DNA from: Dysgonomonas sp. | GTDB taxonomy: Bacteria; Bacteroidota; Bacteroidia; Bacteroidales; Dysgonomonadaceae | Assembly: GCA_031546965.1 (NCBI GenBank) | Contig: JAVBJR010000595.1 | Coordinates: forward strand, 7,041 to 71,040 | Direction of reading: 5' to 3' | Length of the DNA stretch: 64,000 nucleotides | Shown: piece after piece, positions 1 through 64,000 of the stretch | Layout: each line of letters begins with the position of its first letter | Position numbering within the stretch: position 1 is the first letter of the stretch | The notes under the pieces: model-generated | Told to the model about the DNA's origin: nothing | The model's input: the letters and a program-made list of their open reading frames with translations, nothing else | The model's database searches: none | Program-made: the position numbers and the translations under genes

Positions 1-621
1 CCCTAATGCAATGATTGGAGCCGACATTAGTGCAATATAATAACCATGCAACAAAAGTATTTGAGGTGCAAATAATATGGCTAAAAGTAAGCCTACAACT
101 GCACCTCCCAGGTGAGCTGCATGTCCGATATTTCCTAGAGCTTTTTTCATGCCATAAACCGAATATCCCAGATACAATATACCGAATACCCATCCCGGCA
201 TAGGGATAAAGAAGTAGCTTAGAAGACGATCGGGATTCATTGCTATAGAAGCAAACAAAACGCCACATACACCCCCCGAAGCCCCAATAGCAGTATATAT
301 AGAATCGCGGCGATACATCCACAACGAAAGAAGATTTCCTCCAAAAATAGCAGCTAAATACAGTATTAAAAATTTTACAGCCCCAATATAGTCAACAAGT
401 GAAGGAGCAAAAAAGTACAAGGTTATCATATTGAACAACAGGTGCATAAAGTCTGCATGTAGAAAAGCAGCTGTCAGCATTCTGTCGTATTGTTTCAGTT
501 CGAGGATAGCATAAGTGCTAAACTTATAGCGGTCGAAAAGTTGCCTATTATTAAAACCTATATAGCTGATAACGGCTGTAATAATTATAATTGCAAAAAT
601 CAGAAGATTTCCTAAATCCAT
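1..621 (-). CDS. Rhomboid family intramembrane serine protease (3' end runs off the window)
   Basis: Not in the ORF track because it has no stop in the window. Manual translation from ATG at 621: MDLGNLLIFAIIII...FLHADFMHLLFNM...AIGASGG...GHAAHLGG, containing the rhomboid HxxxN, GxSG and catalytic His motifs. Confidence 0.9.
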   Translation of the reverse strand, partial: MDLGNLLIFAIIIITAVISYIGFNNRQLFDRYKFSTYAILELKQYDRMLTAAFLHADFMHLLFNMITLYFFAPSLVDYIGAVKFLILYLAAIFGGNLLSLWMYRRDSIYTAIGASGGVCGVLFASIAMNPDRLLSYFFIPMPGWVFGILYLGYSVYGMKKALGNIGHAAHLGGAVVGLLLAILFAPQILLLHGYYIALMSAPIIALG

Positions 622-643
622 TTGTATCAATTTTAGTTCGATG

Positions 644-651
644 CAAAAATA
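644..651 (-). promoter_or_regulatory. Bacteroidota sigma-A -7 box (TAnnTTTG) for rhomboid
   Basis: CAAAAATA on + = TATTTTTG on -, about 23 nt upstream of the ATG. Confidence 0.55.
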
Positions 652-768
652 GTATATTATTTGATTATATATGAGAAACAGATTATATCTTTACGGAATA
701 ATACAGTGTAAAATCAGAAGTATTTTTTGCATTAAACTGCAACAGATGGTATCGAACAAAATTTTGTT

Positions 769-776
769 TATCTTTG
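769..776 (+). promoter_or_regulatory. Bacteroidota -7 box for GlsB/YeaQ gene
   Basis: TATCTTTG matches TAnnTTTG. Confidence 0.6.
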
Positions 777-849
777 TTTCAGTTCTTGCGAACTATTTCT
801 TACAAATTGAATGTATATATAATTGTTAATTTAAAAATTTTATTGAATT

Positions 850-1098
850 ATGGACGGAATTATTTGGTCAATAATTATTGGCGTTGCAGCAGGGGCTATT
901 GCCGGTTGGTTAATGAAAGGTAATGGTTTTGGATTTATAATGAACCTCATTGTAGGTCTTATTGGTAGTGTTTTAGGTGGATGGATCTACGGATTATTGG
1001 GCATTACTACAGGCGGTATTTTTGGCGTATTAATTATGTCGGTAGTAGGCGCAGTTGTTTTACTTTGGCTTATATCGCTATTCCGAAAGAAGAAATAA
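850..1098 (+). CDS. GlsB/YeaQ/YmgE (transglycosylase-associated) small membrane protein
   Basis: 82 aa, Gly-rich hydrophobic helices, IIIGxxAGxIAGxLMKG...GFxxNLIVGLIGSxLGG...SVVGAVVLL pattern. Confidence 0.88.
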   Translation: MDGIIWSIIIGVAAGAIAGWLMKGNGFGFIMNLIVGLIGSVLGGWIYGLLGITTGGIFGVLIMSVVGAVVLLWLISLFRKKK

Positions 1099-1155
1099 CA
1101 TAACAGGGAGGCTATCCGAAAAGAGGAATAAGCAACTCCCCAAAAAAAATGGCTG

Positions 1156-1203
1156 GAACTACAAAAACTCCCTGCTCTTCCGGAGAAGGCGTTTTTGTAG
1201 TTT
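1156..1203. repeat. Long hairpin in GC-richer intergenic segment
   Basis: Perfect 12-bp inverted repeat AACTACAAAAAC (1157-1168) / GTTTTTGTAGTT (1191-1202). Confidence 0.6.
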
Positions 1204-1274
1204 CTCTATTTTAGCGAGGGTGTGTTAGGATAAAAAATACCACAATAAATAATTACCGTTATTCGATTAATACA

Positions 1275-1282
1275 TATCTTTG
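1275..1282 (+). promoter_or_regulatory. Bacteroidota -7 box for QC-sufE
   Basis: TATCTTTG; it overlaps the ORF-track TTG start at 1280, which supports the later ATG at 1370. Confidence 0.6.
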
Positions 1283-1293
1283 TTCGAAATTAC

Positions 1294-1358
1294 GTTTACA
1301 AGTTTTTTAGTTTACAAGTTCTCAAGTAGGTCGTGTTTACTCGTCTACTTGTTAACTC
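1294..1358. repeat. Degenerate 7-8 nt tandem repeat array (GTTTAC/GTCTAC/GTTAAC core)
   Basis: GTTTACAAGTT x2, GTTTACTC, GTCTACTT, GTTAACTC in the 5' UTR. Confidence 0.65.
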
Positions 1359-1369
1359 TTTTAATAAAT

Positions 1370-2371
1370 ATGAATATGACTTTTAAATATACTGCTTTAA
1401 CCTGTTTTATGACGAGTCTGTTGGCTTGTTCGTGCGGACAGAAAACTGTAACGAATACACCGGCTGCGACACAAAGTTATCAGCAAGTTTCACCCGATTT
1501 CAATGCAGATAGTGCATACCATTTTGTAGATAAACAAGTGGCGTTTGGACCCCGTGTACCCAATTCGGATGCACACAAAGCTTGTGGCGATTATCTGATG
1601 GAAGAATTAGCACGTTTTGGAGCAAGGGTAACAGAGCAAAAAGCCGATTTAAAAGCATATGACGGAACAATACTACATTCTCGCAACATAATAGGAGCAT
1701 TCAACCCCGAAAAAGCAGAACGTATCCTATTGTTTGCTCATTGGGATACCCGCCCCTTTGCAGATAAAGATCCCGATGCGAAAAATCACCATACACCCAT
1801 ATTAGGTGCTAATGACGGAGCTAGTGGAGTAGGTGCTCTTCTCGAAATTGCCCGTGTACTGCAAACCAAAGCTCCCAATTTAGGGGTTGATATCATCTTC
1901 TTTGATGCCGAGGATAATGGTACTCCCGAATTTGTGACGGACGCTCCTTCGGGCGATTGGTGGTGTTTGGGTTCGCAATACTGGTCTAAAAATCCTCACA
2001 TACCAGGATACAAAGCACGCTTTGGTATTTTGTTCGATATGGTGGGTGCACCCGATGCTACTTTTCTTAAAGAAGCATTATCGGTACAATACGCTGCCGG
2101 TATTGTCGAAAAAGTATGGGGTACAGCTCGAAATTTAGGATACGGAAAATATTTTATAGATAAAAAGGGCGGTGGCATCATTGATGACCATGCTCCTATA
2201 AATGAAAATTTACGCATACCAAGCATCGATATTATTCATACCGATTCTTCTACTGATTCGGGCTTCGGATGGTATCATCATACCACAAAGGATGATATGA
2301 ACAATATCAGTAAAGAAACACTCAAAGCTGTTGGACAAACAGTTTTAGAGGTAGTGTATAAGGAGAAATAA
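1370..2371 (+). CDS. M28-family lipoprotein, probable type II glutaminyl-peptide cyclotransferase (QC)
   Basis: Lipobox LLAC/CSC. M28 motifs AHWDTRP, GANDGASG, FDAED, FDMVG, DDH, YHHT are typical of Bacteroidota QCs. Start moved from 1280 to ATG 1370. Confidence 0.8.
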   Translation: MNMTFKYTALTCFMTSLLACSCGQKTVTNTPAATQSYQQVSPDFNADSAYHFVDKQVAFGPRVPNSDAHKACGDYLMEELARFGARVTEQKADLKAYDGTILHSRNIIGAFNPEKAERILLFAHWDTRPFADKDPDAKNHHTPILGANDGASGVGALLEIARVLQTKAPNLGVDIIFFDAEDNGTPEFVTDAPSGDWWCLGSQYWSKNPHIPGYKARFGILFDMVGAPDATFLKEALSVQYAAGIVEKVWGTARNLGYGKYFIDKKGGGIIDDHAPINENLRIPSIDIIHTDSSTDSGFGWYHHTTKDDMNNISKETLKAVGQTVLEVVYKEK

Positions 2372-2376
2372 TCAAA

Positions 2377-2430
2377 GAGTAAACGAGTTTACAACTCTTG
2401 TTTACTAGTTTACTTGTCTACCAGTTTACT
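2377..2430. repeat. Degenerate heptamer-type array between QC and sufE
   Basis: GAGTAAAC GAGTTTAC ... TTGTTTAC TAGTTTAC TTGTCTAC CAGTTTAC. Confidence 0.7.
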
Positions 2431-2439
2431 TATAAAAAA

Positions 2440-2871
2440 ATGAACCAAACAAAAATAAACGACATACAGGACGAAATAATAGAAGAATTCTCGATATTCG
2501 AAGATTGGATGGATAAATACGCCTATCTGATAGAATTGGGAAATTCACTAGAACCACTGAACGAAAAATACAAAGTAGAATTGAACCTCATACAAGGCTG
2601 TCAAAGCCGTGTGTGGTTGCAAGCCGATTACGAAGCCGGTGTAATTACCTACAAAGCCGAAAGTGATGCTGTAATTGTAAAAGGAATTATAGCCCTGCTT
2701 ATAAGAGTTTTAACAAATCATACCCCCGACGAAATAATAAATACCGATCTGTATTTTATAAATAAAATAGGACTGAATGAGCATCTTTCGCCCACCCGAT
2801 CCAACGGTTTGGTTTCGATGGTGAAGCAAATGCGATTCTATGCAATGGCATTCAAAGCAAAAAATTCTTGA
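2440..2871 (+). CDS. sufE: SufE family Fe-S cluster sulfur acceptor
   Basis: WMDKYAYLIELG, IQGCQSRVW (active Cys), SDAVIVKG, LSPTRSNGL. ATG at 2440 follows an A-rich leader. Confidence 0.93.
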   Translation: MNQTKINDIQDEIIEEFSIFEDWMDKYAYLIELGNSLEPLNEKYKVELNLIQGCQSRVWLQADYEAGVITYKAESDAVIVKGIIALLIRVLTNHTPDEIINTDLYFINKIGLNEHLSPTRSNGLVSMVKQMRFYAMAFKAKNS

Positions 2872-2895
2872 TAGACATAAAATTTTGAAGTGATA

Positions 2896-2930
2896 AGCAG
2901 AGGTCTTTTTAGACTTCTGCTATTTTTTTT
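2896..2930 (+). terminator. Rho-independent terminator after sufE
   Basis: AGCAGAGGTC / GACTTCTGCT stem followed by a T-run. Confidence 0.75.
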
Positions 2931-2984
2931 ATACATTTGCTTATATCGGAACTCGATGTGTAATCCAGTACTAAAAAAGTATGT

Positions 2985-5525
2985 ATGACAAAGTCTAAGT
3001 TTTATTTTATCCTCACTTGCCTGCTTGTTTGCCAAGCGGTATTCTCTCAGCAAACTATCACTTTAAAAAGATTGTATTCGACAGGTAAATTCTACGATAT
3101 AGAAAAGCCTGTAATGGTTGATTCTGTGAATATGAAAGGAAACAAGTTTGAGAATAAAGACATTCTCGAATCATTTATATCGTTTCCCGATCAGGCATCT
3201 TTTATAGAAGAACTAAAACCCGATTTGTCTAATTACTTTTTTGTAGGCAAAGCCCAAAGAGGTGCGAGGTTTCATCTGTTGTCTTTTAGATTGAATGTAG
3301 ACAAGTACGCAAAAACCAATTTGAGAATAACAGCTCCAAGTATGTTCGAAGCTTATATCAATGGTAACAAAGAGACTTCAAAAACCTCGATAGAAGATAC
3401 TCTGTTGACTGCTAAGACCGTAAAACTCAATTTTCCGGCTAGTCCCGGCACATACACCATACTTATCAAATATATGAGTTTGGCATCCAATAAAAGCCCC
3501 GAAGGAATAAAAATAACGATAGAACCCGAAGACAAAAAATCGACTGTAAATTATACATTTGATGCTCTAAATAAACGAAACATCACCATAAAAGATATTT
3601 TGGAGGGCACACGTGTAACATCGTCCTCTATTTCGCCCAATGGGCAGTACATTCTGTTGAATTACACAACTACAAAAAATGATGGTAAAACGTTCACATC
3701 CAAAGAGCTTCTGTCTTTGAAGACCAATAAACGGGTTGCCCTGTCAGACAATAATAAATATGATTGGTTGCCAACATCCAATAAACTCTATTACACAGAC
3801 AATACCGGCGGCGATATAAAATTGATGGTTGTTGATCCCGAAACAATGGAAGAACAGGTACTAGCCAATAAAATTCCCACAGGTGATTTTCAAATTGCAC
3901 CCAATGAGCAATACTTGATATATACCGATCGGGAGGTTGGCGATGCTCCAAAGGGAGACCTTATTTTATTGACAAGTCCCGACAGCCGTCAGCCGAACAA
4001 TAGTGATAGGTATTTTTTGTCTCGTTACGACTTATTATTAGGAATAAAACAGCGATTGACATTCGGAAAACATTCTACCACGTTGAACGATATTAGTCAC
4101 GATTCGCGTTATCTCCTATATTCGGTAACAGAATACACTCCAACGGTACGCCCGTTTTTTCAGACATCTATGTACAGGCTCGATGTGCAAACTTTAGCTG
4201 TAGATACATTGTGGGCAAATGAAGGCTTTGCAAATACAGCATCATTTTCGCCCGATGGAAAAAGCGTTCTTATCGGTGGTTCAGCAGAAGCTTTCAAGGG
4301 GATCGGACAAAATATAAAGGTCGGACAAATAGCCAATAGTTATAATGGTATGGCTTTTGTTATGGACATCGCAAGCCGCAAAGTAGAAGCCGTAGGACGC
4401 GATTTTAATCCTGCCATCAATAAATCGTATTGGAATACTGCGGACGGAATGATCTATTTTTCGGTAACAGATAAAGATTACGAAAGAATCTACAAATACG
4501 ATCCCAAGCAAAAGCAGTTCAGCCTACTGCCTTTGAGTGAAGATGTAATCCGTTCGATCTCTTTTGCAAATATGAGTCCGTCTGCCACTTATTTCGGAGT
4601 GAGCCTTTCTAATTCTACACGGGCTTATGCGTTGGATCTCAAGAGCCAGCGTTCGACATTGGTTGCCGATCCATTTAAAGACAAGCTAAGTATTTTGAAT
4701 TTGGGTAAAGTCGAAGACTGGAGTTTTACCGCTTCTGATGGAACAACCATCGACGGGCGATACTATCTACCGCCTAATTTTGACCCTTCCAAAAAATACC
4801 CGATGATTGTGTATTATTATGCCGGAACTATACCTACCCCTCGAGCTTTGGAGTCTCCATACCCATTGCAAGTATATGCCGCGTTGGGATACGTGGTATA
4901 TACACTTCAACCGAGTGGAACAACGGGGTATGGGCAGGAATTTGCCGCTCGTCACGTAAATGCGTGGGGCAAACGTACTGCTGATGATATTATAGAAGGA
5001 ACTAAAAAATTTATGACGGATCATCCGTTTGTAAATACCAATAAAATAGGATGTATAGGTGCTTCGTATGGTGGATTTATGACCCTGTATCTTCAAACTC
5101 AAACCGACCTGTTTACGGCAGCAGTATCTCATGCAGGTATAAGCTCTATAGCCGGTTATTGGGGTGAAGGTTATTGGGGATATACTTACAGCTCGGGAGC
5201 AAGCGCAAATAGTTATCCGTGGAATAATCCTGAATTGTATGTTGGACAAAGTCCACTTTTTCAAGCTGATAAGGTGAAAACGCCTATCCTGTTATTACAC
5301 GGAACGGATGATACCAATGTACCAATTGGCGAAAGTATGCAGATGTATACCGCCCTTAAAATATTGGGCAAGCCGGTTGAATTTATTCAGGTGAAAGGCG
5401 AAAACCACGGGATCAAGGACTATAAAAAACGTATCGAATGGAATAACTCTATCTATGCTTGGTTTGCAAAATGGTTGCAAGACGATTCGTCGTGGTGGAA
5501 CAGTATGTACCCCAAACAAGATTAG
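2985..5525 (+). CDS. S9 family prolyl oligopeptidase / acylaminoacyl peptidase, secreted
   Basis: Signal peptide, beta-propeller region, catalytic triad motifs GASYGG, GTDDTNV, ENHG. Confidence 0.9.
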   Translation: MTKSKFYFILTCLLVCQAVFSQQTITLKRLYSTGKFYDIEKPVMVDSVNMKGNKFENKDILESFISFPDQASFIEELKPDLSNYFFVGKAQRGARFHLLSFRLNVDKYAKTNLRITAPSMFEAYINGNKETSKTSIEDTLLTAKTVKLNFPASPGTYTILIKYMSLASNKSPEGIKITIEPEDKKSTVNYTFDALNKRNITIKDILEGTRVTSSSISPNGQYILLNYTTTKNDGKTFTSKELLSLKTNKRVALSDNNKYDWLPTSNKLYYTDNTGGDIKLMVVDPETMEEQVLANKIPTGDFQIAPNEQYLIYTDREVGDAPKGDLILLTSPDSRQPNNSDRYFLSRYDLLLGIKQRLTFGKHSTTLNDISHDSRYLLYSVTEYTPTVRPFFQTSMYRLDVQTLAVDTLWANEGFANTASFSPDGKSVLIGGSAEAFKGIGQNIKVGQIANSYNGMAFVMDIASRKVEAVGRDFNPAINKSYWNTADGMIYFSVTDKDYERIYKYDPKQKQFSLLPLSEDVIRSISFANMSPSATYFGVSLSNSTRAYALDLKSQRSTLVADPFKDKLSILNLGKVEDWSFTASDGTTIDGRYYLPPNFDPSKKYPMIVYYYAGTIPTPRALESPYPLQVYAALGYVVYTLQPSGTTGYGQEFAARHVNAWGKRTADDIIEGTKKFMTDHPFVNTNKIGCIGASYGGFMTLYLQTQTDLFTAAVSHAGISSIAGYWGEGYWGYTYSSGASANSYPWNNPELYVGQSPLFQADKVKTPILLLHGTDDTNVPIGESMQMYTALKILGKPVEFIQVKGENHGIKDYKKRIEWNNSIYAWFAKWLQDDSSWWNSMYPKQD

Positions 5526-5592
5526 TGGTATGTTCGCAATGACGACATAAAATACACCTTTTGCCCCACTCTACACTAAAACAACTATCTTA

Positions 5593-6651
5593 ATGAACGC
5601 ATCATTTATAGCAAATCTTCGCCTCAACAACCAACTTCTGATGGGATCGGATCTCAAAACACCTCAAGAGGTTGTATCGTGGATGGGAGCCATTCAAGCA
5701 CAAGATTTCAATATGGCAAAATGGGCTTTAGGAGTGCGTTTGCCCCTATTGACCAATAAGTTGGTAGAAGATGCCTTAAATAATGGACAGATTGTACGAA
5801 CTCATATATTGCGCCCCACATGGCATTTAGTAGCCGGAGAAGACATTCATTGGATGCTGGGTTTATCGGCTCCCCGATTGATGTCGATAATGAGGGGGTA
5901 CGCCAAAGCGGTAAACCTCACCGAAGCCACTATCGAAAAAGGATGCGATATCATCGGGCAATCATTGAGCCAGGAGGGACATTTAACCCGACCTCAATTG
6001 GGTGAAGCATTGAAGCGTAAAGGTATCGAATTGGCAAGTCTACACCAATTGACCCATTTGATGTTTGCGGCAGAGTTGGCAGGAATAGTTTGCAATGGGG
6101 AGATAAAAAACGACAAGCAAACTTATTATTTATTAGAAGAGAAAATACCCAAGACCGAAATATTCGATAGAAATACAGCTTTAGAAAGATTGGCTCGAAA
6201 GTACTTCACAAGCCATGCTCCTGCCACCTTGTCCGATTTTGTTTGGTGGTCGGGCTTAACGGTTACGGATGCAAAGGCGGCTATGGAAATGATTAAGCAC
6301 GATTTTGTTATCGAAACAATAGACTCGCAACCCTATTGGATTAATAATTCTTTTGCTGAACGAAAAAATAGCGATGATTCTCTGGTCTTATTACCTGCTT
6401 GGGACGAATTTGTTGTCAGCTACAAAAACAGGCAGCATATTGTTTTAGACGAGCATTATAAGAAAGTGATTTCCATAAATGGCATCTTCAAACCGGTGAT
6501 TGTTAAAGACGGACAAATTATCGGCATGTGGAAAAGGGTTAAGAAGAAAGGCAAAGTAATTGCACAATTGGAACTGTTTGATGATACCGATAATTCTACA
6601 AAAAACTTAATAGAAAAAGCGTGTCATTCATTTGATTTGTTTCATAGCTAA
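5593..6651 (+). CDS. HTH_42 winged-helix protein, AlkZ/YcaQ-family DNA glycosylase
   Basis: MGAIQAQD catalytic-type motif, RTHILRPTWH, ATLSDFVWWSGL, LLPAWDE, FKPVIVKDGQIIGMW. Confidence 0.8.
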   Translation: MNASFIANLRLNNQLLMGSDLKTPQEVVSWMGAIQAQDFNMAKWALGVRLPLLTNKLVEDALNNGQIVRTHILRPTWHLVAGEDIHWMLGLSAPRLMSIMRGYAKAVNLTEATIEKGCDIIGQSLSQEGHLTRPQLGEALKRKGIELASLHQLTHLMFAAELAGIVCNGEIKNDKQTYYLLEEKIPKTEIFDRNTALERLARKYFTSHAPATLSDFVWWSGLTVTDAKAAMEMIKHDFVIETIDSQPYWINNSFAERKNSDDSLVLLPAWDEFVVSYKNRQHIVLDEHYKKVISINGIFKPVIVKDGQIIGMWKRVKKKGKVIAQLELFDDTDNSTKNLIEKACHSFDLFHS

Positions 6652-6683
6652 CTCCTCCCCTTTGGGGAGGTTGGGTAGGGCTT
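6652..6683. repeat. Half copy of the CCCTCTCC-type palindromic repeat
   Basis: CTCCTCCCCTTTGGGGAGGTTGGGTAGGG between convergent genes; resembles the right arms at 17115-17147 and 47785-47817. Confidence 0.55.
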
Positions 6684-6686
6684 CTC

Positions 6687-6917
6687 TCACGGCACAGGAT
6701 CAAACCCATGACCACCCCACGGATGGCAGCGTGATATACGTTTCATAGCCAACCAAGTACCTTTTATCGGTCCATATTTTTTTACAGCCAATACCGCATA
6801 TTCCGAACAAGTGGGGGCATAGCGGCAAGTGGGAGGCTTGAGCGGTGAAATACAATATCGATAAAAATAGATCGGTATAAGTACTATGTAAGATAGTATT
6901 TTACGAATTGCTTTCAC
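6687..6917 (-). CDS. yidD: Membrane protein insertion efficiency factor YidD
   Basis: YRYCISP...[11 protein letters not shown]...[23 protein letters not shown]. Confidence 0.95.
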
Positions 6918-7332
6918 TTTTTGTTTCCGGTTGATTCTTTCCGTTCAATGTATTTATGGTCTTCAATATTGCCTTCTCTATTTCTGCATAAGTAGGTAAT
7001 TCGCTTTTCAAATAGAGGAATGCAATATCAAACGATTTGCCCGATTGAGTGGCAAAGTCTATAAAATCTTTTTTATTCAATCTATATACTTCTCTGATTA
7101 AGCGTTTTACCCGATTTCTTTTTACAGCACGTTTGAAGCGCTTCTTCGAAACACTCGTTAATATCGAGATTGTTGGCTGTTCTCCCTCCCCCTCGTTTTC
7201 GCGAACCATATAGACCACCCTCAAAGGATATGCTATAAAAGAACTGCCACCTGCAAAAAGAGCTTCTATTCTTTTTTCGGCATAAAGCCTTTCGTCTTTC
7301 GAAAGCGTATATTGATTTTTTATTTCAGTCAT
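6901..7332 (-). CDS. rnpA: Ribonuclease P protein component
   Basis: [29 protein letters not shown] (RNR motif); overlaps the yidD start by 17 nt. Confidence 0.95.
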
Positions 7333-7563
7333 TTAGTACTTTTTGGGCATCACCTTGCAAAGATACGTTTTTTAGTGATGTATTTAACCTGGTAGATACA
7401 CATTACATACGTCTGAAAAATACAATATTGTAAAGGTAACGCAAGTATTATGTCTCTACGGCACAATTGTGTTTATAAATTATAGTGATAAAGGTTTTAA
7501 TAAATTTATATTTCTGAAAGAGTAAAAAAAACTGTATTTTTGTCAATTGAATAGACAAATAGG

Positions 7564-8055
7564 ATGGCAGATACAATCACATGGCAAGCAGATTATTTTA
7601 AGGATTTAGATATTTATAAGCTATACAATTTACTTTATTTGCGTGCCGAAGTATTTGTAGTAGAACAAATATGCCCCTATTTAGATCCTGATAATAAAGA
7701 CTACAAAGCTCTGCATCTGCAAGGCTATGTAGGCGAAAAATTGGTTGCGTATTGCCGATTATTTAAGCCCGGCGACTATTTCAAAGAAGCATCCATCGGT
7801 AGGGTTGTTGTAGCTGCCGATTACCGCAAATACGGTTATGGACATCAATTAATGGCAAAGGCAATAGAACTTCAAGCATCATTATTAAGGGAAACAAAAA
7901 TAACCATATCGGCTCAATTGTACTTGAAGAAATTTTACGAAAGTCATGGTTTTATACAAACTTCGGACGTTTATCCCGAAGACGATATCCCCCATATAGA
8001 AATGAAACTGGAACGGAATTTTCTTAAAAGCAATAAACAAAACTCGTTGTTTTAA
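7564..8055 (+). CDS. ElaA-family GNAT N-acetyltransferase
   Basis: LYNLLYLRAEVFVVEQICPYLDPD, IGRVVV, ISAQLYLKKFYESHGF, EDDIPHIEM. Confidence 0.9.
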   Translation: MADTITWQADYFKDLDIYKLYNLLYLRAEVFVVEQICPYLDPDNKDYKALHLQGYVGEKLVAYCRLFKPGDYFKEASIGRVVVAADYRKYGYGHQLMAKAIELQASLLRETKITISAQLYLKKFYESHGFIQTSDVYPEDDIPHIEMKLERNFLKSNKQNSLF

Positions 8056-8067
8056 AAAATTATACAT

Positions 8068-9138
8068 ATGGATTATATTGATATAAAAGGATATAAGTCG
8101 ATAAAAGACCTCCACTTGGAACTGAAGCCCATAAATGTTCTGATTGGGGCAAATGGTGCAGGGAAGAGTAATTTTCTTTCTTTCTTTGAATTATTAAACC
8201 GATTATATAACCAAAAACTTAATCCTTATATAGGGCTGAAAGGAGGGGCAGATAAAATTCTTCACAAAGGGAGTAAAATCTCAACAAAAATATATGCCAA
8301 AATACAATTTGGATTAAATGGCTATTCTTTCGAAATTGAGAATGGAGATGATGGTTTTATTTTCACCCAAGAAGGTGTCTGGTATGATCGTAATCCATTT
8401 ATGGAAAATCCTACCAATATTTGTACTGGAAAAGATGAGGCATCAATAAAAGATCAAGCTTACCCTACGCGTGTAATATACACAAAAGAATATCTTAAAT
8501 CTTTTGTTAAATATCATTTTCATGATACTGGTACAAATTCTCCTTTTACAAAAATGAGTCATATTGAAAATGATGTATATTTTTTATACGAAAGAGGAGA
8601 AAATTTAGCAGCTTTTTTATATACCATAAAGCTAAAACAGCCCATAATATATCGAAGAATCATAGAAACAATTCAAAGTGTAGCTCCATTTTTTTCAGAT
8701 TTCTACTTGGAGCCTAATGAAGAAAAATTAGTTAGATTACAATGGCAAGACCAGTATTCTTCTACAGTATATGGAGCTACCGATTTTTCAGATGGAACTT
8801 TGCGTTTTATTGCTCTCTCTGTTTTATTCTTGCAGCCTAATCCTCCAACTGTAATTGTAATCGACGAACCTGAATTGGGTTTACACCCCTTTGCCATAGA
8901 TAAACTATCGGGACTTATCCAATCTGTAGCTAACAGAAAGATTCAGACGATAATATCGACACAGTCAGTGGAGCTAGTTAACTGTTTTACCCCTGAAGAC
9001 ATAATTGCTGTGGATAATATCAATGGGGAATCTCTATTTGAAAGATTAGATTCAAATAAACTAAAGGTTTGGATGGATGATTATGCGATTGGAGATATGT
9101 GGAGGCAGAATATTCTGAGTAAAGGATTTCCTAATTAA
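8068..9138 (+). CDS. ABC-type AAA ATPase (AAA_21-like, predicted ATPase)
   Basis: Walker A GANGAGKS, signature FSDGT, Walker B/D-loop IVIDEPELGLHP; visibly AT-richer than its neighbours. Confidence 0.88.
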   Translation: MDYIDIKGYKSIKDLHLELKPINVLIGANGAGKSNFLSFFELLNRLYNQKLNPYIGLKGGADKILHKGSKISTKIYAKIQFGLNGYSFEIENGDDGFIFTQEGVWYDRNPFMENPTNICTGKDEASIKDQAYPTRVIYTKEYLKSFVKYHFHDTGTNSPFTKMSHIENDVYFLYERGENLAAFLYTIKLKQPIIYRRIIETIQSVAPFFSDFYLEPNEEKLVRLQWQDQYSSTVYGATDFSDGTLRFIALSVLFLQPNPPTVIVIDEPELGLHPFAIDKLSGLIQSVANRKIQTIISTQSVELVNCFTPEDIIAVDNINGESLFERLDSNKLKVWMDDYAIGDMWRQNILSKGFPN

Positions 9139-9150
9139 TAATTTGCATCC

Positions 9151-9798
9151 ATGAAAAAGTTGATAATTATTTGTGAAGGAAATACTGAATTTCAGTTTTG
9201 CAGAGATGTTTTAAAGCCTTATTTTGCACCGAAAGAGATTGATGTCGAATTTAGATTGATTGCAAAATCAGCAGGTGGAATTGTAAAATGGGATTCTTTA
9301 AAATTGGATATAGAGAATTATTTAAAGGCGGAACCCGATGTTTTTGTTACGACATTTATAGATTTATACGGGATCCATAGTCATCATAAGTTTCCAGAAT
9401 TCAATACTATAACAGCTAATAATAAGCAAAAGGCTATTGTCATGGAAACAGGAATGAAAAATGATATAGACGGAGCTTTAGTCTCTCGTTTTATACCATA
9501 TATTCAGTTGCATGAGTTTGAGAGTTTAGTGTTTTGTTCTTTAGAGGTCTTAAAAACAAAGTTTATGCCGAATGAGGCTGATTTCTCGGAATTAGAGAGA
9601 ATTATTAATACCCATACAACCCCGGAGGAAATCAATAATAGTCCAACAACAGCCCCATCAAAGAGACTTGAAAAAAGCATCTCTGTTTATAGCAAGAAAT
9701 TGTGTAGTGTTTCAATAACTAAAGATATTGGCATGGTAGAGCTAAAGAATAAATGTCCTCATTTTAGACACTGGATTGAGCAATTAGAGAAGATATAG
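9151..9798 (+). CDS. DUF4276 family protein (TOPRIM-like)
   Basis: IICEGNTE, TTFIDLYG, YIQLHEFESL, PEEINNSPTTAPSKRL, CPHFRHWI; 12 nt downstream of the ATPase. Confidence 0.82.
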   Translation: MKKLIIICEGNTEFQFCRDVLKPYFAPKEIDVEFRLIAKSAGGIVKWDSLKLDIENYLKAEPDVFVTTFIDLYGIHSHHKFPEFNTITANNKQKAIVMETGMKNDIDGALVSRFIPYIQLHEFESLVFCSLEVLKTKFMPNEADFSELERIINTHTTPEEINNSPTTAPSKRLEKSISVYSKKLCSVSITKDIGMVELKNKCPHFRHWIEQLEKI

Positions 9799-9887
9799 AC
9801 AATTTCAGATTATATTCTCAAGCCAAGAGAAATAATGATATTAGTTAATATGGTTCGTATTTAATAATCACAATATATAAGATAGCA

Positions 9888-10922
9888 ATGAAGAAAAAAA
9901 TTTTGGTAACAGGCGGAACCGGATATATTGGTTCGCATACTGCCGTTGAACTGCAAAATGCAGGATATGAGGTAATTATTGTAGACAACTTATCGAACTC
10001 TACAGCCGATAGCATCGGGGGTATCGAGCGTATTACAGGCACTCGTCCCGTATTCGAGAATATAGATTGTAATGATGAGGCAGCATTGCGTAAAGTTTTC
10101 GAAAAACATTCGCCTATCAGTGGTATCATACATTTTGCGGCAAGTAAAGCAGTGGGCGAATCGGTCGAGAAACCGTTGCTATACTACAAAAACAATTTGG
10201 TGTCGCTCATCAATCTTTTGGAAGTGATGCCCGAATTTAATGTAAAAGGGATCGTATTCTCTTCTTCATGTACTGTTTATGGGGAGCCTGACGTAAATCC
10301 TATCGACGAAACTGCACCCATAAAACCGGCTGCTTCGCCTTATGGAAATACAAAACAAATCAATGAAGAAATTATTCAGGATTTTGTAGCCTCCGGAGCA
10401 AATATCAAAAGTATTATCCTGCGCTATTTTAATCCCGTAGGAGCGCATCCTACTGCCGAACTGGGCGAATTACCTAACGGTGTTCCTCAAAACCTAGTGC
10501 CCTTTATCACCCAAACAGCCATGGGAATCCGCAAAGAGTTGAGTGTTTTTGGTGACGATTACGATACTCCCGACGGATCGTGTATACGTGACTTTATAGA
10601 TGTGGTAGACCTGGCTAAGGCTCATGTGATAGCCATAGAAAGAATGTTGCAAGACAAATCTCAAGATAAAGTAGAAGTATTTAATCTGGGTACAGGCAAC
10701 GGTGTATCGGTACTGGAACTAATCAATGTATTTGAAAAAGTATCGGGTGTGAAACTGAACTACAAAGTAGTAGGACGCCGTACCGGAGATATCATCAAGA
10801 TATGGGCTCAACCATCAAAAGCCAACAATGTTCTAGGTTGGACTGCAAAAGAACCAATTGAAAACACCATGGCTGCTGCTTGGAAATGGCAACAAAAACT
10901 GCGAGAAAAAGGCATCATGTAA
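9888..10922 (+). CDS. galE: UDP-glucose 4-epimerase
   Basis: GGTGYIGSH, HFAASKAVGES, SSSCTVYG, YGNTK, LRYFNPVGAH. Confidence 0.97.
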   Translation: MKKKILVTGGTGYIGSHTAVELQNAGYEVIIVDNLSNSTADSIGGIERITGTRPVFENIDCNDEAALRKVFEKHSPISGIIHFAASKAVGESVEKPLLYYKNNLVSLINLLEVMPEFNVKGIVFSSSCTVYGEPDVNPIDETAPIKPAASPYGNTKQINEEIIQDFVASGANIKSIILRYFNPVGAHPTAELGELPNGVPQNLVPFITQTAMGIRKELSVFGDDYDTPDGSCIRDFIDVVDLAKAHVIAIERMLQDKSQDKVEVFNLGTGNGVSVLELINVFEKVSGVKLNYKVVGRRTGDIIKIWAQPSKANNVLGWTAKEPIENTMAAAWKWQQKLREKGIM

Positions 10923-10943
10923 TTGAGTAGAATTGCATAATAG

Positions 10944-10979
10944 AAAAGGATGGTTTATATAAATCATCCTTTTTGTTTG
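10944..10979 (+). terminator. Terminator after galE
   Basis: AAAAGGATGGTTT / AAATCATCCTTTT hairpin plus T-rich tail. Confidence 0.7.
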
Positions 10980-11060
10980 TCATTCAAAACCTTTCTATGC
11001 CTATTTGCGTTTTATAAAAACAAAATATAGAGTTTTAAACTTTTCTAAATTTCAATTAAA

Positions 11061-11435
11061 ATGGATTCATCTAATTGTTGCTCATTGTTTTGTTCTATCA
11101 ACTGGCTTTGGTATGCCGTCGCCGTGATAGTCGTTTTTATATTGGGAGCCATATGGTTTAGTCTTCTGTTTCAGAAAGTTTGGATCAAGGTGTTTAAAAT
11201 TGAAATGCCCGAAGGGAAGCCCAAGGGAGCAATATTCACTTTGATAATGCAACTTTTGGTTACGGCATTGTTCGGACTTGTATTTTTTGTGCTTGTTAAA
11301 CTCTCGGTTTTGGTTGCGGTTTTGGCTCTGATTGGTTTTTGCGGTTGGCAGAAAGGAAGCCTCAAATTTCGCTATACCAAATGGGGCGAATATTTTCAAG
11401 CAGCACTTATCAATAAGCGATATTTAAAAAAATAG
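11061..11435 (+). CDS. DUF1761-like membrane protein, probably C-terminally truncated
   Basis: INW...A...FILGAIWFS.LF.KVW N-terminal motif; ends AALIN-KRYLKK, where a last TM helix is expected. Confidence 0.65.
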   Translation: MDSSNCCSLFCSINWLWYAVAVIVVFILGAIWFSLLFQKVWIKVFKIEMPEGKPKGAIFTLIMQLLVTALFGLVFFVLVKLSVLVAVLALIGFCGWQKGSLKFRYTKWGEYFQAALINKRYLKK

Positions 11436-11464
11436 GCTGATAGATTTGTTTCTATCAGCCTATT
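11431..11464. terminator. Bidirectional terminator hairpin
   Basis: Perfect 14-bp stem AATAGGCTGATAGA / TCTATCAGCCTATT. Confidence 0.8.
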
Positions 11465-11484
11465 CTATAAATAGAATCTATTTC

Positions 11485-11850
11485 TTACCAAAGTATAGCT
11501 TGATCTTCATCCGGCACCAATGTGGTTATATCGCGTTGCAATAACATTGTACCATTACATCTATAAGGGAATTTAAGACTCGAACTAGAAGTATAATCTT
11601 CATATCTATATTCCATTGTTAGCGTAAAGAAGCGCTTAACCACATGAGGTCTGTCTTTATCCCTTTCCTCCTTGATTACATAAGTAGGATTTCCTATAAC
11701 CTGAAATTTTATATCCGGATTGTCGGCACTTAACACTAGTCGACCTTCTTTTACGAAAAGCCCGGTACCTTCGCCGGTTTTCGGATCTTTAATTTCGGTT
11801 ACCGAGTTAGTCTTTAGATACTTACATTTAACTTTGTACAAACCTGCCAA
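11485..11850 (-). pseudogene. C-terminal fragment of a DUF4973/DUF4361-like PUL-associated protein
   Basis: Ends TMEYRYEDYT...GTMLLQRDITTLVPDEDQAILW, recalled as the C-terminus of DUF4973-type proteins. No signal peptide; in-frame stop three codons before the TTG; only 34 nt from the secDF stop. Confidence 0.55.
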
Positions 11851-11884
11851 CCTATTTTAGGATGAGGTACACATTTATAAGTAT

Positions 11885-14794
11885 TTATTTTGAAGCTTTT
11901 GATTTATCTTCTTTTCTTTTCAAAAGATCATAAGCTATTGGGGTTGCAATAAATACTGATGAATATGTTCCCAAAATTATACCCAACAACATTGCAAAAG
12001 TAAAACTTCTGATCGAATCGCCTCCCAGTATAAATATACAAAGCAATACAAGGATAGCACTCAACGATACACTCACCGTACGGGTTAAAGTGGTATTCAG
12101 AGAGTCATTAATGTTGGTAGCAATATCTCTTAAAGGGAAGTCGCGTCTTCTTTCACGTACACGGTCGAAGATTACAACCTTGTCGTGGATAGAGAATCCT
12201 ACTACAGTTAAGATAGCAGCAATAAACGTTTGGTCGATCTCCAAAGAGAATGGCATAATCATATGGAAGAATGAGTACGCAAAGATCACAATAGCAGCAT
12301 CATGTGCCACTGCAATAATTGTACCTAAAGAGAATGCAACATCTCTAAATCGAAGTAAAATATACAATCCCATACAGATAATAGCTATAATAACTGCTAT
12401 AACTGCTGCCGACTTCATATCATCTGCCACACTGGGTCCTACTTTTTGAGAACTTTGGATGTAGTTGTCAATGGTTTTTCCGGGTTCTATATAACTGCTC
12501 AATGCCGTATTCATTTTAGCTTTGATTTCAGCTTCTACTTCATCTTTAGAGTCTTCAATCTTATAATTGGTAGTAATTCTCACTTGATTACTCGACCCGA
12601 TAGTGATAACACTAACCATTGAACCGCCTTCTCCCAATACCGGTTTGAGGGCATCTACAACATCTTGTGTGTGCACAGGTTTATCGAAACGGATTACGTA
12701 ATTACGTCCTCCCGTGAAATCGATACCGCTATTCAATCCTAAAGTAAATATAGACACAATACCTAATAGAATTACCCCACACGAAGCCATATAAGCTTTT
12801 TTATGTAGATTTAAGAAGTTAATCTTAGTATCCATCAAGAAGTTCTGAAGTGGTTTTGTAGAGAATGTCAAGTTCATGAATTTACCTTTAGAGAAAGCAT
12901 AGTCATAAACGATACGAGTCATAAATATAGCAGTAAAGAACGATGCCGAGATACCGATAATTTCGGTAATCGCAAATCCTCTGATGGCTCCTGTTCCAAA
13001 GTTATACAATATCAAACCCGTAATGATAGAAGTTAAGTTAGAGTCAAAAATAGCTGTAAACGCGTGTTTATAACCATCTTGTACTGCTGTCTTAACATTT
13101 TTACCGGCACGTAACTCTTCTTTCGTTCGCTCATAGATAAGAACGTTGGCATCTACCGCCATAGCCAAAGCAAGTACCAAACCGGCAATACCCGGCAATG
13201 TAAGTACTGCATGGAACGAGGCAAGCACTCCCATCGTAAAGAATAAATTGAGCAGCAACGCTGTATTGGCAATCATACCCGGTATAAAACCATAAACAAG
13301 GCACATATATAGCATCAATACTGCTATGGCAACAACAAACGAAATAAGTCCTGCCTGAATAGATTCTTCACCTAAAGAAGGACCTACAATATCTTCTTGT
13401 ACAATACGTACACCGGCACGCATTTTACCCGATTTAAGAACGTTTTCTAAGTCTTTTGCTTCTTCTACGGAGAAATTACCTGTGATAGAAGAATTTCCAC
13501 CATCGATGCGATCATTTACGTTTGGTGCAGAATATACATATCCGTCAAGAACAATCGCAATCGAACGTCCTCTTTCGGCTCCTGTAATTGCAGACCAACG
13601 TTTAGCTCCGGTCGGATTCATTTGCATGCTTACTCCCCAACCTTGACCTTGTACTTGATCGGCAGTAGCTGATACAATAGCATCACCATCTAAAGCCGGA
13701 CCTCTTTTTGTACCATCGCCCTTGAGGGCAAACAATTGGTATAAGTTTGTTTCTTTTCCTTCTATTACAAGAGATTTGAATCCCCAAGAGAATTTAAGAT
13801 CGGTAGGATACAAATCTTTCGCTTTATGCAGAATTGTATTTATAGATGCTGTATCTTTTCGGTCTGCCATACCTACAATAGCTCCGCCACCCCATTTTCC
13901 ATCAAAATATTCGGACAATGATTTTGTAAATGGTACCGAAGTTGTGTCTACCTCGGCAATAGCAGCCACAGATAGTGAGTCTGAAGTTATAGAATCGGCA
14001 ACAGCTGCTTTGTTTGTTGAGTGTTTTGCAGCCAACAATTCGGCACTTCTCGAATTGATTGCACTTAAATAACCTTGTATTTCTTGAAGGTTATAAGTCT
14101 TCCAAAACTCCAGGTTTGAGTTACCTTGTAGAAGTTTCTTTACACGCTCGGGTTCTTTAATACCCGGCAATTCGATAAGAATACGTTCTGCGCGATCTAA
14201 TTTTTGAATATTTGGAGCTACCACACCAAAACGGTCGATACGTGTACGCAATACATTGAATGAGTTGTCTGCTACGCTTTGTAATTCTTGTTGAAGAACT
14301 TTTTTGACAGTGGCATTATCATCTGTTGGCTGTATTTGATCTTTTTTGAGTTTTGTACCAAATACAATTGCTAACTTGCCGGATTTATCTATCGCTTCGT
14401 ATTTTTCTACAAATAATGTAAGAAAATCCTTGTTACTACCTTTGCGATTTTCTTCTACAGCTTGTTGTATTGCTTTATTGAATTGAGCGTCCTCTTGATT
14501 GGCTAATGAGCGCAATATTGCAGCTGCATCAATTTCAAGAATAACGTTCATTCCACCTTTAAGGTCAAGCCCTAAGCCTATTTCTTTTTCTCTGGCTTGT
14601 TTCAGGGTATATCCCAACCATACTTTTTCTGTAGAAATAGAGTCCAGATAATGACTCTGAGCATTAAGATCGCCATTAGCGTATTCTGCGGCTTGCTTTT
14701 CATAATACCTTGTCACAAATGAAAAGGACAGATAAAAAGAGCAAACAACAGTCAACAAAATGGCAAAAGTTATTACAAATCCCTTGTTTTGCAT
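11885..14794 (-). CDS. secDF: Protein translocase subunit SecDF (fused)
   Basis: LGLDLKGG, RIDRFGV, IELPG, TLPGIAG, AVDANVLIYER, GIDFTGG, DKVVIFDRVRE. Confidence 0.97.
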   Translation of the reverse strand: MQNKGFVITFAILLTVVCSFYLSFSFVTRYYEKQAAEYANGDLNAQSHYLDSISTEKVWLGYTLKQAREKEIGLGLDLKGGMNVILEIDAAAILRSLANQEDAQFNKAIQQAVEENRKGSNKDFLTLFVEKYEAIDKSGKLAIVFGTKLKKDQIQPTDDNATVKKVLQQELQSVADNSFNVLRTRIDRFGVVAPNIQKLDRAERILIELPGIKEPERVKKLLQGNSNLEFWKTYNLQEIQGYLSAINSRSAELLAAKHSTNKAAVADSITSDSLSVAAIAEVDTTSVPFTKSLSEYFDGKWGGGAIVGMADRKDTASINTILHKAKDLYPTDLKFSWGFKSLVIEGKETNLYQLFALKGDGTKRGPALDGDAIVSATADQVQGQGWGVSMQMNPTGAKRWSAITGAERGRSIAIVLDGYVYSAPNVNDRIDGGNSSITGNFSVEEAKDLENVLKSGKMRAGVRIVQEDIVGPSLGEESIQAGLISFVVAIAVLMLYMCLVYGFIPGMIANTALLLNLFFTMGVLASFHAVLTLPGIAGLVLALAMAVDANVLIYERTKEELRAGKNVKTAVQDGYKHAFTAIFDSNLTSIITGLILYNFGTGAIRGFAITEIIGISASFFTAIFMTRIVYDYAFSKGKFMNLTFSTKPLQNFLMDTKINFLNLHKKAYMASCGVILLGIVSIFTLGLNSGIDFTGGRNYVIRFDKPVHTQDVVDALKPVLGEGGSMVSVITIGSSNQVRITTNYKIEDSKDEVEAEIKAKMNTALSSYIEPGKTIDNYIQSSQKVGPSVADDMKSAAVIAVIIAIICMGLYILLRFRDVAFSLGTIIAVAHDAAIVIFAYSFFHMIMPFSLEIDQTFIAAILTVVGFSIHDKVVIFDRVRERRRDFPLRDIATNINDSLNTTLTRTVSVSLSAILVLLCIFILGGDSIRSFTFAMLLGIILGTYSSVFIATPIAYDLLKRKEDKSKASK

Positions 14795-15131
14795 TTTAAA
14801 GTTACTTTTGTTACTATTTGTTTATTTCAATTTTTGTTTTACTATTTAATTTTCAGTGATATAGATTCCAAAACTTCTTGTAGAATAAGCATACCTAAAT
14901 AATAAATAATGCAAATATACCTTAAGAAATAGCTTAGAATACGACTTAAGCGTGCAAATATAATCTTTTTTATCTTTTTTTAGATTGAAATATTGGCTTA
15001 TTTTAAAATACCCCTGCCTCTGTACCCCACAGGACGTCCATTATGTATTAGCTATCAATATCTTAAAAAAGATTTTCAAAGATACACTTATATTTTTTCA
15101 AAATAGGCTTGTAGATACAAAATATTTGCCA

Positions 15132-15139
15132 TACTTTTG
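15132..15139 (+). promoter_or_regulatory. -7 box for tRNA-Met
   Basis: TACTTTTG followed by CA, 18 nt upstream of the tRNA 5' end. Confidence 0.7.
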
Positions 15140-15157
15140 CAACCGCTAATCAGGCAT

Positions 15158-15231
15158 GGCGGGATAGCTCAGATGGTTAGAGCGCATGATTCATAATCAT
15201 GAGGTCCGGGGTTCAATTCCCCGTCCCGCTA
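15158..15231 (+). tRNA. tRNA-Met (CAT), probably elongator; CCA not encoded
   Basis: Acceptor GGCGGGA/TCCCGCT, D arm GCTC/GAGC, anticodon arm CATGA-TTCATAA-TCATG, T arm CGGGG-TTCAATT-CCCCG. Confidence 0.95.
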
Positions 15232-15592
15232 CTTAAAAATCAAGCAATTGCAATTTTAAATTGTAGTTGCTTTTTTTATTTGCCATGCAACTTATACCTT
15301 TTAATTTTAATTGAGTTTTTGAGTTTAGAAACTCCTTCCATATCTTTCTAGAATCATTTTGCAAAAATAGTGGTTTTGTAAATAGGATTCAATCTAGAAG
15401 TGTTCGAAACATTTTTTCTGCATAAAATTAAAAATCTCCACTTACAATCATAAATAAAATCGGAACAAATAGTCCTCTTTATAAATTATTTCTATCAAAA
15501 ATAAAATCTTTGACCCATTTATTATTTTGGCTAGTATAGTAATTATAAAGCTTAATTGTTACTTTTGTGTATAATCTTAAATAAAAAGCATC

Positions 15593-16045
15593 ATGATAAT
15601 AGACAGTATCGAAAAGATTTCGGATTATGAAAGCCTGAATCCATTTTTACCGAAGGCAATTGAGTTTATCAAATCTTTGGATATGAAAAATTTGGAACTG
15701 GGCAAAGTTGAAATTGACGGGAAAAATATATTTGCAATCATCAGCGAAAGCAATCTAAAAACCCCTGAACAGGCTAAATTAGAAGTTCATAATCAGTATT
15801 TTGACATACAAATACCTGTCTCTAAAACCGAAGGTTTTGGATGGATCGAAAGAGCCGGTTTACAAAAAGAAGCTGCTCCTTTTGACACCACCAAAGATAT
15901 TCAATTTTTTGAGGACAAGCCAACTGTCAAGTTTGATTTGATGCCGGGTAACTTTGTTATCTTCTTTCCGCAGGATGCACACGCACCCTGTATTGGCGAA
16001 GGGTCTGTTATTAAGATTGTTATAAAGGTAAAAATGGAATCATAA
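15593..16045 (+). CDS. YhcH/YjgK/YiaL family protein
   Basis: EVHNQYFDIQ, DIQFF, FVIFFPQDAHAP. Confidence 0.92.
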   Translation: MIIDSIEKISDYESLNPFLPKAIEFIKSLDMKNLELGKVEIDGKNIFAIISESNLKTPEQAKLEVHNQYFDIQIPVSKTEGFGWIERAGLQKEAAPFDTTKDIQFFEDKPTVKFDLMPGNFVIFFPQDAHAPCIGEGSVIKIVIKVKMES

Positions 16046-16075
16046 CAAGATATTAATCAAATTTATATAACAAAC

Positions 16076-17053
16076 ATGAATTTATATCCACTAAAATTCA
16101 GCCCCATCCTAAAATCAATTATTTGGGGAGGATCTGATATTTGTAAATTTAAAGGTATAACACCCCAGCAAGACGGAATAGGCGAAAGCTGGGAAATATC
16201 GGGCGTAGAAAACAATGTATCAGTTGTCGAAAATGGAGATCTCAAAGGCTTGAATCTTCAAAAGCTGATTGCTCAATACAAGGAAAGTTTGGTAGGAAAA
16301 CATGTATTCGAGAGATTCGGAGCTACATTTCCGCTCCTTATCAAATTTATTGATGCCCGAGACAATCTATCTATACAAGTACATCCCGATGATGAATTGG
16401 GAATGAAAAGACATAATTCGTTCGGTAAAACCGAAATGTGGTATGTTATCAATGCAACACCGGGTGCTTTCCTTTATTCGGGTTTCGAAAAAGCCCTTAG
16501 CCCCGACGAATACGTAAAAAGTATCGAAGACAATACTTTTGTTGACTATTTAGCGAAACACGATGTAAAAAAAGGTGACTCATTCTTCCTTCCTGCCGGA
16601 CGTGTACACGCCATAGGTGCAGGTACATTTATTGCCGAAATTCAACAGACATCTAATATTACTTACCGCATTTACGATTACAACCGCAAAGATGCAAATG
16701 GTAATGGCAGAGAGCTTCACACCGAATTGGCAAAGGATGCAATTGATTTCAAATTGTACGACAATTATCAAATAGATTATTCGCACAAGCCAAACGAAAC
16801 CGTTCAATTGGAATCGTGTCAATATTTCACTACCAATCTATTGGAGTTAGACAAGCCTCAGACTCAAAACCATAGCGATAAAGATTCTTTTATAATTTAT
16901 ATCTGCATGGAAGGCAGTTGCGAAATTAAAGATTCTAACAACAATACTATAGATTTGAAACAAGGCGAATCGTTATTAGTGCCCGCAGTAAACACAAAAA
17001 ATATTACGATAACTCCTAATAGTTATGTTCAATTATTGGAGACGTACGTATAA
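16076..17053 (+). CDS. manA: Mannose-6-phosphate isomerase, class I
   Basis: IIWGG, GESWE, FPLLIKFIDA..LSIQVHP, GKTEMW, GRVHAIG, EIQQTSNITYR. Confidence 0.95.
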   Translation: MNLYPLKFSPILKSIIWGGSDICKFKGITPQQDGIGESWEISGVENNVSVVENGDLKGLNLQKLIAQYKESLVGKHVFERFGATFPLLIKFIDARDNLSIQVHPDDELGMKRHNSFGKTEMWYVINATPGAFLYSGFEKALSPDEYVKSIEDNTFVDYLAKHDVKKGDSFFLPAGRVHAIGAGTFIAEIQQTSNITYRIYDYNRKDANGNGRELHTELAKDAIDFKLYDNYQIDYSHKPNETVQLESCQYFTTNLLELDKPQTQNHSDKDSFIIYICMEGSCEIKDSNNNTIDLKQGESLLVPAVNTKNITITPNSYVQLLETYV

Positions 17054-17057
17054 GCAC

Positions 17058-17147
17058 CACCTCACCCCAACCCTCTCCAAATGAGAGAGGGTACAGAGAG
17101 GGAGAGCCAAAAGCTCCCTCTCCTTTGGAGAGGGTTGGGGTGAGGTG
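17058..17147. repeat. CCCTCTCC-type long palindromic element (REP/MITE-like)
   Basis: Perfect 24-bp terminal inverted repeat CACCTCACCCCAACCCTCTCCAAA / TTTGGAGAGGGTTGGGGTGAGGTG. Confidence 0.85.
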
Positions 17148-17183
17148 TATTTTATTTGAATCATGTAATCATCAAAATATCAA

Positions 17184-18152
17184 ATGAGAGGCATTCTTAT
17201 TGTAAATACCGGAAGTCCCAAAACCAAAGGTAGGGAAGATGTAAAGTTCTTTATCGGTGCTATGTTATCCGATCCGTTGGTTATGACTGTACCCAATTGG
17301 ATCAGAACAACTCTTGCAACCCAAATTATAGCCCCATTAAGGGCATCTAATTCTGCATCGCATTACTCTCTTATTTGGGATGATGAGCATGCCGAATCGC
17401 CTCTGTTATACAATACAACACAACTTGCCCAACATATTGAAGAAGCCACCAATATGCCCGTAGAAGTAGCCATGAGATATGGATTACCTTCTATACCCGA
17501 TGCTTTAGAAAGATTAAAAGAAAAATGTAAAACACTGCATGAAGTAGTAGTGCTTCCACTCTTTCCACAATATGCCCAATCGTCTTACAAGACAGCAGTA
17601 GAAGCCATTGCCGAGCAGTTTTACAAGGTGTCTTATCCATTCAGATTAAAGATTATCGAACCCTACTATAACGATCCTAATTATATACACGCTTTGGCTG
17701 AAAGTTTAAGACCTCATGTAGAAAAAGGATATGACAGACTGGTGTTTAGCTTTCACAGCCTACCATTAACTCATGTAGAAATAGGTTGGCAAAAAGGGAA
17801 AGATTTTGACTATGTGTATCAGATAAAAGAAACCGTAAGATTGGTAAGTAAAGAATTGAATATCGACCCCAAGAAGAACCGAATCGTATATTCATCGGCA
17901 ATCGGTCGAAAATGGCTAAAACCCGATTTGAACGAAACCATGAAACAACTTCCTGTCGACGGAGCTAATAGGGTTATTGCGATTACTCCGGGTTTTCCTG
18001 CCGACAACCTCGAAACTCTTTATGATATAGGAATAGTGGCAAGAGATAATTTTATGAAAGCCGGCGGTAAAGAATTTACCTTTGTTCCCTGCCTCAACTT
18101 CGATCCGTATTGGATAGAAGGACTTATAAAGATGATTACAAATCAGATCTAA
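17184..18152 (+). CDS. hemH: Ferrochelatase
   Basis: ILIVNTGSP, ESPL...T, AMRYG.P, LPLFPQYAQSS, FSFHSLP, PGFPADNLETL. Confidence 0.93.
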   Translation: MRGILIVNTGSPKTKGREDVKFFIGAMLSDPLVMTVPNWIRTTLATQIIAPLRASNSASHYSLIWDDEHAESPLLYNTTQLAQHIEEATNMPVEVAMRYGLPSIPDALERLKEKCKTLHEVVVLPLFPQYAQSSYKTAVEAIAEQFYKVSYPFRLKIIEPYYNDPNYIHALAESLRPHVEKGYDRLVFSFHSLPLTHVEIGWQKGKDFDYVYQIKETVRLVSKELNIDPKKNRIVYSSAIGRKWLKPDLNETMKQLPVDGANRVIAITPGFPADNLETLYDIGIVARDNFMKAGGKEFTFVPCLNFDPYWIEGLIKMITNQI

Positions 18153-18631
18153 TTTCCTGTTTGTACTATCTTTAAGCCCACTTTTTCGAGACCCAACAGA
18201 GGTTCGTCACGCATGCCTTGAACGATCTTCAATTGGTAATTGTGCTTTTTGGGAAAAACAACTTCTCTCTTATACAACAGCGATAATTGGTATAGCGAAC
18301 CAAAACCCGATCCATGCCATTTTCCCAGTTTATCAGCTAGTTCGTACTGCTTTTCGGTGGAAGTAAATCCTTTCCCCTCAAAATTATCTTGAATGTACAA
18401 CCAAATATTTTGATATGGGTAATCCGCATTATTCGCCAATTCTATCGTGATGTCATAACGAACGTTAGGAGTTACCGCCATAGAATCTATATCGAAATAA
18501 ACCGTGTCGAACTTGCTCCAGCCGGCACCGGCAATCTCATTAAAATGATAATATGCCTCTCGTTTTTCACACGAGAGACATACAAATACGAGTATCAATA
18601 TACTTAACGAGTATACAAATTTATGCTTCAT
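18149..18631 (-). CDS. gldH: Gliding motility lipoprotein GldH homologue
   Basis: Lipobox CLSC; YPYQNIWL, G.WHGSG.GSL, QGMRDEPL.G. Start moved to ATG 18631, which overlaps the ricT stop. Confidence 0.88.
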   Translation of the reverse strand: MKHKFVYSLSILILVFVCLSCEKREAYYHFNEIAGAGWSKFDTVYFDIDSMAVTPNVRYDITIELANNADYPYQNIWLYIQDNFEGKGFTSTEKQYELADKLGKWHGSGFGSLYQLSLLYKREVVFPKKHNYQLKIVQGMRDEPLLGLEKVGLKIVQTGN

Positions 18632-20174
18632 TCTTAGGCGAATTGTCATTCCGATTGTTCCGATTGTCATTATTCCGAGGTTTGTTTCTAAACCTGTTGT
18701 TATTGTTTCGGTTTCTATTATTATTACGTTGCTGATTTGGTGCAGATTCCCTGTTTTCGGGATTGATTACCGCCACATTTCGAGGCTCTCTTTCGGGTGT
18801 TGTACCTTGTTGAGCAGCTTCTGCTTGAGGAAGTCCTCCTCCTTTTACAACTTTCTTCTTTCGGTTCTTATTATGCGTATTGTTGTCAAAACGATTAATA
18901 TTATCCTCCAAAATATCCATTGCTCCGGGTTTCTCTTGCACTTCGGCATTTTGAATGTCTATTCTTACGGGCTTGCTTCCATTCCTGTTCATCTTCATCA
19001 CCTCAAATACACGGTCTTTATCTACCGTTATCAGATTGGCGGCAAAATGTTTGTCGGTAGAATAGGTCATCATACCCGAAAGTATATCGGTTTTGAAATG
19101 ATAAAATGCCCCATCTTTTGTATCAAGCACAATTTCGCGCGAAGGCAATTTCTTCTGAGCTTCTACGTAAGTATCCACTTCGTAGTTTAAACAGCACTTC
19201 AACTTACCGCACTGTCCTGCCAACTTTTGAGGATTTAAAGATATATCCTGAAAACGGGCAGCCGATGTAGATACCGACACAAAGTTCGCCATTGAACTCG
19301 AACAACACAATTCTCTGCCACAAGGACCGATTCCGCCTACTCGTCCGGCTTCTTGGCGAGCACCGATTTGCTTCATCTCTATTTTCACCCGAAATTGTTC
19401 GGCATATACTTTAATCAATTGACGGAAGTCAACACGCTCATCGGCAATATAATAGAATATAGCTTTGTTTCCATCGCCTTGATATTCTACATCGCTGATT
19501 TTCATATTCAGGTTCAAACTCTCAGCAAGCTCACGAGCCCTAAGCATCGTATCGTGCTCCAACGTTTTTGCCTCGTTGTATTTTTCTATGTCCAACGGCT
19601 TAGCTATGCGGTAGATCCGTTTTTGCTCACCTTGTTGTACCCTGTAATTGTTTTTCTTCATTTGCAGAAGAACCAATTTTCCGGTCAGAATAACCTCACC
19701 GATATCATGTCCGGGAGTAGCCTCTACAGCCACAACGTCTCCTTTATACAAATCGAGGTTATTACTGTTGAGGTAGTAACCCTTTCGTGTATTTTTGAAT
19801 TGAACCTCTACCATTTGAGTCTCTAACTGCGACTCGGGCATATCGTAAAGCCAATCGAAAACCTCCAGTTTATGAGTACCTGTACTGCAACAGCCTCCTT
19901 TTTTGGTGCAGCTTCCACAGTTTTTAGCCGCACCCGACTCTTTTTTGGAGCCGCATCCGCAGCCTTCTCCTGTTTTACAACCGCAAAGACCTCCCGGATT
20001 TTTTCCACACGAACAAAGATTAGAATCTATACCGTTCATTTTGACTGTTGTATCAATCTGTACTCCCGGTTTATTATCTTTTGTTTTGCAGGTACAACCG
20101 ATTGGTGTTTTGCACGTACCTAAACAATCGTTTACCCGATTGTTTTGTCTATTGGGATTTAAATTAAGTTCCAT
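18621..20174 (-). CDS. ricT: PSP1-domain / RicT (YaaT) protein with Cys-rich N-terminus
   Basis: VEVQFKNTRK, YQGDGNKAIFYY..ERVDFRQLIK, RQEAGRVGGIGPCGRELCCS, LAGQCGKLKCCL. Confidence 0.9.
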   Translation of the reverse strand: MELNLNPNRQNNRVNDCLGTCKTPIGCTCKTKDNKPGVQIDTTVKMNGIDSNLCSCGKNPGGLCGCKTGEGCGCGSKKESGAAKNCGSCTKKGGCCSTGTHKLEVFDWLYDMPESQLETQMVEVQFKNTRKGYYLNSNNLDLYKGDVVAVEATPGHDIGEVILTGKLVLLQMKKNNYRVQQGEQKRIYRIAKPLDIEKYNEAKTLEHDTMLRARELAESLNLNMKISDVEYQGDGNKAIFYYIADERVDFRQLIKVYAEQFRVKIEMKQIGARQEAGRVGGIGPCGRELCCSSSMANFVSVSTSAARFQDISLNPQKLAGQCGKLKCCLNYEVDTYVEAQKKLPSREIVLDTKDGAFYHFKTDILSGMMTYSTDKHFAANLITVDKDRVFEVMKMNRNGSKPVRIDIQNAEVQEKPGAMDILEDNINRFDNNTHNKNRKKKVVKGGGLPQAEAAQQGTTPEREPRNVAVINPENRESAPNQQRNNNRNRNNNNRFRNKPRNNDNRNNRNDNSPKNEA

Positions 20175-20228
20175 AATGTTTAAAATAAAACAAAGCCCCT
20201 TTTTTGACTTTGTGGGTTTATATTATTC

Positions 20229-20300
20229 GTTGACAAAGTTTACAAGTAGACGGGTAAACAAGTATACTAGTACTTGTTTACTAAAAACTTGTAAACTAGA
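20229..20300. repeat. Degenerate heptamer-type array, head-to-head halves
   Basis: GTTGAC, GTTTACAAGT, AGTAGAC, GTAAACAAGT ... ACTTGTTTAC, ACTTGTAAAC. Confidence 0.7.
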
Positions 20301-20306
20301 TATTAT

Positions 20307-21425
20307 TTATCTTTTCAGAAGCATGGTTATTTTGAGACACAAGTCAAAAAAAACCATCTTCGCGTTTACATTCTGTTCGATGTGCCTTTCTGCCAAAGCC
20401 AATTCGGCAGTAAAGTCTATTATGTTTTTTTCGTTAATAAAGGGAGCAAAACGAGTTCCGAAGCTGTTCTCATCTTGGTTTAGATATATCATTTCGGAGC
20501 GTTGGAGATTACTTACAAAATATTCTCGTATCATTCTTTGGCAATATACTAAAAAATTCTTTTGCCTCTCTCTTCCAACGGTAGCTATTTCGGTTGCAAT
20601 CAATTTAATTTCTTTGATTCTGCGAGCATAAGAAGCCCTCATCATCTGCACAAAAAGATTGAAAAAGAACTTATGTTCTTCGTCCAAACTGATGGTTTCG
20701 ATAGCTTTCAGGTAACTGCCATTGGCAATGTGGGCTACCGAAGCTGCATCTGCGGGCGTTATATTATAGTCCGATTCGAGAGCCATCATAATATCGCTTT
20801 CGGCTATATTGTGTATGTTGACTCGTTGGCATCGCGACTGTATGGTCGTAATTATCTGATCGGGAGTATTAGATACCAATATAAATACTGTTTTATCATA
20901 AGGTTCTTCTATGATTTTCAGTAGTTTATTGGCACATGCTTCGTGCATTTTTTCGGGCAGCCAAATAATCATCGTTTTGTACTTTGCCTCGTATATTTTG
21001 AGGCTCAGTTTTCGGATAATTTCTTCACTTTCTTTGGCATAGATCATACCTTGTGCATTCTCTGCCGCGATATGAGCCAGCCATTGGCTTAGGTTGAAAT
21101 AGTGCTGCTCGCCTAAAAACGCCCTCCACTCGCTAATGTAATCGTCACAAACCTCCTTCTTATCCTTTTTGATGACCGGAAAAACAAAATGTAAATCGGG
21201 ATGCGCCAGTTTTTTATATTTGAGACACGAACTGCACTTTCCGCACGAATCATTTTCTTGGGGATCGAGACAGTTCAGATATTGGGCATAAGAAATGGCA
21301 AGAGATAATTTACCCACCCCTTCCGGTCCGCAAAAGAGTCGGGCATGAGGAATAATCCCCTTTTTTACTGAACTTATCAGTTGCTCTTTTACGTCTTGTT
21401 GTCCTATTGTATCTTTAAAAAACAC
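20307..21425 (-). CDS. holB: DNA polymerase III subunit delta'
   Basis: HARLFCGPEGVGK, CGKCSSC zinc motif, HPDLH, ANKLLKIIEEP, TIQSRC. Confidence 0.93.
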   Translation of the reverse strand: MFFKDTIGQQDVKEQLISSVKKGIIPHARLFCGPEGVGKLSLAISYAQYLNCLDPQENDSCGKCSSCLKYKKLAHPDLHFVFPVIKKDKKEVCDDYISEWRAFLGEQHYFNLSQWLAHIAAENAQGMIYAKESEEIIRKLSLKIYEAKYKTMIIWLPEKMHEACANKLLKIIEEPYDKTVFILVSNTPDQIITTIQSRCQRVNIHNIAESDIMMALESDYNITPADAASVAHIANGSYLKAIETISLDEEHKFFFNLFVQMMRASYARRIKEIKLIATEIATVGRERQKNFLVYCQRMIREYFVSNLQRSEMIYLNQDENSFGTRFAPFINEKNIIDFTAELALAERHIEQNVNAKMVFFDLCLKITMLLKR

Positions 21426-21434
21426 TGCTTATTC

Positions 21435-21580
21435 AATTTGCTGATTTATAAATTTGCCAATATGGTAATGTTTAATTTACCAATATACTGATGTGCCAAT
21501 CTGCTGATTGTATTTAATTTATCAATTTACCAACTAGAGTATTACTACATTGGCATATTAGCACATTAATTAATTGGCAT
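21435..21580. repeat. Degenerate CCAAT/GCTGATT/ATTGGCA short-repeat tract
   Basis: TTTGCTGATT, TTGCCAAT, TTACCAAT, GTGCCAAT, CTGCTGATT, TTACCAAC, ATTGGCAT x2. Confidence 0.5.
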
Positions 21581-21581
21581 A

Positions 21582-22532
21582 TCAATACACTTCTTTAGCT
21601 ATGCAGCGTACGCTTTCGGTAGCCATCAGTGCGTAAAAATGTATACTGGGTACTCCGTATTGAATCAGCTCTTTGCATTGCTTAATACCCCACTCTATGC
21701 CTACCTCCTTTGCTTGAGCATCCGATTGACATTTTCTCAATTCGGAAGCTAGTTCTTGAGGAATATCTGATCTGAATATCTTGGGTAAAATAGTCAGATG
21801 ATCGGTCTTATAGATCGGTTTTATGCCGGGAATAATCGGGATGGTAATGCCTTCGGCTCTACAGCGTTCTACAAACGAGAAGTATTTGCTGTTGTCAAAA
21901 AACATTTGAGTCACAAAATACTCGGCTCCCTGCTCCTGCTTCATTTTCAGATAATAGATATCCGATTCTAAATTGGGTGCTTCTTCGTGCTTCTCGGGAT
22001 AGCATGCCATGCCGTAAGAAAACGGAGTTTCGAAACGCTCAAAAGCACCTCCATCGGCGGTTATGCCTTCGTTAAACCGATTGACCTGCATTTGCAAATC
22101 GGTCGCATATTGATTCATATTACCTGCCAATTGATCGGATTCGAGCTTATGAGCATCGCCTCTCAAAAGAAGGAGGTTGTGAATACCCAAAAAGTTGAGA
22201 TCAATCAGAGCGTATTCTGTTTCTTCCTTTGTAAATCCTTTACAGATCATGTGAGGGATGGCAGTAATATTATATTTGTTCTGTATAGAAGCTGCAATTG
22301 CTACTGTACCGGGACGTTTTCTGACGTTTACCTTGGTGACTGTACCATCGGGCATCTCCTTGTATATATTTTCGCTGTGATGCGTAGTGATATTTATATA
22401 CTTAGGGTCAAACTCAATCAGCTTATCTATTATATTGTATGCTTTCTGAATGCTATTGCCTTTTAGTGGGGGCAATATTTCAAAAGAGAAAGCAGTTTTT
22501 CCATTATTTTCTATTAAGTCTGTAACTTTCAT
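21582..22532 (-). CDS. metF: Methylenetetrahydrofolate reductase
   Basis: FSFEILPP, LLLRGD, ACYPEKH, YFVTQMFFD, PIIPGIKP. Confidence 0.95.
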   Translation of the reverse strand: MKVTDLIENNGKTAFSFEILPPLKGNSIQKAYNIIDKLIEFDPKYINITTHHSENIYKEMPDGTVTKVNVRKRPGTVAIAASIQNKYNITAIPHMICKGFTKEETEYALIDLNFLGIHNLLLLRGDAHKLESDQLAGNMNQYATDLQMQVNRFNEGITADGGAFERFETPFSYGMACYPEKHEEAPNLESDIYYLKMKQEQGAEYFVTQMFFDNSKYFSFVERCRAEGITIPIIPGIKPIYKTDHLTILPKIFRSDIPQELASELRKCQSDAQAKEVGIEWGIKQCKELIQYGVPSIHFYALMATESVRCIAKEVY

Positions 22533-22538
22533 AACAGA

Positions 22539-23876
22539 TTATTTAATGAAGTAAGAGGATATCGCTTTAAAGATATCATTTCCGTTTGCATAAATCAATA
22601 AACCGAAAATAAGTACCATACCTCCAATTTGAGCGTATTCTTGGAATTTCTCGTTGGGCTTCCGGCGAGTAATCATCTCATAGAGTAAGAACATCACGTG
22701 TCCTCCATCGAGCATAGGGATCGGTAAGATATTCATCACGGCAAGAATTATAGACAGGAATGCGGTCATAAACCAGAATGCTTGCCAGTCCCAAGTAGGG
22801 GGAAACATACTGCCGATACCGGCAAATCCGCTCAAATTTGTTATACCTACTTTTGTAAACACAAATCTAAACTGGGCAATGTATCCTAGCATAGTATCTT
22901 TTGCCAAATTCAATCCGGCAGGAAATGCAGCAAAAAAACTAACCTTGTCATGCTTCACGGTCAGAGGAGCCACTGTAAAACCTAGAAGACCAGTACTATC
23001 AATATTAGCAGTTGCAGTATATAAAGAATCGCCTCTATAATAGCCAACTTTAATCTTCGAATTGAGATTTTCGCGAATGGCATTGCTTATTCCCGAAAAA
23101 GAATTCACCTTTTTGTCATTGATAGAAATGACACTATCTCCTTTAAGCAAGCCATTCTTTTGGGCTTCACTTCCGACCAAAATACTATCAATAACAGGAG
23201 GACGCTTTATTTCGTAAGCCCCTAACCCAGAACCTATCATTTTATTGACAAAATCTTCGGGCATTGCTATCGTTTTACGCTCTCCGTTGCGTTCAACAAT
23301 TACTTCCTTGGCATTTGCAAACTTCATCAGAGTATTTATATCCAATGTTTTATCCATGTGATATTTCAACTCCTTGCCATCGGCACTTATAATTTTGTCA
23401 CCATCTTGAAAACCGGCATCTTTTGCAACCTGACTGAATTCCATCCCACGGCTTACATCTTTGAAAGGGATATAAGAATCACCCCAAGCAAAAAGAATCA
23501 TCGAATAAATGAATATCGCTAAAATAACGTTAAACAGCACGCCGCCAATCATCACTAGCAGGCGTTGCCAGGTAGGTTTAGATCTGAACTCCCAAGGTTG
23601 TTCGGGTTTTTGCAACTGCTCTTTATCCATCGATTCGTCCATCATTCCGGCGATTTTCACATATCCGCCTAAGGGCAACCAACCGATGCCGTATTCGGTA
23701 TCGCTATTTTTGGGTTTGAACTTGAATAAAGAAAAACCTACATCAAAAAAGAGGTAAAACTTCTCTACCTTTATTTTAAACACACGGGCAAAAAAGAAGT
23801 GTCCGAACTCATGGACAATAACCAATATTGATAAACTTAATATTAATTGTAACGCTTTTATGAAAAATGTTTCCAT
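22539..23876 (-). CDS. rseP: RIP metalloprotease RseP
   Basis: HEFGH, LPLGGYV, PDZ domains, NILPIPMLDGGH. Confidence 0.96.
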   Translation of the reverse strand: METFFIKALQLILSLSILVIVHEFGHFFFARVFKIKVEKFYLFFDVGFSLFKFKPKNSDTEYGIGWLPLGGYVKIAGMMDESMDKEQLQKPEQPWEFRSKPTWQRLLVMIGGVLFNVILAIFIYSMILFAWGDSYIPFKDVSRGMEFSQVAKDAGFQDGDKIISADGKELKYHMDKTLDINTLMKFANAKEVIVERNGERKTIAMPEDFVNKMIGSGLGAYEIKRPPVIDSILVGSEAQKNGLLKGDSVISINDKKVNSFSGISNAIRENLNSKIKVGYYRGDSLYTATANIDSTGLLGFTVAPLTVKHDKVSFFAAFPAGLNLAKDTMLGYIAQFRFVFTKVGITNLSGFAGIGSMFPPTWDWQAFWFMTAFLSIILAVMNILPIPMLDGGHVMFLLYEMITRRKPNEKFQEYAQIGGMVLIFGLLIYANGNDIFKAISSYFIK

Positions 23877-23942
23877 TAGTCTGTTTTAGATAAATAATTT
23901 AAGATCGTTGATCTGTTTTTCTTTTATATTTTTCTTTGTACC

Positions 23943-25091
23943 TCAATTAACCAAAGCGGCGGCAACTTCACGGGCTTCGGTATTCGACAGTACGTAATCG
24001 TCGTACGTTGGTTTTTGTATAAACGATGCCTTTTGCATGGTTTTCTCGATGATATCGCTCATTTCGAGAAAGCCTATTTTTTCTTTCAAAAAAGCATCTA
24101 CTACTATTTCGTTAGCAGCATTTACGATACAAGGCATATTTCCTCCTTTATTGGCTGCTTCAAAAGCAAATGCCAGGTTACGGAAACGATCTGTATCGGG
24201 CTTCTCAAATGTCATTGTTCCCAGCTTGAATATATCCAACCGCTCGAAATTAGATTTTAATCGATTGGGGTAAGCAAACGCATACTGAATGGGTAAATGC
24301 ATATCGGGCAATCCCATTTGTGCGATAATGGAAGAATCCTCAAACTGCACCATCGAATGAATAATAGATTGCGGATGCACCACCACCTCTACTTGATTGG
24401 GGGTAAGCCCAAACAGCCATTTGGCTTCTATCATCTCGAAACCTTTATTCATTAATGTGGCTGAATCAATCGTTATTTTGGCTCCCATATCCCAATTGGG
24501 GTGTTTAAGAGCCTGATGCTTAGTCACCTTTCGCAATTCGTCTTTACTCAATTTGCGGAATGGACCACCGGATGCAGTCAGCAATATTTTTTCGATGGGG
24601 CTACATTCGCCGTTTAAACATTGAAAGATAGCCGAATGTTCTGAATCGACAGGCAAGATAGGCACTTTATTTTCGAGAGCCAACTCGGTTATCAATTCGC
24701 CGGCAACTACCAATGTCTCTTTATTGGCTAGTGCAATGGGCTTTTTTGCTTTGATGGCACTTATTGTAGGTGCCAATCCGGCATAACCCACCATTGCGGT
24801 AAGAACTATATCTATGGGTTCGCTCTCAACTACCTGCACAATAGAATCCATGCCTGCCCACACCTTTATCGGTAAATCTGCCAACGCATCTTTCAAGGCT
24901 TGGTACTTATCTTCATTGGCAATCACCACTACCTCAGGCTGAAATTCGCGGGCTTGTTTCACCAGCAAATCCAAGCTGTTATTTGCAGTGATGGCATATA
25001 CCTCAAATTTGTCGGAATGCTCTCTAACCACATCTAACGCCTGTGTTCCTATAGATCCTGTTGACCCTAATATGGCAAGTTTACGTTTCAT
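23943..25091 (-). CDS. dxr: 1-deoxy-D-xylulose-5-phosphate reductoisomerase
   Basis: LGSTGSIG, ANKETLV, PVDSEHSA, TASGGPF, HPNWDMG.KITIDSAT.MNKG.E. Confidence 0.98.
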   Translation of the reverse strand: MKRKLAILGSTGSIGTQALDVVREHSDKFEVYAITANNSLDLLVKQAREFQPEVVVIANEDKYQALKDALADLPIKVWAGMDSIVQVVESEPIDIVLTAMVGYAGLAPTISAIKAKKPIALANKETLVVAGELITELALENKVPILPVDSEHSAIFQCLNGECSPIEKILLTASGGPFRKLSKDELRKVTKHQALKHPNWDMGAKITIDSATLMNKGFEMIEAKWLFGLTPNQVEVVVHPQSIIHSMVQFEDSSIIAQMGLPDMHLPIQYAFAYPNRLKSNFERLDIFKLGTMTFEKPDTDRFRNLAFAFEAANKGGNMPCIVNAANEIVVDAFLKEKIGFLEMSDIIEKTMQKASFIQKPTYDDYVLSNTEAREVAAALVN

Positions 25092-25098
25092 CTATTTT

Positions 25099-25965
25099 TT
25101 AGAATGATATATATAATTCGGGATTGATAGGGTTGCCCTTATACCAAAGCTCGAATTGTAATGTTTTTTTATCCGTATTGTCTTTTCCACTGCCAACCAA
25201 TGCAATAGCCTCTCCGGTACGTACTTTGTCTCCTGTTTTTTTCAATACCATCGACACCCCTCTGTAAACAGATATAAATCCGTTTTTGTGTTGAAGTTGA
25301 AGCATATACCCGTTATCGGCATAGCCTGCAAAAACAACAGAACCTTCGAGGGTGGCTACTACAGTCTCTTCTGCCGGCACAATCTCTACTCCGTAATTAC
25401 CCAGTGACAGATTAAATTTCCCTGAAATTATCCCTTTTGCAGGACGGAAAAACGTAACGCCTTCGGTAGGTGTTGCATCGGAGGTAGATATGGTAGAGAG
25501 GTTATATTTTTCGGCTTCTTCGTATTCTTCTCTGTATTTGCGCTCTTTGTCGGTGCTTTGCAACGATTTGTCGGTATCAGATATGGTAACGGTATCTACT
25601 TTGTTTTCGGAATCGGGTTGTACCTTTCCGGCAAAAATATCTTTTATGTTATCCATATACGCCAAGTGGTAACCTTGTTGACGTTCTAACGAATCGACCT
25701 GAATGGCGGCACGTATAGCCTCTTCTCTAACTTCGGAGTCCAAATAACCGGGCAAGTAATTGCGAAGAGGTGTTTTTATTATGATGATGGAGGCAATAAA
25801 CATCAAGAATAAAAAAGACGCCAAATACAACATGATTCCGTAAAACATTGAAACACGAAGCTTCCACACTTCTTCGAGTGTATTCTCATTTAAGACAGAC
25901 AAACGGTACTTAAAATGCAGCCGTTTCCAAAAACTATGTCGCTTCTTATCTTTTCTTTTTGCCAT
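25099..25965 (-). CDS. M23-family (LytM) protein with degenerate zinc site
   Basis: N-terminal TM, coiled coil, C-terminal M23 fold (GDKVRTGEAIALVG, LQFELW..G.PINPE). NYGVE replaces HxGxD and YRG replaces YxH. Confidence 0.85.
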   Translation of the reverse strand: MAKRKDKKRHSFWKRLHFKYRLSVLNENTLEEVWKLRVSMFYGIMLYLASFLFLMFIASIIIIKTPLRNYLPGYLDSEVREEAIRAAIQVDSLERQQGYHLAYMDNIKDIFAGKVQPDSENKVDTVTISDTDKSLQSTDKERKYREEYEEAEKYNLSTISTSDATPTEGVTFFRPAKGIISGKFNLSLGNYGVEIVPAEETVVATLEGSVVFAGYADNGYMLQLQHKNGFISVYRGVSMVLKKTGDKVRTGEAIALVGSGKDNTDKKTLQFELWYKGNPINPELYISF

Positions 25966-26257
25966 TTACTTTTTATTGATGCTCGAAGCATCATAATTCT
26001 GTGATACTTCTCACCGAATATAATTAAACATGCAAATTTAATAAAAGAAATACACATTGTGGCTTTGCATTTTAGTATTTCATTAAAGAAAATTAAATTC
26101 GGGTATTTTAATTGAAGAAATAGGCTATTCCGCAAAATATCCTTTCCAAAATCGTTTCTTTAATTTTTTTTAGCTATTTTTGCAGCCTGCTTTTTTCGGA
26201 GGGATGAACTCCAAAAAGTAGTTATAATTAATATTCCTATTTATTATAAAGTTATAT

Positions 26258-27469
26258 ATGAGCCTATTAAGCGATAAGTTATATCGATACGATGCTGCCA
26301 GGAACGCTCGCGCAGCAGGTATCTATCCTTATTTCAGAGAAATTCAGAGTGATCAAGACACCGAAGTGGTTATCAACGGTAGAAAAGTTTTGATGTTTGG
26401 CTCAAATGCCTATCTTGGATTGACTAATCACCCCAAAGTAATAGAAGCATCCATTGCTGCAACCCGCAAATACGGAACAGGAATGGCAGGCTCTCGTTTT
26501 CTGAATGGTACTTTAGACATTCATGTTGAATTAGAGAAAAAATTGGCTGCATTTGTGGGCAAAGAAGATGCGTTGGTATATTCAACCGGATTCAATGTCA
26601 ACCAAGGTGTAGTTGGTTGTATTACAGGTCGTGAAGATTATATCCTGTGGGATGAATTGGATCACGCATCTATTATCGAAGGAAACAGGGCATCTTTGTC
26701 TACCAAATTGAAATTTCGCCACAACGACATGGATTCTTTGGAGAAACAACTCCAAAAATGCGAGTCCGATAAGGTTAAGCTGATCGTTGTTGACGGTGTT
26801 TTCAGTATGGAAGGCGATGTTACCAATCTGCCAAAGATTGTTGAACTATCAAAAAAATACAACGGTAATATTATGATCGACGAAGCTCACAGTTTGGGAG
26901 TATTCGGTCGTAACTTTAACGGAAAGGGAGTTCACGATTATTACGGCTTGACCGATGACATGGATCTTATCATGGGTACTTTCAGTAAATCGCTAGCCTC
27001 TATCGGTGGTTTTATTGCCGCAGAAGAAGCTACCATCGATTATCTTCGTCACAACTCACGCCCTTATATATTCAGTGCCAGTATAACTCCCGGAGCAACC
27101 GCTGCCGCAAGTGCTGCACTTGATGTGTTGATAAGTGAGCCCGACCGTGTAGAAAATTTATGGAAAATTACTAACTACGCATTGGAAGGATTCCGCCAAT
27201 TGGGATGCGAGATAGGACATACCAATAGTCCAATTATACCTTTGTATGTACGTGATAATGAGAAAACATTTATTATTACCCGCACTTTGTTCGAAGAAGG
27301 TATATTTGTAAATCCGGTAGTATCTCCGGCTGTTGCTCCTAACGATACACTTATACGATTCTCGTTGATGGCAACTCACACCAAAGAACAGGTTGACATT
27401 GCTTTGGATAAAATCGGAGCTATTTTCAGCAAAATGGGTGTATTGGCTAATAATATAAAGAAAGCCTAA
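26258..27469 (+). CDS. spt: Serine palmitoyltransferase (AOS family, PLP)
   Basis: YPYFR.I.S.Q.TEV...GRKVLMFGSN.YLGLTNHP, GSRFLNGTLD.H, DHASI, DEAH, GTFSKSLA; closely follows Bacteroides SPT as recalled. Confidence 0.88.
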   Translation: MSLLSDKLYRYDAARNARAAGIYPYFREIQSDQDTEVVINGRKVLMFGSNAYLGLTNHPKVIEASIAATRKYGTGMAGSRFLNGTLDIHVELEKKLAAFVGKEDALVYSTGFNVNQGVVGCITGREDYILWDELDHASIIEGNRASLSTKLKFRHNDMDSLEKQLQKCESDKVKLIVVDGVFSMEGDVTNLPKIVELSKKYNGNIMIDEAHSLGVFGRNFNGKGVHDYYGLTDDMDLIMGTFSKSLASIGGFIAAEEATIDYLRHNSRPYIFSASITPGATAAASAALDVLISEPDRVENLWKITNYALEGFRQLGCEIGHTNSPIIPLYVRDNEKTFIITRTLFEEGIFVNPVVSPAVAPNDTLIRFSLMATHTKEQVDIALDKIGAIFSKMGVLANNIKKA

Positions 27470-27496
27470 AGGTAAAAATATCTTATCCAAATAAAG

Positions 27497-27526
27497 CAAA
27501 CCCTCTTTTAACTAAAAGAGGGTTTG
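27497..27526. terminator. Bidirectional terminator between spt and PPTase
   Basis: CAAACCCTCTTTTA / TAAAAGAGGGTTTG perfect stem. Confidence 0.8.
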
Positions 27527-27544
27527 TTGTTTTATTGACCCAAT

Positions 27545-27568
27545 ATAGGGGCAGAGCCCAACCCCTAC
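27545..27568. repeat. GTAG-type REP overlapping the PPTase stop codon
   Basis: ATAGGGGCAGAGCCCAACCCCTAC. Confidence 0.55.
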
Positions 27569-28182
27569 AGCGTATAAGTTACCACATAATCGTCGGTTAC
27601 AATATATTGAATTTTAAATTGAAGATTGTCTTCGGTAAAAGTTTCTGATGCTTCAAAAAAACCTTTTTGTTGAGGTATAAACTTCTTGATATGAAAGTGT
27701 TCTTTCAGATCTATGTTTTCTCTGCTCAATGCTTTATACATGGTTTCTTTGCCCGACCAATGGAGTAATAAGTGTAGAATCTCATTTTCGGGATCAATAT
27801 ATTCCCTGTCGGATACAAATCGGGATCGGACACGTTGCACCCTGTCCGAAATGTATTCTATATCAATACCCAACGAGGGAGATTGCGATACTATAACAGC
27901 CACATAATCTCTAGTGTGGGATATCGAAATATTTATCGATTGATCTTCTAAATACGGTTTTCCGTTAGGATAATAGTTTATTATTTTTTCTTCACCCAAG
28001 AGTGTTTTTAGAAGCACCCGTACAACAATTCGTTCCAAAATTCGAGCAGGCGAAGTTGTACTTTGTATAAACTCTTCCAATTCTTGCTTATTGACGAGTT
28101 GAGATAATAGTACTTCGGGACTTTCTGCCATTTGCCAGATTCCCCATTTGTAGTTCGTATTTTCTTCTTTGTAAATAAGCAT
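27565..28182 (-). CDS. 4'-phosphopantetheinyl transferase family protein
   Basis: NGKPY, ISISHT, GIDIE, WSGKETMYK. Confidence 0.92.
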   Translation of the reverse strand: MLIYKEENTNYKWGIWQMAESPEVLLSQLVNKQELEEFIQSTTSPARILERIVVRVLLKTLLGEEKIINYYPNGKPYLEDQSINISISHTRDYVAVIVSQSPSLGIDIEYISDRVQRVRSRFVSDREYIDPENEILHLLLHWSGKETMYKALSRENIDLKEHFHIKKFIPQQKGFFEASETFTEDNLQFKIQYIVTDDYVVTYTL

Positions 28183-28193
28183 TTTGTAACTCT

Positions 28194-28266
28194 GTAGGGG
28201 CGTATTGCATACGCCCGTTTATAAAATTATCATTTTTTTTAAGGGTGTATAATTATACGCCCCTAC
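28194..28266. repeat. Inverted GTAG-type REP doublet
   Basis: GTAGGGGCGTATTGCATACGCCC (28194-28216) and GGGTGTATAATTATACGCCCCTAC (28243-28266). Confidence 0.8.
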
Positions 28267-28295
28267 ACCGATTGGCAAATGTACAAATAAAAAAA

Positions 28296-28327
28296 AGAGT
28301 CTTCGAAGATCACTCCCCAAAGACTCT
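28296..28327 (-). terminator. Terminator ending the PUL transcript
   Basis: AGAGTCTT / AAGACTCT stem preceded on + by an A-run (U-tail on -). Confidence 0.6.
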
Positions 28328-28354
28328 CTCTCTAACTAATTTTCTATGAAAAAA

Positions 28355-29119
28355 CTATTTTTTGTGGCTCATAAGCCACGGAACTAGATCTTTATCCTGA
28401 AAGGCATTTACCCAACTACCGTGATTGACACCCGGATATTCAGTATATTTCACCTCGTTTCCTGCCGATTTGAGTGCCTCGTACATTTGTTGCGAAAGTT
28501 GTACCGGAACTATATCGTCTGCTGCCCCATGAAATATCCAAACGGCTGTATTTTTGGTATAATATTGTACTTTAGAGATATCCCCACCTCCACATATAGG
28601 GAAAGCTGCTGCAAAAGTATTGGGCATACGCCACAATAGTTCGTATGTACCCATACCTCCCATCGATAGACCTCCTACGTATACTTGACTGCGGTTTACT
28701 TTTCCTGAGTTTAGCCAATCCGAAATCAAAAAGATTAGAGTTTCCATAGCCGGAGTGGCTTTGTCCGATACCACGAATGCAAACGTAGTTTTGTTGTTCA
28801 CGGTATTTTTCTCCAAATTGCTCCAAGATGTATTTGCCGGACACTGGGGTACAATTACTATTGCGGGACATTCTGATTGAAAATTATCGATCAAAAAATC
28901 TTTACCATTGATTAACTGCTTTTCATTATCATCGCCACGTTCGCCCGAACCATGCAAAAATACCACTAACGGATATTGCTTGGTTTCATCATAATTTGCG
29001 GGAAACATAACCCGATAGGGTAAGTTATTGCCATTAATCAAGTAATCGGCACGCTCAAACTGTGCGTAAGTAAGCGTTGAACAGAAAAACAAGAATACAT
29101 TTAATAATTTAGTTTTCAT
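28355..29119 (-). CDS. Secreted alpha/beta-hydrolase (carbohydrate esterase-like)
   Basis: VFLHGSGERG, GLSMGG nucleophile elbow, HGAADDIVP, VNHGSW; signal peptide. Confidence 0.85.
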   Translation of the reverse strand: MKTKLLNVFLFFCSTLTYAQFERADYLINGNNLPYRVMFPANYDETKQYPLVVFLHGSGERGDDNEKQLINGKDFLIDNFQSECPAIVIVPQCPANTSWSNLEKNTVNNKTTFAFVVSDKATPAMETLIFLISDWLNSGKVNRSQVYVGGLSMGGMGTYELLWRMPNTFAAAFPICGGGDISKVQYYTKNTAVWIFHGAADDIVPVQLSQQMYEALKSAGNEVKYTEYPGVNHGSWVNAFQDKDLVPWLMSHKK

Positions 29120-29130
29120 ATGTTGTTTAT

Positions 29131-29172
29131 GAGTTACGAGTTACAAGTTACCAAGTCTTGTAACTTATAACT
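29131..29172. repeat. Heptamer array (GAGTTAC)n with inverted half
   Basis: GAGTTAC GAGTTAC AAGTTAC ... TTGTAAC TTATAAC. Confidence 0.75.
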
Positions 29173-29174
29173 AT

Positions 29175-30929
29175 TTACCGGGCTTCTCCTCTTGTCCAAG
29201 TAGAAGTACCGTTTTCGTTGATGGCTTCAATGGCAAAGTAGTAAGGTTTGGTTTTATCCATTCCCTTGTAATAATATTCATTCACATTGTGAACCATTAC
29301 GCTGCTGTATAATTTATCGGGTTCTATACCTATATAAATATTGTAGGCATAGGCATTTTCTACAGGTTCCCATTTCATCCATGCACTGCGTTTATCGGTT
29401 TCGGTACGCAATACGATGAATTGTTTAACGGGCGATGGTTTTTCGCCTGCTCCGAATCCGAATGCACGGAATCCCGAAATGGCAAATTTACCTGTTGGCA
29501 TATGAATATTTTCGAGTTTCAAGTAACGGGCTTTTACAGGCTTCTCCAATTCTACATAATCGTGAGGAACATCTTTTTTGTTGTTGCTCTTATCGATCAG
29601 TACATCCCATTTTTTGCCATCCAAAGACGAATATACTGTATATTGATGACATTTACCTAAAGTTTTACCCATAAATTCAACATCCTGATCTGCATAGTTT
29701 ATTTGTAGTGCATAAACAGTAGAAATTTCGCCCAAATCAGATATCAGCCATTCGCCCTTATCGGCAGTTTTGGCACTCCAATAAGTTTTGATGTCTTCGT
29801 CTACAATATTATTGGCATAATGTGTACCTAACGTTGTAGATACCTGTACCGGTTTGTTATAGTTCAAAAGCATCCATCCTGTAAACTGGCTTTTCAGATG
29901 GTCTGCCTCCCCTGTGGGTATACAATGTGGATAATCTCCAAATGTAGTGTTACAATACATGTTGCCCTCGCTGTCGAATCCGGCAGCCCATATACCGATA
30001 CGGCGTTCGAAATTATTTTTGACATTGATAACCATGGTTGATGTATGCCAGTAATTGTTCCAACGATCCTGAAAGGTAGCACCATGTCCGGCTCCACGTA
30101 TAAAACCTCCTGCCTTCATACTCAATGGTAAAGAGGCATGCTCAAAAAATCCGAGAGGGCTGTCGCTTACGGCATATCCGTCGGCATAATGGCTGAACTC
30201 TGTTCCGGGACCTCCCCACTGCAAATAGTATTTACCACCATGTTTGGTCATCCACGCACCTTCCATAAATGGTTTAAGGAACGTATTATCCATATGTTCG
30301 CCAAAACGATGCCACCCGATTTTGTCTCCATCGGTTAATAGCAACTCTTTGCGTGTTCCGATAGGTTGAAATGTTTTTCGATTTAATTCTATACCATACA
30401 ATGGATATACATTACTGCTACCGTTGTACATATACAACTTACCATCGTCGTCGGTAAAAAAGGCTGGATCCCATCCTCCGATTTCGAAATGTTCAACCGC
30501 TTTTTCCCATTTGTTACCTTTAGGATCGGTACTGATCCATATTGGGAATGTGCTGGAGTAGGTAGATCCGAAAACAACTAAGGTGTCTCCCATTGTCCAT
30601 GCAGCAGGAGCACAAAGGTCGTCCCACTTATTTACTGTTTTTTCGATTGATTCTTCGGTAAGAAATGAACGCGAAACAAAGTTCCAGTTCAACATATCGC
30701 TGCTCCACCAATATCCGCTTTGGTTAGTGCCAAAAAGATAGTAGTCTCCTTTGTAATTAACAATAACAGGGTCGGCAGATGTGCGGTGCTTACCCCATTC
30801 GGTAAAGTTAGGGATGGGGCAATAGCCGTAATCGATATTTATAGGGTTACAATATGTTTTTTGCTGTGCATAGGCATTTGCCCCCCAAATGCAAAGCATA
30901 GATAGTATGGCGTATTTTAATATTTTCAT
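29175..30929 (-). CDS. GH43 family glycoside hydrolase with F5/8 type C (CBM32-like) and C-terminal Fn3-like domains (GH43_28-like)
   Basis: YCNPINIDY, SADP, GWDPA, MEGAW, GHG; C-terminal DEDIKTYWSA...YALQINY...ARYLKL. Confidence 0.82.
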   Translation of the reverse strand: MKILKYAILSMLCIWGANAYAQQKTYCNPINIDYGYCPIPNFTEWGKHRTSADPVIVNYKGDYYLFGTNQSGYWWSSDMLNWNFVSRSFLTEESIEKTVNKWDDLCAPAAWTMGDTLVVFGSTYSSTFPIWISTDPKGNKWEKAVEHFEIGGWDPAFFTDDDGKLYMYNGSSNVYPLYGIELNRKTFQPIGTRKELLLTDGDKIGWHRFGEHMDNTFLKPFMEGAWMTKHGGKYYLQWGGPGTEFSHYADGYAVSDSPLGFFEHASLPLSMKAGGFIRGAGHGATFQDRWNNYWHTSTMVINVKNNFERRIGIWAAGFDSEGNMYCNTTFGDYPHCIPTGEADHLKSQFTGWMLLNYNKPVQVSTTLGTHYANNIVDEDIKTYWSAKTADKGEWLISDLGEISTVYALQINYADQDVEFMGKTLGKCHQYTVYSSLDGKKWDVLIDKSNNKKDVPHDYVELEKPVKARYLKLENIHMPTGKFAISGFRAFGFGAGEKPSPVKQFIVLRTETDKRSAWMKWEPVENAYAYNIYIGIEPDKLYSSVMVHNVNEYYYKGMDKTKPYYFAIEAINENGTSTWTRGEAR

Positions 30930-31002
30930 ATTGTTTTTATTAGATAAATTGTAAATACGGAGAGCCTGTTCTTTGAAACAAGCTCTCTATTGTATTTTTA
31001 AC

Positions 31003-32370
31003 TTAAGGTTTTAAAGAAGGACTTTCGAAGTCTAATTTTCTCAACCCGTTTTGCACGTCGGGGTGGCTCATAAACAACTTCCAAAGTAATTGCGAACGGT
31101 AGTTTTCGATCATAACAGCAATAGGTCCTTGGTCAATTGCCAAGTAGCGGCGAGGATACCAATTATCGGTTTCGCTGTAAGCATCATAGAAGCCGTATTT
31201 ACCCCACATTTTGTCGCCCATGGAATAAAGGTGACGCATCACTTTCATCGACTCTTGAGGTGTATATACAATAGACGAAAGGGCAGCTGTAGGGCTTATT
31301 ACTCCAAGATCTCCTCTTTCGGAAGGTTCGTGAGCCGCATACCCTTTTACCGAATAGCTGGCAGTCAGTCCCCAAGCATTCTCGCCGTATCCTCTAAATT
31401 GTTTAGGATTACTGATACAATACTTGCGGTTTACCAAAGTGTAATTCTTCATTTCGTTGAAATAGTTAGGACTGTACATATCCTTCAAATTGGTAGGATT
31501 TAATCCTAAGAAAGAATAATGTGTCCAAAACAGAGGACCGGCTTCAGTACCTTGATAACGGAAGTCCAATGTGATACCCTGTACAGTATGAGCACCTTTT
31601 ATAGCACCACTTTCAGCCCATCCTTCGTGATACACTTCGGCAGGTACTCCGTGAGTAGGCGAACAGGCGGCAAGTACATAAGTAATTAAACATTCATTGA
31701 ACCCACGAATGGCAAAGTTCATCTCCCATGAGTGATCGGGGCTCCAGTGCCAATATAATACATTTTGTCCGTTACGGTGCCAGTTCCAATCTACGGCTCT
31801 CCACAGTTTATCGATACGGGCAGCTACTGCTTTTTCGGCATCCGATCCGTTTACATAGTATTGGTGAGCGGCAAGTAGACCTTGCATCAGAAACGATGTT
31901 TCTACTAAATCGCCTCCATTGTCTTTATCACTGAAACCTCTTACTTTACCGGTTTCGCCATACCACCAATGAGGAAATACTCCGTGAAAGCTATCGGCTT
32001 TTTCCAAGAACGTTACAATTTTGTCCATCCTGGCTAACCCTTGGTCACGAGTAACATATCCACGGTCTATACCTGCAATTATTGCCATGATACCAAATCC
32101 GCTACCTCCTGAGGTTACTACATTTTGGTCGTTTTGAGGATATTCGCCATCTACATGATAGCGTTCGCGAGCCATTCCACTGGTTGGTTCTGCACCATCC
32201 CAAAAGTAATTGAACGTACGGTGCTGAACACTGTCTAACAGTGCTTCGTCGGTTATTTCGGCTTTTACCGGTGGTTCGGGAATAATGTCTGTGTCGCTGT
32301 TGGAGCTTTTACAATTTGTAAAAGTCAATAACAGACTAAGTATTAGAAATGGGGCATATACCTTTTTCAT
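31003..32370 (-). CDS. GH144 beta-1,2-glucanase (glucoamylase-like) lipoprotein
   Basis: Lipobox FTNC; TFNYFWDGAEP.SGMARER, GGSGFG, DNGGDLVET, NECLITY, GPLFW.HYS.LG, YLAIDQGP. Confidence 0.9.
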   Translation of the reverse strand: MKKVYAPFLILSLLLTFTNCKSSNSDTDIIPEPPVKAEITDEALLDSVQHRTFNYFWDGAEPTSGMARERYHVDGEYPQNDQNVVTSGGSGFGIMAIIAGIDRGYVTRDQGLARMDKIVTFLEKADSFHGVFPHWWYGETGKVRGFSDKDNGGDLVETSFLMQGLLAAHQYYVNGSDAEKAVAARIDKLWRAVDWNWHRNGQNVLYWHWSPDHSWEMNFAIRGFNECLITYVLAACSPTHGVPAEVYHEGWAESGAIKGAHTVQGITLDFRYQGTEAGPLFWTHYSFLGLNPTNLKDMYSPNYFNEMKNYTLVNRKYCISNPKQFRGYGENAWGLTASYSVKGYAAHEPSERGDLGVISPTAALSSIVYTPQESMKVMRHLYSMGDKMWGKYGFYDAYSETDNWYPRRYLAIDQGPIAVMIENYRSQLLWKLFMSHPDVQNGLRKLDFESPSLKP

Positions 32371-32478
32371 AAAATAAATATTTTAATAAGTTAACCTGTC
32401 TTTTAAAATAGAAAGAGATTGCCTGAATGCGTGTTCTGACAACTCCTTTCACTTGGCATTATAGAACTTGGAATATAT

Positions 32479-34764
32479 TTAGTTCAGAGTGAATCGGGCT
32501 GTTTTAACATCTTTGCTATTACCACCGATCATTACATCAAAATCTCCCGGTTCGAAGACATATGCTAAATCGTAATTGTAAAATTTAAGCATTTCGGGAG
32601 TAATTTTAAAACTTATTGTTTTGGTTTCTCCTGCCTTTAATTCTACCTTTTCGAATCCTTTCAGCTCTTTAACGGGGCGTGTTACGCTGCCTACTAAATC
32701 GCGAATGTATAACTGAGCAACTTCTTTGCCTGCATACTTTCCGCTATTTGTTATGGCGATGCTGGCAGTAAGTTCTCCGTTTTTATCTAATTTAGTTGAG
32801 CTGAGAGCAATGTCTCCGTACGTAAATTGAGTATAGCTCAATCCGTATCCGAAAGGATAGAGAGGATCGTTGCTAACATCCATATAATTGCTGCGGAATT
32901 TTTCGAACCATTTGCCTTCTGCCAATGGGCGACCTGTATTTTTATGATTGTAATAAAGAGGTATTTGACCTACGTTTTGAGGGAAGGTTGCTGCCAATTT
33001 ACCGCTTGGATTAACATCACCAAAGACTACGTCTGCAATTGCAGGGGCAGCTTCGCTACCACCAAACCATACATTGAGGATGGCTGGTACGTTTGCATTT
33101 TCCCAAGTAAGTGTCAATGGACGACCTGTGAAAAGAACCAATACTACAGGTTTACCTGTTTTTAAGAGTTCAGCAAGTAATTCTTTTTGTACATCAGGTA
33201 TACCTATATCGGTACGGCTACTAGATTCTCCACTAAATTCGGATGATTCACCCAATGCAGCTACAATTACGTCGGCATCTTTTGCTGTTTCAAGAGCTTC
33301 GTTCAACAATTGTCCTTTGGTACGGTCGTCTCTGTTCAAGGTACGTCCAAACATGGTTGCATCAGCTTCCAGCTTAGCGTCTGCTGTAAGATTGCTACCC
33401 TTGGCATATACTACTTTTACGTCTTTACCGCCAACAGCCTGCATGCCCTCGATAAGGGTTTGAGGTACATCCATCTTAGCGGCTACACTCCATGTTCCGG
33501 GCATGTTAGAGCGAGTGTTACCTAATGGACCTACTATGGCTATTTTACCTTGTTTTTTAAGAGGCAATACATTGCCTTGGTTTTTCAACAACACGAAACT
33601 TTCAGAAGCTATTTTACGTGCTATGTCACGATTTGCATCTGTATAAATTTCATTTTTAGCACGTTTCGGATCCATGTATTTATATGGATTTTGAAACAAG
33701 CCCAATTTGTATTTCGCTTCCAATATACGACGACAAGCCTGATCTATATCGGCTTGTGATACTTTGCTTTCTTTTAGTGATTTTGTTAAAGTGCTTGCAA
33801 ATCCTTCGGCAACCATATCCATATCTACTCCTGCTTTGAGGGCACGAGCCGACACTTCTTGTAAATCGCCGATACCATGTTCTATCATTTCGCTGATTCC
33901 GGTATAGTCGGTCACTACAAATCCGTTAAAGCCCCATTGTTTACGAAGCAAATCTGTCATCAGCCATTTGTTGGCAGTAGCGGGTACACCGTCTACTTCG
34001 TTGAACGAAGCCATAACACTGCCTACACCTGCTTCTACAGCTGCTTTGTATGGGTACATATATTCGTTCATCATCCGTTGGCGGCTCATGTCAACCGTGT
34101 TGTAGTCGCGTCCAGCTTCACCTGCACCATATAGGGCATAGTGTTTTACACACGACATAATGTGTGTATTATCAGAATAGGTATTGTCTCCTTGATAACC
34201 ACGAACCATGGCTTTTGCAATCTGTCCACCCAAATAAGGGTCTTCGCCGTTTCCTTCCGACACTCGTCCCCAACGTGGATCACGCGAAATATCTACCATC
34301 GGGCTGAATGTCCAGAATATACCGTCGGCACTGGCTTCTGTTGCTGCAATACGAGCTGATTGTTCTATCGCTTTCATATCCCAGGTTGCAGCCAATCCCA
34401 ATGGAATAGGAAAAACGGTTTCGTATCCGTGAATAACATCCATACCAAAAATCAAAGGGATTTTCAGACGGCTTTCTTCTACGGCTATGCGTTGTACATC
34501 ACGTATTTTATCGACACCTTTGATGTTAAATACACCTCCGACCTGACCTTTTTTGATCTTAGTGGCACTATCGCTACTTTTAGCCTGACCGGTGGTAATG
34601 TCTCCGGCACCGGGTAAGTTGAGCTGACCGATTTTCTCTTCGAGGGTCATTTTACTCATCAGATTGTTGATGAAGCTGTCCATTTTTGGATCTCTCGCCG
34701 GCTTGGTCTGTGCGACAACTCCCAATGAGAGAAGAAAGCAGATGCCTACAAATACTTTTTTCAT
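32479..34764 (-). CDS. bglX: GH3 beta-glucosidase BglX
   Basis: GMDVIHG, RDPRWGR, VKHYA, VVTDY (nucleophile), SGESSSR, C-terminal Fn3-like domain. Confidence 0.95.
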   Translation of the reverse strand: MKKVFVGICFLLSLGVVAQTKPARDPKMDSFINNLMSKMTLEEKIGQLNLPGAGDITTGQAKSSDSATKIKKGQVGGVFNIKGVDKIRDVQRIAVEESRLKIPLIFGMDVIHGYETVFPIPLGLAATWDMKAIEQSARIAATEASADGIFWTFSPMVDISRDPRWGRVSEGNGEDPYLGGQIAKAMVRGYQGDNTYSDNTHIMSCVKHYALYGAGEAGRDYNTVDMSRQRMMNEYMYPYKAAVEAGVGSVMASFNEVDGVPATANKWLMTDLLRKQWGFNGFVVTDYTGISEMIEHGIGDLQEVSARALKAGVDMDMVAEGFASTLTKSLKESKVSQADIDQACRRILEAKYKLGLFQNPYKYMDPKRAKNEIYTDANRDIARKIASESFVLLKNQGNVLPLKKQGKIAIVGPLGNTRSNMPGTWSVAAKMDVPQTLIEGMQAVGGKDVKVVYAKGSNLTADAKLEADATMFGRTLNRDDRTKGQLLNEALETAKDADVIVAALGESSEFSGESSSRTDIGIPDVQKELLAELLKTGKPVVLVLFTGRPLTLTWENANVPAILNVWFGGSEAAPAIADVVFGDVNPSGKLAATFPQNVGQIPLYYNHKNTGRPLAEGKWFEKFRSNYMDVSNDPLYPFGYGLSYTQFTYGDIALSSTKLDKNGELTASIAITNSGKYAGKEVAQLYIRDLVGSVTRPVKELKGFEKVELKAGETKTISFKITPEMLKFYNYDLAYVFEPGDFDVMIGGNSKDVKTARFTLN

Positions 34765-34855
34765 ATTTTTTTATTTTTAAGCTGCCAAGAATATGAATAA
34801 AAATTCAAATTCCCGGCAGCTTTTATTTTAAAAACTTATAATTAGCTGCCTGCCC

Positions 34856-36277
34856 TTACCAGTTAGGGTTTTGCTTCATTGCCGGTGTTTCGATCAACTG
34901 TTGATTAGGAATAGGGAACAATTCATGTTTTCCTTCTACAAATGTTTTGCCATCAAGAGCCATAGCAGCTTTGGCTTGTCCTGTACGAACTAAGTCGAAC
35001 CAACGGTCGTGCTCAAATGCCAGCTCCAAGCGACGTTCGTGCCAGATGGCTTTGCGTAAGTCGTCTTTGGCGGTTAGGGTAATGCCGGTAAGATGTGCTC
35101 TAGTCCTGATTTGGTTCACAGCAGTTAAAGCCTCGGCGGTTTTACCCAACTCGTTGGCAGCTTCTGCTTGTATCAAGTAGATTTCGCCTAAACGCAAGTA
35201 TCTGATATTTTTATCGCTATATGTAGCTCCGGGTGCTGCACTCGAGTAAGCTTTCAGGTTGTACATGGGGTTCTCGGTTGAACCTACTACACGTCCATCC
35301 CAAAGGGTTGAATTTCTGAAAATAATGGTTCCGTTGCGACGAACCATATCGCCCGAGTCGTTGAAATCTGCTAATAAACCTGCGGAGGGAGTATTGAATC
35401 CCCATCCCCATCCGGTATCTCCGCGAGCACCTTGTGTTTGCGAATATTGTCTTGTACCTAATGCTGGAGAGTCTCCTCTACTTTGGAACTCAAATAACGA
35501 TTCTACACCATTTTTAGTAGAAGCTCTCCAAAGGGCAGCGTAATCAGATTCTAATTGATATTGTCCCGAACCTATAACTGTGGTAGCCATGTCGTATGCT
35601 TCTTGCCATTTGCCTTGGTACAAATATACTTTAGATAACAAACCTTGTGCAGCACCTTTGGTTGCACGTCCTAAATCTTTGGATGGGTACTCACTCTTTT
35701 TGGGCAGTACTTGTATTGCGTCCAACAGGTCTTTCTCGATGTATGCGTAAACCTCTGCTTTGGGGGCTCTGTTTACATCGTCTTTGCCTTGTATGGTTAC
35801 GTCTCCCCATCCTCTCACTAAGAAGAAGTAGTTGAGTGCACGCAAAAACTTGGCTTCGCCAATCAATCTATTTTTGTAAGCCGCATCAGTAAGACCAAAT
35901 TTTTCGGTGTACTCAATGGCTTGTGTTGCACGACCTATCGCCTTATACCAACGTGTCCACATGTCTTTAATAGAACTCGATGTACTGGTGTATGTGAGAC
36001 CATCAAGTATATGTTTGTCCCCCCCTGTATCGTCGGTAGAACTCCCTTTGTCGGCATTATCCGAAATAATTTCAGTAATTCCCAAATAAGCAAATGCATA
36101 ATCCCAGTCGGTAAACATACCATATGTACCATTTACAAAATCCTCGGGTTCATACACTGTAGGACTGTCTTTTGCATCTACATTTTCCTCCGATGGCACA
36201 TCTAAAAAATTGCTACATGCTGTCGTAAGTAACAGTATTGATGTTGCAGCTATAATATTTATATATATTTTTCTCAT
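34856..36277 (-). CDS. susD: RagB/SusD family nutrient-binding lipoprotein
   Basis: Lipobox TTAC; GEAKFLRA..YF.LVR.WG, GRATKGAA..LL.KVYLY, ERRLELAFEHDRWFDLVR, QNP.W. Confidence 0.95.
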   Translation of the reverse strand: MRKIYINIIAATSILLLTTACSNFLDVPSEENVDAKDSPTVYEPEDFVNGTYGMFTDWDYAFAYLGITEIISDNADKGSSTDDTGGDKHILDGLTYTSTSSSIKDMWTRWYKAIGRATQAIEYTEKFGLTDAAYKNRLIGEAKFLRALNYFFLVRGWGDVTIQGKDDVNRAPKAEVYAYIEKDLLDAIQVLPKKSEYPSKDLGRATKGAAQGLLSKVYLYQGKWQEAYDMATTVIGSGQYQLESDYAALWRASTKNGVESLFEFQSRGDSPALGTRQYSQTQGARGDTGWGWGFNTPSAGLLADFNDSGDMVRRNGTIIFRNSTLWDGRVVGSTENPMYNLKAYSSAAPGATYSDKNIRYLRLGEIYLIQAEAANELGKTAEALTAVNQIRTRAHLTGITLTAKDDLRKAIWHERRLELAFEHDRWFDLVRTGQAKAAMALDGKTFVEGKHELFPIPNQQLIETPAMKQNPNW

Positions 36278-36301
36278 GATTTTTTACTTTTACTTAATTG
36301 A

Positions 36302-39300
36302 TTAGAACGAAAGATTAAGACCAAATATGAAATTACGAGTTGTAGGATATGCCGCCGTTTCTATACCCGCTGTTTCTTTTGGACTACCAACATTTGCTGC
36401 ATTAGGGTCACTCGAATATCCCGAAAGCTCAGGTGAAAATCCGGAGTAGTTTGTGAAAATTAATGGATTTTGAGCCGTGAAATAGAATCTCAAATTAGAT
36501 CCCTTGAATAGAGCATTGTTAAGCGTGTATCCCAACGTAAGGTTATTGATACGGAAGAATGATCCACTTTCCAAATAGTAGCTCGAAGCATTCGAGTCAT
36601 GGTTAGCTCCGGGATTTGTATTTGATGTCCCGTCACCCGTCCAACGATCTTTATATGTATCATAAGCAATGTTTTCGCCACCATTTATTCTAACACCCTT
36701 CAATGCATTGTATATTTTATTACCATATACTCCATATCCGTCTAGGCTGAAATCAAACTGCTTGTATCCCAATCCTATATGTATACCATAGTTAACTGTG
36801 GGTAGGTACGATCCTAAGTATTTTTTGTCCTTGTCATCAATCACTCCATCACCATTTTGATCTTTGTATCTCAAGTGACCGGGAGCAGGTGATCCATACT
36901 TTGCGTTGGCAGGATTATTTATCTCTGCTTGATTTTGCCATACTCCATCAGTTTCCCACATCCACCATGCATAAATAGGTTGATTTTCTCTCAGTTGTTT
37001 CGTGATTTGCCCGTTTCCTAAGCTACCACCGGTATCACCATCATATGCGGGTTTTACATTAACTACCTTGTTGGTATTGTGTGAGTAGTTGGCACTGATT
37101 TCGTAAGTAAAACCGTTAGCCAACCTATCTTTCCATCCAAGATTTAATTCTATCCCTTTGTTGTTCACTTCTGCACCATGAGCTAGGTAGTTGCCTTTAA
37201 ACTGAGAATTTGATACGGGTTTTACATCTAAGATAGTATTGGTATTAGTCTTATTGTAATAATCGACACCGGCTGTCAACCTGTCGTGCAGAAACGCAAA
37301 ATCAGCTCCGATACCCCATTCTTCGGTTACCTCCCACGATAAAGGAAATGCCGGACTACCAAAGGCTGCACCAATATAGTAGGTGTAATCGGGTCCAAAA
37401 ATATAGTTGTAGTCTTTAGGATCATTCACATCGGAACCTGTACTGATACTGCTTACGACAGGAGGTACATTTTGGTTACCCAATTTACCCCAAGTTGCTC
37501 TCAGCTTCATATAGTCAAGAAAAGTAAAGCTTTCCATAAAGCTTTCTTTAGATATAGTCCATCCTGCACCTAGTGAAGGAAAAGTTCCCCAATAGTCTTT
37601 AGATTCCTTAAAAGTACTTGACCCATCGCGTCTTATAGTTCCTGTCAAGTAATATTTGTTGTCGTAGTTGTATTGGAAACGACCGAAATACGAAGCTAAT
37701 GCTCTGGGTGTGTACGAAAATTGATCGATGGTTTTTGCATAAGCATTAGAGGCATGTTTCATGCTCCAGTAGTTGCTTTCGGCAGGTACATCATAGCCTT
37801 TCAGAGCAGTTTTACCTCCAATACCTTGTTTTTCACGAGACAAACCGGCTATAACGTTTACGTTGTGCTTATCGAAGCTTTTATTGAAAGTAAGGAATCC
37901 TTCCCATGTCCAACGATAAGTATCTAAGTTTGTCAATGCAAGAGAGTTATTGGCAAAAGTTTCGTTTGATGGTGCTGCCGCCTTTGAAGCATTAAAATCT
38001 GTCTCTGTTTTGTTTGGATTTTGAAATAACCAACCTTCTTTTACATTAACAAAATTTCTATTGTCGGTGTAGTATTTTGTGGCACCAAAACGAGAACTGG
38101 CTGTCAGGTAATCGGTTATTTTAAATTCACCTTCAATACCTCCTTGTATAGAAAGGGTATGATTCGTTAAATTTTGTTTGTTTCTTGAGAACAATGGGTT
38201 GCCTATAGAGTTTAATTCAGCTGTAGGAACACCGGGAGGACTTGTTTTTTCAACGATACCGGTTTGCATATTTGCACGGGGTACTCCATAAGTTCCGTCT
38301 GCGTACCTTGTTGGTACCAAAGGCGATTGGCGATAGGCATCATCAAAAGGTCCGTAAGTGACTACTCCTTCATTGGCAAACGATATACTCAAGTTTTCCT
38401 TAAATTTCAAACGATCGTTAAAGAACTTGAATACATTGTTATTTCTTATTGTAGTACGTTGGTAGTCTTGCCCACTAAGCATACCGGTTTCATCATAAAA
38501 GTTGTAGCTGAAAAAATAATCTACCGCTTTGCTTCCCCCAGATAAAGACACAGTATTGTTATTAAAAATACCTGTGCCAAGAATTTCGTCATACCAATCG
38601 GTATTATAAGCTTGTTTATCGGCATCAGCCAAGAAATAATATTTCTCGGGATGGGTTGGATCTGCAGTTTTCAAAGTTTGCTGATTCTCATTAAAATACT
38701 GGATGTATTGCGAAGCGTCAGCCATTTTTACTCTGTTTAGGACGTTTTTCATCCCGATGTACGATTCTACACCAATTTTGGTTTTGCCTTCTTGTCCTTT
38801 TTTTGTTGTAACGATAATAACACCATTGGCAGCACGTACCCCGTAAATAGAAGCCGATGAAGCATCTTTCAATACATCCATCGAAACAATGTCCGAGGGG
38901 CTGATATTTTTGATATTTTCGGCAGGAAAACCGTCTACAATATACAATGGGTCGCGTCCTGCCAAAGCTGTACCCAATCCGCGTATAATTACTGTTGGAG
39001 AAGATCCCGGAGCATCCGATCCGGTGATACTTACCCCTGCCATTTTTCCTTGAATAGCTTGAGCTGCATTCAATGCCGGTTGTTTCATAATAGCGTCTGC
39101 TGATACACTTGATATAGACCCTGTCAAATCGGCTTTCTTTGCTGTACCGTAACCGATAACAACAGTTTCGGTCAATACCTTACTGTCATCGACCAATGTA
39201 ACATTAATTTTTGTTTGTGAGGCAACCGCTATCGATTGCGTTTTCATACCTAAGTAGGTGAAGTCGAGTACATCTCCTGATTTTGCGGCAATAGAGTAAT

Positions 39301-39508
39301 TACCATCAAAATCGGTAACTGTTCCGGTAGTGGAACCTTTAATAATAACACTAACTCCGGGTAAAGGTTCTTTTTGCCCGTCGGTGACTACTCCTGTTAT
39401 TGTAGCCTGAGCAAAAGCATTCGAAATACTTGCTGAGAAGATTAAGAATAGCAGAAGGCAAAGCTTCAGACTCATTCTCCTCATAGAGGTGAATTTAGTT
39501 TCTTTCAT
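36302..39508 (-). CDS. susC: SusC/RagA family TonB-dependent transporter
   Basis: CarboxypepD_reg N-terminus, [35 protein letters not shown], C-terminal [15 protein letters not shown]. Confidence 0.97.
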   Translation of the reverse strand: [1068 protein letters not shown]

Positions 39509-39613
39509 GGATTTCTGATTTTACTGTTAAACAATTATTTATTTAAGTATATATTCAAGTATAACTTCCTTAAAAAAGGGGTGTTATCTTAATCATTCTT
39601 AAATAATCTGCAA

Positions 39614-39621
39614 CAAATGTA
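39614..39621 (-). promoter_or_regulatory. -7 box of susC promoter
   Basis: CAAATGTA on + = TACATTTG on -. Confidence 0.65.
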
Positions 39622-39766
39622 AAAACAGTAAGTTCAGAGGATGTATAATTTATCTCACGATGAATACTTCCAGCTGTTATTTAACAATAAGCAGACCTCA
39701 TTTTTACTACTCAAAATATTTTAATTTATTAATATATAGCATTTTACCCAGGTCGTATTTTACTAT

Positions 39767-42565
39767 TTACATTTGCAAAAAGAAGTCATTTAAGTGTTGA
39801 TGTGAGGGGATATCCAGCTTTTTTCGTAGTCTATACCTGCTATTTTCTACTGCTCTCACCGAAATGTTCATAAGAGCAGCTATTTCTTTGGAGTCTAAAT
39901 TGAGCTTCAAACAGGCACAAAGACGCAGGTCGTTAGCTGTGAGTTGAGGGTAGGACTCTTTTATTTTTTTGAAAAAGTGTGTATGTTTCTGTTCGAATTT
40001 GATCAAGAATGTTTTCCAATCTTCTTCACTATCCAAATTGCTGTTAAGCAAGGTATTGATCTTTTGAAACAGAGGTGCTAAGGTTTTATTATTTTGTTTG
40101 GTGTAGAATTCTTCCACTTCGTTTTTAATATTAAGAATCAGCTCATTACGCTGTATAATGAATGAGGTTTGAGATAGTAGTTCTGCATTTTTTTCTTCTA
40201 CCTCTTGCTGGAGATGCTCATTGATAAGGTTTAAACGTTTGGATTCAAGTATACGCATTTTCTTGATATGCAGCTTTTTGTATTTATATTGAACGTACGC
40301 AATAATAGCTGCAATAAATAGCATGAACAATACAAAATAGGCTGTAATTGCCCAGCCCGACTGATACCAAGGAGCTAATATCTCGAAAGAGAATCGGATT
40401 TCTTGGGACTTGTTTCCTTGACGGTCTATTGCGACCAGTATAAAGGTGTATTTACCCTTAGGAAGACGTTCGTAAGTAACATGGTTTTGATTCTTAACGG
40501 CATACCATTGATCGTCTAAGCCTTCGAGTTTATACAAGAATGACAGGTTTCGGGTCAGCGTTTCGGCTGTAGAAAAACTAAAGTTAATGGTATTGAATGA
40601 GTGGCTTATCTGATTAAAATTGTTGTCAAGATAGTCTGATTCTCCATTAGAATTGGATATTTTGATCGATTTGAAGTAGGATTGTGCTATCGGTTTGTAG
40701 TCTGCCGTTAATTTATTTTGGCACAATAAGAAGCCGTTATCTAAGCAAATAAGACTCAAATCATCGTCCAAATTGACGATATTTTCATAATTGTCAACCA
40801 TCGAGAAGTTTTTGTACCCTATATCTATAGTAAATTTTATTTGAGCCCTATTGTCAGCATAAGTTACATTGTAAACAAGGTTATTACCTATGATCCAAAA
40901 ATTTTCGGGAGATATATTAACCACCTCTTTGAGTCCGGTAATATCCCGAAAGCACTCGTTCAAAGCATTTTCGGGAACAATAGATCCGTCGATATCATTA
41001 TAAGTATAGAATTTGTTATTGCCCAGAAAGGCAACCCTTCCACCTACTTTAAACAATTTCAATTTGTACGGGATGTCCTGCTGACCTTCGCTTCCATAAT
41101 ATTTGAATGATTCTATTTTAGAGAAGTCGTTATTGAGCCGGGTTCGGTATATGCCCTTATTCATGTGTTGAAACCAAACATTATTAAGATGATCGGTCTG
41201 CACTTTATTAATAGGTTCGAGTACCTCATTCAAATTATGGATGGTTTTGGTTTTTTTATCTAAAGTTATTACGTTGACGTAAGTACCCAATAGGAGATGA
41301 TCGGGATCTTTTTCGAGTATATAAAATACTCCTGCATTAATATTATAAGGAGCCGTTACAGACAGGTTTTTATCTATTACAAGTAATCCCCAATTATGAG
41401 AGCAATACAACTGATTGTCAATAACATTGAGACTCCAAACCTGCCCTTCTGTTTTAGGTACAAACCTAAATTTAGAGAGGGCATTCATGCTATATAAGTC
41501 ATTTTTTTCGATATAGTATACCCCTTGATTTGTTGCCACAAAAAGCTTGTTGTCGTATAATGCAGCCGAATATACAGCACCTATTTTTCCCTTAGGGTCT
41601 GTTATACAGCTAATTCCGTTCAAGTACTGTATACAGGATATTCCTCGGTCTAATCCTGCCCAAATATTGTAAGCATGATCTTCGTATATAGACAATACGG
41701 TATTGTTGTGCAGGTAAGTTTCGGTATTGAAGTGATTGGTTATGTTTCCATTTGGCGACAATTCGTATACTCCCCCGAGAATTGTGCCAAAGTAATAATT
41801 GCCGTTATGAGCAGCCAGTCCGCAATTGATATTATTGTCAATCAGTTCATTATTGTTATTCCAGACCTTAAATTCTACTCCGTCGTAAATATAAAGTCCC
41901 ATAGACGATGTGCCTATAATGTACTTATTATCAGGAGAGGGAAGCACTGTTTTGACTTCTGTCTTTGAAAATATTTCGCTGCCTGCTATTTTAACATAAC
42001 GATCTCCTTCTATTTTAAAAATACTTCCACCAATTTCTTGCACCCATAGTTCGTTGTTGACTTTTATCAAAAGAAGGATACTTTTCTGTTCGGGCAATAT
42101 ATATACATTATTTTGATCGTAGATATAGATATTTCTGAAAGACTGAAAATAGATCAAGTTATCTTTTTTCCAGATTCTCCAAATGTCGTCATTGTGTAGT
42201 GGACCTCCCGGTAAATTATCACTTAAGGAGGTGTATTTGAGAAGACCGCTGATGCCTCTATCCCATCGACCAAATTCTTCGTATCCACCCGTATAGATGG
42301 TCTGATTGGAGGCAGCCGACACAGCCCTCACCACATCTGCTTTATGTAATTTGTTGAGATGCCAGTCTATCCCATCGAACTCAAGCAACCCTAAATCGTT
42401 TCCTATGTATATTATCCCCTTTTCGTCTTCGCTCAAAGACCAGTTTTTGTTGCCGGCTTGGTAGTCGTTTCTGTTAAAGTTAATAATGTTAGGATTGTTG
42501 GCTGATATGGTGATGAATGATAATATAAAGACAGTTATTGCTGTCAAAAACATATATCGAGTCAT
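39767..42565 (-). CDS. Membrane-spanning one-component regulator: beta-propeller sensor + Y_Y_Y + TM + LuxR-type HTH
   Basis: YQAGNKNW, YKLEGLDDQW...YERLP.GKYTF (Y_Y_Y), PWY + TM, LTANDLRLCACLKLNLDSKEIA.LMNIS.RAVE..RYRLRKKL; no histidine kinase. Confidence 0.9.
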   Translation of the reverse strand: MTRYMFLTAITVFILSFITISANNPNIINFNRNDYQAGNKNWSLSEDEKGIIYIGNDLGLLEFDGIDWHLNKLHKADVVRAVSAASNQTIYTGGYEEFGRWDRGISGLLKYTSLSDNLPGGPLHNDDIWRIWKKDNLIYFQSFRNIYIYDQNNVYILPEQKSILLLIKVNNELWVQEIGGSIFKIEGDRYVKIAGSEIFSKTEVKTVLPSPDNKYIIGTSSMGLYIYDGVEFKVWNNNNELIDNNINCGLAAHNGNYYFGTILGGVYELSPNGNITNHFNTETYLHNNTVLSIYEDHAYNIWAGLDRGISCIQYLNGISCITDPKGKIGAVYSAALYDNKLFVATNQGVYYIEKNDLYSMNALSKFRFVPKTEGQVWSLNVIDNQLYCSHNWGLLVIDKNLSVTAPYNINAGVFYILEKDPDHLLLGTYVNVITLDKKTKTIHNLNEVLEPINKVQTDHLNNVWFQHMNKGIYRTRLNNDFSKIESFKYYGSEGQQDIPYKLKLFKVGGRVAFLGNNKFYTYNDIDGSIVPENALNECFRDITGLKEVVNISPENFWIIGNNLVYNVTYADNRAQIKFTIDIGYKNFSMVDNYENIVNLDDDLSLICLDNGFLLCQNKLTADYKPIAQSYFKSIKISNSNGESDYLDNNFNQISHSFNTINFSFSTAETLTRNLSFLYKLEGLDDQWYAVKNQNHVTYERLPKGKYTFILVAIDRQGNKSQEIRFSFEILAPWYQSGWAITAYFVLFMLFIAAIIAYVQYKYKKLHIKKMRILESKRLNLINEHLQQEVEEKNAELLSQTSFIIQRNELILNIKNEVEEFYTKQNNKTLAPLFQKINTLLNSNLDSEEDWKTFLIKFEQKHTHFFKKIKESYPQLTANDLRLCACLKLNLDSKEIAALMNISVRAVENSRYRLRKKLDIPSHQHLNDFFLQM

Positions 42566-42763
42566 AGTTTCTCTGACTTTTTATTGCATTTATTTGAACG
42601 GTTTCTGTAATGAATGGGATAAAGATATAGAAAAATAGATTAATTTTGATGCTCCGAAGCACTATAAGGATGGATGTGTATTTGTTGCACAGATAAGTGC
42701 CATAAATAAAGAGAGGTACCATCTCAAATAGAATAGTTTTTTTAGCTCGAAAATAATAAACGA

Positions 42764-44200
42764 ATGATAGAATTAGGTGCAAATGTGAATATACACGATG
42801 TTTTAGCTCATTTTCGTATTACAACAGAAGACATGCTAAAGGTGTTAAACGAAGCTTTGGCTAAAGGTGGAGATTATGCCGACCTTTATTTTGAGCATAC
42901 TATAAACAGCAGCATATCGCTTCGGGATGGAGAGGTAAACCGCACATCGTCCAATATCGATTATGGAGTAGGCGTGAGGGTTGTAGTTGGCGATCAGACA
43001 GGCTATGCCTATGTAGAAAATACAACATTGCCCGATATGTTGCGTGCTGCACAAACTGCTGCCCGAATTGCACATACCTCGAAACAAAGCTGCTCTGCAA
43101 ATATAACTGAAACACATTTTGCCAATCACTATAAAATAAGTAAGTCTTGGCAAGACATCTCTGTAAATGAGAAAAAGGTTTTTATCGAAAAACTGAATGC
43201 CCGAATTTTTGAACTCGATTCGAGAGTGATAAAAGCTTCGGTAAGTTTAAATCATTCGACCTCCTATATATTATTTTTTAATTCCGATGGTGTTCTTTCG
43301 TGGGACTATCGCCCGATGGCAGTAATGTACGGAGGATGTACTATGGAGCAAAGCGGTAAAATAGAAAATGGTTTTGCATCACGAGCCTATCGCAAGGGCT
43401 TTGAGTTTTTAGATAACAATTTGATCGAAACCTTAGCACAAGAGTCGGTTTCACAAACCGCTCTGATGTTTGATGCCGTGAAACCCAAAGGAGGCGAAAT
43501 GCCCGTTGTAATGGGAGCCGGAGGGTCGGGCATATTATTGCATGAGGCTATCGGACATGCTTTTGAGGCAGATTTTAACCGTAAGAATGTCTCCATATTT
43601 TCTGACCTGTTAGGTAAGTCTATCTGTAACCCCAATATTAATGTGGTTGACGATGGCACCATAGAATTTGCCCGTGGAGCTATTAATTTTGATGATGAAG
43701 GCATCGAAAGCCAAAAGACATATATTGTAAGAAACGGCATTCTCGAAAGTTACTTGCACGACCGGATAAGTGCCAAATATTACGGCGTAAAACCCACCGG
43801 TAACGGACGCCGCCAATCGTTTCGCCATGTACCTATGCCACGTATGCGCGTGACGTATATGGAGTCGGGCAACGTGACCAATGAAGAGATGATTGCGAGC
43901 GTAAAGCAAGGGGTGTATGTAGATAATTTCAGCAACGGACAGGTACAGATCGGAGCAGGCGATTTTACGTTTTATGTAAAAACAGGCTATCTGATCGAAA
44001 ATGGAAAACTTACCCAACCTATAAAAGATATCAATATCATAGGAAACGGACCTAAGGCTTTAGCCGACATTACCATGGTGGGCAATAATCTCAAAATAGA
44101 CGAAAGCTCGTGGACTTGTGGTAAAGACGGACAAAGTGTACCCGTTGGACAAGGGCTACCATCGGTGTTAGTCAGTAAATTGACAGTGGGAGGAGAATAA
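42764..44200 (+). CDS. tldD: TldD metalloprotease
   Basis: YADLYFEH, G.GVRVV.GDQTGYA, HEAIGH zinc motif, FDDEG, GNGRRQS....PMPRM, CGKDGQSVPVG.G.P. Confidence 0.95.
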   Translation: MIELGANVNIHDVLAHFRITTEDMLKVLNEALAKGGDYADLYFEHTINSSISLRDGEVNRTSSNIDYGVGVRVVVGDQTGYAYVENTTLPDMLRAAQTAARIAHTSKQSCSANITETHFANHYKISKSWQDISVNEKKVFIEKLNARIFELDSRVIKASVSLNHSTSYILFFNSDGVLSWDYRPMAVMYGGCTMEQSGKIENGFASRAYRKGFEFLDNNLIETLAQESVSQTALMFDAVKPKGGEMPVVMGAGGSGILLHEAIGHAFEADFNRKNVSIFSDLLGKSICNPNINVVDDGTIEFARGAINFDDEGIESQKTYIVRNGILESYLHDRISAKYYGVKPTGNGRRQSFRHVPMPRMRVTYMESGNVTNEEMIASVKQGVYVDNFSNGQVQIGAGDFTFYVKTGYLIENGKLTQPIKDINIIGNGPKALADITMVGNNLKIDESSWTCGKDGQSVPVGQGLPSVLVSKLTVGGE

Positions 44201-44257
44201 TCAGAATACTTAAATATATCTTAACTAAGCAAAAGATCTTAATAGACAAATGACCTT

Positions 44258-44965
44258 ATGAAAAAGCATTTATTTCTTTCGTTACTTCTGTTTGCAGTAT
44301 CCATTATCTCTTATTCCCAAGAAATTCAACTGCATTTCGACCCCCGTCATGCTGTAAACAGCGATGTTGCCGCTCGAAATTACTTTACGGCTACATTCCA
44401 AATGTTTAAACCCGACAAGTGGGGATCAACTTTCGGATTTGTAGATTTTGATTTCAGCCAAAGCAAAGGCAATATCGGTTTGGCTTATATGGAAATTGCC
44501 CGAAATATAAAAGTAGGCAAAAGCCCTATTATGCCTCACCTTGAATTTAATGGTGGGGTTGGGACTTCAAATTCTTCGGGATTTTCGATACCTAACGCTT
44601 ACCTTGTTGGGGCAGCGTACGATCATGCTTTCGGCAGTGTATTTATCAATACTTATTTGACTTATAAATATAACGCATTCGAGAAAGTAAGCAACGACGT
44701 GCAATGGACAGGATGCTGGAATACTAACCTGTTCAACAACAAGTTAACCCTTACCGGTTTTATTGATATTTGGACCGAAAATAAAAATCGTGCAACAGGC
44801 GAAGGGGGCAAAAAGGTTATCTTATTGACCGAGCCTCAGTTTTGGTATAATGTAGATTCGCATTTGTCTTTTGGTAGTGAGATCGAAATTTCGAATAATT
44901 TCTATCCCTACTATGGCAACGAAGTATATGTATTCCCCACTATTGCAGGGAAATGGACGTTTTAA
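44258..44965 (+). CDS. DUF5020 family outer-membrane protein (Tsx/nucleoside-channel-like)
   Basis: Signal peptide; QLHFD, T.QMFKPDKWGSTFGFVDFDF, AYMEIAR, TEPQFWY, C-terminal KWTF beta-signal. Confidence 0.8.
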   Translation: MKKHLFLSLLLFAVSIISYSQEIQLHFDPRHAVNSDVAARNYFTATFQMFKPDKWGSTFGFVDFDFSQSKGNIGLAYMEIARNIKVGKSPIMPHLEFNGGVGTSNSSGFSIPNAYLVGAAYDHAFGSVFINTYLTYKYNAFEKVSNDVQWTGCWNTNLFNNKLTLTGFIDIWTENKNRATGEGGKKVILLTEPQFWYNVDSHLSFGSEIEISNNFYPYYGNEVYVFPTIAGKWTF

Positions 44966-44976
44966 TCATTATAAAT

Positions 44977-44999
44977 AGACGCAAGCATTGCGTCTCTAC
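44977..44999. repeat. GTAG-type REP (GTAGAGACG class)
   Basis: AGACGCAAGCATTGCGTCTCTAC; its reverse complement differs from 51291-51314 by one T. Confidence 0.8.
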
Positions 45000-45014
45000 A
45001 GCTCAGAACTCCCT

Positions 45015-45046
45015 ACTCGTAACTCGTAACTTGTAACTCGTAACTT
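45015..45046. repeat. Heptamer array (TCGTAAC)x4
   Basis: ACTCGTAACTCGTAACTTGTAACTCGTAACTT, ending 8 nt before the NCS2 ATG. Confidence 0.8.
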
Positions 45047-45054
45047 AAAAAAAT

Positions 45055-46380
45055 ATGTTAGAGAAAATTTTTAAACTAAAAGAACATAATACAACAATCC
45101 GAAAAGAACTTATTGCCGGATTTATTACTTTTCTCACGATGTCCTATATTCTTGTTGTAAATCCCAATGTACTGGGTGAGACAGGTATGGATAAGTCTGC
45201 TTTGTTTACTGCCACCGCCTTGGGTGCGGTGGCAGGTACACTGTTTATGGCATTTTTTGCTAATCTGCCCATTGCTCAAGCATCGGGTATGGGTTTGAAT
45301 ACTTTCTTTGCGGTAAATGTGGTACTGAAAATGGGGTATTCGTGGCAGTTTGCCCTCACGGCAGTATTTTTGGAAGGTCTTATATTTATAGCACTTACAT
45401 TTTTTAATGTGCGTGAACTTATTCTCAAAAGCATTCCAATAGTACTCAAAGATGCTATACCGGTGGGTATAGGGCTTTTTATAGCACTTATTGGGTTGAA
45501 GACTGCCGGAATCATAGTACCAAACCCGCATACGCTGATAGAAGTGGGAGATTTGTCTAACCCTAATGTATGGGTTGCCTTTATAGGGTTGTTCTGTGCC
45601 GGTGTGTTATTGGCAAAAGACGTAAAGGCGGCTATCCTTATTGCAATCGTAGTATCTGCTATTTTTGCAGCTATCTTCGGGATATTCAATCCGGTAGAAG
45701 AGCTGAGCAAGAGTGGTGTTGTGAGCCTGCCTCCATCACTTAGCCCTATTTTCGCCAAGTTTGAGTGGACTCAGGTCTTCACGTTCGATATGCTTATCAT
45801 CGTGTTTACTTTCTTGCTTATTAATCTTTTCGATACTATCGGTACACTGATAGGTGTTGTTTCTAAAGCCGGACTTTTGGATAAGGACGGAAATTTTCCG
45901 CAAGCCAAAAGAGCTTTATTTGCCGATGCACTGGGTACAACCGTAGGAGCAATACTAGGTACTAGTACAGTAACATCTTACGTAGAAAGTACGGCGGGAG
46001 TAGCATCCGGAGGGCGTACCGGTTTAACGGCTGTGAGCACAGCTTTGATGTTTTGTGCAGCATTATTTTTTGCGCCTCTATTTTTGATGATTCCTGCATC
46101 TGCAACAGCTCCGGCTCTCATTATTGTTGGTCTGTTTATGATATCATCGGTTGTAAAAATCAATTTTTCGGACATTACCGAAAGCCTGCCTGCATTTATT
46201 ACCATCACCTTTATGCCTTTTACTTATAGCATTGCTCAAGGAATTATATTTGGTATCTTGAGTTTTACCATTATTAAAGTATTCTCGGGTAAATATAAAG
46301 ATGTGAGTGCAGCCATATTTGTAATATCGCTTCTATTTATAGTGAAACTGGTATTGGATGCCATACATATTTTTGGATAA
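45055..46380 (+). CDS. NCS2 family permease (AzgA/PbuG-like purine type)
   Basis: E.IAGF.TFLTMSYILVVNP, ASGMGLNTFF, GIGLFIA.IG, DTIGTL.G, GTSTVTSYVES.AGV.SGGRTGLT. Confidence 0.93.
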   Translation: MLEKIFKLKEHNTTIRKELIAGFITFLTMSYILVVNPNVLGETGMDKSALFTATALGAVAGTLFMAFFANLPIAQASGMGLNTFFAVNVVLKMGYSWQFALTAVFLEGLIFIALTFFNVRELILKSIPIVLKDAIPVGIGLFIALIGLKTAGIIVPNPHTLIEVGDLSNPNVWVAFIGLFCAGVLLAKDVKAAILIAIVVSAIFAAIFGIFNPVEELSKSGVVSLPPSLSPIFAKFEWTQVFTFDMLIIVFTFLLINLFDTIGTLIGVVSKAGLLDKDGNFPQAKRALFADALGTTVGAILGTSTVTSYVESTAGVASGGRTGLTAVSTALMFCAALFFAPLFLMIPASATAPALIIVGLFMISSVVKINFSDITESLPAFITITFMPFTYSIAQGIIFGILSFTIIKVFSGKYKDVSAAIFVISLLFIVKLVLDAIHIFG

Positions 46381-46386
46381 AAAAAA

Positions 46387-47715
46387 ATGACAATTACATC
46401 AGAACATAAAAATATAGCCCAATGGGCAATGGATATAGCCTTGAAAAACGGCTGCTCTGCTTCGCGAGTATCCCTTACAGTTGCCAACAACAATTCGTTT
46501 GAGTACCGAAATACTCAACTAGACAAACTACACCAAAGTTCTGAAAACAAGCTCTATATAGAATTATATGTAGATGGTAGATACGGAACTCTGTCGACCA
46601 ACAGATTGGAAAAATCGGAACTCGAACCCTTTATTAAAGACGGAATTGTATCCACCCGATTTCTTGCCTCCGATGTGTGCCGTCAATTGCCCGATATAGC
46701 TCGCTGTTATAAATCGACGAAAAACGAGGATCTCGATCTGTTCGACCCTACATTTTTTAATTATACGGTAGATCAAAAATTGGCGATAGCAAAAGCCTCT
46801 GTTGAAGAGATTTACGGCACAGACGATCGTATAGTATCGGTAGTATCGAGCTACGACGACGGATGCGGTGCCGAATACATGGTGGCAAGTAACGGATTTG
46901 AGGGCGAAGTGCAAGACACGGCATATAGCTTAACGGCTGAGGTTGCTCTGAAAACCGAAGGTGATGCCCGTCCCGAATCGTATTGGTACGACAGCAAATT
47001 GTATTGGGCTGATTTGCAAACCGAAGGAATTGCCAAAAAGGCTTTGGAAAGAGCATTTCAAAAACTGGGGCAAACCAAGATTAAGTCGGGAAAATACAAT
47101 ATGATCCTCGATAATACGGTATCTATGAAGCTGTTGTCTCCACTTCTCTCGGCAATGTATGGAAGTGCTATTCAGCAAAAAAGTACATTCTTATTGAATA
47201 GGTTGGGCGATAAAATTGTATCAGACAGGCTCACGGTATTGGATAATCCGCATCAGAAACGCTCTTTCGGGTCACGATGGTACGATGGTGAGGGCATTGC
47301 TACTAAAGATCAGGTATTGATAGACAAGGGCGTTCTCAATACCTACTTTATTGATACTTATAATGCTCTTAAGATGGACGTTTTGCCCACTATTGCATCA
47401 CCATCGATCATAAAGCTGGAACATGGCTCTAAAAACCATTCTCATTTGTTGAAAACAATGGATGGTGGTATTTGGGTAACAGGTTTCAACGGTGGAAATA
47501 CCAACAGTACTACCGGAGATTTTTCGTTCGGGATAGAGGGTTTTGTAATCGAAAATGGCGTTGCAACAACACCTATCAGCGAAATGAATATAACCGGAAA
47601 TATTCTTGATTTGTGGAGTAATTTAGTTGAGGTTGGTAATGATCCTCTTTCGTTAAATGCTTCGAGGCAAATACCGTCTTTGCTATTTGAGGGTGTAAGT
47701 TTTAGCGGTTTGTAA
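46387..47715 (+). CDS. pmbA: TldE/PmbA family protein
   Basis: LYVDGRYGTLSTN, DGEG, GVLNTY, GGNTNSTTGDFSFG.EGF.IENG, EMNITGN; no HExxH. Confidence 0.93.
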   Translation: MTITSEHKNIAQWAMDIALKNGCSASRVSLTVANNNSFEYRNTQLDKLHQSSENKLYIELYVDGRYGTLSTNRLEKSELEPFIKDGIVSTRFLASDVCRQLPDIARCYKSTKNEDLDLFDPTFFNYTVDQKLAIAKASVEEIYGTDDRIVSVVSSYDDGCGAEYMVASNGFEGEVQDTAYSLTAEVALKTEGDARPESYWYDSKLYWADLQTEGIAKKALERAFQKLGQTKIKSGKYNMILDNTVSMKLLSPLLSAMYGSAIQQKSTFLLNRLGDKIVSDRLTVLDNPHQKRSFGSRWYDGEGIATKDQVLIDKGVLNTYFIDTYNALKMDVLPTIASPSIIKLEHGSKNHSHLLKTMDGGIWVTGFNGGNTNSTTGDFSFGIEGFVIENGVATTPISEMNITGNILDLWSNLVEVGNDPLSLNASRQIPSLLFEGVSFSGL

Positions 47716-47817
47716 ACCTCACCCCAACCCTTCTCCAAAGGAGAGGGGGCTAGATATGAGGGTATTTAGAACGCCCTCTCTGTACTCCCTCTCCTTTGGA
47801 GAGGGCTGGGGTGAGGT
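47716..47817. repeat. CCCTCTCC-type long palindromic element
   Basis: ACCTCACCCCAACCCTTCTCCAAAGGAGAGGG ... CCCTCTCCTTTGGAGAGGGCTGGGGTGAGGT; shares internal CCCTCTCTGTAC with the 17058 copy in the opposite orientation. Confidence 0.85.
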
Positions 47818-47820
47818 GAC

Positions 47821-49116
47821 CTATTTCCGCCGTATTACATTTATATCTCCTGCCTCTTTGTAATGCTTACCTTCGGAGCCAAGTGCGTCTATGGCATAAA
47901 AGTATACTCCTGTATTTACATACCTTCCATTGTATTTTCCGTCCCATCCTTGTGCGGGATCAGTCCATTCATAAAGTTTATTTCCCCATCGGTTGAAAAT
48001 AGTACATTTGAATTTGACCAACGATTTGTACGTAACTTTAAATACTCTAGCTTCTTCGCTGTTTGCATCGGGAATTAAAATATTAGGTATTTTAAGTTCC
48101 GATTCGGAGATCGACAGTTGCACATTTGCAGTATCGGCACAAACAGAACTTCCATCGGCTACTTCTAATACCACTTTAAATGTTCCGGCATTATTGAATG
48201 TATATTTTATATTTTTATCCGTATAACGAACAATGGGGTTTTGCATATCCTTTGTATTGTAAATAAACCACGTATAAAAACGAGCTGTGGGTTCGTTTCC
48301 ATATCCCGAAAAAGTAACTTCCGCAGGAGCAGATCCTCCCAACTCAACCGGTTTCAGATTAGCATCAAGTTGTACGGCATCCACAAAGGCTTTGGTTCTC
48401 ACGGCTATATAGTTTCTACTCTCTATAAAAATGTTCAGCCCAAAATGTTCGGCAAACTGGTCGCCGCTTAATGTAAACTTGGTGTCCATAAAGGGAGCAT
48501 CAATTGTTCTGTCGATACCAATATCAACCGGACCTATTGTTTTGGTTTCGGGTTTAAATTCTTTCGTTTTTCCATCCAAATCAGGATATTCTATTGTGTA
48601 TTTTCTGATTATTGAGTACTTGCCGCCGGTGGTTGCATAATAGGGTAAATCGTCCGATTTGTCAATTAATAATTTAAGATAGTCACATTTATCTTCTCCC
48701 TCCGAAGGTTGAATAGAATTTAGTTTGGGCAGATGTCGGCTATAGTCAATTATCCATATCACGGCATTATTTGTTCCATTTACTTCGGCAAAATATCCTT
48801 TGGAATCTTCGAGATTAGTAATTGTATAGGTGGTACTATTTCCACTGATGCTTGTGGTTATATCAGAATAGGGTATCAGTACCTTGTCGGACAGAGATTG
48901 TGTATACTTATAAAAACGCACAACAGCAGCACTGGAGGTATAGGAAATGGATGCTCCCGAAAAAGTATTGAGAAGGTAAATCTTAGAAATACCTGTACCT
49001 CCCAGTGCATCAGTATATTCAGCGGGTTTTCCTCCAATCCCACCCGACACGGTATATTGTGCCCATGATGTAATCGAAAATACAAATAAAAGTAAGCTGG
49101 TGAGAAGATATTTCAT
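47821..49116 (-). CDS. Secreted protein with PKD domain and gliding-motility-associated (T9SS type B, CHU_C-like) C-terminal domain
   Basis: Signal peptide; YTFNNAGTFKVVL (PKD); IFNRWG.KLYEW....QGWDGKYNG....GVYFY.I.A.G.....Y...GDINVIR. Confidence 0.85.
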   Translation of the reverse strand: MKYLLTSLLLFVFSITSWAQYTVSGGIGGKPAEYTDALGGTGISKIYLLNTFSGASISYTSSAAVVRFYKYTQSLSDKVLIPYSDITTSISGNSTTYTITNLEDSKGYFAEVNGTNNAVIWIIDYSRHLPKLNSIQPSEGEDKCDYLKLLIDKSDDLPYYATTGGKYSIIRKYTIEYPDLDGKTKEFKPETKTIGPVDIGIDRTIDAPFMDTKFTLSGDQFAEHFGLNIFIESRNYIAVRTKAFVDAVQLDANLKPVELGGSAPAEVTFSGYGNEPTARFYTWFIYNTKDMQNPIVRYTDKNIKYTFNNAGTFKVVLEVADGSSVCADTANVQLSISESELKIPNILIPDANSEEARVFKVTYKSLVKFKCTIFNRWGNKLYEWTDPAQGWDGKYNGRYVNTGVYFYAIDALGSEGKHYKEAGDINVIRRK

Positions 49117-49383
49117 TTTGTGAATTATAAAACATAAATGTGCAAAAAAAAAGCTTACTTGCCAAATTTTAGAAATATTTTGTCACCCAAAACTCGGGTT
49201 ACGAAAAATTAGAAATAAGGCACACATCCTATACTAAATAATTAATCACCAATAAAACAATTAGTTATAGGTGACAAAACAACAGTTTATGTTCTATATT
49301 TTCGTTCTACTTTTTTGTATAATCTTTAGGCAATATTTCGAACTGTTTATAGAAGCATTTTCTAAAATAAGAATTTGATTATT

Positions 49384-49410
49384 GGACAGACCACATAGGT
49401 CTGCCCTAAC
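49384..49410. repeat. Degenerate GTAG-type REP
   Basis: GGACAGACCACATAGGTCTGCCCTAAC. Confidence 0.5.
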
Positions 49411-49442
49411 AATCAAAATTACACCATTGAAAATACTTTCAT

Positions 49443-51251
49443 TTATTTCTTTAAAGAATTACATACTTCTTGGTTAACTTGACGAAGACGTACCTCATCT
49501 AACTTAACAACCTCGCGGTCATAAGTCATCAAGCCATTTATTTCACCTTCAATATCTGTTGCTTGAGTATAAACAGCAGCAGAGAATCCTGCTTTTATCA
49601 ATCTTTTCAGAATTTCGGCATAGTTTATATATTCGTCTGTTGCTTCTTTCGAATTTCTGAATCCGACATATCCCCAGCTTTTGGAAGGATCCCACATATG
49701 CCTATCTATCGCAAGAGCTATTCCTCCATATCCGCCTAATACTGTGGCTCTTTGAGTATCATACATGCTAAGTATAGGAACTGGATAAGCGAAAAAATCG
49801 AGTATATCGCCTGTATGAAAATGATTGCCACCGGCTGCAGGATTCACCAAACGCGACGGATCGTATGTTTTAGTCCATTCAGCAGTTTCTACCGTTCTGA
49901 ATTGTCCCCAAGCTGTATTAAATGGAATCCATGTTACGATAGAAGGATATGACACAAGACAATCAATTATCTCTTCCCATTCTTTGTAGAAGTTTGTTTC
50001 CGATTCAGCCGAACGAACAAGTTCTTCACCATTAAAATACTGATTGAATTGCAATTGAGACGCTCTATCGCCGCTAGGCATATCTTGCCAAACTAACATT
50101 CCTATCCGGTCGCAATGTGTGTACCAACGAGCAGGTTCTACTTTCATATGTTTGCGGATCATATTAAATCCGAAGTCTTTTGTTTTCTGAATGTCATATA
50201 TCAAAGCTTCGTCTGTTGGAGCAGTATATAATCCGTCGGGCCACCAACCTTGATCGAGCGGTCCAAATTGAAAATAGTCTTTGTTGTTTAACTGTAAACG
50301 TACAATTCCATCCTTGTCTTTTTGGGTCGAAATTTTACGCATGGCTGCATAACTCTTCACTTTGTCAACCAATTTTCCTTTGTCATACAGATTAACTTCA
50401 AGATCATATAAGAAAGGAGATTCGGGCGACCACAACTTCACACCAGATATAGGGATACTCAATTGTTCACCCACTGCTTTCTTTACTTGGGCTACAGTAG
50501 ACGAACCGTTTTTCACTATTACTTCGACCATATCGGCAGAGGTAGTTTTTTCGGTAGCAATATCTATGGATAGTTTTTTAGTATCTATGTTAGGAATCGT
50601 TTTTATTGATGATATATATTTAGCATTCACAGGCTCCAACCAAACGGTTTGCCAAATACCCGAAACGGGTGTATACCAAATACCTTCGGGTCGTATACTC
50701 TGTTTTCCTACAGGTTGAAAACTCTCATTTGTAGGATCCCACACTTTTACGACCAACGTTTGGTTGTCTGATGTAAGAAAAGGAGTTATATCAAACGAAA
50801 AGGGAGTATAACCACCTGTATGGCTTCCTACTTTGACATTGTTGAGGTATACTTCGGTTTTCCAATCCACTGCGCCAAAGTGCAATAGGATGGTTTGGTT
50901 TTTCCAATCGGTCGGAATGGTAAACGAACGCTTATACCATAAATTTTTCTCTTTTCCGAGTGATTTCTGAACTCCCGAAAGGCTCGATTCTACGGCAAAC
51001 GGAACAAGTATCTTACCATCGTATTTTTGAGGTTCGCTTTGTCCGGTAGGTAATATGGCATACTCCCACAATCCGTTGAGGTTTGTCCAATCCTGACGTT
51101 CCATTATAGGACGCGGATACTCGGGCAAAACGCTATTTACATCAATGGTTTGTGCCCATTTTGTCTTTATTTTATCTCCCATCGGTTTCCATTGAGCAAA
51201 CAGTCCGATGCAAGAAATGATCATTGAGAATAATAAAATTTTTCTTTTCAT
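49443..51251 (-). CDS. GH2 family protein, both catalytic Glu substituted
   Basis: PEYPRP, LNGLWEY, LHFGAVDW, LDQGWWPDG, FNMIRKH..VEP; WIPFNTAWG (normally NE) and VLGGYGG (normally GEYGG). Confidence 0.9.
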   Translation of the reverse strand: MKRKILLFSMIISCIGLFAQWKPMGDKIKTKWAQTIDVNSVLPEYPRPIMERQDWTNLNGLWEYAILPTGQSEPQKYDGKILVPFAVESSLSGVQKSLGKEKNLWYKRSFTIPTDWKNQTILLHFGAVDWKTEVYLNNVKVGSHTGGYTPFSFDITPFLTSDNQTLVVKVWDPTNESFQPVGKQSIRPEGIWYTPVSGIWQTVWLEPVNAKYISSIKTIPNIDTKKLSIDIATEKTTSADMVEVIVKNGSSTVAQVKKAVGEQLSIPISGVKLWSPESPFLYDLEVNLYDKGKLVDKVKSYAAMRKISTQKDKDGIVRLQLNNKDYFQFGPLDQGWWPDGLYTAPTDEALIYDIQKTKDFGFNMIRKHMKVEPARWYTHCDRIGMLVWQDMPSGDRASQLQFNQYFNGEELVRSAESETNFYKEWEEIIDCLVSYPSIVTWIPFNTAWGQFRTVETAEWTKTYDPSRLVNPAAGGNHFHTGDILDFFAYPVPILSMYDTQRATVLGGYGGIALAIDRHMWDPSKSWGYVGFRNSKEATDEYINYAEILKRLIKAGFSAAVYTQATDIEGEINGLMTYDREVVKLDEVRLRQVNQEVCNSLKK

Positions 51252-51290
51252 TCTTATTGTTGTTTTTATAGTTACAGTTAATAGTTAATA

Positions 51291-51314
51291 GTAGAGACGC
51301 AATGCTTTGCGTCT
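51291..51314. repeat. GTAG-type REP preceded by AGTTAAT repeats
   Basis: GTAGAGACGCAATGCTTTGCGTCT; upstream ATAGTTACAGTTAATAGTTAATA. Confidence 0.8.
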
Positions 51315-51330
51315 AAGCAATTATCGAATT

Positions 51331-52335
51331 TCAAAATGTTGGATTTGGTGCTGATAAAGAAGGGCTTCCATCGCCAATATGAGGCCAATTGTTAGTATCC
51401 CATTTTACTTGGTCGAGAAGTAAAATTCGACCTTTCGGGTTCTTTATATCAACACCGTGATAGAATATCCAATCGTTACCCGCCTCATCCTTTACTATTT
51501 CGGAACAATGTCCGTTTCCTACAAACCGGCTATTGCTGTTGATAACTATATCATAACCATTATTGAGCATACTTTTTCCGCTTTTATCAGTATAAGTTCC
51601 CAATAACGATTTTGACCTACCTACCACCAATTTGTAAGTACTCTTCACCCCTTCGCAACAGCTTCCGACAGAGGCAAACATATAATAGTAATTGCCTTTT
51701 TTATAGATGTAAGTACCTTCAAATGCAGTACCTGCAATTTTTTTCTTTTTGGCTCCTTTTTTTAAAGTAAGTCCGTCGTTACTAAGTTCAATAGCATAGA
51801 TACCTCTGAAGCTACCCCAAAACAAATACTTCTTTCCACCGTCTTCTATATAGACAGGGTCTATCGAATTGGTTACGCCAATTTCATTACTTCTGAAAAG
51901 CTTTCCTTTGTCGGTAAAAGGTCCTGCCGGACTATCGGCAACAGCTACCCCAATGCCACAGGTTTGTTCACCTCCCCAAACCGACATCGAATAATAAAGA
52001 ACGTATTTGCCATTAACAGAATTAATATCGGGAGCCCAAAGCCCTCCTTTCGGTTCGAAAGTAGGACGGCTGCTGTCTGTAAAAGCTGTTCCTACAAAGC
52101 TCCAATTTACCAAATCTTTCGATTTATAGATGGGCATATTACGCATATCCTCTGTAGCATACAGGTAAAAGTATCCATCGTTTGCTTTTATGATGGAAGG
52201 ATCGGGCAAGCTTCGTGCTACCACCGGATTGGAGTATGTACCCGATTGGGGAGAAGGAGCCGGCTCATTATTTTGTGCAAAGCAAGTGCCTAAACTAACT
52301 GCCACAACAAATAAGAATAGAAGTTTTTTTTTCAT
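51331..52335 (-). CDS. GH43 family glycoside hydrolase, secreted
   Basis: LPDPS (base), WAPD, SIDP (pKa modulator), FEGT (acid), GNGH. Confidence 0.92.
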   Translation of the reverse strand: MKKKLLFLFVVAVSLGTCFAQNNEPAPSPQSGTYSNPVVARSLPDPSIIKANDGYFYLYATEDMRNMPIYKSKDLVNWSFVGTAFTDSSRPTFEPKGGLWAPDINSVNGKYVLYYSMSVWGGEQTCGIGVAVADSPAGPFTDKGKLFRSNEIGVTNSIDPVYIEDGGKKYLFWGSFRGIYAIELSNDGLTLKKGAKKKKIAGTAFEGTYIYKKGNYYYMFASVGSCCEGVKSTYKLVVGRSKSLLGTYTDKSGKSMLNNGYDIVINSNSRFVGNGHCSEIVKDEAGNDWIFYHGVDIKNPKGRILLLDQVKWDTNNWPHIGDGSPSLSAPNPTF

Positions 52336-52347
52336 CGTATTAAACCT

Positions 52348-54363
52348 TTATTTTTTCTTATAATTAAAATAATTTTCTACCCGATCGGGGCTAAGCATTT
52401 GCCACAGCGAAGCCACTGTCCAACCCGGAGCAAAGATATCATTGTAAAAGCCTTTTCCGTTTTTACCATAGTCCCAATTGGTATGCTGTACAACTTCGGG
52501 GTAATATCCAACCTTACCTATGTCAAACATGTGTCCTTTAACAGGCATCAATTGAAGCATCGAACTTTTGATTACAGCCGAAAATTGAGAGAATCGAGGC
52601 TCGTTACGTTCTTTTGCCAACCAATTTAAAACGGTTGCAAACTCAAAAATAAACACATCAACGTGATTGTTTTCGACCGATACATTTCCCCAACCTCTCG
52701 ATTTGAAGTTTACATCGCCCAACATCTGCCCTTGTGCAAAAGGTACATCCCACATATAGTACCACGAAAGGCTAAAGTAGGCAGCTTGTTTACTCAAATC
52801 GATATAATGTTGTTGTTCTTTTCCTTTTGACACCATTGCCATATAATACATAGCAGTAGAGGCATATAGAGATGCTTCTTTGTCTTCGCAGTTGGCATCT
52901 AAGGTCGACGAGAAATAGTCGGCTTTAGAAACCAGTTCTTTCTCCAAATAGACGGCTGTGCTTTTGGCACTCTCTAAGTACGATTTGTTATTGAAATAAG
53001 TATAAGCCATTGTCAATGGCAGGGTTGCCGACGGAGTACTGCCTCCCGACTCATCTACAATTTTGAAATTGTCGTCAAATTTACGAGGAAAGCTACCGTT
53101 TGCTTCTTGTAATTTAAGGAAATTGTCCAACAAGGTTTTTATTTTGGTTTCCCACTCGGTATGCTTACGACCTTTTCTTTTTTCGTATTCAAGGTAGTTC
53201 AACAAGGCAAAAGCTCCTTCAGACTGGCGGCGTATGCTGTATACTTTTGTTTCATCATTATGATTGTAATCTACAAACTCACGGAAGAAACCCGAAGGTG
53301 TAAAACCATATTGTAGGTAACTATCGAATATCGAATTTGCTTTTGCTACCAAATCGGGCTTATTATTTGCTTCGCCATACTCCAGTGCATTAAAGGCATT
53401 GAGTAATACACGTCCCACAAAACCAACTTCAACAGAACCTGTACTTTCGCAATCGTCGGTACGCATGTGTACTCCCGAAAAATATTTCAGGTCGTATTTA
53501 TTAACATAGCTTTCGGTGAAAAAATTAGAAAGAGTTGCTTTGGCATCAGCTGTCGATAAATGGTCTTTTACTTCTTGAGGTCTCAAGGTATCGAACGAAT
53601 AATTCCAAACAGAAGCTACGAATTTAGAGAAATTTTCTGCTTTGCTCTTCCTTATTTCCCAAACAAGTTGACGGGTTTCGCCTTTTTCCAACTTTTCGAA
53701 AGCTTGCACAGCAGGAGCTAAAGTCAACTTACGTATATACGTTTTAGGTGCTTCGGCATATGGAAAACCAAAAACAAGTGCCGATTGTCCCCCCTGATTA
53801 CGGAATCCTGTAAATCCTAAGGATGTTTTACCCGATAGAATAATTTCGCCTTGACTATGACATGCTAAGCTTTCGTTCTTAAAATCGTCTCTACGCAATA
53901 CGGTGTAATAAGCCCCGGTTTTTTCGTTGAAAATTCCGGTTAATGGTGTACTCAAACGGTCTTCTCTCACCTGCCAGCTATCGCTTGTGTAGAACGATGG
54001 TGCTTCTTTGGGCGACCTTAGATTGCGTCTGTACCAAAATCCGGGCATATAAAACTGGCAATCGTTGTGACTCATGGTTGTATTATAACTTTCTTCGAAA
54101 TTATAATATACTACCTCTTTTGCTTTGATGGTGATCGTTAATACCAGTGAAGAATCATTTTCTACCGTCTGTTCTTTTATTTCTACGGGTATATTTTGAG
54201 TAGATGACAAAATACCATTCTGTGCCTGCAACGGATATGATATTGCCGGATTTCCGGGAGTTTTTAAGGTTATTTGTCGCCCCAGTTTATCATTCATATT
54301 GGCAGCATGAGTCAACCCGATAGAGGTAATAAATAACGTAAATAGTAATAATCTTTTTTTCAT
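52348..54363 (-). CDS. Secreted hypothetical protein, 671 aa, candidate glycoside hydrolase
   Basis: Signal peptide; beta-rich N-terminal half and helical C-terminal half; sits between two GH43 genes with a 12-nt gap to the next gene. No family recognised. Confidence 0.8.
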   Translation of the reverse strand: MKKRLLLFTLFITSIGLTHAANMNDKLGRQITLKTPGNPAISYPLQAQNGILSSTQNIPVEIKEQTVENDSSLVLTITIKAKEVVYYNFEESYNTTMSHNDCQFYMPGFWYRRNLRSPKEAPSFYTSDSWQVREDRLSTPLTGIFNEKTGAYYTVLRRDDFKNESLACHSQGEIILSGKTSLGFTGFRNQGGQSALVFGFPYAEAPKTYIRKLTLAPAVQAFEKLEKGETRQLVWEIRKSKAENFSKFVASVWNYSFDTLRPQEVKDHLSTADAKATLSNFFTESYVNKYDLKYFSGVHMRTDDCESTGSVEVGFVGRVLLNAFNALEYGEANNKPDLVAKANSIFDSYLQYGFTPSGFFREFVDYNHNDETKVYSIRRQSEGAFALLNYLEYEKRKGRKHTEWETKIKTLLDNFLKLQEANGSFPRKFDDNFKIVDESGGSTPSATLPLTMAYTYFNNKSYLESAKSTAVYLEKELVSKADYFSSTLDANCEDKEASLYASTAMYYMAMVSKGKEQQHYIDLSKQAAYFSLSWYYMWDVPFAQGQMLGDVNFKSRGWGNVSVENNHVDVFIFEFATVLNWLAKERNEPRFSQFSAVIKSSMLQLMPVKGHMFDIGKVGYYPEVVQHTNWDYGKNGKGFYNDIFAPGWTVASLWQMLSPDRVENYFNYKKK

Positions 54364-54411
54364 GTTTTATTGTATGTTCTTTTAAGTATATCAAATTTAT
54401 AGGGTATTTCT

Positions 54412-54485
54412 GTAGGGGCAGGGCTCTGCTCTGCCCGTAAAATTACAGTATTTGGTCTGTGGGTGGGGTAAAACCCCACCCCTAC
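54412..54485. repeat. Inverted GTAG-type REP doublet
   Basis: GTAGGGGCAGGGCTCTGCTCTGCCC (54412-54436) and GGGTGGGGTAAAACCCCACCCCTAC (54461-54485). Confidence 0.8.
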
Positions 54486-54495
54486 AAAGGGTGTG

Positions 54496-55467
54496 CTATT
54501 TTACTTCTTGAGGTACTATTATATTGCCTCCTATTTTCATAACAGGCGTTGCATCGTTGGTAAAAGAGACATCTGTTATATACATCAGGCGTGGATGTAT
54601 ATTCTCCTTATCGTGATGGGCATGAAATACCATTCGCAGTCTGCCTTTCTTATCTTTAAATATCGCACTGTGTCCCACACCTACAAGATTGCCGGGTTTC
54701 TGAAAAATGGGATTCTTATCGTACTTTGTCCAAGGACCCATAGGCGAAGAAGCTGTTGCATAACCTACCCCATAGTTTTGGCTTTGATAATCGTTTGCCG
54801 AATAAATCATATAGTAAGTGTCCTTGTGTTTTACGATAAAAGAACCTTCGGTAACCCGTCCTAAATCGTTTTCCCACTTTTCGGTCACATGTACACAGGG
54901 TTTCATGGTTTCTTTCTTCATTGTTTTCAGATCGGATTCCATTTGGGCTACCCAAATATTATTGCCATCCGTGAAGCGTACAAACGAGAGGTATGCTTTG
55001 CCGTTGTCGTCTATAAAAAGCGAATTATCGATACATTTTTCGCTTTCTATAATTGGTTTTTGTACCTCTTGACGAAAAGGTCCTGTGGGTGAGTCGGAAG
55101 TAGCAACGCTTATATGCTCCTCAACCGAATAATACATGTAGAATTTTTTGCTCTGTGGAATGTAATATACTTCGGGAGCCCAAAACCATTTGTCGCCCCA
55201 CGAATCGTTTTTATGCAATGCTAAAGTCGGTTGTTTTTTCCAGCTAATAAGGTCATTGGATGTATATACAACAATACCGTCTTTATCATCCGTTCCATAG
55301 GCATAATAAGTATTGTTATGCAACATGATGAAAGGATCGCCTAAAGCAACCGGGTGTTCTAAATTAGTAACAATCTCTCCTTTTGGGGATGTAGAAACTT
55401 TATTGCTATTGCAAGATGCTAAGATTATAGTCAGAAGAGTAAAAAGGATGCCTTTTAATATTTTCAT
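54496..55467 (-). CDS. GH43 family glycoside hydrolase, lipoprotein
   Basis: Lipobox LASC; LGDPF, WAPE, CIDN, VTEG, GVGH. Confidence 0.92.
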   Translation of the reverse strand: MKILKGILFTLLTIILASCNSNKVSTSPKGEIVTNLEHPVALGDPFIMLHNNTYYAYGTDDKDGIVVYTSNDLISWKKQPTLALHKNDSWGDKWFWAPEVYYIPQSKKFYMYYSVEEHISVATSDSPTGPFRQEVQKPIIESEKCIDNSLFIDDNGKAYLSFVRFTDGNNIWVAQMESDLKTMKKETMKPCVHVTEKWENDLGRVTEGSFIVKHKDTYYMIYSANDYQSQNYGVGYATASSPMGPWTKYDKNPIFQKPGNLVGVGHSAIFKDKKGRLRMVFHAHHDKENIHPRLMYITDVSFTNDATPVMKIGGNIIVPQEVK

Positions 55468-55826
55468 GGTTTCAGGTTTATTTTTTCAGGTTCGATTTTT
55501 TTGGTAAATCAAACATAGTAAAAAAAATATTAAATAAATACTACTATTCATAAAATGGTTAGTATGTGCTATCCTTTGACATAATAGTGCTATTTTAAAC
55601 TCACGCAACTTGCTGTTTTACTAAAATATACAAATGTCTGATTCTAAAGATTTGATGTTTAAATTTTCGTTAAAACAACATTAATATCTTTAATATAAGG
55701 ATACTTTATAAAACAATTTGGCAAATAAAGCGTCTACATAATATAGAGTGTATATATCACCAATAGAGTATGTATATTACTCGAGCAACCGAAACTCACA
55801 TACCCTTAAATTTAAAATATAAAGTT

Positions 55827-56129
55827 ATGAATAAGATTATTGCTATATTGACTAAGAAAGGGCGTTTAAGTAGTGGTATTCAAGAAGATGCCGATTTGAA
55901 TATATTCAAATTAGAAGAAGACAAGGTTATTGGATACGAAAAAGTTAAGATAGAAAACAAAGAGCAAAGCCATTTCTTTTCGCTGTTGATGAACAAAAAG
56001 ATAAACCTGTTATACATAGACTCTTTGACCAATGATCTGAAAAATTTAATGGAAAGATTTGGTATCACCATCAGATTTAAAGAAGAATGTGAGGATGACA
56101 AATTTCTCAATGCGTTTATATTTTCATAG
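55827..56129 (+). CDS. Small hypothetical protein (100 aa), weak NifX/NifB-like pattern
   Basis: Only sizeable ORF in the gap, followed by a terminator; start moved to ATG 55827 after an AT-rich leader. Confidence 0.7.
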   Translation: MNKIIAILTKKGRLSSGIQEDADLNIFKLEEDKVIGYEKVKIENKEQSHFFSLLMNKKINLLYIDSLTNDLKNLMERFGITIRFKEECEDDKFLNAFIFS

Positions 56130-56150
56130 CTACAGGCATTCACTCCTAAT

Positions 56151-56188
56151 AAAAAGCAAGCTTCTCAATTTGAGAAGCTTGCTTTTTT
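56151..56188. terminator. Bidirectional terminator
   Basis: AAAAAGCAAGCTTCTCA / TGAGAAGCTTGCTTTTT perfect stem. Confidence 0.85.
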
Positions 56189-56196
56189 TATCTACC

Positions 56197-59841
<3,645 letters not shown>

Positions 59842-59919
59842 TTATTATTATTAAATAGACCATCTAAAGCAGAGTATTTTAGTTTTAAGTTTATAATTGC
59901 CCTCTTTTAGTTTCAAAAT

Positions 59920-60444
59920 CTATAGGTAATTGCGATGTTTTCTCTTTCTTCTGAATCCTTTTTGGGTAGTTTGTGTCTTAAAATTATCAGAAGAGACACT
60001 AATGTTACCATCTGCTTCGAGCATCGCCAAATCAACATCCTTAATATCGGCTACACCATGTTCGCGAACAGCCTCCATCAGTTCGTTGGTTGTTATCTGA
60101 GATTTGCGGAGGTTTTGGTCTTTTATATGACCCTTATAAACTAATAAAACCGGATTACCCTGTATCCACTTTTGTACACTGGAAAACTTGTAGAAAAAAT
60201 ATTTAAGAATATAATTAGCAATAAACAGGGTCGAAGCAGCCACCAATCCTCCCGAAAGTGAAGTGTTAGACCCAACCATTGCATTTTGCACAGCATTACT
60301 TATCAGTAATACAAAAACAAGATCGGGAACACTCAATTGTGCCAATTCTTTTTTACCAAACAGTCGCAATCCTACTATGATAAATACATAAACGACAAAA
60401 GAACTTACAATAATAGCCCAGTTTTGAGATAAAATATCCATCAT
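59920..60444 (-). CDS. DUF421 / YetF family membrane protein
   Basis: GLRLFGKKELAQLS..DLVFVLLISNAVQ, G.PVLLVYKG, ELMEAVREHG, AMLEADGNISV. Confidence 0.9.
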   Translation of the reverse strand: MMDILSQNWAIIVSSFVVYVFIIVGLRLFGKKELAQLSVPDLVFVLLISNAVQNAMVGSNTSLSGGLVAASTLFIANYILKYFFYKFSSVQKWIQGNPVLLVYKGHIKDQNLRKSQITTNELMEAVREHGVADIKDVDLAMLEADGNISVSSDNFKTQTTQKGFRRKRKHRNYL

Positions 60445-60462
60445 TAGCTTTTTTATATCCGT

Positions 60463-61449
60463 TTATTTGACGGCAGGCTGCACCCACTTAAAGATATAAG
60501 AGTCAGACGGAACTATTATCCGTTCCGATATTTTAGCCATACGTGCAGGAAGATTCATCAAGAAATCGCGGGCACGCTCGGCTTCGTCCGTCAATCCGGT
60601 AATTTTATCAATGTCCCACTTGTCGATAAGCTTCTGCATAATATCCACATAATCGGAGGCTGTGTACACGCCTATACGCTGTGCTGCATTAGAGAATTGC
60701 TCGAATGCTGTACTTATTTTCTGTCCCGACTCTCGAAGGAAATGTGCAGGCATCACAATTTTTTGTTTCATCATATACTGAAAAGCCACCATCATTTCAC
60801 TAGGGTCTACTTCAAATATTTTTTTTACAAACTCGCTATACGCATAATGATGACGCATTTCGTCGCTGGCAATACGTTTACACATCCTCGAAAGCTTATC
60901 GTCGCCCGCTTTTTTTGCAAGTTCTGCCACCCGATTGTGCGAAATAAAAGTTGCCAACTCCTGAAAACTGGTATACACAAAATTCTTATAAGGATCGCGT
61001 CCCGTACCAATATCAAAGCCATCACTTATAAGGTGCTGGGTGGTTTGCTCTATCTCCCGCATATTTACCCTTCCCGAGAGATAGAGGTATTTATTGAGCA
61101 AATCGCCATGTCGGTTTTCTTCACTTGTCCATTGTCTCACCCACTTTGCCCAACCGTTGCGTTCTACATTGTCTACTCCGTCAATTTCCATCAACCACGA
61201 TTCGTAAGTGGGCAAGGCTTCTTCGGTAATGGTATCGCCCACCAATACAACCCAAAAGTCGTACGGTAAGTCTTTTGCCAATTCACGCAGTTCTTTTACC
61301 TCCTCAAAAAATGTTTCTTTCTCCGAATTGGGCAAATAGTCGGTCGGCTGCCATATTTTCTCAACAGGAATTAAATACTGATCGATAAATGTATCGACAT
61401 TTTTTTCGAGAAAACGCATAACCTCAAGGCGAATATTTTTTATAGACAT
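60463..61449 (-). CDS. Soluble acyl-ACP desaturase (di-iron, FA_desaturase_2)
   Basis: WQPTDYLP, ITEEALPTY, WTSEENRHG, YTSFQELAT..SH, DEMRH, MPAH. Confidence 0.93.
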   Translation of the reverse strand: MSIKNIRLEVMRFLEKNVDTFIDQYLIPVEKIWQPTDYLPNSEKETFFEEVKELRELAKDLPYDFWVVLVGDTITEEALPTYESWLMEIDGVDNVERNGWAKWVRQWTSEENRHGDLLNKYLYLSGRVNMREIEQTTQHLISDGFDIGTGRDPYKNFVYTSFQELATFISHNRVAELAKKAGDDKLSRMCKRIASDEMRHHYAYSEFVKKIFEVDPSEMMVAFQYMMKQKIVMPAHFLRESGQKISTAFEQFSNAAQRIGVYTASDYVDIMQKLIDKWDIDKITGLTDEAERARDFLMNLPARMAKISERIIVPSDSYIFKWVQPAVK

Positions 61450-61859
61450 TGTATAGAATTATTAGAAGTGAAAATCTCAAAGCTATTCGTCCCTTTCAAA
61501 AGCGGATAGCCAAAGACAGTTATTATATATAAGATGAATAGTAAAGTTAGGATTATTTGTAAATCACCATTCATAAGACTTTTATTTCAAGATCTTATGT
61601 CTTTTTTTCTGTAAAAAACATTATAAATACAGGAGGTGAAAAATTATAGATAGAGTTTTTTTACCAACAACTAAATACCAATAAGCAACTTATTACAAAT
61701 GATTTACAGCAACAAAAACAATGAAAACAAAGGGTACAACTAATAAAAATCATCTTTAACTCTGACTTAATATAGGCATACCTAAGGCTCATCTATTTTA
61801 TCTATATTAAAACAACAAAATCGACAGAAATGTTCCCGCCGATTACATATTATTTTTTT

Positions 61860-61881
61860 GGCGAACGCAATTCGCCCCTAC
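61860..61881. repeat. GTAG-type REP
   Basis: GGCGAACGCAATTCGCCCCTAC just after the acyltransferase stop. Confidence 0.75.
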
Positions 61882-61887
61882 CACAAC

Positions 61888-62622
61888 TTATACAACAATG
61901 CTTTCTGTGACCTCTCGTTCTACCCTTTCGAACACCTCATTAAATGGCATGTTTTTTATAGCAAAGGGCTTATGAATAGTGAATATCAATTTATTACCTA
62001 ATCCCATAGGGAAATTACCCCATTTGGTCATCTTCCACGAATTATTGATGGTTACAGGAACCATATAGGCAGAGGGTGCATATTTGCAAAGTATCTTTAA
62101 TCCATTCTCGGCAAAAGGTCGGGGGGTTCCCGTTTTGGTTCTTGTGCCTTCGGGAAAAATTACAGCGGTACGTTTGGTCGTTTCGATATAATCTGCCATT
62201 TGTTTGATAGCCGACAGCGATTGTTTCGCTTCTTTCCGGTCAATAAGCACCGAGCCTCCATGATTCAAGTTGTAAGATATACTGGGAATGCCTTTCCCTA
62301 ATTCTATTTTACTGATAAATTTAGGGTGTACTTTCCGCATAAACCATAAAATTCCCGAAATATCGTATAAACTTTGGTGATTGGCTACTATAATAATAGG
62401 GACTCCCTCCGGCAGGTTTTCGAGATTCTCAATCTTATAAGTTGTACCCAACAGGTAGGTACTGCCCACTAAAAACAAGTTCAAGATATCAACACTTTTC
62501 TTGTGAGCATTATACCCAAACCAGTTAAAACATATCCATTGGATGGGATGAAAAACGAGTAAAGCCAGTAAAAATAATAGGCAGTAAACTACCGAAAGTG
62601 GATACGATATTAGTTTTTGCAT
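61888..62622 (-). CDS. Lysophospholipid acyltransferase (PlsC family)
   Basis: ANHQSLYD (HX4D), ISKIEL, IFPEGTRTK, PVTIN. Confidence 0.93.
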   Translation of the reverse strand: MQKLISYPLSVVYCLLFLLALLVFHPIQWICFNWFGYNAHKKSVDILNLFLVGSTYLLGTTYKIENLENLPEGVPIIIVANHQSLYDISGILWFMRKVHPKFISKIELGKGIPSISYNLNHGGSVLIDRKEAKQSLSAIKQMADYIETTKRTAVIFPEGTRTKTGTPRPFAENGLKILCKYAPSAYMVPVTINNSWKMTKWGNFPMGLGNKLIFTIHKPFAIKNMPFNEVFERVEREVTESIVV

Positions 62623-62892
62623 AATTCATACATTCAAGAATATTCAAAATTAGCAAAAAGAATATTAACTGAAAATATAAAAATATAAAAATAAATATCA
62701 CCTATTTTAGGTATAAAATTGTCAATAAGACAAATTGAATATACTCCCTGTATTACAATTACACAAATCAATACACATATATAGGTATCAACAGCCGTTT
62801 ATTGGCACGAAAATACCTACTAGTTGCGATTGCATAAATTACCCGAAAAGTATAATTTCACGACTTCAAAAAAAGACATAATAAATTCAACA

Positions 62893-64000
62893 ATGAATTC
62901 TAAATTATCTAAATTTTATTTATTCTGCATTCTTCTCACTTCTCTTGCTTACCAGTCAGCACATTCGGCTACACAACAGCAATCGAAAGGCATTATTACA
63001 GGACGAGTTGTAGACTCTAACAAAAAGCCTGTTTATCCTGCAACCATATCGATTGAAGGTGTTGCTATTGGCGAATATACGGACGAAAATGGTGAGTATA
63101 AAGTAGAAAATATGCCTGCCGGAAAACAAACTCTTGTAGTGTCGGGGGTAGGTGTAAAATCAAAAAAAACTGACATTACGGTTATAGCCAACAAAACGAC
63201 CCGAATATCGGATATCGAAGTAGATAACTCTGTAAACCTCAACGAAGTGGCTGTACTTGGCAAAAGCGAAGCCCGCCAGCAACAAGAACAGGCTTTTGCT
63301 ATAAGCGTAGTAGACCTCAAAAGGGCACAAACCATATCTATCCCTCTAAACCGACTTCTGAACAATGTGTCGGGCGTACGTGTACGTCAAGACGGAGGTG
63401 TAGGCTCGGACTATAATTTCAGCTTAAACGGGTTCTCGGGCAATCAGGTAAAATTCTTTTTGGACGGAATACCGATGGATAATTTCGGTTCCTCGTTCAA
63501 TCTCAATACCATATCTACCAACATGGCAGAACGTGTAGAAATTTACAAAGGTGTACTCCCCGTGAGCTTGGGAGCCGATGCTTTGGGCGGAGCCGTAAAT
63601 ATTGTAAGCCGCAAAGATGCCAATTATTTGGACGCTTCTTACTCCATAGGATCTTTTAATACACACAGAGCTGCTATAAACGGTGCATACACCGATCTTA
63701 ATACCGGATTTACAGTACGCGCAAATGCGTTTTATAATTACTCCGACAATAGCTACAAAGTTTTTGCTCCTATTAAAGATTTAAGCACAAATAAAATAGT
63801 AGACGAACGTTGGGTAAAACGTTTTCACGATAATTACGAATCGGGAGGTATCAGATTAGAAACCGGAGTTACCAACAAATCGTATGCCGACTATTTACTT
63901 GCAGGTGTTATTGTATCGAAAGACAATAAAGATGTACAAACCGGAGCTATAATGGATGTTGTATATGGTGGTGTAACAGCTAGAAGCGGATCGATAATAC
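62893..64000 (+). CDS. TonB-dependent receptor, non-SusC type (3' end runs off the window)
   Basis: Not in the ORF track. Manual translation MNSKLSKFYLFCILL...LNEVAVLG...GVRVRQDGGVGS.YNFSLNGFSG.QVKFFLDGIP...ERVEIYKG.LP..LGADALGGAVNIV. Confidence 0.93.
   Translation, partial: MNSKLSKFYLFCILLTSLAYQSAHSATQQQSKGIITGRVVDSNKKPVYPATISIEGVAIGEYTDENGEYKVENMPAGKQTLVVSGVGVKSKKTDITVIANKTTRISDIEVDNSVNLNEVAVLGKSEARQQQEQAFAISVVDLKRAQTISIPLNRLLNNVSGVRVRQDGGVGSDYNFSLNGFSGNQVKFFLDGIPMDNFGSSFNLNTISTNMAERVEIYKGVLPVSLGADALGGAVNIVSRKDANYLDASYSIGSFNTHRAAINGAYTDLNTGFTVRANAFYNYSDNSYKVFAPIKDLSTNKIVDERWVKRFHDNYESGGIRLETGVTNKSYADYLLAGVIVSKDNKDVQTGAIMDVVYGGVTARSGSII

What the first reader, a model, noticed from the sequence alone, without database searches (positions are those of the whole stretch)
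8068..9798. AT-rich ABC-ATPase + DUF4276 TOPRIM-like pair with PARIS-like architecture: candidate anti-phage system
Seen: a two-gene unit (12-nt gap) between housekeeping genes (ElaA-like GNAT, galE), visibly AT-richer than its flanks. Gene 1 is a soluble ABC ATPase (GANGAGKS, FSDG, DEPELGLHP). Gene 2 starts with a TOPRIM-type acidic motif (ICEGNTE) and has a DLY at the DxD position. Established: ABC ATPase sensor + TOPRIM nuclease effector is the layout of PARIS (AriA/AriB with DUF4435), OLD and Gabija. Inference: this is a related abortive-infection or toxin-antitoxin module with a different effector family, which I do not know to be functionally characterised.
Basis: partly seen in the sequence, partly recalled or inferred. 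Interest (0 to 1): 0.7.

Follow-up and report, generated by a model that had tools for sequence, protein, structure and literature searches.

The report
Horizontally acquired HEC-01 ATPase–nuclease defence cassette
This is a real two-gene ATPase plus Toprim-like nuclease cassette, slotted into a housekeeping operon of this one Bacteroidota genome; it belongs to the already catalogued candidate anti-phage system HEC-01, so it is a sound call but not a new kind of system.

Summary
Two co-oriented ORFs (8068-9138, 356 aa; 9151-9798, 215 aa; 12-nt gap) carry the quoted motifs.

- **Insertion:** they lie in a 1.85-kb, low-GC segment (32.5% vs 38.7%). This segment is absent from all 8 congeners checked, where the GNAT gene abuts galE.
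- **Identity:** both proteins hit the PADLOC candidate system HEC-01 over their full length (A 3e-133, B 5e-70). Gene 2 is Pfam DUF4276.
- **Published work:** DUF4276 is classed as Toprim-like. The homologous MAD3-MAD4 module is a 2:2 ATPase-nuclease complex that nicks DNA and is toxic only when co-expressed. One HEC-01 gave no phage protection in E. coli; another protected against at least one of T4/T5/T7.
- **Gene pairing:** the pairing is near-obligate, with the ATPase directly upstream in 78/79 loci.
- **Context:** 15% of loci sit between type III Mod and Res genes, including the closest relative (about 82% aa, next to an integrase). The rest are solo, and context switched at least 5 times.
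- **Selection:** both genes are under purifying selection (dN/dS 0.05-0.12).
- **Local variants:** the Toprim DxD is an invariant D-x-Y/F, and the ABC H-loop His is an invariant Gln.

It is not PARIS (no DUF4435, and the ATPase is not AriA-like). Verdict: a new member of a known kind; defence at this locus is untested.

The parts
8013..9861 (.). Inserted segment of about 1849 bp carrying the cassette. It is absent from 8 congeneric genomes.
   Evidence: DNA alignments to the empty GNAT-galE junction of G001, G002, G003 and G009. tblastn synteny in 8 congeners. GC 0.3245. No target-site duplication or terminal inverted repeat.
8068..9138 (+). Gene 1: HEC-01A-type soluble ABC ATPase, 356 aa (an SMC/Rad50/PtuA-like head without a coiled coil).
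   Evidence: PADLOC PDLC04175 HEC-01A 3e-133, full length. Pfam AAA_21 8.6e-29 and AAA_15. AF2 model pLDDT 92.6. Foldseek top hits are PtuA, SMC head, Rad50, RecN, GajA and OLD, E about 1e-13 to 1e-11.
8146..8169 (+). Walker A / P-loop, G27-A-N-G-A-G-K-S34.
   Evidence: G27, N29, G30, G32 and K33 are invariant in 51 homologues.
8785..8805 (+). ABC signature motif, F240-S-D-G-T-L-R246.
   Evidence: S241, D242, G243, T244 and R246 are invariant.
8851..8889 (+). Walker B and D-loop, V262-I-V-I-D-E-P-E-L-G-L-H-P274.
   Evidence: D266 through P274 are invariant.
8959..8967 (+). H-loop position, T298-Q299-S300. The switch His is replaced by an invariant Gln.
   Evidence: T298 and Q299 are invariant in 51 homologues. 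The position follows strand 293-297 of the model.
9151..9798 (+). Gene 2: HEC-01B / DUF4276, 215 aa. It has a Toprim-like alpha/beta domain (residues 1 to about 130) and a helical domain.
   Evidence: Pfam DUF4276 5.8e-49, covering the full profile. PADLOC PDLC04188 HEC-01B 5.1e-70. AF2 pLDDT 94.5. Best PDB fold hit is 8ux9_A, a 306-residue chain of the PARIS complex that I take to be AriB from its length, E 0.02. RloB-like protein is second in BFVD. hhalign against RloB gives E 1.3e-4.
9172..9189 (+). Toprim motif 1, C8-E9-G-N-T-E13, at the end of beta-1.
   Evidence: E9, G10 and E13 are 141/141 conserved in representatives clustered at 50% identity.
9361..9369 (+). Toprim motif 2 position, D71-L-Y73, at the end of beta-3. 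D is invariant; the second Asp is replaced by Tyr or Phe.
   Evidence: D71 141/141; Y73 128 Y, 12 F, 1 C. Aligned to the DxD of RloB.
9511..9522 (+). Second acidic cluster, H121-E122-F-E124, after beta-4.
   Evidence: E122 and E124 are 141/141. MAD4's metal pocket includes an E119-x-E121 pair (PMC13662399); I infer the correspondence and did not align the two.
7564..8055 (+). Upstream flank: GNAT acetyltransferase. Its last 13-14 codons (8013-8055) come from the insert.
   Evidence: Homology to the 150-151-aa congener proteins stops at residue about 149-151 of 163.
9888..10922 (+). Downstream flank: the galE-type epimerase that directly follows the GNAT gene in congeners.

Best explanation
The unit is a horizontally acquired, stand-alone copy of the HEC-01 cassette. 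HEC-01A is a compact SMC/Rad50/PtuA-like ABC ATPase, and HEC-01B is a DUF4276 Toprim-like metal-dependent nuclease. A roughly 1.85-kb segment holding just these two genes was inserted between a GNAT gene and galE. It is probably read through from the GNAT promoter.

By homology with MAD3-MAD4, the two proteins most likely form an A2B2 complex. In that complex the ATPase dimer scaffolds and gates the nuclease. The nuclease's acidic pocket (E9, E13, D71, E122, E124, E159) would bind Mg2+/Mn2+ and cut nucleic acid, with DNA nicking or cleavage the best-supported target. On phage infection, activation would destroy phage DNA or abort the infected cell.

Shown here: the identity of both genes, the insertion, the obligate pairing, conservation of the catalytic residues, purifying selection, and repeated movement between R-M-embedded and solo contexts.

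Inferred: complex formation, substrate, trigger and the anti-phage phenotype at this locus.
For: - **Identity:** PADLOC HEC-01A 3e-133 and HEC-01B 5.1e-70, both full length. Pfam AAA_21 and DUF4276.
- **Accessory and acquired:** 8/8 congeners have the GNAT gene directly followed by galE. A homologue is present in only 6 of 40 relatives. GC is 32.5% against 38.7%. The cassette tree cuts across taxonomy.
- **Functional unit:** the ATPase lies directly upstream, on the same strand, in 78 of 79 evaluable loci. DNA homology to the R-M-embedded relative covers exactly 8066-9797, that is, only the two ORFs.
- **Conflict context:** the closest cassette outside this insertion site (about 82% aa for both proteins) lies integrase-Mod-[A-B]-Res. 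12 of 79 loci lie between Mod and Res genes. At least 5 context switches are forced by well-supported branches.
- **Intact machinery:** Walker A, signature, Walker B and D-loop are invariant. E9, E13, D71, E122 and E124 are invariant and E159 nearly so (140 of 141). dN/dS is 0.05-0.12. Both models are high-confidence. The ATPase fold matches PtuA, SMC, Rad50, GajA and OLD.
- **Transcription hint:** a metatranscriptome contig is identical to 8712-9104.
- **Literature:**
  - MAD3-MAD4 is a 2:2 complex with complex-dependent ATPase activity and Mg/Mn-dependent plasmid nicking. It is toxic only on co-expression (PMC13662399).
  - DUF4276 is placed in the Toprim superfamily (PMC12065111).
  - One HEC-01 protected E. 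coli B against at least one of T7, T5 and T4 (PMC12881386).
Against: - No phenotype is known for this locus.
- The HEC-01 tested by Payne et al. protected against none of their phages (bioRxiv 10.1101/2024.01.29.577857).
- The relation to MAD3/MAD4 is remote. NCBIfam MAD3 scores 91 bits against a cut-off of 420, and gene 2 hit no MAD4 model. Stoichiometry and substrate are therefore extrapolated.
- My own fold evidence for Toprim is weak: Foldseek E 0.02 and TM 0.33, and hhalign against DUF4435 is not significant.
- The second Asp of the DxD is missing, and the ABC switch His is a Gln. Either change could alter or slow catalysis.
- The locus is not in a defence island, and no mobility signature explains the insertion.
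- In MAD3-MAD4, mutating the pocket residues reduced cleavage only modestly, and ATP hydrolysis was not coupled to cleavage (PMC13662399).
Confidence: 0.65

Rival explanations
1. It is a selfish addiction module of the toxin-antitoxin type. The nuclease is a toxin held in check by the ATPase, and the pair persists by post-segregational killing or as hitch-hiking DNA. It gives no benefit against phages.
For: - Patchy distribution, and insertion into unrelated housekeeping sites with no defence island.
- Pfam names AAA_21 a 'putative AbiEii toxin, type IV TA'.
- One HEC-01 gave no protection (bioRxiv 10.1101/2024.01.29.577857).
Against: - In MAD3-MAD4 neither protein is toxic alone; toxicity needs both, and MAD4 is insoluble without MAD3 (PMC13662399). 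That is not toxin-antitoxin logic.
- Another HEC-01 did protect (PMC12881386).
- Recurrent embedding inside R-M operons points to immunity.
Confidence: 0.13
2. It is an accessory part of restriction-modification, as MAD3-MAD4 is within MADS and HEC-01 is within Hma. The pair would work only with a cognate Mod/Res system, and this solo copy is an orphan that is inert or acts in trans.
For: - The closest cassette outside this site is embedded between Mod and Res next to an integrase.
- 12 of 79 loci are embedded, with tight or overlapping gene spacing.
- MAD3-MAD4 is one module of an eight-gene system (PMC13662399).
Against: - 67 of 79 loci are solo.
- Solo cassettes, including this one, are under strong purifying selection (dN/dS 0.05-0.12).
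- The window's assembly has no homologue of that Mod/Res pair. The assembly is only 94% complete.
- Payne et al. treat embedded genes as independent systems.
Confidence: 0.12
3. It is a DNA repair or recombination accessory. An ABC ATPase with a Toprim protein would then work like RecF-RecR or Rad50-type machinery, for the host's own benefit.
For: - The ATPase fold is closest to SMC, Rad50 and RecN heads.
- An AlkZ-like DNA glycosylase lies 1.4 kb upstream.
Against: - The cassette is absent from 8/8 congeners at this site and from 34 of 40 relatives overall.
- It has foreign GC.
- The AlkZ gene is part of the conserved flank, not of the insert.
- Other copies sit in R-M operons.
Confidence: 0.05

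Closest known systems
HEC-01 (Hma-embedded candidate 01; PADLOC-DB v2; Payne et al. 2024, bioRxiv 10.1101/2024.01.29.577857)
   Same: Both genes match HEC-01A and HEC-01B models end to end (3e-133 and 5e-70). The gene order is the same, with tight spacing. The ABC ATPase plus Toprim-like partner are as described in the paper.
   Different: This copy is solo, in a housekeeping operon, not embedded in Hma or an R-M system. The tested HEC-01 representatives are other sequences, with one negative and one positive phage assay.
MAD3-MAD4 module of the Pseudomonas aeruginosa MADS system (PMC13662399)
   Same: A separate ABC ATPase plus a DUF4276-type Toprim-like nuclease with a helical domain. The acidic pocket includes a D at the end of beta-3 and an E-x-E pair. 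MAD3's nearest folds (SMC, Rad50, PtuA) are the same as for gene 1.
   Different: - The sequence relation is remote: MAD3 equivalog 91 bits against a cut-off of 420, with no MAD4 model hit.
- The ATPase is about 356 aa against about 50 kDa for MAD3.
- MAD4 has D81-x-E83 where this family has D71-x-Y73.
- MAD3 has an H-loop His (H391) where this family has Gln.
- There is no surrounding MADS locus.
PARIS (AriA/AriB)
   Same: A two-gene layout of an AAA_15/21-type ABC ATPase followed by a Toprim-superfamily effector. The best PDB fold hit of gene 2 is a chain of the PARIS complex that I take to be AriB (8ux9_A).
   Different: - Gene 2 is DUF4276, not DUF4435. The profile comparison is not significant.
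- No entry named as an AriA-AriB/PARIS complex is among the top 50 fold hits of gene 1.
- The AriA PADLOC hits are only 95 and 65 bits against 442 for HEC-01A.
- tRNA cleavage and Ocr sensing are unknown here.
RloA/RloB restriction-linked ORFs, and OLD/Gabija class nucleases
   Same: - RloB aligns with DUF4276 from beta-1 to beta-3 (hhalign E 1.3e-4), matching the CEG-TE and D motifs.
- Like the Rlo genes, many cassettes sit inside R-M loci.
- OLD and GajA share the ABC plus Toprim logic.
   Different: Pfam assigns gene 2 to DUF4276, not RloB. In OLD and GajA the two domains are fused in one protein and keep the DxD. There is no GajB-like helicase partner.

Membership tests
HEC-01 (PADLOC candidate system) | Protein A matches a HEC-01A model | tested here: met
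   PDLC04175 3e-133, 442 bits, residues 1-351 on profile 6-359 of 363.
HEC-01 (PADLOC candidate system) | Protein B matches a HEC-01B model (DUF4276) | tested here: met
   PDLC04188 5.1e-70, residues 1-214. Pfam DUF4276 5.8e-49, 167 bits against a cut-off of 30.2.
HEC-01 (PADLOC candidate system) | A and B are adjacent and co-oriented | tested here: met
   12-nt gap, same strand. The same arrangement is seen in 78 of 79 related loci.
HEC-01 (PADLOC candidate system) | Anti-phage activity | not testable with these tools
   For other representatives the literature is mixed: none in Payne et al. 2024, protection against at least one of T7/T5/T4 in PMC12881386.
MADS MAD3-MAD4 | ATPase reaches the NCBIfam MAD3 equivalog cut-off | tested here: not met
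   NF047739 scores 91.4 bits against a cut-off of 420. PADLOC mad3 scores 76.5 bits.
MADS MAD3-MAD4 | Partner matches a MAD4 model, and the pair lies in a multi-gene MADS locus with a methyltransferase | tested here: not met
   Gene 2 hit only HEC-01B models in PADLOC and nothing in NCBIfam. The neighbours are a GNAT gene and galE.
PARIS (AriA/AriB) | Effector is a DUF4435 Toprim protein (AriB) | tested here: not met
   No DUF4435 Pfam hit. hhalign of DUF4276 against a DUF4435 alignment gives P 0.01-0.04 over 29-41 columns only.
PARIS (AriA/AriB) | ATPase is AriA-type | tested here: not met
   The AriA models score 95 and 65 bits against 442 for HEC-01A. No entry named as an AriA-AriB/PARIS complex is among the top 50 Foldseek PDB hits.
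Toprim superfamily | Conserved Glu at the end of beta-1 | tested here: met
   E9 is 141/141 and follows strand 2-8. It aligns with the Glu of RloB and of DUF4435.
Toprim superfamily | DxD after beta-3 | tested here: inconclusive
   D71 is invariant at the end of strand 64-71. The second position is Tyr (128), Phe (12) or Cys (1), never Asp. The invariant acidic residues E13, E122 and E124, with E159 (140 of 141), may compensate.
Toprim superfamily | Toprim fold (four-stranded parallel sheet, alpha/beta) | tested here: inconclusive
   The element order beta-alpha-beta-alpha-beta-alpha-beta fits. The best PDB hit is a PARIS-complex chain I take to be AriB, but at E 0.02 and TM 0.33. RloB-like is second in BFVD. 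I had no access to the model coordinates. Published analyses assign the fold (PMC12065111, PMC13662399).
ABC ATPase (SMC/Rad50/OLD-like) | Walker A, signature, Walker B and D-loop motifs, and an ABC head fold | tested here: met
   The motifs are invariant in 51 homologues. The profile hits EcfA2, OLD, UvrA, SMC and Rad50 in the PDB. Foldseek E is 2e-13 and weaker to PtuA, SMC and Rad50.
ABC ATPase (SMC/Rad50/OLD-like) | H-loop switch histidine | tested here: not met
   The position is T298-Q299-S300, with Q299 invariant. This is a family-wide variant, not decay.

The most novel reading that the evidence does not exclude
The solo cassette may be a portable 'restriction back-up' guard. Its lineage has moved repeatedly between a slot inside type III Mod/Res operons and free-standing sites. 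It might therefore sense phage anti-restriction measures or stalled restriction, in the manner of PrrC and PARIS. It would then fire a non-canonical Toprim nuclease (D-x-Y, extra Glu cluster), under a slow-hydrolysing ABC switch (H-loop Gln).
Probability: 0.15. Interest if true: 0.55.

Novelty: new member of a known kind. Interest (0 to 1): 0.3.

Why it matters
The value is for annotation and for choosing experiments, not for discovery.

- It is a clean natural example of a HEC-01 cassette. The insertion point is known to within a few bases, and empty sites are available in sister species.
- A close relative (about 82% identical) is embedded in an R-M operon. Comparing the pair would address whether 'embedded' defence genes act alone or with their host system.
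- The family-wide D-x-Y and H-loop Gln variants are concrete targets for mutagenesis.
- HEC-01 is among the abundant candidate systems in environmental genomes (PMC12881386), yet its phage phenotype is still thin and contradictory. A Bacteroidota representative tested in a Bacteroides host would be useful.

Tried and rejected
- **PARIS membership:** rejected. There is no DUF4435 hit, hhalign against a DUF4435 alignment built from 19 loci is not significant, and the ATPase fold is not AriA-like.
- **Solved structure of a DUF4276 relative, by sequence:** none in the local PDB copy; the best hit has E 0.047 and is spurious. The MAD3-MAD4 entries post-date that copy.
- **Mobility signature:**
  - No target-site duplication or terminal inverted repeats at 8013/9861.
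  - No shared flank motif across 73-81 loci. The only recurrent upstream 8-mer is TATATTTG (10 of 73), which resembles what I recall as the Bacteroidota -7 promoter box.
- **Own promoter or terminator:** the sigma-70 scan is not informative for Bacteroidota (22 hits against 14 expected). There is no terminator between the GNAT gene and galE on the + strand.
- **A cognate Mod/Res elsewhere in the genome:** not found. The only match is a 22%-identity methylase fragment.
- **Further copies of the cassette in the genome:** none by tblastn. There is only a very divergent second ATPase-DUF4276 pair.
- **Y73 as a catalytic nucleophile:** considered and dropped, because Phe replaces it in 12 of 141 representatives.
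- **AlphaFold-multimer of the A2B2 complex:** could not be run with these tools.
Full report
**Observation**

The window has two co-oriented ORFs, at 8068..9138 (356 aa) and 9151..9798 (215 aa), separated by 12 nt. The flanks are a GNAT acetyltransferase (7564..8055) and a GalE-type epimerase (9888..10922).

GC falls to 0.30-0.36 across the pair. The inserted segment defined below has GC 0.3245, against 0.387 for the window. Only 0.5% of same-size windows in the 64 kb are as low, and 6.7% genome-wide.

**Identity of the genes**

- Gene 1 matches Pfam AAA_21 (8.6e-29) and AAA_15. Gene 2 matches DUF4276 over the whole profile (5.8e-49).
- Against PADLOC-DB both match the candidate system HEC-01 end to end: HEC-01A PDLC04175 at 3e-133 and HEC-01B PDLC04188 at 5.1e-70. 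AriA, Old, GajA, NsnB, AbiLi and mad3 models score far lower, at 62-95 bits.
- NCBIfam's MAD3 equivalog gives 91 bits against a cut-off of 420, and gene 2 has no NCBIfam hit.

**It is an insertion**

- All 8 congeneric genomes that carry the GNAT gene have galE directly after it, in the same flank order AlkZ-YidD-RnpA-GNAT-GalE.
- DNA alignments place the junctions at about 8013 and 9861, giving an 1849-bp insert.
- The insertion replaced the GNAT stop codon, so the GNAT protein has a 13-residue foreign tail (163 aa against about 150).
- No target-site duplication or terminal inverted repeat is visible.
- A homologue of gene 2 occurs in only 6 of 40 relatives. One congener, G007, has a 55-58% identical pair at a different site, between carB and a DUF1622 gene.

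**Related cassettes**

- The protein collection holds more than 1000 close homologues of gene 2. A full scan finds 2794 clusters at 50% identity with E<=1e-3.
- The 85%-identical homologue (L019) lies at the same place, upstream of galE, in another metagenomic contig.
- The 81%-identical homologue (L020-L022) lies in the order integrase, N6_N4 methylase (Mod), ATPase, DUF4276, ResIII helicase (Res). DNA similarity between that locus and the window (78%) spans exactly 8066-9797, that is, only the two ORFs.
- The window's assembly has no counterpart of that Mod/Res pair.

Among 80 loci from different species' genomes (almost all Bacteroidota):

- The ATPase lies immediately upstream on the same strand in 78 of 79 evaluable loci. 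One contig is cut at the gene, and L066 is an orphan.
- 12 of 79 loci lie between Mod- and Res-like genes. Two more have a type I HsdR gene downstream. The others have unrelated housekeeping neighbours.
- On an ATPase tree the window pairs with the R-M-embedded L020 cassette (SH-aLRT 99).
- The embedded/solo label needs 8 changes, at least 5 of them forced by well-supported branches.
- Cassette relationships on the tree cut across host families.

Both genes are under purifying selection. dN/dS is 0.056 and 0.053 against L020, and 0.118 for gene 2 against L019.

**Proteins**

*Gene 1.* Walker A (G27-S34), signature (S241-R246), Walker B with catalytic Glu (D266-E267) and D-loop are invariant in 51 homologues. 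The H-loop position is an invariant T298-Q299, so the switch His is absent family-wide.

The AF2 model (pLDDT 92.6) is closest to PtuA in retron complexes, SMC heads, Rad50, RecN, GajA and OLD (E 2e-13 to 2e-11). No entry named as an AriA-AriB/PARIS complex is in the top 50. The profile also hits ABC ATPases in the PDB by sequence.

*Gene 2.* E9, G10, E13, D71, E122, E124 and P169 are 141/141 in representatives clustered at 50% identity, and E159 and K182 are 140/141. Position 73 is Tyr (128), Phe (12) or Cys (1), never Asp.

The model (pLDDT 94.5) has a beta-alpha-beta-alpha-beta-alpha-beta core followed by a helical domain.

| Test of the Toprim assignment | Result |
|---|---|
| Foldseek against PDB | Best hit 8ux9_A, a PARIS-complex chain I take to be AriB from its length; E 0.02, TM 0.33 |
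| Foldseek against BFVD | RloB-like protein ranks second |
| Profile search of PDB sequences | No relative found |
| hhalign against DUF4435 | Not significant; only the beta-1 Glu motif aligns |
| hhalign against RloB | E 1.3e-4 over beta-1 to beta-3; D71 and Y73 fall on RloB's DxD |

My own evidence for a Toprim fold is therefore suggestive only. The assignment rests mainly on published work.

**Literature**

- Payne et al. (bioRxiv 10.1101/2024.01.29.577857) defined HEC-01 as an ABC ATPase plus TOPRIM protein embedded in Hma systems. They found no protection against their phages.
- A HEC-01 from a cold-seep genome protected E. coli B against at least one of T7, T5 and T4 (PMC12881386).
- Burman et al. 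list DUF4276 among the domain annotations of their AAA15/21 tree and add MADS3-4 to the ABC ATPase plus TOPRIM systems (PMC11464382).
- The Menshen study places DUF4276 and RloB in the Toprim superfamily and calls Mad4 a DUF4276 homologue (PMC12065111).
- Zhang et al. 2026 (PMC13662399) studied the MAD3-MAD4 module:
  - It forms a 2:2 heterotetramer.
  - ATPase activity and dsDNA binding need the complex.
  - The complex nicks and linearises plasmid DNA with Mg2+ or Mn2+.
  - MAD4 is insoluble alone, and toxicity needs both proteins.
  - The MAD4 pocket is D12, D55, D81, E83, E119, E121 and K164.
  - ATP hydrolysis was not coupled to cleavage.

**Expression**

No terminator separates the GNAT gene, the pair and galE on the + strand, and the sigma-70 promoter scan is uninformative for this phylum. 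I saw no match to the Bacteroidota -7 box (TAnnTTTG, as I recall it) in the 55 nt before gene 1. Read-through from the GNAT promoter is therefore the likeliest source of expression; this is an inference.

A metatranscriptome from an invertebrate gut holds a 393-nt contig identical to 8712-9104, at a depth similar to a galE contig. DNA carry-over cannot be excluded.

**Mechanism and verdict**

The best reading is a stand-alone HEC-01 cassette acquired horizontally. It probably forms an A2B2 ATPase-gated metal-dependent nuclease complex that acts in phage defence or abortive infection. The trigger is unknown.

The rivals are less well supported. They are a selfish addiction module, an R-M accessory that is orphaned here, and a repair factor.

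The system is not PARIS, MADS, OLD or Gabija by their defining features. It works like them in layout only. It is a new member of a known candidate kind, and interest is modest.

Noticed in passing
G000:C1214:2725-4634 (minus strand; loci L002/L123): The same genome has a second, very divergent ATPase (380 aa) plus DUF4276-like (252 aa) pair, lying between rpmA and a malate dehydrogenase gene. The ATPase hits AbiLi (3.8e-16) and AriA models, and the partner hits HEC-01B models weakly (2.6e-8). It also has VEGQTE, D-L-Y and E-x-E motifs.
   Followed up: partly
L019 170-1928, compared with window 9151-10919: In the contig that shares this insertion site, gene 2 is much less diverged at synonymous sites (pS 0.47) than the adjacent galE (pS 0.71). 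The cassette may therefore have moved between congeners by recombination, or arrived after the species split.
   Followed up: partly
window 8013-8055: The insertion removed the GNAT gene's original stop codon. The acetyltransferase now ends in 13 foreign residues (RNFLKSNKQNSLF). Whether this affects the enzyme is unknown.
   Followed up: no
L066 6995-7642: This is the only evaluable locus with a DUF4276 gene and no detectable HEC-01A-type ATPase upstream. It is a possible orphan, or it may have a very different partner.
   Followed up: no
L108 and L112 (contigs binned as Oscillospiraceae and Lachnospiraceae): Two contigs labelled as Firmicutes carry a cassette whose two proteins have almost the same identities to the window's as each other's (50% and 43%). 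This is either cross-phylum transfer or mis-binning. I did not compare them directly with the other gut loci.
   Followed up: no
whole assembly G000: The assembly is 7.76 Mb in 1298 contigs (median 3.7 kb), with contig GC ranging from 0.23 to 0.58. Congeners are 2.8-5.1 Mb. Despite 0% estimated contamination, it may contain more than one strain or organism.
   Followed up: no
window 5593-6651: An AlkZ-like DNA glycosylase (Pfam 3.2e-57) lies in the conserved flank. It is present in congeners too, so it is not part of the insert.
   Followed up: partly
151-genome sample of the order: Other Toprim-type partners are common in this order: RloB in 48 of 151 genomes, DUF4435 in 28 of 151, and OLD-like TOPRIM in 25 of 151. 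None of the three occurs in the window's own genome.
   Followed up: no

What the first reader, a model, noticed from the sequence alone, without database searches (positions are those of the whole stretch)
42764..47715. tldD and tldE split by a two-membrane nucleobase/nucleoside import pair
Seen: tldD (HEAIGH intact) - 57 nt - DUF5020 outer-membrane barrel - 89 nt (REP + heptamers) - NCS2 permease - 6 nt - tldE, all on one strand with no clear terminator until 47716. Established: TldD and TldE work as a heterodimeric protease on unfolded N-termini, are usually adjacent, and mature microcin B17; Tsx-like channels and AzgA-type NCS2 permeases import nucleosides and purines. Inference: the near-coupled NCS2-tldE junction suggests a selected unit, possibly importing and processing peptide-nucleobase conjugates (salvage or detoxification of peptidyl-nucleoside compounds) or linking proteolysis to purine supply. 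I know of no described system with this composition.
Basis: partly seen in the sequence, partly recalled or inferred. Interest (0 to 1): 0.7.

Follow-up and report, generated by a model that had tools for sequence, protein, structure and literature searches.

The report
Adenine-uptake gene pair inserted between tldD/tldE
The four genes are real, but a self-contained two-gene purine-uptake module (an outer-membrane barrel plus an inner-membrane adenine-type permease) landed between the two protease genes in one Dysgonomonas lineage, so this is an ordinary rearrangement and not a new protease-transport system.

Summary
On the + strand lie tldD (HEAIGH intact), DUF5020, an AzgA-type NCS2 permease and tldE, with gaps of 57, 89 and 6 nt.

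The functional reading is not supported.
- DUF5020 followed by NCS2 is an independent module. It is adjacent in 55 of 66 related loci and in 22 of the 33 sampled Bacteroidales genomes that hold both genes. In 49 of 64 stand-alone loci it has its own canonical promoter box.
- It lies between tldD and tldE only in the window's own genus (7 of 7 genomes) plus one other Dysgonomonas genome. Trees fit one origin.
- About 23 other genomes of the family keep tldD and tldE adjacent.
- Presence of tld genes and of DUF5020 is uncorrelated (odds ratio 0.42).
- Within the clade the spacers range from 6 to 2794 nt and extra genes sit between.
- In E. coli, tldD and tldE lie 1 Mb apart.

The sub-claim of a two-membrane nucleobase import pair is supported. 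DUF5020 models as a 12-strand barrel that resembles Tsx and NanC in fold. The permease is 45-47% identical to the E. coli adenine symporters AdeP and AdeQ.

In this strain the module has no promoter box of its own. It is therefore probably transcribed from the tldD promoter, which is an inference.

The parts
42641..42648 (+). Candidate Bacteroidetes -7 promoter box (TAATTTTG), 116 nt upstream of the tldD ATG. It is the only such box in the spacers upstream of the first three genes.
   Evidence: Pattern scan. A consensus match only; background is 0.074 boxes per 110 nt.
42764..44200 (+). tldD: catalytic subunit of the TldD/E metallopeptidase, with HEAIGH at residues 260-265 and no signal peptide
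44258..44965 (+). DUF5020: outer-membrane protein with a signal peptide, modelled as a 12-strand beta-barrel ending in Phe; proposed purine-base channel
   Evidence: Pfam PF16412 at 186 bits. AF2 model with pLDDT 84 and 12 strands. Foldseek matches to NanC, Tsx, FapF and KdgM.
44977..44995 (.). REP-like hairpin AGACGCAA-GCA-TTGCGTCT in the DUF5020-NCS2 spacer
   Evidence: 67 copies of the hairpin type in the genome. An RNA contig runs through it (record 4: 44864-45041).
45014..45046 (+). Array of TAACT(C/T)G heptamers, a dispersed repeat often found just upstream of start codons
   Evidence: 118 genomic copies of TAACTCGTAACT. Also present in contigs of other organisms from the same study.
45055..46380 (+). 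AzgA-type NCS2 permease closest to adenine:H+ symporters (AdeP/AdeQ-like)
   Evidence: 45-47% identity to E. coli AdeP/AdeQ against 34% to GhxP/GhxQ.
46387..47715 (+). tldE (pmbA): non-catalytic partner subunit, with no HExxxH motif
47716..47818 (.). Long REP-like palindrome between the convergent tldE and T9SS-cargo genes; probable bidirectional terminator
   Evidence: Its core word occurs 48 times in the genome.

Best explanation
Two unrelated units lie interleaved.

(1) DUF5020 plus NCS2 is a self-contained purine-base uptake module that is widespread in Bacteroidales. DUF5020 is a small 12-strand outer-membrane channel that lets the base, probably adenine, cross the outer membrane. The AdeP/AdeQ-like NCS2 carrier then symports it with H+ across the inner membrane for salvage.

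(2) tldD and tldE encode the ordinary cytoplasmic TldD/E peptidase.

In the ancestor of one Dysgonomonas lineage the module came to lie in the tldD-tldE interval. This interval also accepts other cargo in relatives. The order has since been inherited by descent.

In this strain the spacers are compact and the module lacks the canonical promoter box it carries elsewhere. All four genes are therefore probably transcribed from the tldD promoter. That is regulatory hitch-hiking, not biochemical coupling.

Shown: gene identities, the fold, the distribution of the arrangement, the lack of co-occurrence, the variable spacers, and the presence or absence of promoter boxes. Inferred: the substrate (adenine or another purine base), the channel role of DUF5020, and co-transcription in this strain.
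For: - Module conservation. DUF5020 and NCS2 are adjacent in 55 of 66 related loci, usually 10-30 nt apart. They are adjacent in 22 of the 33 genomes holding both genes in an even sample of 201 Bacteroidales genomes spread over many GTDB families.
- No other conserved neighbours. 65 flanking ORFs from 20 order-wide loci hit 113 Pfam families. None recurs more than 3 times and none is PmbA_TldD.
- Restricted split. The module lies between tldD and tldE in all 7 genomes of the window's genus and in Dysgonomonas sp. PH5-45 only. About 23 genomes of the family have tldD-tldE adjacent.
- One origin. The DUF5020 copies of split loci form one clade (SH-aLRT 98). Nine of the ten TldD sequences from split loci form one clade (98), and starred branches allow a single origin for all ten.
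- No co-occurrence. Among 61 family genomes, 23 have both, 17 have tld genes only, 16 have DUF5020 only and 5 have neither (odds ratio 0.42, p = 0.17).
- Loose architecture within the clade. The tldD-DUF5020 gap is 22-965 nt, with a DUF1003 gene or another ORF inserted. The NCS2-tldE gap is 6-2794 nt, with an opposite-strand OMP gene in D. macrotermitis. A different gene (DUF4419) sits between tldD and tldE in G043.
- Promoters. 49 of 64 stand-alone loci carry TAnnTTTG at a median 34 nt upstream of DUF5020. None of 7 split loci does. Background is 0.074 per 110 nt.
- Fold and substrate.
- Other nucleobase contexts. Some DUF5020 copies without an AzgA-type partner follow queC-queF or precede a xanthine/uracil-type NCS2.
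- E. coli tldD and tldE are unlinked.
Against: - In this strain no promoter box separates the genes, so they may really be one operon. Loss of the module's own promoter across the split clade could reflect selection for co-expression.
- Sister genera (D. mossii type, sp. 216) keep one tld gene 1-4 kb from the module in other orientations. The linkage is therefore older and more persistent than a single recent accident.
- In an unrelated family, two paralogous M24B peptidase genes bracket the same module. This is a coincidence I cannot explain.
- No transport assay exists for any DUF5020 protein. The literature mentions DUF5020 only in proteome and transcriptome lists.
Confidence: 0.8

Rival explanations
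1. One reading: tldD, DUF5020, NCS2 and tldE form a selected functional unit. It would import peptide-nucleobase or peptidyl-nucleoside compounds and process them with TldD/E, or it would tie proteolysis to purine supply.
For: - All four genes share one strand with short spacers and no promoter box before DUF5020 or NCS2.
- The order is kept in all 10 genomes of the clade that were seen.
- A second lineage has the module bracketed by two other cytoplasmic peptidase paralogs, M24B.
Against: - The arrangement is restricted to one genus-level clade plus one genome.
- The phyletic patterns of the two units are independent (odds ratio 0.42).
- The module stands alone with its own promoter in most Bacteroidales.
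- Spacers and inserted genes vary. D. macrotermitis has an opposite-strand gene between NCS2 and tldE, and D. capnocytophagoides has a terminator-like hairpin with a T-run after tldD.
- AzgA-type carriers take free purine bases (established knowledge; 45-47% identity to AdeP/AdeQ).
Confidence: 0.06
2. The genes are interleaved but transcribed separately even in this strain. DUF5020-NCS2 would start from a non-canonical promoter in the 3' end of tldD or in the 57-nt spacer. tldE would start from a box inside the 3' end of NCS2 (TATATTTG at 46245 or TATTTTTG at 46368).
For: - TAnnTTTG boxes lie at 46245 and 46368, just upstream of tldE, and at 43684 inside tldD.
- The nearest relatives L072 and L075 keep the motif that is conserved upstream of stand-alone Dysgonomonas promoters (AATTTATTCTGTCTAAATA).
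- RNA contigs do not bridge 44010-44226 or 46087-46437.
Against: - Boxes inside the Phe/Leu-rich NCS2 gene are expected from its composition: five occur in 1.3 kb.
- RNA depth is only 2-7, so the gaps in coverage are uninformative.
- No box lies in either spacer.
Confidence: 0.3
3. The linkage is ancestral to the whole Dysgonomonas radiation (genera g1, g5, g18 and PH5-45) and was later broken by inversions. On this view it was not a single insertion in the window's genus.
For: In D. mossii-type genomes tldE lies 1.1-3.1 kb upstream of DUF5020 on the opposite strand. In Dysgonomonas sp. 216 tldD lies 4 kb upstream. Such proximity is very unlikely by chance in a 4-5 Mb genome.
Against: A genus nested in the same TldD clade (G021) has overlapping tldD-tldE and no DUF5020 at all. 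Other g5 genomes have the module unlinked to either tld gene (G043, G057).
Confidence: 0.4

Closest known systems
E. coli Tsx (nucleoside-specific outer-membrane channel, PDB 1TLW) working with inner-membrane nucleoside/base carriers
   Same: A small monomeric 12-strand outer-membrane barrel: TM-score 0.60-0.64 between the DUF5020 model and Tsx. The logic is also the same: a dedicated outer-membrane channel feeding a proton-coupled inner-membrane carrier of nucleobase metabolism.
   Different: No detectable sequence homology: there is no Pfam Channel_Tsx hit and hhalign probability is 0.6%. NanC matches equally well by fold. In E. coli tsx is not encoded next to its carriers, whereas here the channel and carrier genes are 10-90 nt apart. 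The substrate is probably a free base, not a nucleoside.
E. coli AdeP (PurP) and AdeQ (YicO), adenine:H+ symporters of the AzgA-like branch of NCS2
   Same: 45-47% identity over the full length, E about 1e-138. Same Pfam family, and the same plant relatives AZG1/AZG2 among solved structures.
   Different: Specificity was not tested. Identity to the guanine/hypoxanthine carriers GhxP and GhxQ is 34%, so another purine is not excluded. In Bacteroidales the gene is paired with a dedicated barrel gene.
E. coli TldD/TldE (PmbA) heterodimeric metallopeptidase (Ghilarov et al. 2017, PMC5810440)
   Same: Same three-domain architecture in both subunits. The HExxxH motif is present only in TldD. No signal peptides.
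   Different: Nothing notable in the proteins. Only the gene order differs: adjacent in most Dysgonomonadaceae, 1 Mb apart in E. coli, and separated here by 2.2 kb of unrelated cargo.

Membership tests
TldD (peptidase M103/U62, catalytic subunit) | Three PmbA_TldD domains plus the HExxxH metal-binding motif | tested here: met
   PF01523, PF19290 and PF19289 all above cut-off. HEAIGH at residues 260-265. The best NCBIfam match is TldD at 402 bits, below the equivalog cut-off of 513.
TldE/PmbA (non-catalytic partner) | PmbA_TldD fold without HExxxH, encoded together with a TldD in the same genome | tested here: met
   PF19289 and PF19290 above cut-off, with PmbA as the best NCBIfam match. No HE..GH motif. 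The genome has exactly one TldD and one TldE.
DUF5020 (PF16412) | Match to the Pfam model above the gathering score | tested here: met
   186.5 bits against a cut-off of 36.7, covering 212 of 212 model positions.
Tsx channel family (Pfam Channel_Tsx) | Sequence membership in the Tsx family | tested here: not met
   No Pfam hit other than DUF5020. hhalign of the DUF5020 alignment against E. coli Tsx gives probability 0.6%.
Tsx channel family (Pfam Channel_Tsx) | 12-strand monomeric outer-membrane barrel fold | tested here: met
   The AF2 model has 12 strands and pLDDT 84. Foldseek to 1TLW gives TM 0.60-0.64 and E 6e-5. NanC and FapF score similarly, so the fold class is shared but is not specific to Tsx.
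Tsx channel family (Pfam Channel_Tsx) | Conducts nucleosides or bases across the outer membrane | not testable with these tools
   Only genomic context supports it: adjacency to NCS2 carriers and, in some lineages, to queC-queF.
AzgA-like NCS2 purine permeases (AdeP/AdeQ/GhxP/GhxQ, AZG1) | Full-length homology to characterised members | tested here: met
   PF00860 E 9e-43. AZG1 E 1.6e-64. AdeP/AdeQ 45-47% identity, GhxP/GhxQ 34%.
AzgA-like NCS2 purine permeases (AdeP/AdeQ/GhxP/GhxQ, AZG1) | Substrate specificity (adenine versus guanine/hypoxanthine) | tested here: inconclusive
   Higher similarity to the adenine carriers. The tree with E. coli members is poorly rooted, and no specificity residues were examined.
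Conserved functional gene cluster (tldD-DUF5020-NCS2-tldE as one system) | Arrangement conserved beyond close relatives | tested here: not met
   Found only in genus g1 (7 of 7) and in Dysgonomonas sp. PH5-45. Absent from 20 order-wide module loci and from about 23 family genomes with adjacent tldD-tldE.
Conserved functional gene cluster (tldD-DUF5020-NCS2-tldE as one system) | Co-occurrence of the components across genomes | tested here: not met
   23 both, 17 tld only, 16 DUF5020 only, 5 neither; odds ratio 0.42.
Conserved functional gene cluster (tldD-DUF5020-NCS2-tldE as one system) | Single transcript across all four genes | tested here: inconclusive
   All four genes appear in one metatranscriptome at depth 2-7. 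No contig bridges 44010-44226 or 46087-46437.

The most novel reading that the evidence does not exclude
Cytoplasmic peptide-degrading enzymes and the DUF5020-NCS2 purine-uptake module may be deliberately co-expressed in some Bacteroidales.

The module sits between the two homologous TldD/TldE genes in one Dysgonomonas clade, where it has lost its own promoter. In an unrelated family it independently sits between two paralogous M24B aminopeptidase genes.

This could reflect a shared nutrient-scavenging regulon, or uptake and processing of peptide-linked purine compounds.
Probability: 0.07. Interest if true: 0.65.

Novelty: new variant of a known kind. Interest (0 to 1): 0.3.

Why it matters
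The split of tldD and tldE is ordinary genome shuffling and needs no new biology.

The useful residue is a functional assignment for an uncharacterised Pfam family. DUF5020 is very probably the outer-membrane channel of a compact two-gene purine-base (adenine-type) uptake route that is widespread in Bacteroidales, including gut and insect-gut genera. No outer-membrane route for free nucleobases has been described for this order in the papers I could search. The prediction is cheap to test in Bacteroides genetics.

The case also shows that the tldD-tldE interval tolerates inserted cargo, and that tight spacing in one strain can mislead about function.

Tried and rejected
- Riboswitch or other known RNA in the spacers: an Rfam E-value scan of 42000-48500 gave only sub-threshold eukaryotic miRNA/snoRNA noise on the palindromes.
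- Sigma-70 type promoter scan: fewer hits than in shuffled sequence, and not applicable to Bacteroidetes. I replaced it with a TAnnTTTG scan.
- Transcript continuity: only one metatranscriptome holds the locus, and it is too thin to decide.
- Horizontal transfer of the whole four-gene block into Dysgonomonas sp. PH5-45: its TldD does not group with its GTDB genus mates, but the AU test does not reject that grouping (p = 0.067). Left open.
- Recurrent neighbours of the module. Clustering 513 flanking ORFs from 73 loci showed only lineage-local synteny (a putative CysS, EF-P, RadC and others, identified by eye from their N-termini) besides the Dysgonomonas tld genes.
- Sequence homology between DUF5020 and Tsx: not detectable.
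- Solved structures by sequence for DUF5020: none meaningful.
- Literature linking DUF5020, NCS2 or the tld genes in Bacteroides: nothing functional.
Full report
**What is there.** The + strand of 42764-47715 carries four intact ORFs at exactly the stated coordinates.
- ORF 1 (478 aa) has all three PmbA_TldD domains. Its best NCBIfam match is TldD, and HEAIGH lies at residues 260-265.
- ORF 2 (235 aa) is a full-length DUF5020 (PF16412, 186 bits against a cut-off of 36.7). It has an N-terminal signal-like helix and a C-terminal Phe.
- ORF 3 (441 aa) is an NCS2 permease of the AzgA type. Its best solved relatives are the plant adenine/guanine permeases AZG1 and AZG2.
- ORF 4 (442 aa) is PmbA/TldE-like and has no HExxxH motif.

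The gaps are 57, 89 and 6 nt. The 89-nt gap holds an 8-bp hairpin and a run of TAACT(C/T)G heptamers. Both are dispersed repeats of this genome, with 67 and 118 copies. A long palindrome, also a dispersed element, follows tldE.

**The transport pair is an independent, widespread module.** A scan of one genome per species returned 66 loci encoding DUF5020 relatives. In 55 of them an NCS2 gene 43-86% identical to the window's lies next to DUF5020 on the same strand. In 54 it is downstream, usually 10-30 nt away. These loci come from Dysgonomonas, Bacteroides, Parabacteroides, Petrimonas, Azobacteroides and MAGs labelled Prevotella.

An even sample of 201 Bacteroidales genomes from many GTDB families gave DUF5020 in 52 and the AzgA-type permease in 43. 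Thirty-three genomes had both, and in 22 of those the two genes are adjacent and co-oriented.

The module has no other conserved neighbours. The two ORFs on either side of 20 order-wide modules hit 113 different Pfam families. None recurs more than three times and none is a PmbA_TldD domain. Clustering 513 flanking ORFs from 73 loci showed only lineage-local synteny.

Where DUF5020 lacks the AzgA partner, it sometimes keeps a nucleobase context. It follows queC-queF (7-deazaguanine synthesis) in three genomes of two families. It precedes a xanthine/uracil-type NCS2 permease in another.

**What the two proteins look like.** The DUF5020 model (pLDDT 84) is a 12-strand barrel. Its best structural matches are the small substrate-specific channels NanC (TM 0.58-0.67), Tsx (0.60-0.64), FapF and KdgM. 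There is no detectable sequence homology to Tsx (hhalign probability 0.6%), so it works like Tsx but is not a member of that family.

The permease is 45-47% identical over its full length to the E. coli adenine:H+ symporters AdeP and AdeQ. It is 34% identical to the guanine/hypoxanthine carriers GhxP and GhxQ. The literature mentions DUF5020 only in lists: P. gingivalis OMV proteomes and a B. fragilis transcriptome. The channel role is therefore an inference from fold and context.

**The position between tldD and tldE is lineage-specific.** I sampled 61 genomes of the window's family (Dysgonomonadaceae).
- tld genes occur in 40 genomes and DUF5020 in 39.
- Both occur in 23, against 25.6 expected under independence (odds ratio 0.42, p = 0.17).
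- About 23 genomes have tldD and tldE adjacent or overlapping.
- The module lies between them in all seven genomes of the window's own GTDB genus, which includes D. capnocytophagoides and D. macrotermitis. It also does so in Dysgonomonas sp. PH5-45, which GTDB places in another genus.

The DUF5020 sequences of these loci form one clade (SH-aLRT 98). Nine of the ten TldD sequences also form one clade (98), with PH5-45 unresolved beside it, so a single origin suffices. An AU test does not clearly reject keeping PH5-45 with its genus mates (p = 0.067).

In sister genera the tld genes are tens of kilobases apart or on different contigs. In D. mossii-type genomes tldE sits 1.1-3.1 kb upstream of DUF5020 on the other strand. 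In Dysgonomonas sp. 216 tldD sits 4 kb upstream. The linkage may therefore be older than the genus and has been breaking up.

**The architecture is loose within the clade.**
- The tldD-DUF5020 spacer ranges from 22 to 965 nt. Three of the closer relatives carry a DUF1003 gene there, which is absent from this genome. D. macrotermitis carries a different 265-aa ORF.
- The NCS2-tldE spacer ranges from 6 nt (this strain only) to 2794 nt. In D. macrotermitis an outer-membrane barrel gene lies there on the opposite strand.
- D. capnocytophagoides has a hairpin plus T-run directly after tldD.
- Another Dysgonomonas (G043) has a DUF4419 gene, not the module, between tldD and tldE.
- The NCS2 gene has itself been exchanged. 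The window's copy is 86% identical to those of more distant clade members but only 70% to those of its three nearest relatives, whose TldD is 90-93% identical.

The interval behaves as a tolerant insertion and recombination site, not as a constrained operon.

**Transcription.** Stand-alone modules carry the canonical Bacteroidetes -7 box TAnnTTTG at a median 34 nt upstream of the DUF5020 start in 49 of 64 loci. Background is 0.074 per 110 nt. None of seven split loci has one.

In the window the only box upstream of the first three genes is TAATTTTG at 42641, before tldD. Boxes at 46245 and 46368 inside the 3' end of NCS2 precede tldE, but they may be compositional. I therefore infer that in this strain the module is read from the tldD promoter.

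The one metatranscriptome that holds the locus (invertebrate gut) shows near-identical RNA contigs in all four genes at depth 2-7. One contig runs through the REP hairpin. None bridges the tldD-DUF5020 or NCS2-tldE junctions. Co-transcription remains untested.

**Why the functional-unit reading fails.**
- The premise that the tld genes belong together physically is weak. In E. coli K-12, where the heterodimer was defined (PMC5810440), tldD lies at 3.39 Mb and tldE at 4.46 Mb.
- The arrangement is genus-level, the two units do not co-occur across genomes, and the tight 6-nt junction is unique to this strain.
- An AdeP-like carrier takes free bases, not peptide conjugates (established knowledge of the family).

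**One observation keeps a small door open.** In an unrelated Bacteroidales family, one genus (3 of 4 genomes sampled) has the same module bracketed by two paralogous M24B aminopeptidase genes. Two genomes of another genus in that family have the module elsewhere. Two independent cases of the module sitting between homologous cytoplasmic peptidase genes may be coincidence, or may reflect a property of tandem paralogs as insertion sites. I rate a real functional or regulatory link at about 7%.

**Verdict.** The import pair holds; the protease-transport system does not. The finding is an ordinary lineage-specific rearrangement that carries a worthwhile, testable annotation for DUF5020.

Noticed in passing
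L160 (G183:C10), L165 (G263:C9), L166 (G293:C2): In an unrelated Bacteroidales family, one genus has the DUF5020-NCS2 module bracketed by two paralogous M24B (AMP_N + Peptidase_M24) aminopeptidase genes that are 26% identical to each other. Two genomes of another genus in that family have the module elsewhere. In G293 only a 159-aa ORF with no NCS2 match sits where NCS2 lies in the other two, so NCS2 may be degraded there. This is a second case of the module sitting between homologous cytoplasmic peptidase genes.
   Followed up: partly
window 45055-46380 versus L072, L075, L077, L062: The window's NCS2 gene is phylogenetically discordant with its neighbours. It is 86% identical to the copies of more distant clade members but only 70% to those of the three nearest relatives, whose TldD is 90-93% identical. 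This suggests the permease gene was replaced by recombination within the clade.
   Followed up: partly
L126 (G061:C3), L127 (G208:C21), L140 (G162:C12): In two other Bacteroidales families DUF5020 lies directly downstream of queF on the same strand. In L126 queC precedes queF. This hints that some DUF5020 channels serve 7-deazapurine bases (preQ0, preQ1 or queuine).
   Followed up: partly
window 44977-44995 and 45014-45046; also 29144-29151 (- strand): The hairpin GACGCAAnnnTTGCGTC (67 genomic copies) and arrays of TAACT(C/T)G heptamers (118 copies of a 12-mer) are dispersed repeats. The heptamer array also occurs at high depth in contigs of other organisms from the same gut metagenome study, typically just upstream of start codons.
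   Followed up: partly
Upstream of DUF5020 in Dysgonomonas loci (e.g. L029, L034, L036, L013, L016, L033; also L072 and L075): A conserved motif of the form AAATTTATTCTGTTAAATA lies about 45 nt upstream of the -7 box of stand-alone DUF5020-NCS2 modules. It survives in the window's nearest relatives. It may be an operator for an unknown, perhaps purine-responsive, regulator.
   Followed up: no
L075:6598-7317, L077:7119-7838, L062:7224-7937: Three of the closer relatives carry a DUF1003 membrane-protein gene between tldD and DUF5020. No homologue exists anywhere in the window's genome.
   Followed up: yes
whole genome G000: The assembly is 7.76 Mb in 1298 contigs, whereas the six other genomes of the genus are 4.1-5.1 Mb. 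Completeness is 94% and contamination 0% by the tool's figures, so this is either an unusually large genome or an assembly holding more than one strain.
   Followed up: no
L002 (D. capnocytophagoides), directly after the tldD stop: A GGAGGA...TCCTCC hairpin followed by a run of eight T lies right after tldD. In that species tldD is therefore probably terminated before the module.
   Followed up: no

What the first reader, a model, noticed from the sequence alone, without database searches (positions are those of the whole stretch)
49443..51251. Full-length GH2 pseudoenzyme: both catalytic glutamates replaced
Seen: the acid/base motif reads PFNTAWG (codon ACA at 49914-49916, about residue 446, two base changes from GAA) and the nucleophile motif reads VLGGYGG (GGA at 49731-49733, about residue 507). 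The nearby DFFAYP also departs from the DxHxYP I recall, yet the 602-aa frame, signal peptide and N-terminal domains are intact. The other GH2 in the window keeps both Glu. Established: GH2 retaining catalysis needs both residues. Inference: coordinated loss without frameshift points to a repurposed glycan-binding, scaffolding or sensing protein, notable because this cluster has no SusD or regulator; a non-canonical mechanism or early decay are alternatives.
Basis: partly seen in the sequence, partly recalled or inferred. Interest (0 to 1): 0.72.

Follow-up and report, generated by a model that had tools for sequence, protein, structure and literature searches.

The report
Catalytically dead GH2 furanosidase homologue
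A full-length, transcribed relative of sugar-cleaving GH2 furanosidases has lost both catalytic glutamates yet still evolves under purifying selection, so it is probably a kept non-enzymatic (perhaps sugar-binding) protein, known so far from one bacterial lineage only.

Summary
ORF 49443-51251 (minus strand, 602 aa) is a three-domain GH2 protein of furanosidase subfamily GH2_18. It reads Thr446 (ACA) at the acid/base position and Gly507 (GGA) at the nucleophile position, and DFFAYP where relatives read DLHNYP. All 239 closest homologues keep Glu, Glu and His there.

It is not a sequencing error. Contigs from an independent metatranscriptome match both codons exactly.

It is the positional orthologue of intact genes in Dysgonomonas loci (GH43, unknown 671-aa protein, GH43, aldose epimerase, GH2, SusC, SusD). 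The window's lineage has lost the epimerase and SusC/SusD.

Only this gene is accelerated: 68 versus 17 lineage-specific replacements. The excess is concentrated in the catalytic half, residues 391-602. Branch omega there is 0.29-0.43, against a background of 0.03, and is significantly below 1. The rest of the gene has omega 0.11-0.16.

Unconstrained decay would be expected to give about 4-15 stop codons; there are none. All six ligand-contacting residues known from the Streptomyces galactofuranosidase structure are retained.

The best reading is a selectively maintained pseudo-glycosidase, possibly lectin-like. The binding function is inferred, not shown. It is a single lineage with no usable 3D model. 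Moderate interest.

The parts
49443..51251 (-). GH2* : 602-aa GH2_18-type protein lacking both catalytic glutamates (stop codon 49443-49445)
51195..51251 (-). Predicted signal peptide (residues 1-19, MKRKILLFSMIISCIGLFA, cleavage before QW)
   Evidence: Read by eye. The N-terminus is conserved in homologues (consensus), and the 7SF2 construct begins at the equivalent AQW.
49914..49916 (-). Codon ACA = Thr446 at the acid/base position. Relatives have GAA/GAG, so two base changes were needed.
49731..49733 (-). Codon GGA = Gly507 at the nucleophile position. Relatives have GAA.
49782..49799 (-). DFFAYP (residues 485-490) where relatives have DLHNYP. H487F took three base changes and N488A two. 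Tyr489 is kept.
49446..50081 (-). Fast-evolving catalytic half of the TIM barrel (residues 391-602). It has 46 lineage-specific replacements against 6 in the sister lineage. pN peaks at residues 476-525. Branch omega is 0.29-0.43.
50082..51194 (-). N-terminal beta-sandwich, Ig-like domain and first part of the barrel (residues 20-390). These remain strongly constrained: 3 of 163 conserved columns changed, branch omega 0.11-0.16.
50703..50705 (-). Lys183, equivalent to ORF1110 K212 (binds O3/O6 of the -1 sugar); retained
   Evidence: Hand mapping from the alignment, offset 23; residue roles from PMC11627007
50673..50675 (-). Tyr193, equivalent to ORF1110 Y228 (O6); retained
50148..50150 (-). 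His368, equivalent to ORF1110 H401 (O3); retained. Arg366 (50154-50156), the conserved beta-2 Arg, is also retained.
49917..49919 (-). Asn445, equivalent to ORF1110 N463 (O2); retained next to the lost acid/base
49668..49670 (-). Tyr528, equivalent to ORF1110 Y551 (ring N/O5); retained
49542..49544 (-). Glu570, equivalent to ORF1110 E594 (bidentate to O5/O6); retained
51331..52335 (-). GH43b, endo-arabinanase-like, immediately upstream on the same strand. Catalytic D/D/E motifs are intact.
52348..54363 (-). Conserved 671-aa protein of unknown family in the same syntenic block
54496..55467 (-). GH43a, first gene of the syntenic block. Catalytic motifs are intact.

Best explanation
GH2* is the positional orthologue of an exo-furanosidase of GH2 subfamily 18, whose characterised members are beta-D-galactofuranosidases and alpha-L-arabinofuranosidases. 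Here it sits in an arabinan-type gene block. It can no longer carry out retaining hydrolysis. The nucleophile Glu is Gly, the acid/base Glu is Thr, and the flanking His-Asn of loop 6 is Phe-Ala.

Shown: the substitutions are real and transcribed. They are unique among 239 homologues. Only this gene of the block is accelerated, and the acceleration is concentrated in the barrel half that carries the active-site loops. The gene as a whole is still under purifying selection: omega is below 1 in both halves, 83 of 99 conserved C-terminal columns are kept, replacements are conservative, and there are no stops or indels.

Inferred: the protein is made, exported to the periplasm by its signal peptide, and folds like its relatives. 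It is kept for a non-catalytic job. The most likely job is binding, without cleaving, glycans that end in a furanose. All six residues that hydrogen-bond the -1 sugar in the Streptomyces enzyme are retained, and engineered acid/base mutants of that enzyme behave as lectins. The catalytic centre was dismantled in the same lineage that lost the aldose epimerase and the SusC/SusD transporter pair of the ancestral locus. This suggests the block changed role. The order of these events is unknown.
For: 1. Identity of the positions. Alignments to 7SF2 and 9J6N/9J6M have no gaps around the motifs. E446, H487 and E507 are conserved in 239 of 239 homologues. GH2-wide, the nucleophile is described as an invariant Glu (PMC12243196).

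2. Not an error. RNA run X1 has contigs with 0 differences at 49696-49885 and 49876-50147, which cover both codons. It has 30 contigs at 99% identity or more, and no differences listed, across 44-64 kb. Key codons differ from relatives by 2-3 bases.

3. Orthology. The order GH43a, unk671, GH43b, (epimerase), GH2 is conserved in six Dysgonomonas/Bacteroides loci. The N- and C-terminal halves have the same nearest relatives, so the gene is not a mosaic.

4. Gene-specific acceleration. Tajima relative-rate counts are 68 vs 17 for GH2 (p 2e-8). Neighbours give 10 vs 14, 12 vs 13 and 22 vs 11.

5. Regional concentration. Counts are 46 vs 6 in residues 391-602 and 22 vs 11 in 1-390. The per-site difference has p 1e-8, while the sister lineage is even across the two regions. 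pN peaks at 476-525, exactly where relatives have pN 0.

6. Persisting constraint. The joint codon model with shared synonymous branch lengths gives omega_W 0.43 for the C-half (omega = 1 rejected, p 8e-4) and 0.16 for the N-part (omega = 1 rejected, p 9e-8). The two halves differ (p 2.5e-5). With a clock constraint the values are 0.29 and 0.11, and omega = 1 for the C-half is rejected at p 4e-16. In the C-half, 83 of 99 conserved columns are kept. Mean BLOSUM62 of derived changes is +0.14 against -0.52 for simulated neutral changes (p 0.005), and 95% of neutral simulations acquire a stop. A whole-gene neutral phase sized to the N-part excess predicts about 4 stops (P of none 0.01-0.02). One sized to the C-half excess predicts about 15 (P about 1e-7).

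7. Binding residues. K183, Y193, H368, N445, Y528 and E570 match K212, Y228, H401, N463, Y551 and E594 of ORF1110.

8. Precedent. ORF1110 E464Q/S/C mutants lose 56- to 3000-fold in kcat/KM, keep KM, and bind Galf-BSA like a lectin (PMC11084152).

9. Neighbours are intact. They deviate at 0-2 conserved columns and their catalytic motifs are present.
Against: Only one lineage is sampled: the protein cluster has 1 member and 1 contig, and no DNA run holds it. Fixation and within-species constraint therefore cannot be assessed.

Omega values are branch averages. A recent switch to neutrality cannot be excluded outright; it is only made improbable by the intact frame.

Synonymous sites are close to saturation. 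The single-partition branch model could not separate omega_W = 0.59 from 1 for the C-half. The stronger result depends on sharing synonymous branch lengths across genes.

Retention of 6 of 6 binding residues is not in itself statistically unusual, because most conserved columns are retained. Several other near-invariant residues of loops 3-8 are replaced (W400L, S473A, Y478F, G512A, N525S, T564A), which could equally have destroyed the sugar site.

The locus has lost its SusC/SusD and epimerase, which fits a pathway being abandoned. GH43b also shows a mildly raised omega on this lineage.

The RNA evidence comes from assembled contigs of low depth, and DNA carry-over cannot be excluded. No 3D mapping was possible.
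Confidence: 0.6

Rival explanations
1. Relic on its way out. After the locus lost its transporter and epimerase, the furanosidase became useless. It lost catalysis by drift and is an intact-looking pseudogene that has not yet been hit by a stop or indel.
For: SusC/SusD and the aldose epimerase are lost relative to all six related loci. The lineage is a singleton. Omega is raised in both halves of the gene, and mildly in GH43b. The single-partition model cannot reject omega = 1 for the C-half.
Against: The excess replacements are 6-7 times denser in residues 391-602 than in 1-390, although synonymous divergence is similar. The joint model rejects omega = 1 in both halves and rejects equal omega between them. 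About 4-15 stops are expected and none is seen, and there are no indels. Replacements are conservative. In the C-half, 83 of 99 conserved columns are kept. The gene is transcribed at about the level of its neighbours. Catalytic codons carry 2-3 base changes, so the inactivation is old.
Confidence: 0.22
2. Still an enzyme, using a non-canonical mechanism. Other residues, the substrate itself or an external nucleophile would replace the two glutamates, as proposed for some GH2 subfamilies that have alternative acid/base residues.
For: GH2_19 and GH2_21 members with a substituted NE motif exist and are unexplained; examples are 7XYR (NE replaced by TV) and an alternative Glu in GH2_21 (PMC12243196). 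The sugar-contacting residues R366, H368 and Y489 are retained. Some derived acidic residues appear (G162D, S409E, K426E, Q521D).
Against: 7XYR keeps its nucleophile (GEFGG), whereas here the nucleophile is also gone. That residue is reported invariant across all GH2 subfamilies. Position 521 is already E or Q in many intact homologues, so D521 is not a new carboxylate. Alanine mutants of either Glu in ORF1110 greatly reduce activity. Omega of 0.3-0.4 with scattered loss of near-invariant loop residues looks like relaxation rather than re-tuning.
Confidence: 0.07
3. Artefact. The substitutions would be sequencing or assembly errors, a chimeric assembly, or a stretch read out of frame.
For: Only that the source lineage is represented by a single contig in the protein collection.
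Against: Independent RNA-derived contigs match exactly over both codons and over 30 pieces of the surrounding 20 kb. There are 74 derived replacements, many needing 2-3 base changes. Conserved residues are interleaved throughout the divergent stretch, so the frame is maintained. Both halves have the same nearest relatives and similar dS.
Confidence: 0.01

Closest known systems
BACCELL_01794 of Bacteroides cellulosilyticus (PDB 7SF2), an uncharacterised GH2_18-type protein
   Same: Same length class and three-domain layout. The two align end to end (residues 19-602, E 1.5e-267) without gaps around the active-site motifs. They share the signal-peptide boundary and a Bacteroidota origin.
   Different: 7SF2 has NE, DLHNYP and GEYGG. 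The window protein has NT, DFFAYP and GGYGG, plus 16 further changes at near-invariant columns.
Beta-D-galactofuranosidase ORF1110 of Streptomyces sp. JHA19 (PDB 9J6M/9J6N; GH2_18)
   Same: Homologous over residues 20-597 (E 2e-149). All six residues that hydrogen-bond the inhibitor in subsite -1 (K212, Y228, H401, N463, Y551, E594) have identical counterparts.
   Different: ORF1110 is an active enzyme with E464 and E530, and mutating either to Ala greatly reduces activity. The window protein has Thr and Gly there. ORF1110 also carries a C-terminal CBM42-like domain that is absent here.
GalfNeoLect, the engineered E464Q mutant of ORF1110 used as a galactofuranose lectin (PMC11084152)
   Same: A GH2_18 scaffold with the acid/base removed that keeps its KM and binds Galf conjugates. 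This is the functional model for what the window protein may do.
   Different: It is man-made, carries a single mutation, keeps its nucleophile and has residual activity. The window protein arose naturally, lost both catalytic residues and changed many second-shell residues. Its binding is untested.
BtGUS-like protein of B. thetaiotaomicron (PDB 7XYR; GH2_19) and other GH2_19 members with TV/NA/NQ instead of NE
   Same: A natural loss of the acid/base motif in the sister furanosidase subfamily, flagged in the literature as functionally unexplained.
   Different: 7XYR retains the nucleophile (GEFGG) and the change recurs within its subfamily. The window protein also lacks the nucleophile and is so far unique in its clade.
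Catalytically inactive glycoside-hydrolase homologues that act as lectins (for example GH18 chitinase-like proteins); general knowledge, not tested here
   Same: An enzyme fold is kept, catalytic carboxylates are lost, and a binding role is proposed.
   Different: These are a different fold family and are mostly eukaryotic, with binding shown experimentally. Nothing comparable is documented for GH2 in the papers I could search.

Membership tests
GH2 (sequence family), subfamily GH2_18 / group III furanosidases | Three-domain architecture: sugar-binding beta-sandwich, Ig-like domain, TIM barrel | tested here: met
   Pfam PF02837, PF00703 and PF02836 all score above their cut-offs. The protein aligns full-length to 7SF2 and 9J6N.
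GH2 (sequence family), subfamily GH2_18 / group III furanosidases | Closest similarity is to proteins assigned to GH2_18 | tested here: met
   9J6M is assigned to GH2_18 in PMC12243196 and matches at E 8e-149. The GH2_19 structure 7XYR is more distant at E 3e-94. No CAZy subfamily HMM was available, so the assignment is by nearest characterised relative.
GH2 (functional glycoside hydrolase) | Acid/base Glu in the NE motif of loop 4 | tested here: not met
   The motif reads N445-T446. The position is Glu in 239 of 239 homologues.
GH2 (functional glycoside hydrolase) | Nucleophile Glu in loop 7, reported invariant in all GH2 subfamilies | tested here: not met
   The residue is G507. The position is Glu in 239 of 239 homologues. 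Invariance is stated in PMC12243196.
GH2 (functional glycoside hydrolase) | Conserved Arg of beta-strand 2, His of loop 2 and Tyr of loop 6 | tested here: met
   R366, H368 and Y489 are present. However, H487, which precedes the Tyr and is invariant in this clade, is Phe.
GH2 (functional glycoside hydrolase) | Hydrolytic activity on a glycoside | not testable with these tools
   This needs an enzyme assay.
Pseudoenzyme / lectin-like glycosidase homologue | Catalytic residues lost while the fold-determining sequence is kept | tested here: met
   Conserved columns are kept at 160 of 163 in the N-terminal part and 83 of 99 in the C-terminal part.
Pseudoenzyme / lectin-like glycosidase homologue | Maintained by purifying selection after loss of catalysis | tested here: met
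   Branch omega is 0.29-0.43 in the C-half and 0.11-0.16 in the N-part, with omega = 1 rejected. The frame is intact against an expectation of 4-15 stops. Caveats: these are branch averages, only one lineage is sampled, and synonymous sites are near saturation.
Pseudoenzyme / lectin-like glycosidase homologue | Expressed | tested here: inconclusive
   Exact-match contigs occur in a metatranscriptome at a depth like that of the neighbours. The data are contigs only, depth is low, and DNA carry-over is possible. There is no protein evidence.
Pseudoenzyme / lectin-like glycosidase homologue | Ligand binding retained | not testable with these tools
   Only indirect evidence exists: the six -1 subsite residues of ORF1110 are conserved.
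Polysaccharide utilisation locus (PUL) component | Adjacent SusC/SusD pair | tested here: not met
   Orthologous loci have SusC/SusD next to the GH2. In the window the nearest pair (34856-39508) is only 28-32% identical to those and belongs to another cluster.

The most novel reading that the evidence does not exclude
This would be a naturally evolved furanose-binding lectin derived from a GH2_18 furanosidase. It would be the first GH2 family member known to lack the otherwise invariant nucleophile while being kept by selection. It would be a natural counterpart of the engineered Galf neolectin, working in the periplasm of a gut Dysgonomonas as a non-hydrolysing binder or sensor of arabinofuranosyl- or galactofuranosyl-terminated oligosaccharides.
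Probability: 0.3. Interest if true: 0.6.

Novelty: new variant of a known kind. Interest (0 to 1): 0.45.

Why it matters
GH2 is among the largest and best-studied glycosidase families, and its nucleophile is described as invariant. A natural member that lost both catalytic residues yet remains under selection would show that pseudoenzymes arise in this family too. It would also caution against counting every GH2 hit in genomes and metagenomes as an active glycosidase.

If the protein binds furanosides, it could be a ready-made natural reagent of the kind people have had to engineer for detecting galactofuranose.

The case also gives a dated snapshot of how a polysaccharide-utilisation locus is remodelled. 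Transporter and mutarotase were lost, one enzyme was converted, and the neighbours stayed intact. Its weight is limited because it rests on one lineage and no experiment.

Tried and rejected
1. AlphaFold2 model of GH2* from 34 close homologues. Mean pLDDT was 60, with all active-site loops below 50. It was unusable for 3D mapping or for looking for substitute carboxylates, so no fold search was run on it.

2. Per-partition branch codon models. Omega on the window branch was not identifiable because synonymous changes are near saturation and can be shifted to the sister stem. Even intact GH43a could not reject omega = 1. I replaced these with a joint model that shares synonymous branch lengths.

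3. Search for further members of the lineage. The full-length search found a nearest relative at 80% identity. The C-terminal fragment search found a nearest at 69%. A scan of genome representatives did not find the window's own species. An exact-protein look-up found nothing on record. Run searches found only one RNA run and no DNA run.

4. Mosaic or recombinant origin of the C-half. Rejected: both halves have the same nearest relatives, dS is similar, and the derived residues are absent from all homologues.

5. Compensated frameshift. Rejected: conserved residues are interleaved throughout residues 485-532.

6. General decay of the block. Rejected: GH43a, unk671 and GH43b show 2, 0 and 2 deviations at conserved columns and have intact catalytic motifs.

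7. Remnants of the epimerase or SusC in the intergenic DNA. No significant similarity was found.

8. Literature search for PUL-encoded pseudoenzymes. It returned nothing directly comparable.
Full report
**1. What is there**

The minus-strand ORF 49443-51251 encodes 602 residues. It carries the three Pfam domains of family GH2, all above their curated cut-offs.

Its best solved relatives are:
- 7SF2, BACCELL_01794 of Bacteroides cellulosilyticus, E 1.5e-267;
- the Streptomyces sp. JHA19 beta-D-galactofuranosidase, 9J6N/9J6M, E 2e-149;
- 7XYR, E 3e-94.

A recent subdivision of GH2 places 9J6M in subfamily GH2_18 and 7XYR in GH2_19. Together they form 'group III', the only GH2 group acting on furanosides (alpha-L-Araf and beta-D-Galf) (PMC12243196).

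In the gap-free alignments around the motifs, the window protein differs from the intact enzymes as follows:
- N445-T446 where they have N-E (acid/base);
- G507 where they have E (nucleophile);
- D-F-F-A-Y-P where they have D-L-H-N-Y-P.

**2. Is it more than chance, and is it real?**

E446, H487 and E507 are conserved without exception in the 119 closest full-length homologues. The same holds in 120 further fragments retrieved with the C-terminal 211 residues.

The window protein departs from the majority at 19 of 262 columns that are at least 97% conserved. Every other sequence treated the same way shows 0-6 departures, with a median of 1.

An independent data set confirms the sequence. A metatranscriptome from an invertebrate gut (run X1) holds contigs with zero differences at 49696-49885 and 49876-50147, which together cover both codons. 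It holds 30 contigs at 99% identity or more, with no differences listed, across 44-64 kb.

Several key codons differ from those of relatives by two or three bases: E446T two, H487F three, S473A three, N488A two. Single-read error or a very recent slip is therefore excluded.

**3. Orthology and context**

The nearest genomes are Dysgonomonas sp. HGC4, D. alginatilytica and a Dysgonomonas MAG, at about 80% amino-acid identity. The window's own species is not among the species representatives.

In these and three further Dysgonomonas/Bacteroides loci the gene order is GH43a, a 671-aa protein of unknown family, GH43b, aldose 1-epimerase, GH2. SusC/SusD lies either after or before the block.

The window keeps GH43a (54496-55467), the 671-aa protein (52348-54363), GH43b (51331-52335) and the GH2. 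It has no epimerase: only 79 bp separate GH43b from the GH2. It also has no orthologous SusC/SusD. The only pair in the window (34856-39508) is 28-32% identical to those of the relatives and belongs to a separate cluster with its own regulator and a GH3.

GH43b resembles endo-1,5-alpha-L-arabinanases. The ancestral block therefore probably dealt with arabinan or a related furanoside-rich glycan. This is an inference.

The retained neighbours are intact: they show 2, 0 and 2 departures at conserved columns, and the GH43 Asp/Asp/Glu motifs are present.

**4. How the gene has evolved**

*Relative rate.* Tajima relative-rate counts against three outgroups are 68 replacements unique to the window lineage versus 17 unique to the sister lineage (p 2e-8). 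The three neighbours are balanced, at 10:14, 12:13 and 22:11.

*Location of the excess.* The excess is regional: 46:6 in residues 391-602, which hold barrel loops 3-8 and both catalytic positions, against 22:11 in residues 1-390. The sister lineage shows equal per-site rates in the two parts. In a sliding window, pN peaks at residues 476-525 (0.25), where intact relatives have pN 0.00. pS is broadly similar along the gene.

*Alternatives excluded.* In intact proteins the C-half is the more conserved half (96% within the sister group). In the window protein it is the less conserved half (71%). Both halves still have the same nearest relatives, so this is not a mosaic.

*Codon model.* I wrote a branch codon model to quantify this.
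- Run gene by gene, it could not pin down omega on the window branch, because synonymous changes are near saturation.
- Run jointly on five partitions with shared synonymous branch lengths, it gave omega on the window branch of 0.07, 0.08 and 0.13 for the three neighbours (backgrounds about 0.05). For GH2 residues 20-390 it gave 0.16 (background 0.05), and for residues 391-602 it gave 0.43 (background 0.03).
- Omega = 1 is rejected for both GH2 parts (p 9e-8 and 8e-4). Equality of the two parts is rejected (p 2.5e-5).
- With the window branch forced to the same synonymous length as its sister path, the estimates are 0.11 and 0.29, and omega = 1 for the C-half is rejected at p 4e-16.

**5. Decay or maintenance?**

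If the whole gene had become neutral, both parts should show the same added rate. They do not.

A neutral phase long enough to explain the N-part excess would bring about 4 stop codons, with P of none 0.01-0.02. One long enough to explain the C-half excess would bring about 15, with P about 1e-7. Neither figure counts indels.

In simulations that mutate the ancestral C-half until 44 residues differ, 95% acquire a stop. The mean BLOSUM62 score of the simulated changes is -0.52 ± 0.25, against +0.14 observed (p 0.005).

In the C-half, 83 of 99 conserved columns are still conserved. By comparison, 51 of 113 variable columns differ from the majority.

I therefore read the pattern as a local release, or remodelling, of the catalytic centre in a protein that continued to be needed. 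I do not read it as a dead gene.

The caveats are real. The omegas are branch averages. One lineage is all there is. A very recent loss of all constraint cannot be excluded.

**6. What it may do**

The structure paper on ORF1110 lists the residues that hydrogen-bond the inhibitor in subsite -1: K212 and H401 (O3), N463 (O2), Y551 (ring N, O5), Y228 and K212 (O6), and E594 (O5/O6) (PMC11627007).

I mapped them by hand from the alignment (chain index + 23 = paper numbering, checked on both catalytic Glu). They correspond to K183, H368, N445, Y528, Y193 and E570, and all are retained. The conserved Arg366 and Tyr489 are retained as well.

Engineered E464Q/S/C variants of ORF1110 lose 56- to 3000-fold in kcat/KM, keep or lower KM, and bind Galf-BSA as well as a natural lectin does (PMC11084152).

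By analogy, the window protein may bind furanoside-terminated glycans without cleaving them. Its signal peptide suggests it does so in the periplasm.

This step is inference. Keeping 6 of 6 residues is not statistically remarkable when most conserved columns are kept. Other near-invariant loop residues are gone (W400L, S473A, Y478F, G512A, N525S, T564A).

A non-canonical catalytic mechanism is unlikely:
- The nucleophile is described as invariant across all 23 GH2 subfamilies.
- The unexplained GH2_19 proteins with a substituted NE motif, such as 7XYR, still have their nucleophile.
- The only derived carboxylate near loop 7 (D521) sits at a position that is E or Q in many intact homologues.

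**7. Comparison and novelty**

In descent the protein is a GH2_18 member: architecture and nearest relatives are met. It fails the two features that define a functional GH2. It should therefore not be annotated as a beta-galactosidase or furanosidase.

It works, if at all, like a lectin-type pseudo-glycosidase, a kind known from other families and from the engineered neolectin. I found no report of a natural GH2 lacking the nucleophile. I rate it a new variant of a known kind.

Interest is moderate. The evolutionary signal is clean and unusual for this family. But it is a single lineage, the role is untested, and the locus around it has been partly dismantled.

**8. Limits**

- There is no usable 3D model. 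The AF2 run gave pLDDT 60.
- No second genome of the lineage is available.
- The RNA evidence comes from low-depth assembled contigs.
- The rest of the source genome is unseen, so an intact paralogue cannot be ruled in or out.

Noticed in passing
window 52348-54363 (minus strand): A conserved 671-aa secreted protein with no Pfam, NCBIfam or PDB sequence match. It has more than 6500 homologues, and those that carry a name are all called 'hypothetical'. It always sits between the two GH43 genes in related loci. The AF2 model (pLDDT 71, pTM 0.79) shows an N-terminal beta-sandwich plus an (alpha/alpha)6-type barrel. The best Foldseek hit is polysaccharide lyase BACCELL_00875 (5NO8, E 9e-10, TM 0.41), followed by GH94, GH116 and GH63 enzymes. 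It is probably an undescribed carbohydrate-active enzyme family.
   Followed up: partly
window 51252-51330 and 49117-49442; compare L001 8734-9876 and 12010-16642: Relatives carry an aldose 1-epimerase between GH43b and the GH2, and SusC/SusD after the GH2. The window has neither, and no recognisable remnants remain in the intergenic DNA.
   Followed up: yes
window 51295-51314 (minus strand): A perfect 8-bp hairpin, AGACGCAA-agca-TTGCGTCT, lies between the GH43b stop and the GH2* start, with no T-run after it. It may be a terminator or attenuator, or a scar of the epimerase deletion.
   Followed up: no
window 51331-52335 (minus strand): GH43b also shows a mildly raised omega on the window lineage (0.09-0.13 against a background of 0.05; p 8e-5), although its catalytic motifs are intact. 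This hints at a wider change in how the block is used.
   Followed up: partly
window 56197-59799 (minus strand): A 1200-aa LacZ-type GH2 with an extra N-terminal ricin-B lectin domain (residues about 36-162) and intact catalytic Glu residues. It is transcribed in run X1 at the highest depth in the region. It has no counterpart in the related loci.
   Followed up: partly
window 47821-49116 (minus strand): A 431-aa protein with a PKD-like domain and a type-B T9SS C-terminal sorting domain lies directly downstream of GH2*, where relatives have SusC. It is absent from the related loci, and its 3' part is transcribed in X1.
   Followed up: no
window 32479-42565 (minus strand): A separate PUL-like cluster: a regulator with Reg_prop/Y_Y_Y domains and a LuxR/GerE-type helix-turn-helix (39767-42565), SusC (36302-39508), SusD (34856-36277) and a GH3 (32479-34764).
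   Followed up: no
window 50835-51023 (residues 77-139 of GH2*): A second, smaller peak of lineage-specific replacements lies in the N-terminal sugar-binding domain (E103N, D138N and others). Relatives are almost invariant there. It may line the active site or an interface, but this could not be checked without a structure.
   Followed up: no

Follow-up and report, generated by a model that had tools for sequence, protein, structure and literature searches.

What does a conserved, secreted protein of 671 aa do when it is encoded among glycosidase genes and matches none of the families in the domain libraries searched? The protein (P0001) lies in a 64,000-nucleotide stretch of a Dysgonomonas sp. 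contig (JAVBJR010000595.1), hereafter the window. A preliminary description of the locus had proposed a GH182-like or new glycosidase within a cluster directed at galactofuranose (Galf) glycans. We conclude that P0001 represents a secreted and strongly conserved type of enzyme in Bacteroidota, one that the domain libraries searched do not recognise. With a probability of roughly 0.7, it is an exo-beta-D-galactofuranosidase of CAZy family GH182; we infer this membership from the make-up of polysaccharide-utilisation loci (PULs) and from accession spacing, rather than from the sequence of the founding enzyme.

P0001 is encoded by an ATG-to-stop open reading frame (ORF) on the minus strand (window positions 52348..54363), which confirms the ORF of the preliminary description and adds its strand. 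All six motifs singled out there are present in the translation: YMPGFWY begins at residue 105, VREDRLSTP at 132, IRRQSEG at 377, DANCEDKEAS at 489, SVENNHVD at 562 and YYPEVVQHTNWDY at 620. Their conservation, suggested by the single sequence, is borne out by the invariant columns of alignments, the broadest of which holds 26 relatives with identities down to 19%. An alignment of 115 orthologs has 127 invariant columns, and P0001 conforms to every one of them. The family comprises 6546 database proteins at E <= 0.001 (7995 candidates scored) and occurs in 116 of the 250 genomes searched (one Bacteroides-type genus). Judged from sequence, similarity and conservation of this order are far beyond chance. 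Searches of Pfam (E <= 0.01) and NCBIfam returned no family for P0001, and a PDB search with the single sequence returned no chain at E <= 10. The N-terminus (MKKRLLLFTLFITSIGLTHA/AN; residues 1-22, 54298..54363, minus strand) reads, by eye, as a type-I signal peptide without a lipobox cysteine, and the structural model places a helix of low pLDDT at residues 2-17. A scan for sigma-70 promoters and terminators, using a model unsuited to Bacteroidota, found 32 against 41.2 expected from shuffles.

AlphaFold2 modeling of P0001 (pLDDT 91.6, pTM 0.91) yielded two domains. The N-terminal beta-sandwich, delimited by DSSP strands (residues 27-241; 53641..54285, minus strand), carries P107, N114, D135 (within a REDR motif) and E204. 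The C-terminal (alpha/alpha)6 barrel, supported by VIA-align and invariant columns (residues 263-667; 52363..53577, minus strand), carries R378, Q419, D489, E496, W534, E623 and W648. All of these residues are invariant in the 26-sequence alignment, and the barrel additionally holds E564, H567 and D569, which are invariant in a closer set of 13 sequences. An (alpha/alpha) barrel had been anticipated for the helical C-terminal half, and the model gives one with confidence. The Foldseek comparison suggested at that time likewise indicates a glycosidase-type (alpha/alpha)6 barrel, with two-domain carbohydrate enzymes of PL27, GH116, GH94, GH52 and GH63 as the top matches.

Residues 263-667 superpose on known members of the six-hairpin, twelve-helix barrel fold. 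The best barrel match by VIA-align is 5x32_B (Z 30.2, rmsd 3.2, 351 residues aligned, model residues 266-664); GH76 6u4z and GH88 1vd5 give Z 27.0 and 26.1, and the GH76, GH88 and AGE-type barrels as a whole span Z 24-30 and rmsd 2.9-3.8. Despite this superposition, P0001 has the barrel alone in common with GH76 alpha-1,6-mannanases, GH88 unsaturated glucuronyl hydrolases and AGE isomerases/epimerases, at 8-12% identity. None of them has a beta-sandwich in the arrangement of P0001, and what matches is helix-hairpin repeats, with no catalytic motif. A profile built from the P0001 family reaches GH76 (E 3e-7) along a segment of about 75 residues. Membership in GH127, GH76, GH88 or AGE was considered and rejected, the matches being sub-threshold and confined to helix hairpins.

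Judged from secondary-structure positions in the model, the putative active site lies on the barrel face from which the inner helices start. Conserved acidic residues at this proposed site are D489 and E496 (DANCEDKEA), E564 and D569 (ENNHVD), and E623, which are candidates for the catalytic residues. A loop of the beta-sandwich (R133-E134-D135-R136, plus E204) probably closes the pocket, as would be expected of an exo-enzyme. Literature and fold searches found no published structure for the family of P0001, and the preprint version of the founding paper (PMC10115798) says nothing further on the founder's fold. For this family, the model offers a fold prediction and a small set of putative catalytic residues.

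P0001 is co-oriented, as had been described, with a GH43 lipoprotein, a second GH43 and a GH2; all lie on the minus strand, and P0001 is probably co-transcribed with them. The GH43 lipoprotein lies directly upstream across a 132-bp gap (54496..55467; PF04616, E 9.9e-51; PDB 3KST, E 4e-92; lipobox LASC). The second GH43 follows 12 bp downstream (51331..52335; PF04616, E 1.4e-73). Next to it, the small GH2 (49443..51251) shares a clade with BACCELL_01794 (7SF2, E 1.5e-267) and the Galf-specific Streptomyces enzyme ORF1110 (PDB 9J6N, E 2.1e-149). Farther upstream on the same strand, Pfam and NCBIfam identify a LacZ-type GH2 with an N-terminal ricin-B domain (56197..59799).

The 13-sequence alignment was used to retrieve 80 related loci, in which neighbours were scored as ORF clusters within 8 kb. 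The P0001-type gene sits in PULs: besides GH43, the neighbours include SusC (55 loci), SusD (47), a hybrid two-component sensor (24) and aldose 1-epimerase (20). The upstream GH43 is the most conserved partner, with a GH43 cluster present in 59 of the 80 loci; the downstream GH43 has a homolog in 25, and a GH2 of the ORF1110/7SF2 galactofuranosidase clade is found in 16.

Galactofuranosidases occur in GH2, GH5, GH43, GH117, GH159 and GH182, and their specificities overlap with those of L-arabinofuranosidases, as stated in PMC11627007. PMC10115798 describes BACFIN_04787 of Bacteroides finegoldii DSM 17565 as the founder of GH182, an exo-acting galactofuranosidase discovered via galactan-induced PULs. 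It and the GH43_31 enzyme BACFIN_08810 derive from two PULs (PULDB 39 and 47) homologous to PULs of B. cellulosilyticus that arabinogalactan induces, and the substrate in that study was galactan of Corynebacterium glutamicum delta-ubiA. The background given earlier for GH43 and GH2 galactofuranosidases and for the origin of GH182 agrees with these two papers. Other papers mentioning GH182 only list the family, and further text matches were false, for instance to GH18_2.

The founder's strain carries two copies of P0001, assigned by exact sequence to the GenBank accessions EEX43528.1 (60.5% identical) and EEX47404.1 (59.8%), each within a GH43-containing PUL. The first PUL is organized as SusC/SusD/GLUG protein/GH43/copy 1, and the second as HTCS/GH65/copy 2/SusC/SusD/SusE-F/GH43/GH31. 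The upstream GH43 of the window shares 42% identity over 211 aa with the GH43 adjoining EEX43528.1, and the downstream GH43 shares 53% identity with the GH43 of the second PUL. In both PULs the P0001 homolog is the only enzyme candidate that belongs to no family, save for a protein with a GLUG motif, next to SusD in the first PUL, which likewise has no enzyme-family match. P0001 was also previously unannotated, as is described for the founder (PMC10115798). Its setting differs from the founder's in being a four-gene operon that includes a GH2-like protein; no SusC/SusD pair adjoins the cluster in the window, which counts against the assignment.

The accessions of the two B. finegoldii copies lie 3876 apart, and the published locus tags BACFIN_04787 and BACFIN_08810 lie 4023 apart. 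Assuming about 4400 proteins, and accession numbers in the order of the locus tags, we estimate that a fit this close would arise in only a few percent of gene pairs picked at random. From this spacing and the make-up of the PULs, we infer that either EEX43528.1 or EEX47404.1 is BACFIN_04787. When SusD genes were ranked along genome G321, only two PULs lay between the copies, and the PULDB numbers 39 and 47 were not reproduced. The literature held no pair of BACFIN tag and EEX accession that could calibrate the two series: EEX44367.1 is cited without a tag, and citations of BACFIN_07013, BACFIN_07563 and BACFIN_05187 give no accession. A SusE/F-bearing locus was considered as the site of the published SusC BACFIN_07563 and rejected; it is a dextran-type PUL (GH66, GH31) nine accessions from copy 1.

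We favor GH182 because the fold, the PUL context, the B. finegoldii copies, the accession spacing and the full retention of the invariant positions point in the same direction. Between the two options first put forward, GH182-like or a new family, the B. finegoldii PULs make the former the more likely. The proposal of Galf-containing glycans as the target gains support from the adjacent Galf-clade GH2 and from the location of the B. finegoldii copies. P0001 would then act as a glycoside hydrolase in the periplasm or after secretion. Galf-containing microbial or fungal glycans would first be cut or trimmed by the two GH43 enzymes, one of them the lipoprotein at the surface, and P0001 would remove terminal Galf from the resulting oligosaccharides. 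The assignment would be a useful annotation rather than a new kind of enzyme. If correct, it turns thousands of "hypothetical protein" annotations into a testable function, the removal of galactofuranose, which bacteria, fungi and protozoa synthesize and mammals do not.

It is possible, though doubtful, that P0001 instead represents an unclassified GH family with another furanosidase specificity (alpha- or beta-L-arabinofuranosidase) and that the operon degrades plant arabinan or arabinogalactan. Among solved structures, the downstream GH43 is closest to plant-type endo-1,5-alpha-L-arabinanases (1GYD, E 5e-39), which counts against GH182; it scores 162 bits with the NCBIfam AbnA model against a cut-off of 480, and NCBI lists the B. 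finegoldii ortholog of this GH43 as an arabinan endo-1,5-alpha-L-arabinosidase. The LacZ-type beta-galactosidase upstream would also suit a plant polysaccharide, and GH182 membership is itself reached indirectly. In addition, language-model neighbours of P0001 include clusters carrying PF07944, the GH127/GH146 model for beta-L-arabinofuranosidases, which 8 of the 26 distant relatives touch weakly (best E 1.9e-5, 24.3 bits against a curated cut-off of 24.9, all below that cut-off). The nucleophile of GH127 enzymes is a cysteine that belongs to a zinc site. P0001, however, has no PF07944 match at E <= 0.01, and none of its four cysteines (0.6% of residues) falls in an invariant column of the 26-sequence alignment; its 50 best fold matches include neither a GH127 nor a GH146 structure. 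The LacZ-type gene is not a conserved partner, having a homolog near the P0001-type gene in 0 of the 80 loci, whereas the recurrent GH2 partner belongs to the Galf-specific clade and both B. finegoldii PULs are consistent with the galactan PULs that have been published.

A similarly doubtful prospect is that the family, with its beta-sandwich, (alpha/alpha)6 barrel and thousands of members, is a wholly unclassified carbohydrate-active family distinct from GH182. In that case, its structural kinship with PL27 and its recurrence beside GH88 genes, in clusters whose scanned neighbours gave no polysaccharide-lyase match, would suggest either a novel lyase or a hydrolase of an unusual kind, and the target would be acidic microbial or fungal glycans.

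The kinship with PL27 could also be taken more literally, with P0001 as a PL27-like polysaccharide lyase that cleaves beside a uronic acid and releases unsaturated products for hydrolysis by a neighbouring GH88; we consider this improbable. The L-rhamnose-alpha-1,4-D-glucuronate lyase BACCELL_00875 (5NO8; domains described in PMC8377490) ranks first among the Foldseek matches (E 2.7e-11, TM 0.46) and resembles the P0001 model in packing an N-terminal beta-sandwich on a C-terminal (alpha/alpha)6 barrel within 669 residues, against 671. VIA-align superposes 470 residues of 5no8_A on model residues 26-662 (Z 25.7, rmsd 5.6). This is the only listed match to cover both domains at a moderate rmsd; two-domain matches of the GH94, GH116 and GH15 types give values of about 19-22. 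That the best full-length structural match to the predicted model is a lyase counts against GH182, as does the presence of GH88, which normally follows a lyase, within 8 kb in 8 of the 80 loci. One genome (G346) has three GH88 genes in a supercluster of 60 kb, and the scanned neighbours in this supercluster and in two other loci (L019 and L047) include no polysaccharide-lyase Pfam match despite one to three GH88 genes. Against these points, 5NO8 shares just 10-11% identity with P0001, at TM 0.46, and is not among the 47 profile matches at E <= 10. PL27 acts on gum-arabic caps, whereas the dominant partners of the P0001-type gene are GH43, SusC/SusD and mutarotase rather than enzymes of uronate metabolism; the operon in the window, with its GH43 and GH2 genes, contains no GH88.

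It is very improbable that P0001 cleaves no glycan and employs the barrel as a sugar isomerase, an epimerase or a binding protein. Among the barrel matches, D-mannose isomerase and cellobiose 2-epimerases do score highest (Z 28-30), but these proteins consist of one domain, which aligns with the barrel alone, and AGE-family enzymes are cytoplasmic. P0001, by contrast, combines a signal peptide and a location in PULs with an extra beta-sandwich domain and invariant acidic residues clustered at the inner-helix starts.

With GH182 as the preferred assignment for P0001, two caveats concern its neighbours: the small GH2 falls in the Galf clade but its catalytic glutamates are lost, and one of the GH43 enzymes is endo-arabinanase-like. 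The lack of both catalytic glutamates in this GH2 counts against the GH182 assignment. The acid/base E464 and the nucleophile E530 of ORF1110 align to T446 and G507 (E446T, E507G), and glutamate occupies both positions in 7SF2, 9J6N and all 15 GH2 orthologs. The window's GH2 reads PFNTAWGQ and TVLGGYGG where the 15 orthologs (>=60% identity) all read PFNEAWGQ and xVLGEYGG, and 16 of 253 ortholog-invariant positions are altered in it. A paralog of this GH2 that is intact lies on contig C351. A catalytically dead GH2 beside P0001 suggests how such operons may be remodeled once a second galactofuranosidase is present.

The 671-codon ORF at 52348-54363 on the minus strand, which runs from ATG to stop, encodes a protein whose N-terminus, judged by eye, reads as a type-I signal peptide and has no lipobox cysteine. 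All six motifs quoted in the preliminary description occur in its translation, at residues 105, 132, 377, 489, 562 and 620, and its co-orientation with a GH43 lipoprotein, a GH43 and a GH2 was likewise confirmed. The gene lies between an upstream GH43 lipoprotein gene (54496-55467, lipobox LASC) and a downstream second GH43 gene (51331-52335), followed by a small GH2 gene (49443-51251), all on the minus strand. Because the successive gaps are only 132, 12 and 79 bp, this arrangement suggests that the four genes form a single operon. Also on the minus strand are a LacZ-type GH2 (56197-59799, 1,200 aa) with an N-terminal ricin-B lectin domain (aa 36-162) and, 326 bp downstream of the putative operon, a 431-aa T9SS-sorted PKD protein with a CHU_C/T9SS type-B sorting domain (47821-49116).

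The 671-aa protein matched no family in Pfam or NCBIfam at E ≤ 0.01, and a phmmer search against all PDB chains returned nothing at E ≤ 10. Among 7,995 candidates scored, 6,546 proteins match it at E ≤ 0.001; when each 50% cluster is reduced to a single representative, 681 match at that threshold and 89 at E ≤ 1e-30. The best 120 of the 6,546 (75-89% identity) are called 'hypothetical protein' or have no product name, the named ones are all Dysgonomonas, and none has a precomputed Pfam domain. The protein is identical at 127/127 columns invariant among 115 orthologs (at least 55% identity), and it is a real, conserved gene product. The highest identity, 89%, is reached in two genomes, one from an uncultured Dysgonomonas and one from D. 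alginatilytica. Of 301 genomes sampled from the taxonomic family of genome G001, 51 encode a member, as do 116 of 250 from the Bacteroides-type genus of G222; D. gadei has two copies. The window's own genome holds only one other, distant paralog (24% identity, 745 aa; contig C388:31167-32504, locus L082, ORF 1051-3288), with sub-threshold six-hairpin Pfam matches only. Since similar proteins of ~750-780 aa (22-33% identity) recur in other Bacteroidaceae genomes, the paralog would represent a sister family, likewise without a model.

Structures matching the small GH2 include 7SF2, which is BACCELL_01794 of B. cellulosilyticus (E 1.5e-267), and 9J6N, named 'Beta-D-galactofuranosidase 2' (E 2.1e-149). 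The latter is Streptomyces ORF1110, described as specific for galactofuranose (Galf) and as having 7SF2 as the nearest neighbour of its structure (PMC11627007). That galactofuranosidases occur among GH43 subfamilies and in a GH2 clade, as the preliminary description stated, agrees with two sources, one placing such enzymes in GH2, GH5, GH43, GH117, GH159 and GH182 (PMC11627007) and one describing a GH43_31 enzyme active on pNP-beta-D-Galf (PMC6442616). According to a third, mycobacterial arabinogalactan induces PUL35 and PUL36 of B. cellulosilyticus; the homologous PUL39 and PUL47 of B. finegoldii DSM 17565 are the source of the GH43_31 enzyme BACFIN_08810 as well as of an exo-galactofuranosidase not identified before, BACFIN_04787 (PMC10115798).

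Searching outward from the target, we arrived by way of a Bacteroides ortholog at a cluster from B. finegoldii; genome G321 encodes two full copies and a third, partial match (426 aligned residues). The exact sequences of the full copies are EEX43528.1 and EEX47404.1 (60.5% and 59.8% identity to the target), and neighbouring proteins are named B. finegoldii DSM 17565. Copy 1 is the last gene of a PUL consisting of SusC, SusD, a GLUG-motif protein, GH43 and copy 1; the second PUL reads HTCS (EEX47402.1), GH65, copy 2, SusC, SusD (EEX47406.1), SusE-F, GH43 and GH31. In either PUL the target homolog is the sole enzyme candidate without a family, apart from the GLUG-motif protein beside SusD in the first, which likewise has no enzyme-family match. 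The GH43 in each PUL could be BACFIN_08810. The two copies are 3,876 accessions apart, as against a spacing of 4,023 between the published tags BACFIN_04787 and BACFIN_08810; if accessions run with locus tags, as we presume, ~150 RNA and pseudogene tags would account for the difference, and by our own estimate so close a fit is expected for only a few percent of gene pairs taken at random. Neither a locus-tag calibration against accessions nor the PULDB numbers 39 and 47 were reproduced for the loci of the two copies. Based on PUL make-up and accession spacing, and not on sequence, BACFIN_04787, the founder of GH182, is likely one of the two copies. G321 is a complete-genome assembly in which frame breaks split many genes (at loci L125, L126, L128 and L132: MutS, SusC, SusD, GH43, GH65 and GH31); both target copies are intact.

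We conclude, with a probability of about 0.7, that the target is a secreted GH182 exo-beta-D-galactofuranosidase, an assignment reached through these two copies in GH43-bearing PULs. This sustains the GH182-like reading proposed earlier; the enzyme would act together with its GH43 partners on Galf-containing microbial or fungal glycans. It would then be a new member of a known, barely described family, to which we add a predicted fold, candidate catalytic residues, a distribution and partner genes. Should the founder prove unrelated, which we consider rather improbable, the target would belong to a large unclassified CAZyme family, perhaps with another furanosidase specificity. Of the neighbours, the downstream GH43 is most similar to endo-arabinanases, which would fit the plant arabinan enzymes raised in the preliminary description, and the small GH2 belongs to the galactofuranosidase clade. 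The endo-arabinanase-like GH43 keeps this alternative alive; GH88 neighbours and a structural match to a lyase do the same for another, a PL27-like lyase.

An AlphaFold2 model built from an alignment of 26 diverse relatives (mean pLDDT 91.6, pTM 0.91) places the strands of a beta-sandwich at residues 27-241, then two helices as a linker, and the twelve helices of a barrel between 313 and 666. VIA-align against 48,161 chains superposed residues 263-667 on (alpha/alpha)6 barrels, including D-mannose isomerase 5x32 (Z 30.2), cellobiose 2-epimerases (28-30), GH88 (26) and GH76 (24-27). While only this region superposes on those barrels, both domains align with the PL27 lyase BACCELL_00875 (5NO8), the best Foldseek match and a point in favour of a lyase (E 2.7e-11, TM 0.46, 11% identity). 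Among the matches listed, 5NO8 alone aligns over both domains with an rmsd that stays moderate (5.6; Z 25.7, 470 residues); it is followed in Foldseek by the two-domain enzymes GH116, GH94, GH52 and GH63, and GH94, GH116 and GH15-type matches have rmsd of ~19-22. The VIA-align and Foldseek matches therefore identify the predicted fold as a six-hairpin barrel of glycosidase/lyase type to which an accessory sandwich is added, no close relative of which is solved, and bear out the (alpha/alpha) barrel suspected in the helical C-terminal half. A profile of the 26 members found only helix-hairpin matches of ~75 residues (GH76 mannanases at E 3e-7, PL10, squalene cyclases). Their Pfam touches, nearly all under curated cut-offs, were to the GH127 catalytic domain (8), Pec_lyase (7), C5-epimerase C-terminal (6), GH88 (5) and GH76 (3), and language-model neighbours were unnamed Bacteroidota clusters, then clusters labelled GH127 or GH76. 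Six-hairpin enzymes have their active sites at inner-helix starts. In the model, the invariant R378, Q419, D489, E496, E564, H567, D569 and E623 lie immediately before or at the start of inner helices and are candidate catalytic residues, as judged from secondary-structure positions and not distances; the sandwich has invariant D135 and E204.

With one genome scanned per species, 532 loci encode a target relative, of which the top 80 (60-89% identity) belong to Dysgonomonas, Tannerellaceae, Bacteroides, Alistipes, Muribaculaceae, Sphingobacterium and Pedobacter. ATG-initiated ORFs of at least 150 aa within 8 kb were clustered, and for 27 of the 45 most frequent clusters (the target itself forming cluster 0) representatives were annotated. 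GH43 accompanies the target relative in 59/80 loci, SusC in 55 and SusD in 47 (a second cluster adds 5), followed by a hybrid two-component sensor (24), aldose 1-epimerase and a BNR_2 propeller (20 each) and the small GH2 (16). By tblastn, homologs of the upstream GH43 occur in 56/80, of the downstream GH43 in 25/80 and of the small GH2 in 17/80 loci (15 of the 17 with at least 60% identity); no homolog of the LacZ-type GH2, the T9SS protein or DUF421 occurs in any of the 80. GH88, which lends some weight to the lyase reading, lies near the target relative in 8/80 loci. One D. gadei copy (L019, 5391-12016) is flanked not by GH43 but by GH88, a GFO/IDH/MocA oxidoreductase and a 3-keto-disaccharide hydrolase, which we take to be genes of an oxidative glycoside-cleavage route, and an Alistipes locus (L047) has two GH88 genes. 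Genome G346 (7.1 Mb, same genus as G222) carries a 60-kb PUL supercluster (C2:836000-895700, L133-L135) with two target copies 37 kb apart. Its GH genes comprise four GH43, three GH88, GH115, GH130, GH31, a GH63-like gene and a GH2 of mannosidase type, and it also encodes a sulfatase, an FAD oxidoreductase (PF12831) and a six-hairpin protein resembling glutaminase A; no polysaccharide-lyase family matched among the 25 neighbouring ORFs scanned there.

Glutamate occupies both catalytic sites in 7SF2, in 9J6N (chain positions 441 and 507, equivalent to E464 and E530 of ORF1110, since the construct, 45-635, is offset by 23 residues) and in 15/15 orthologs of the small GH2 (at least 60% identity). 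The window's small GH2 reads PFNTAWGQ at the acid/base motif and TVLGGYGG at the nucleophile motif, corresponding to E446T and E507G. Codon 446 is ACA versus GAG in the two nearest orthologs, a three-base change, and codon 507 is GGA versus GAA. Ortholog-invariant positions are changed at 16/253 in the small GH2 (15 orthologs), compared with 0/127 in the target and 0/56 and 1/86 in the two GH43 proteins. On sequence grounds the small GH2 is degenerate, with both catalytic glutamates lost, and may be a pseudo-enzyme or binding protein. The same genome has, on contig C351, a paralog of 66% identity that keeps both glutamates.

A separate PUL at 29175-42565 (minus strand) encodes a Y_Y_Y/LuxR-type regulator, SusC, SusD, GH3, a PF10091 'putative glucoamylase' that we presume to be GH144-like, a GH43 that carries an F5/8 type C domain, and an esterase. 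It resembles a beta-glucan-type locus and seems to have no connection with the target.
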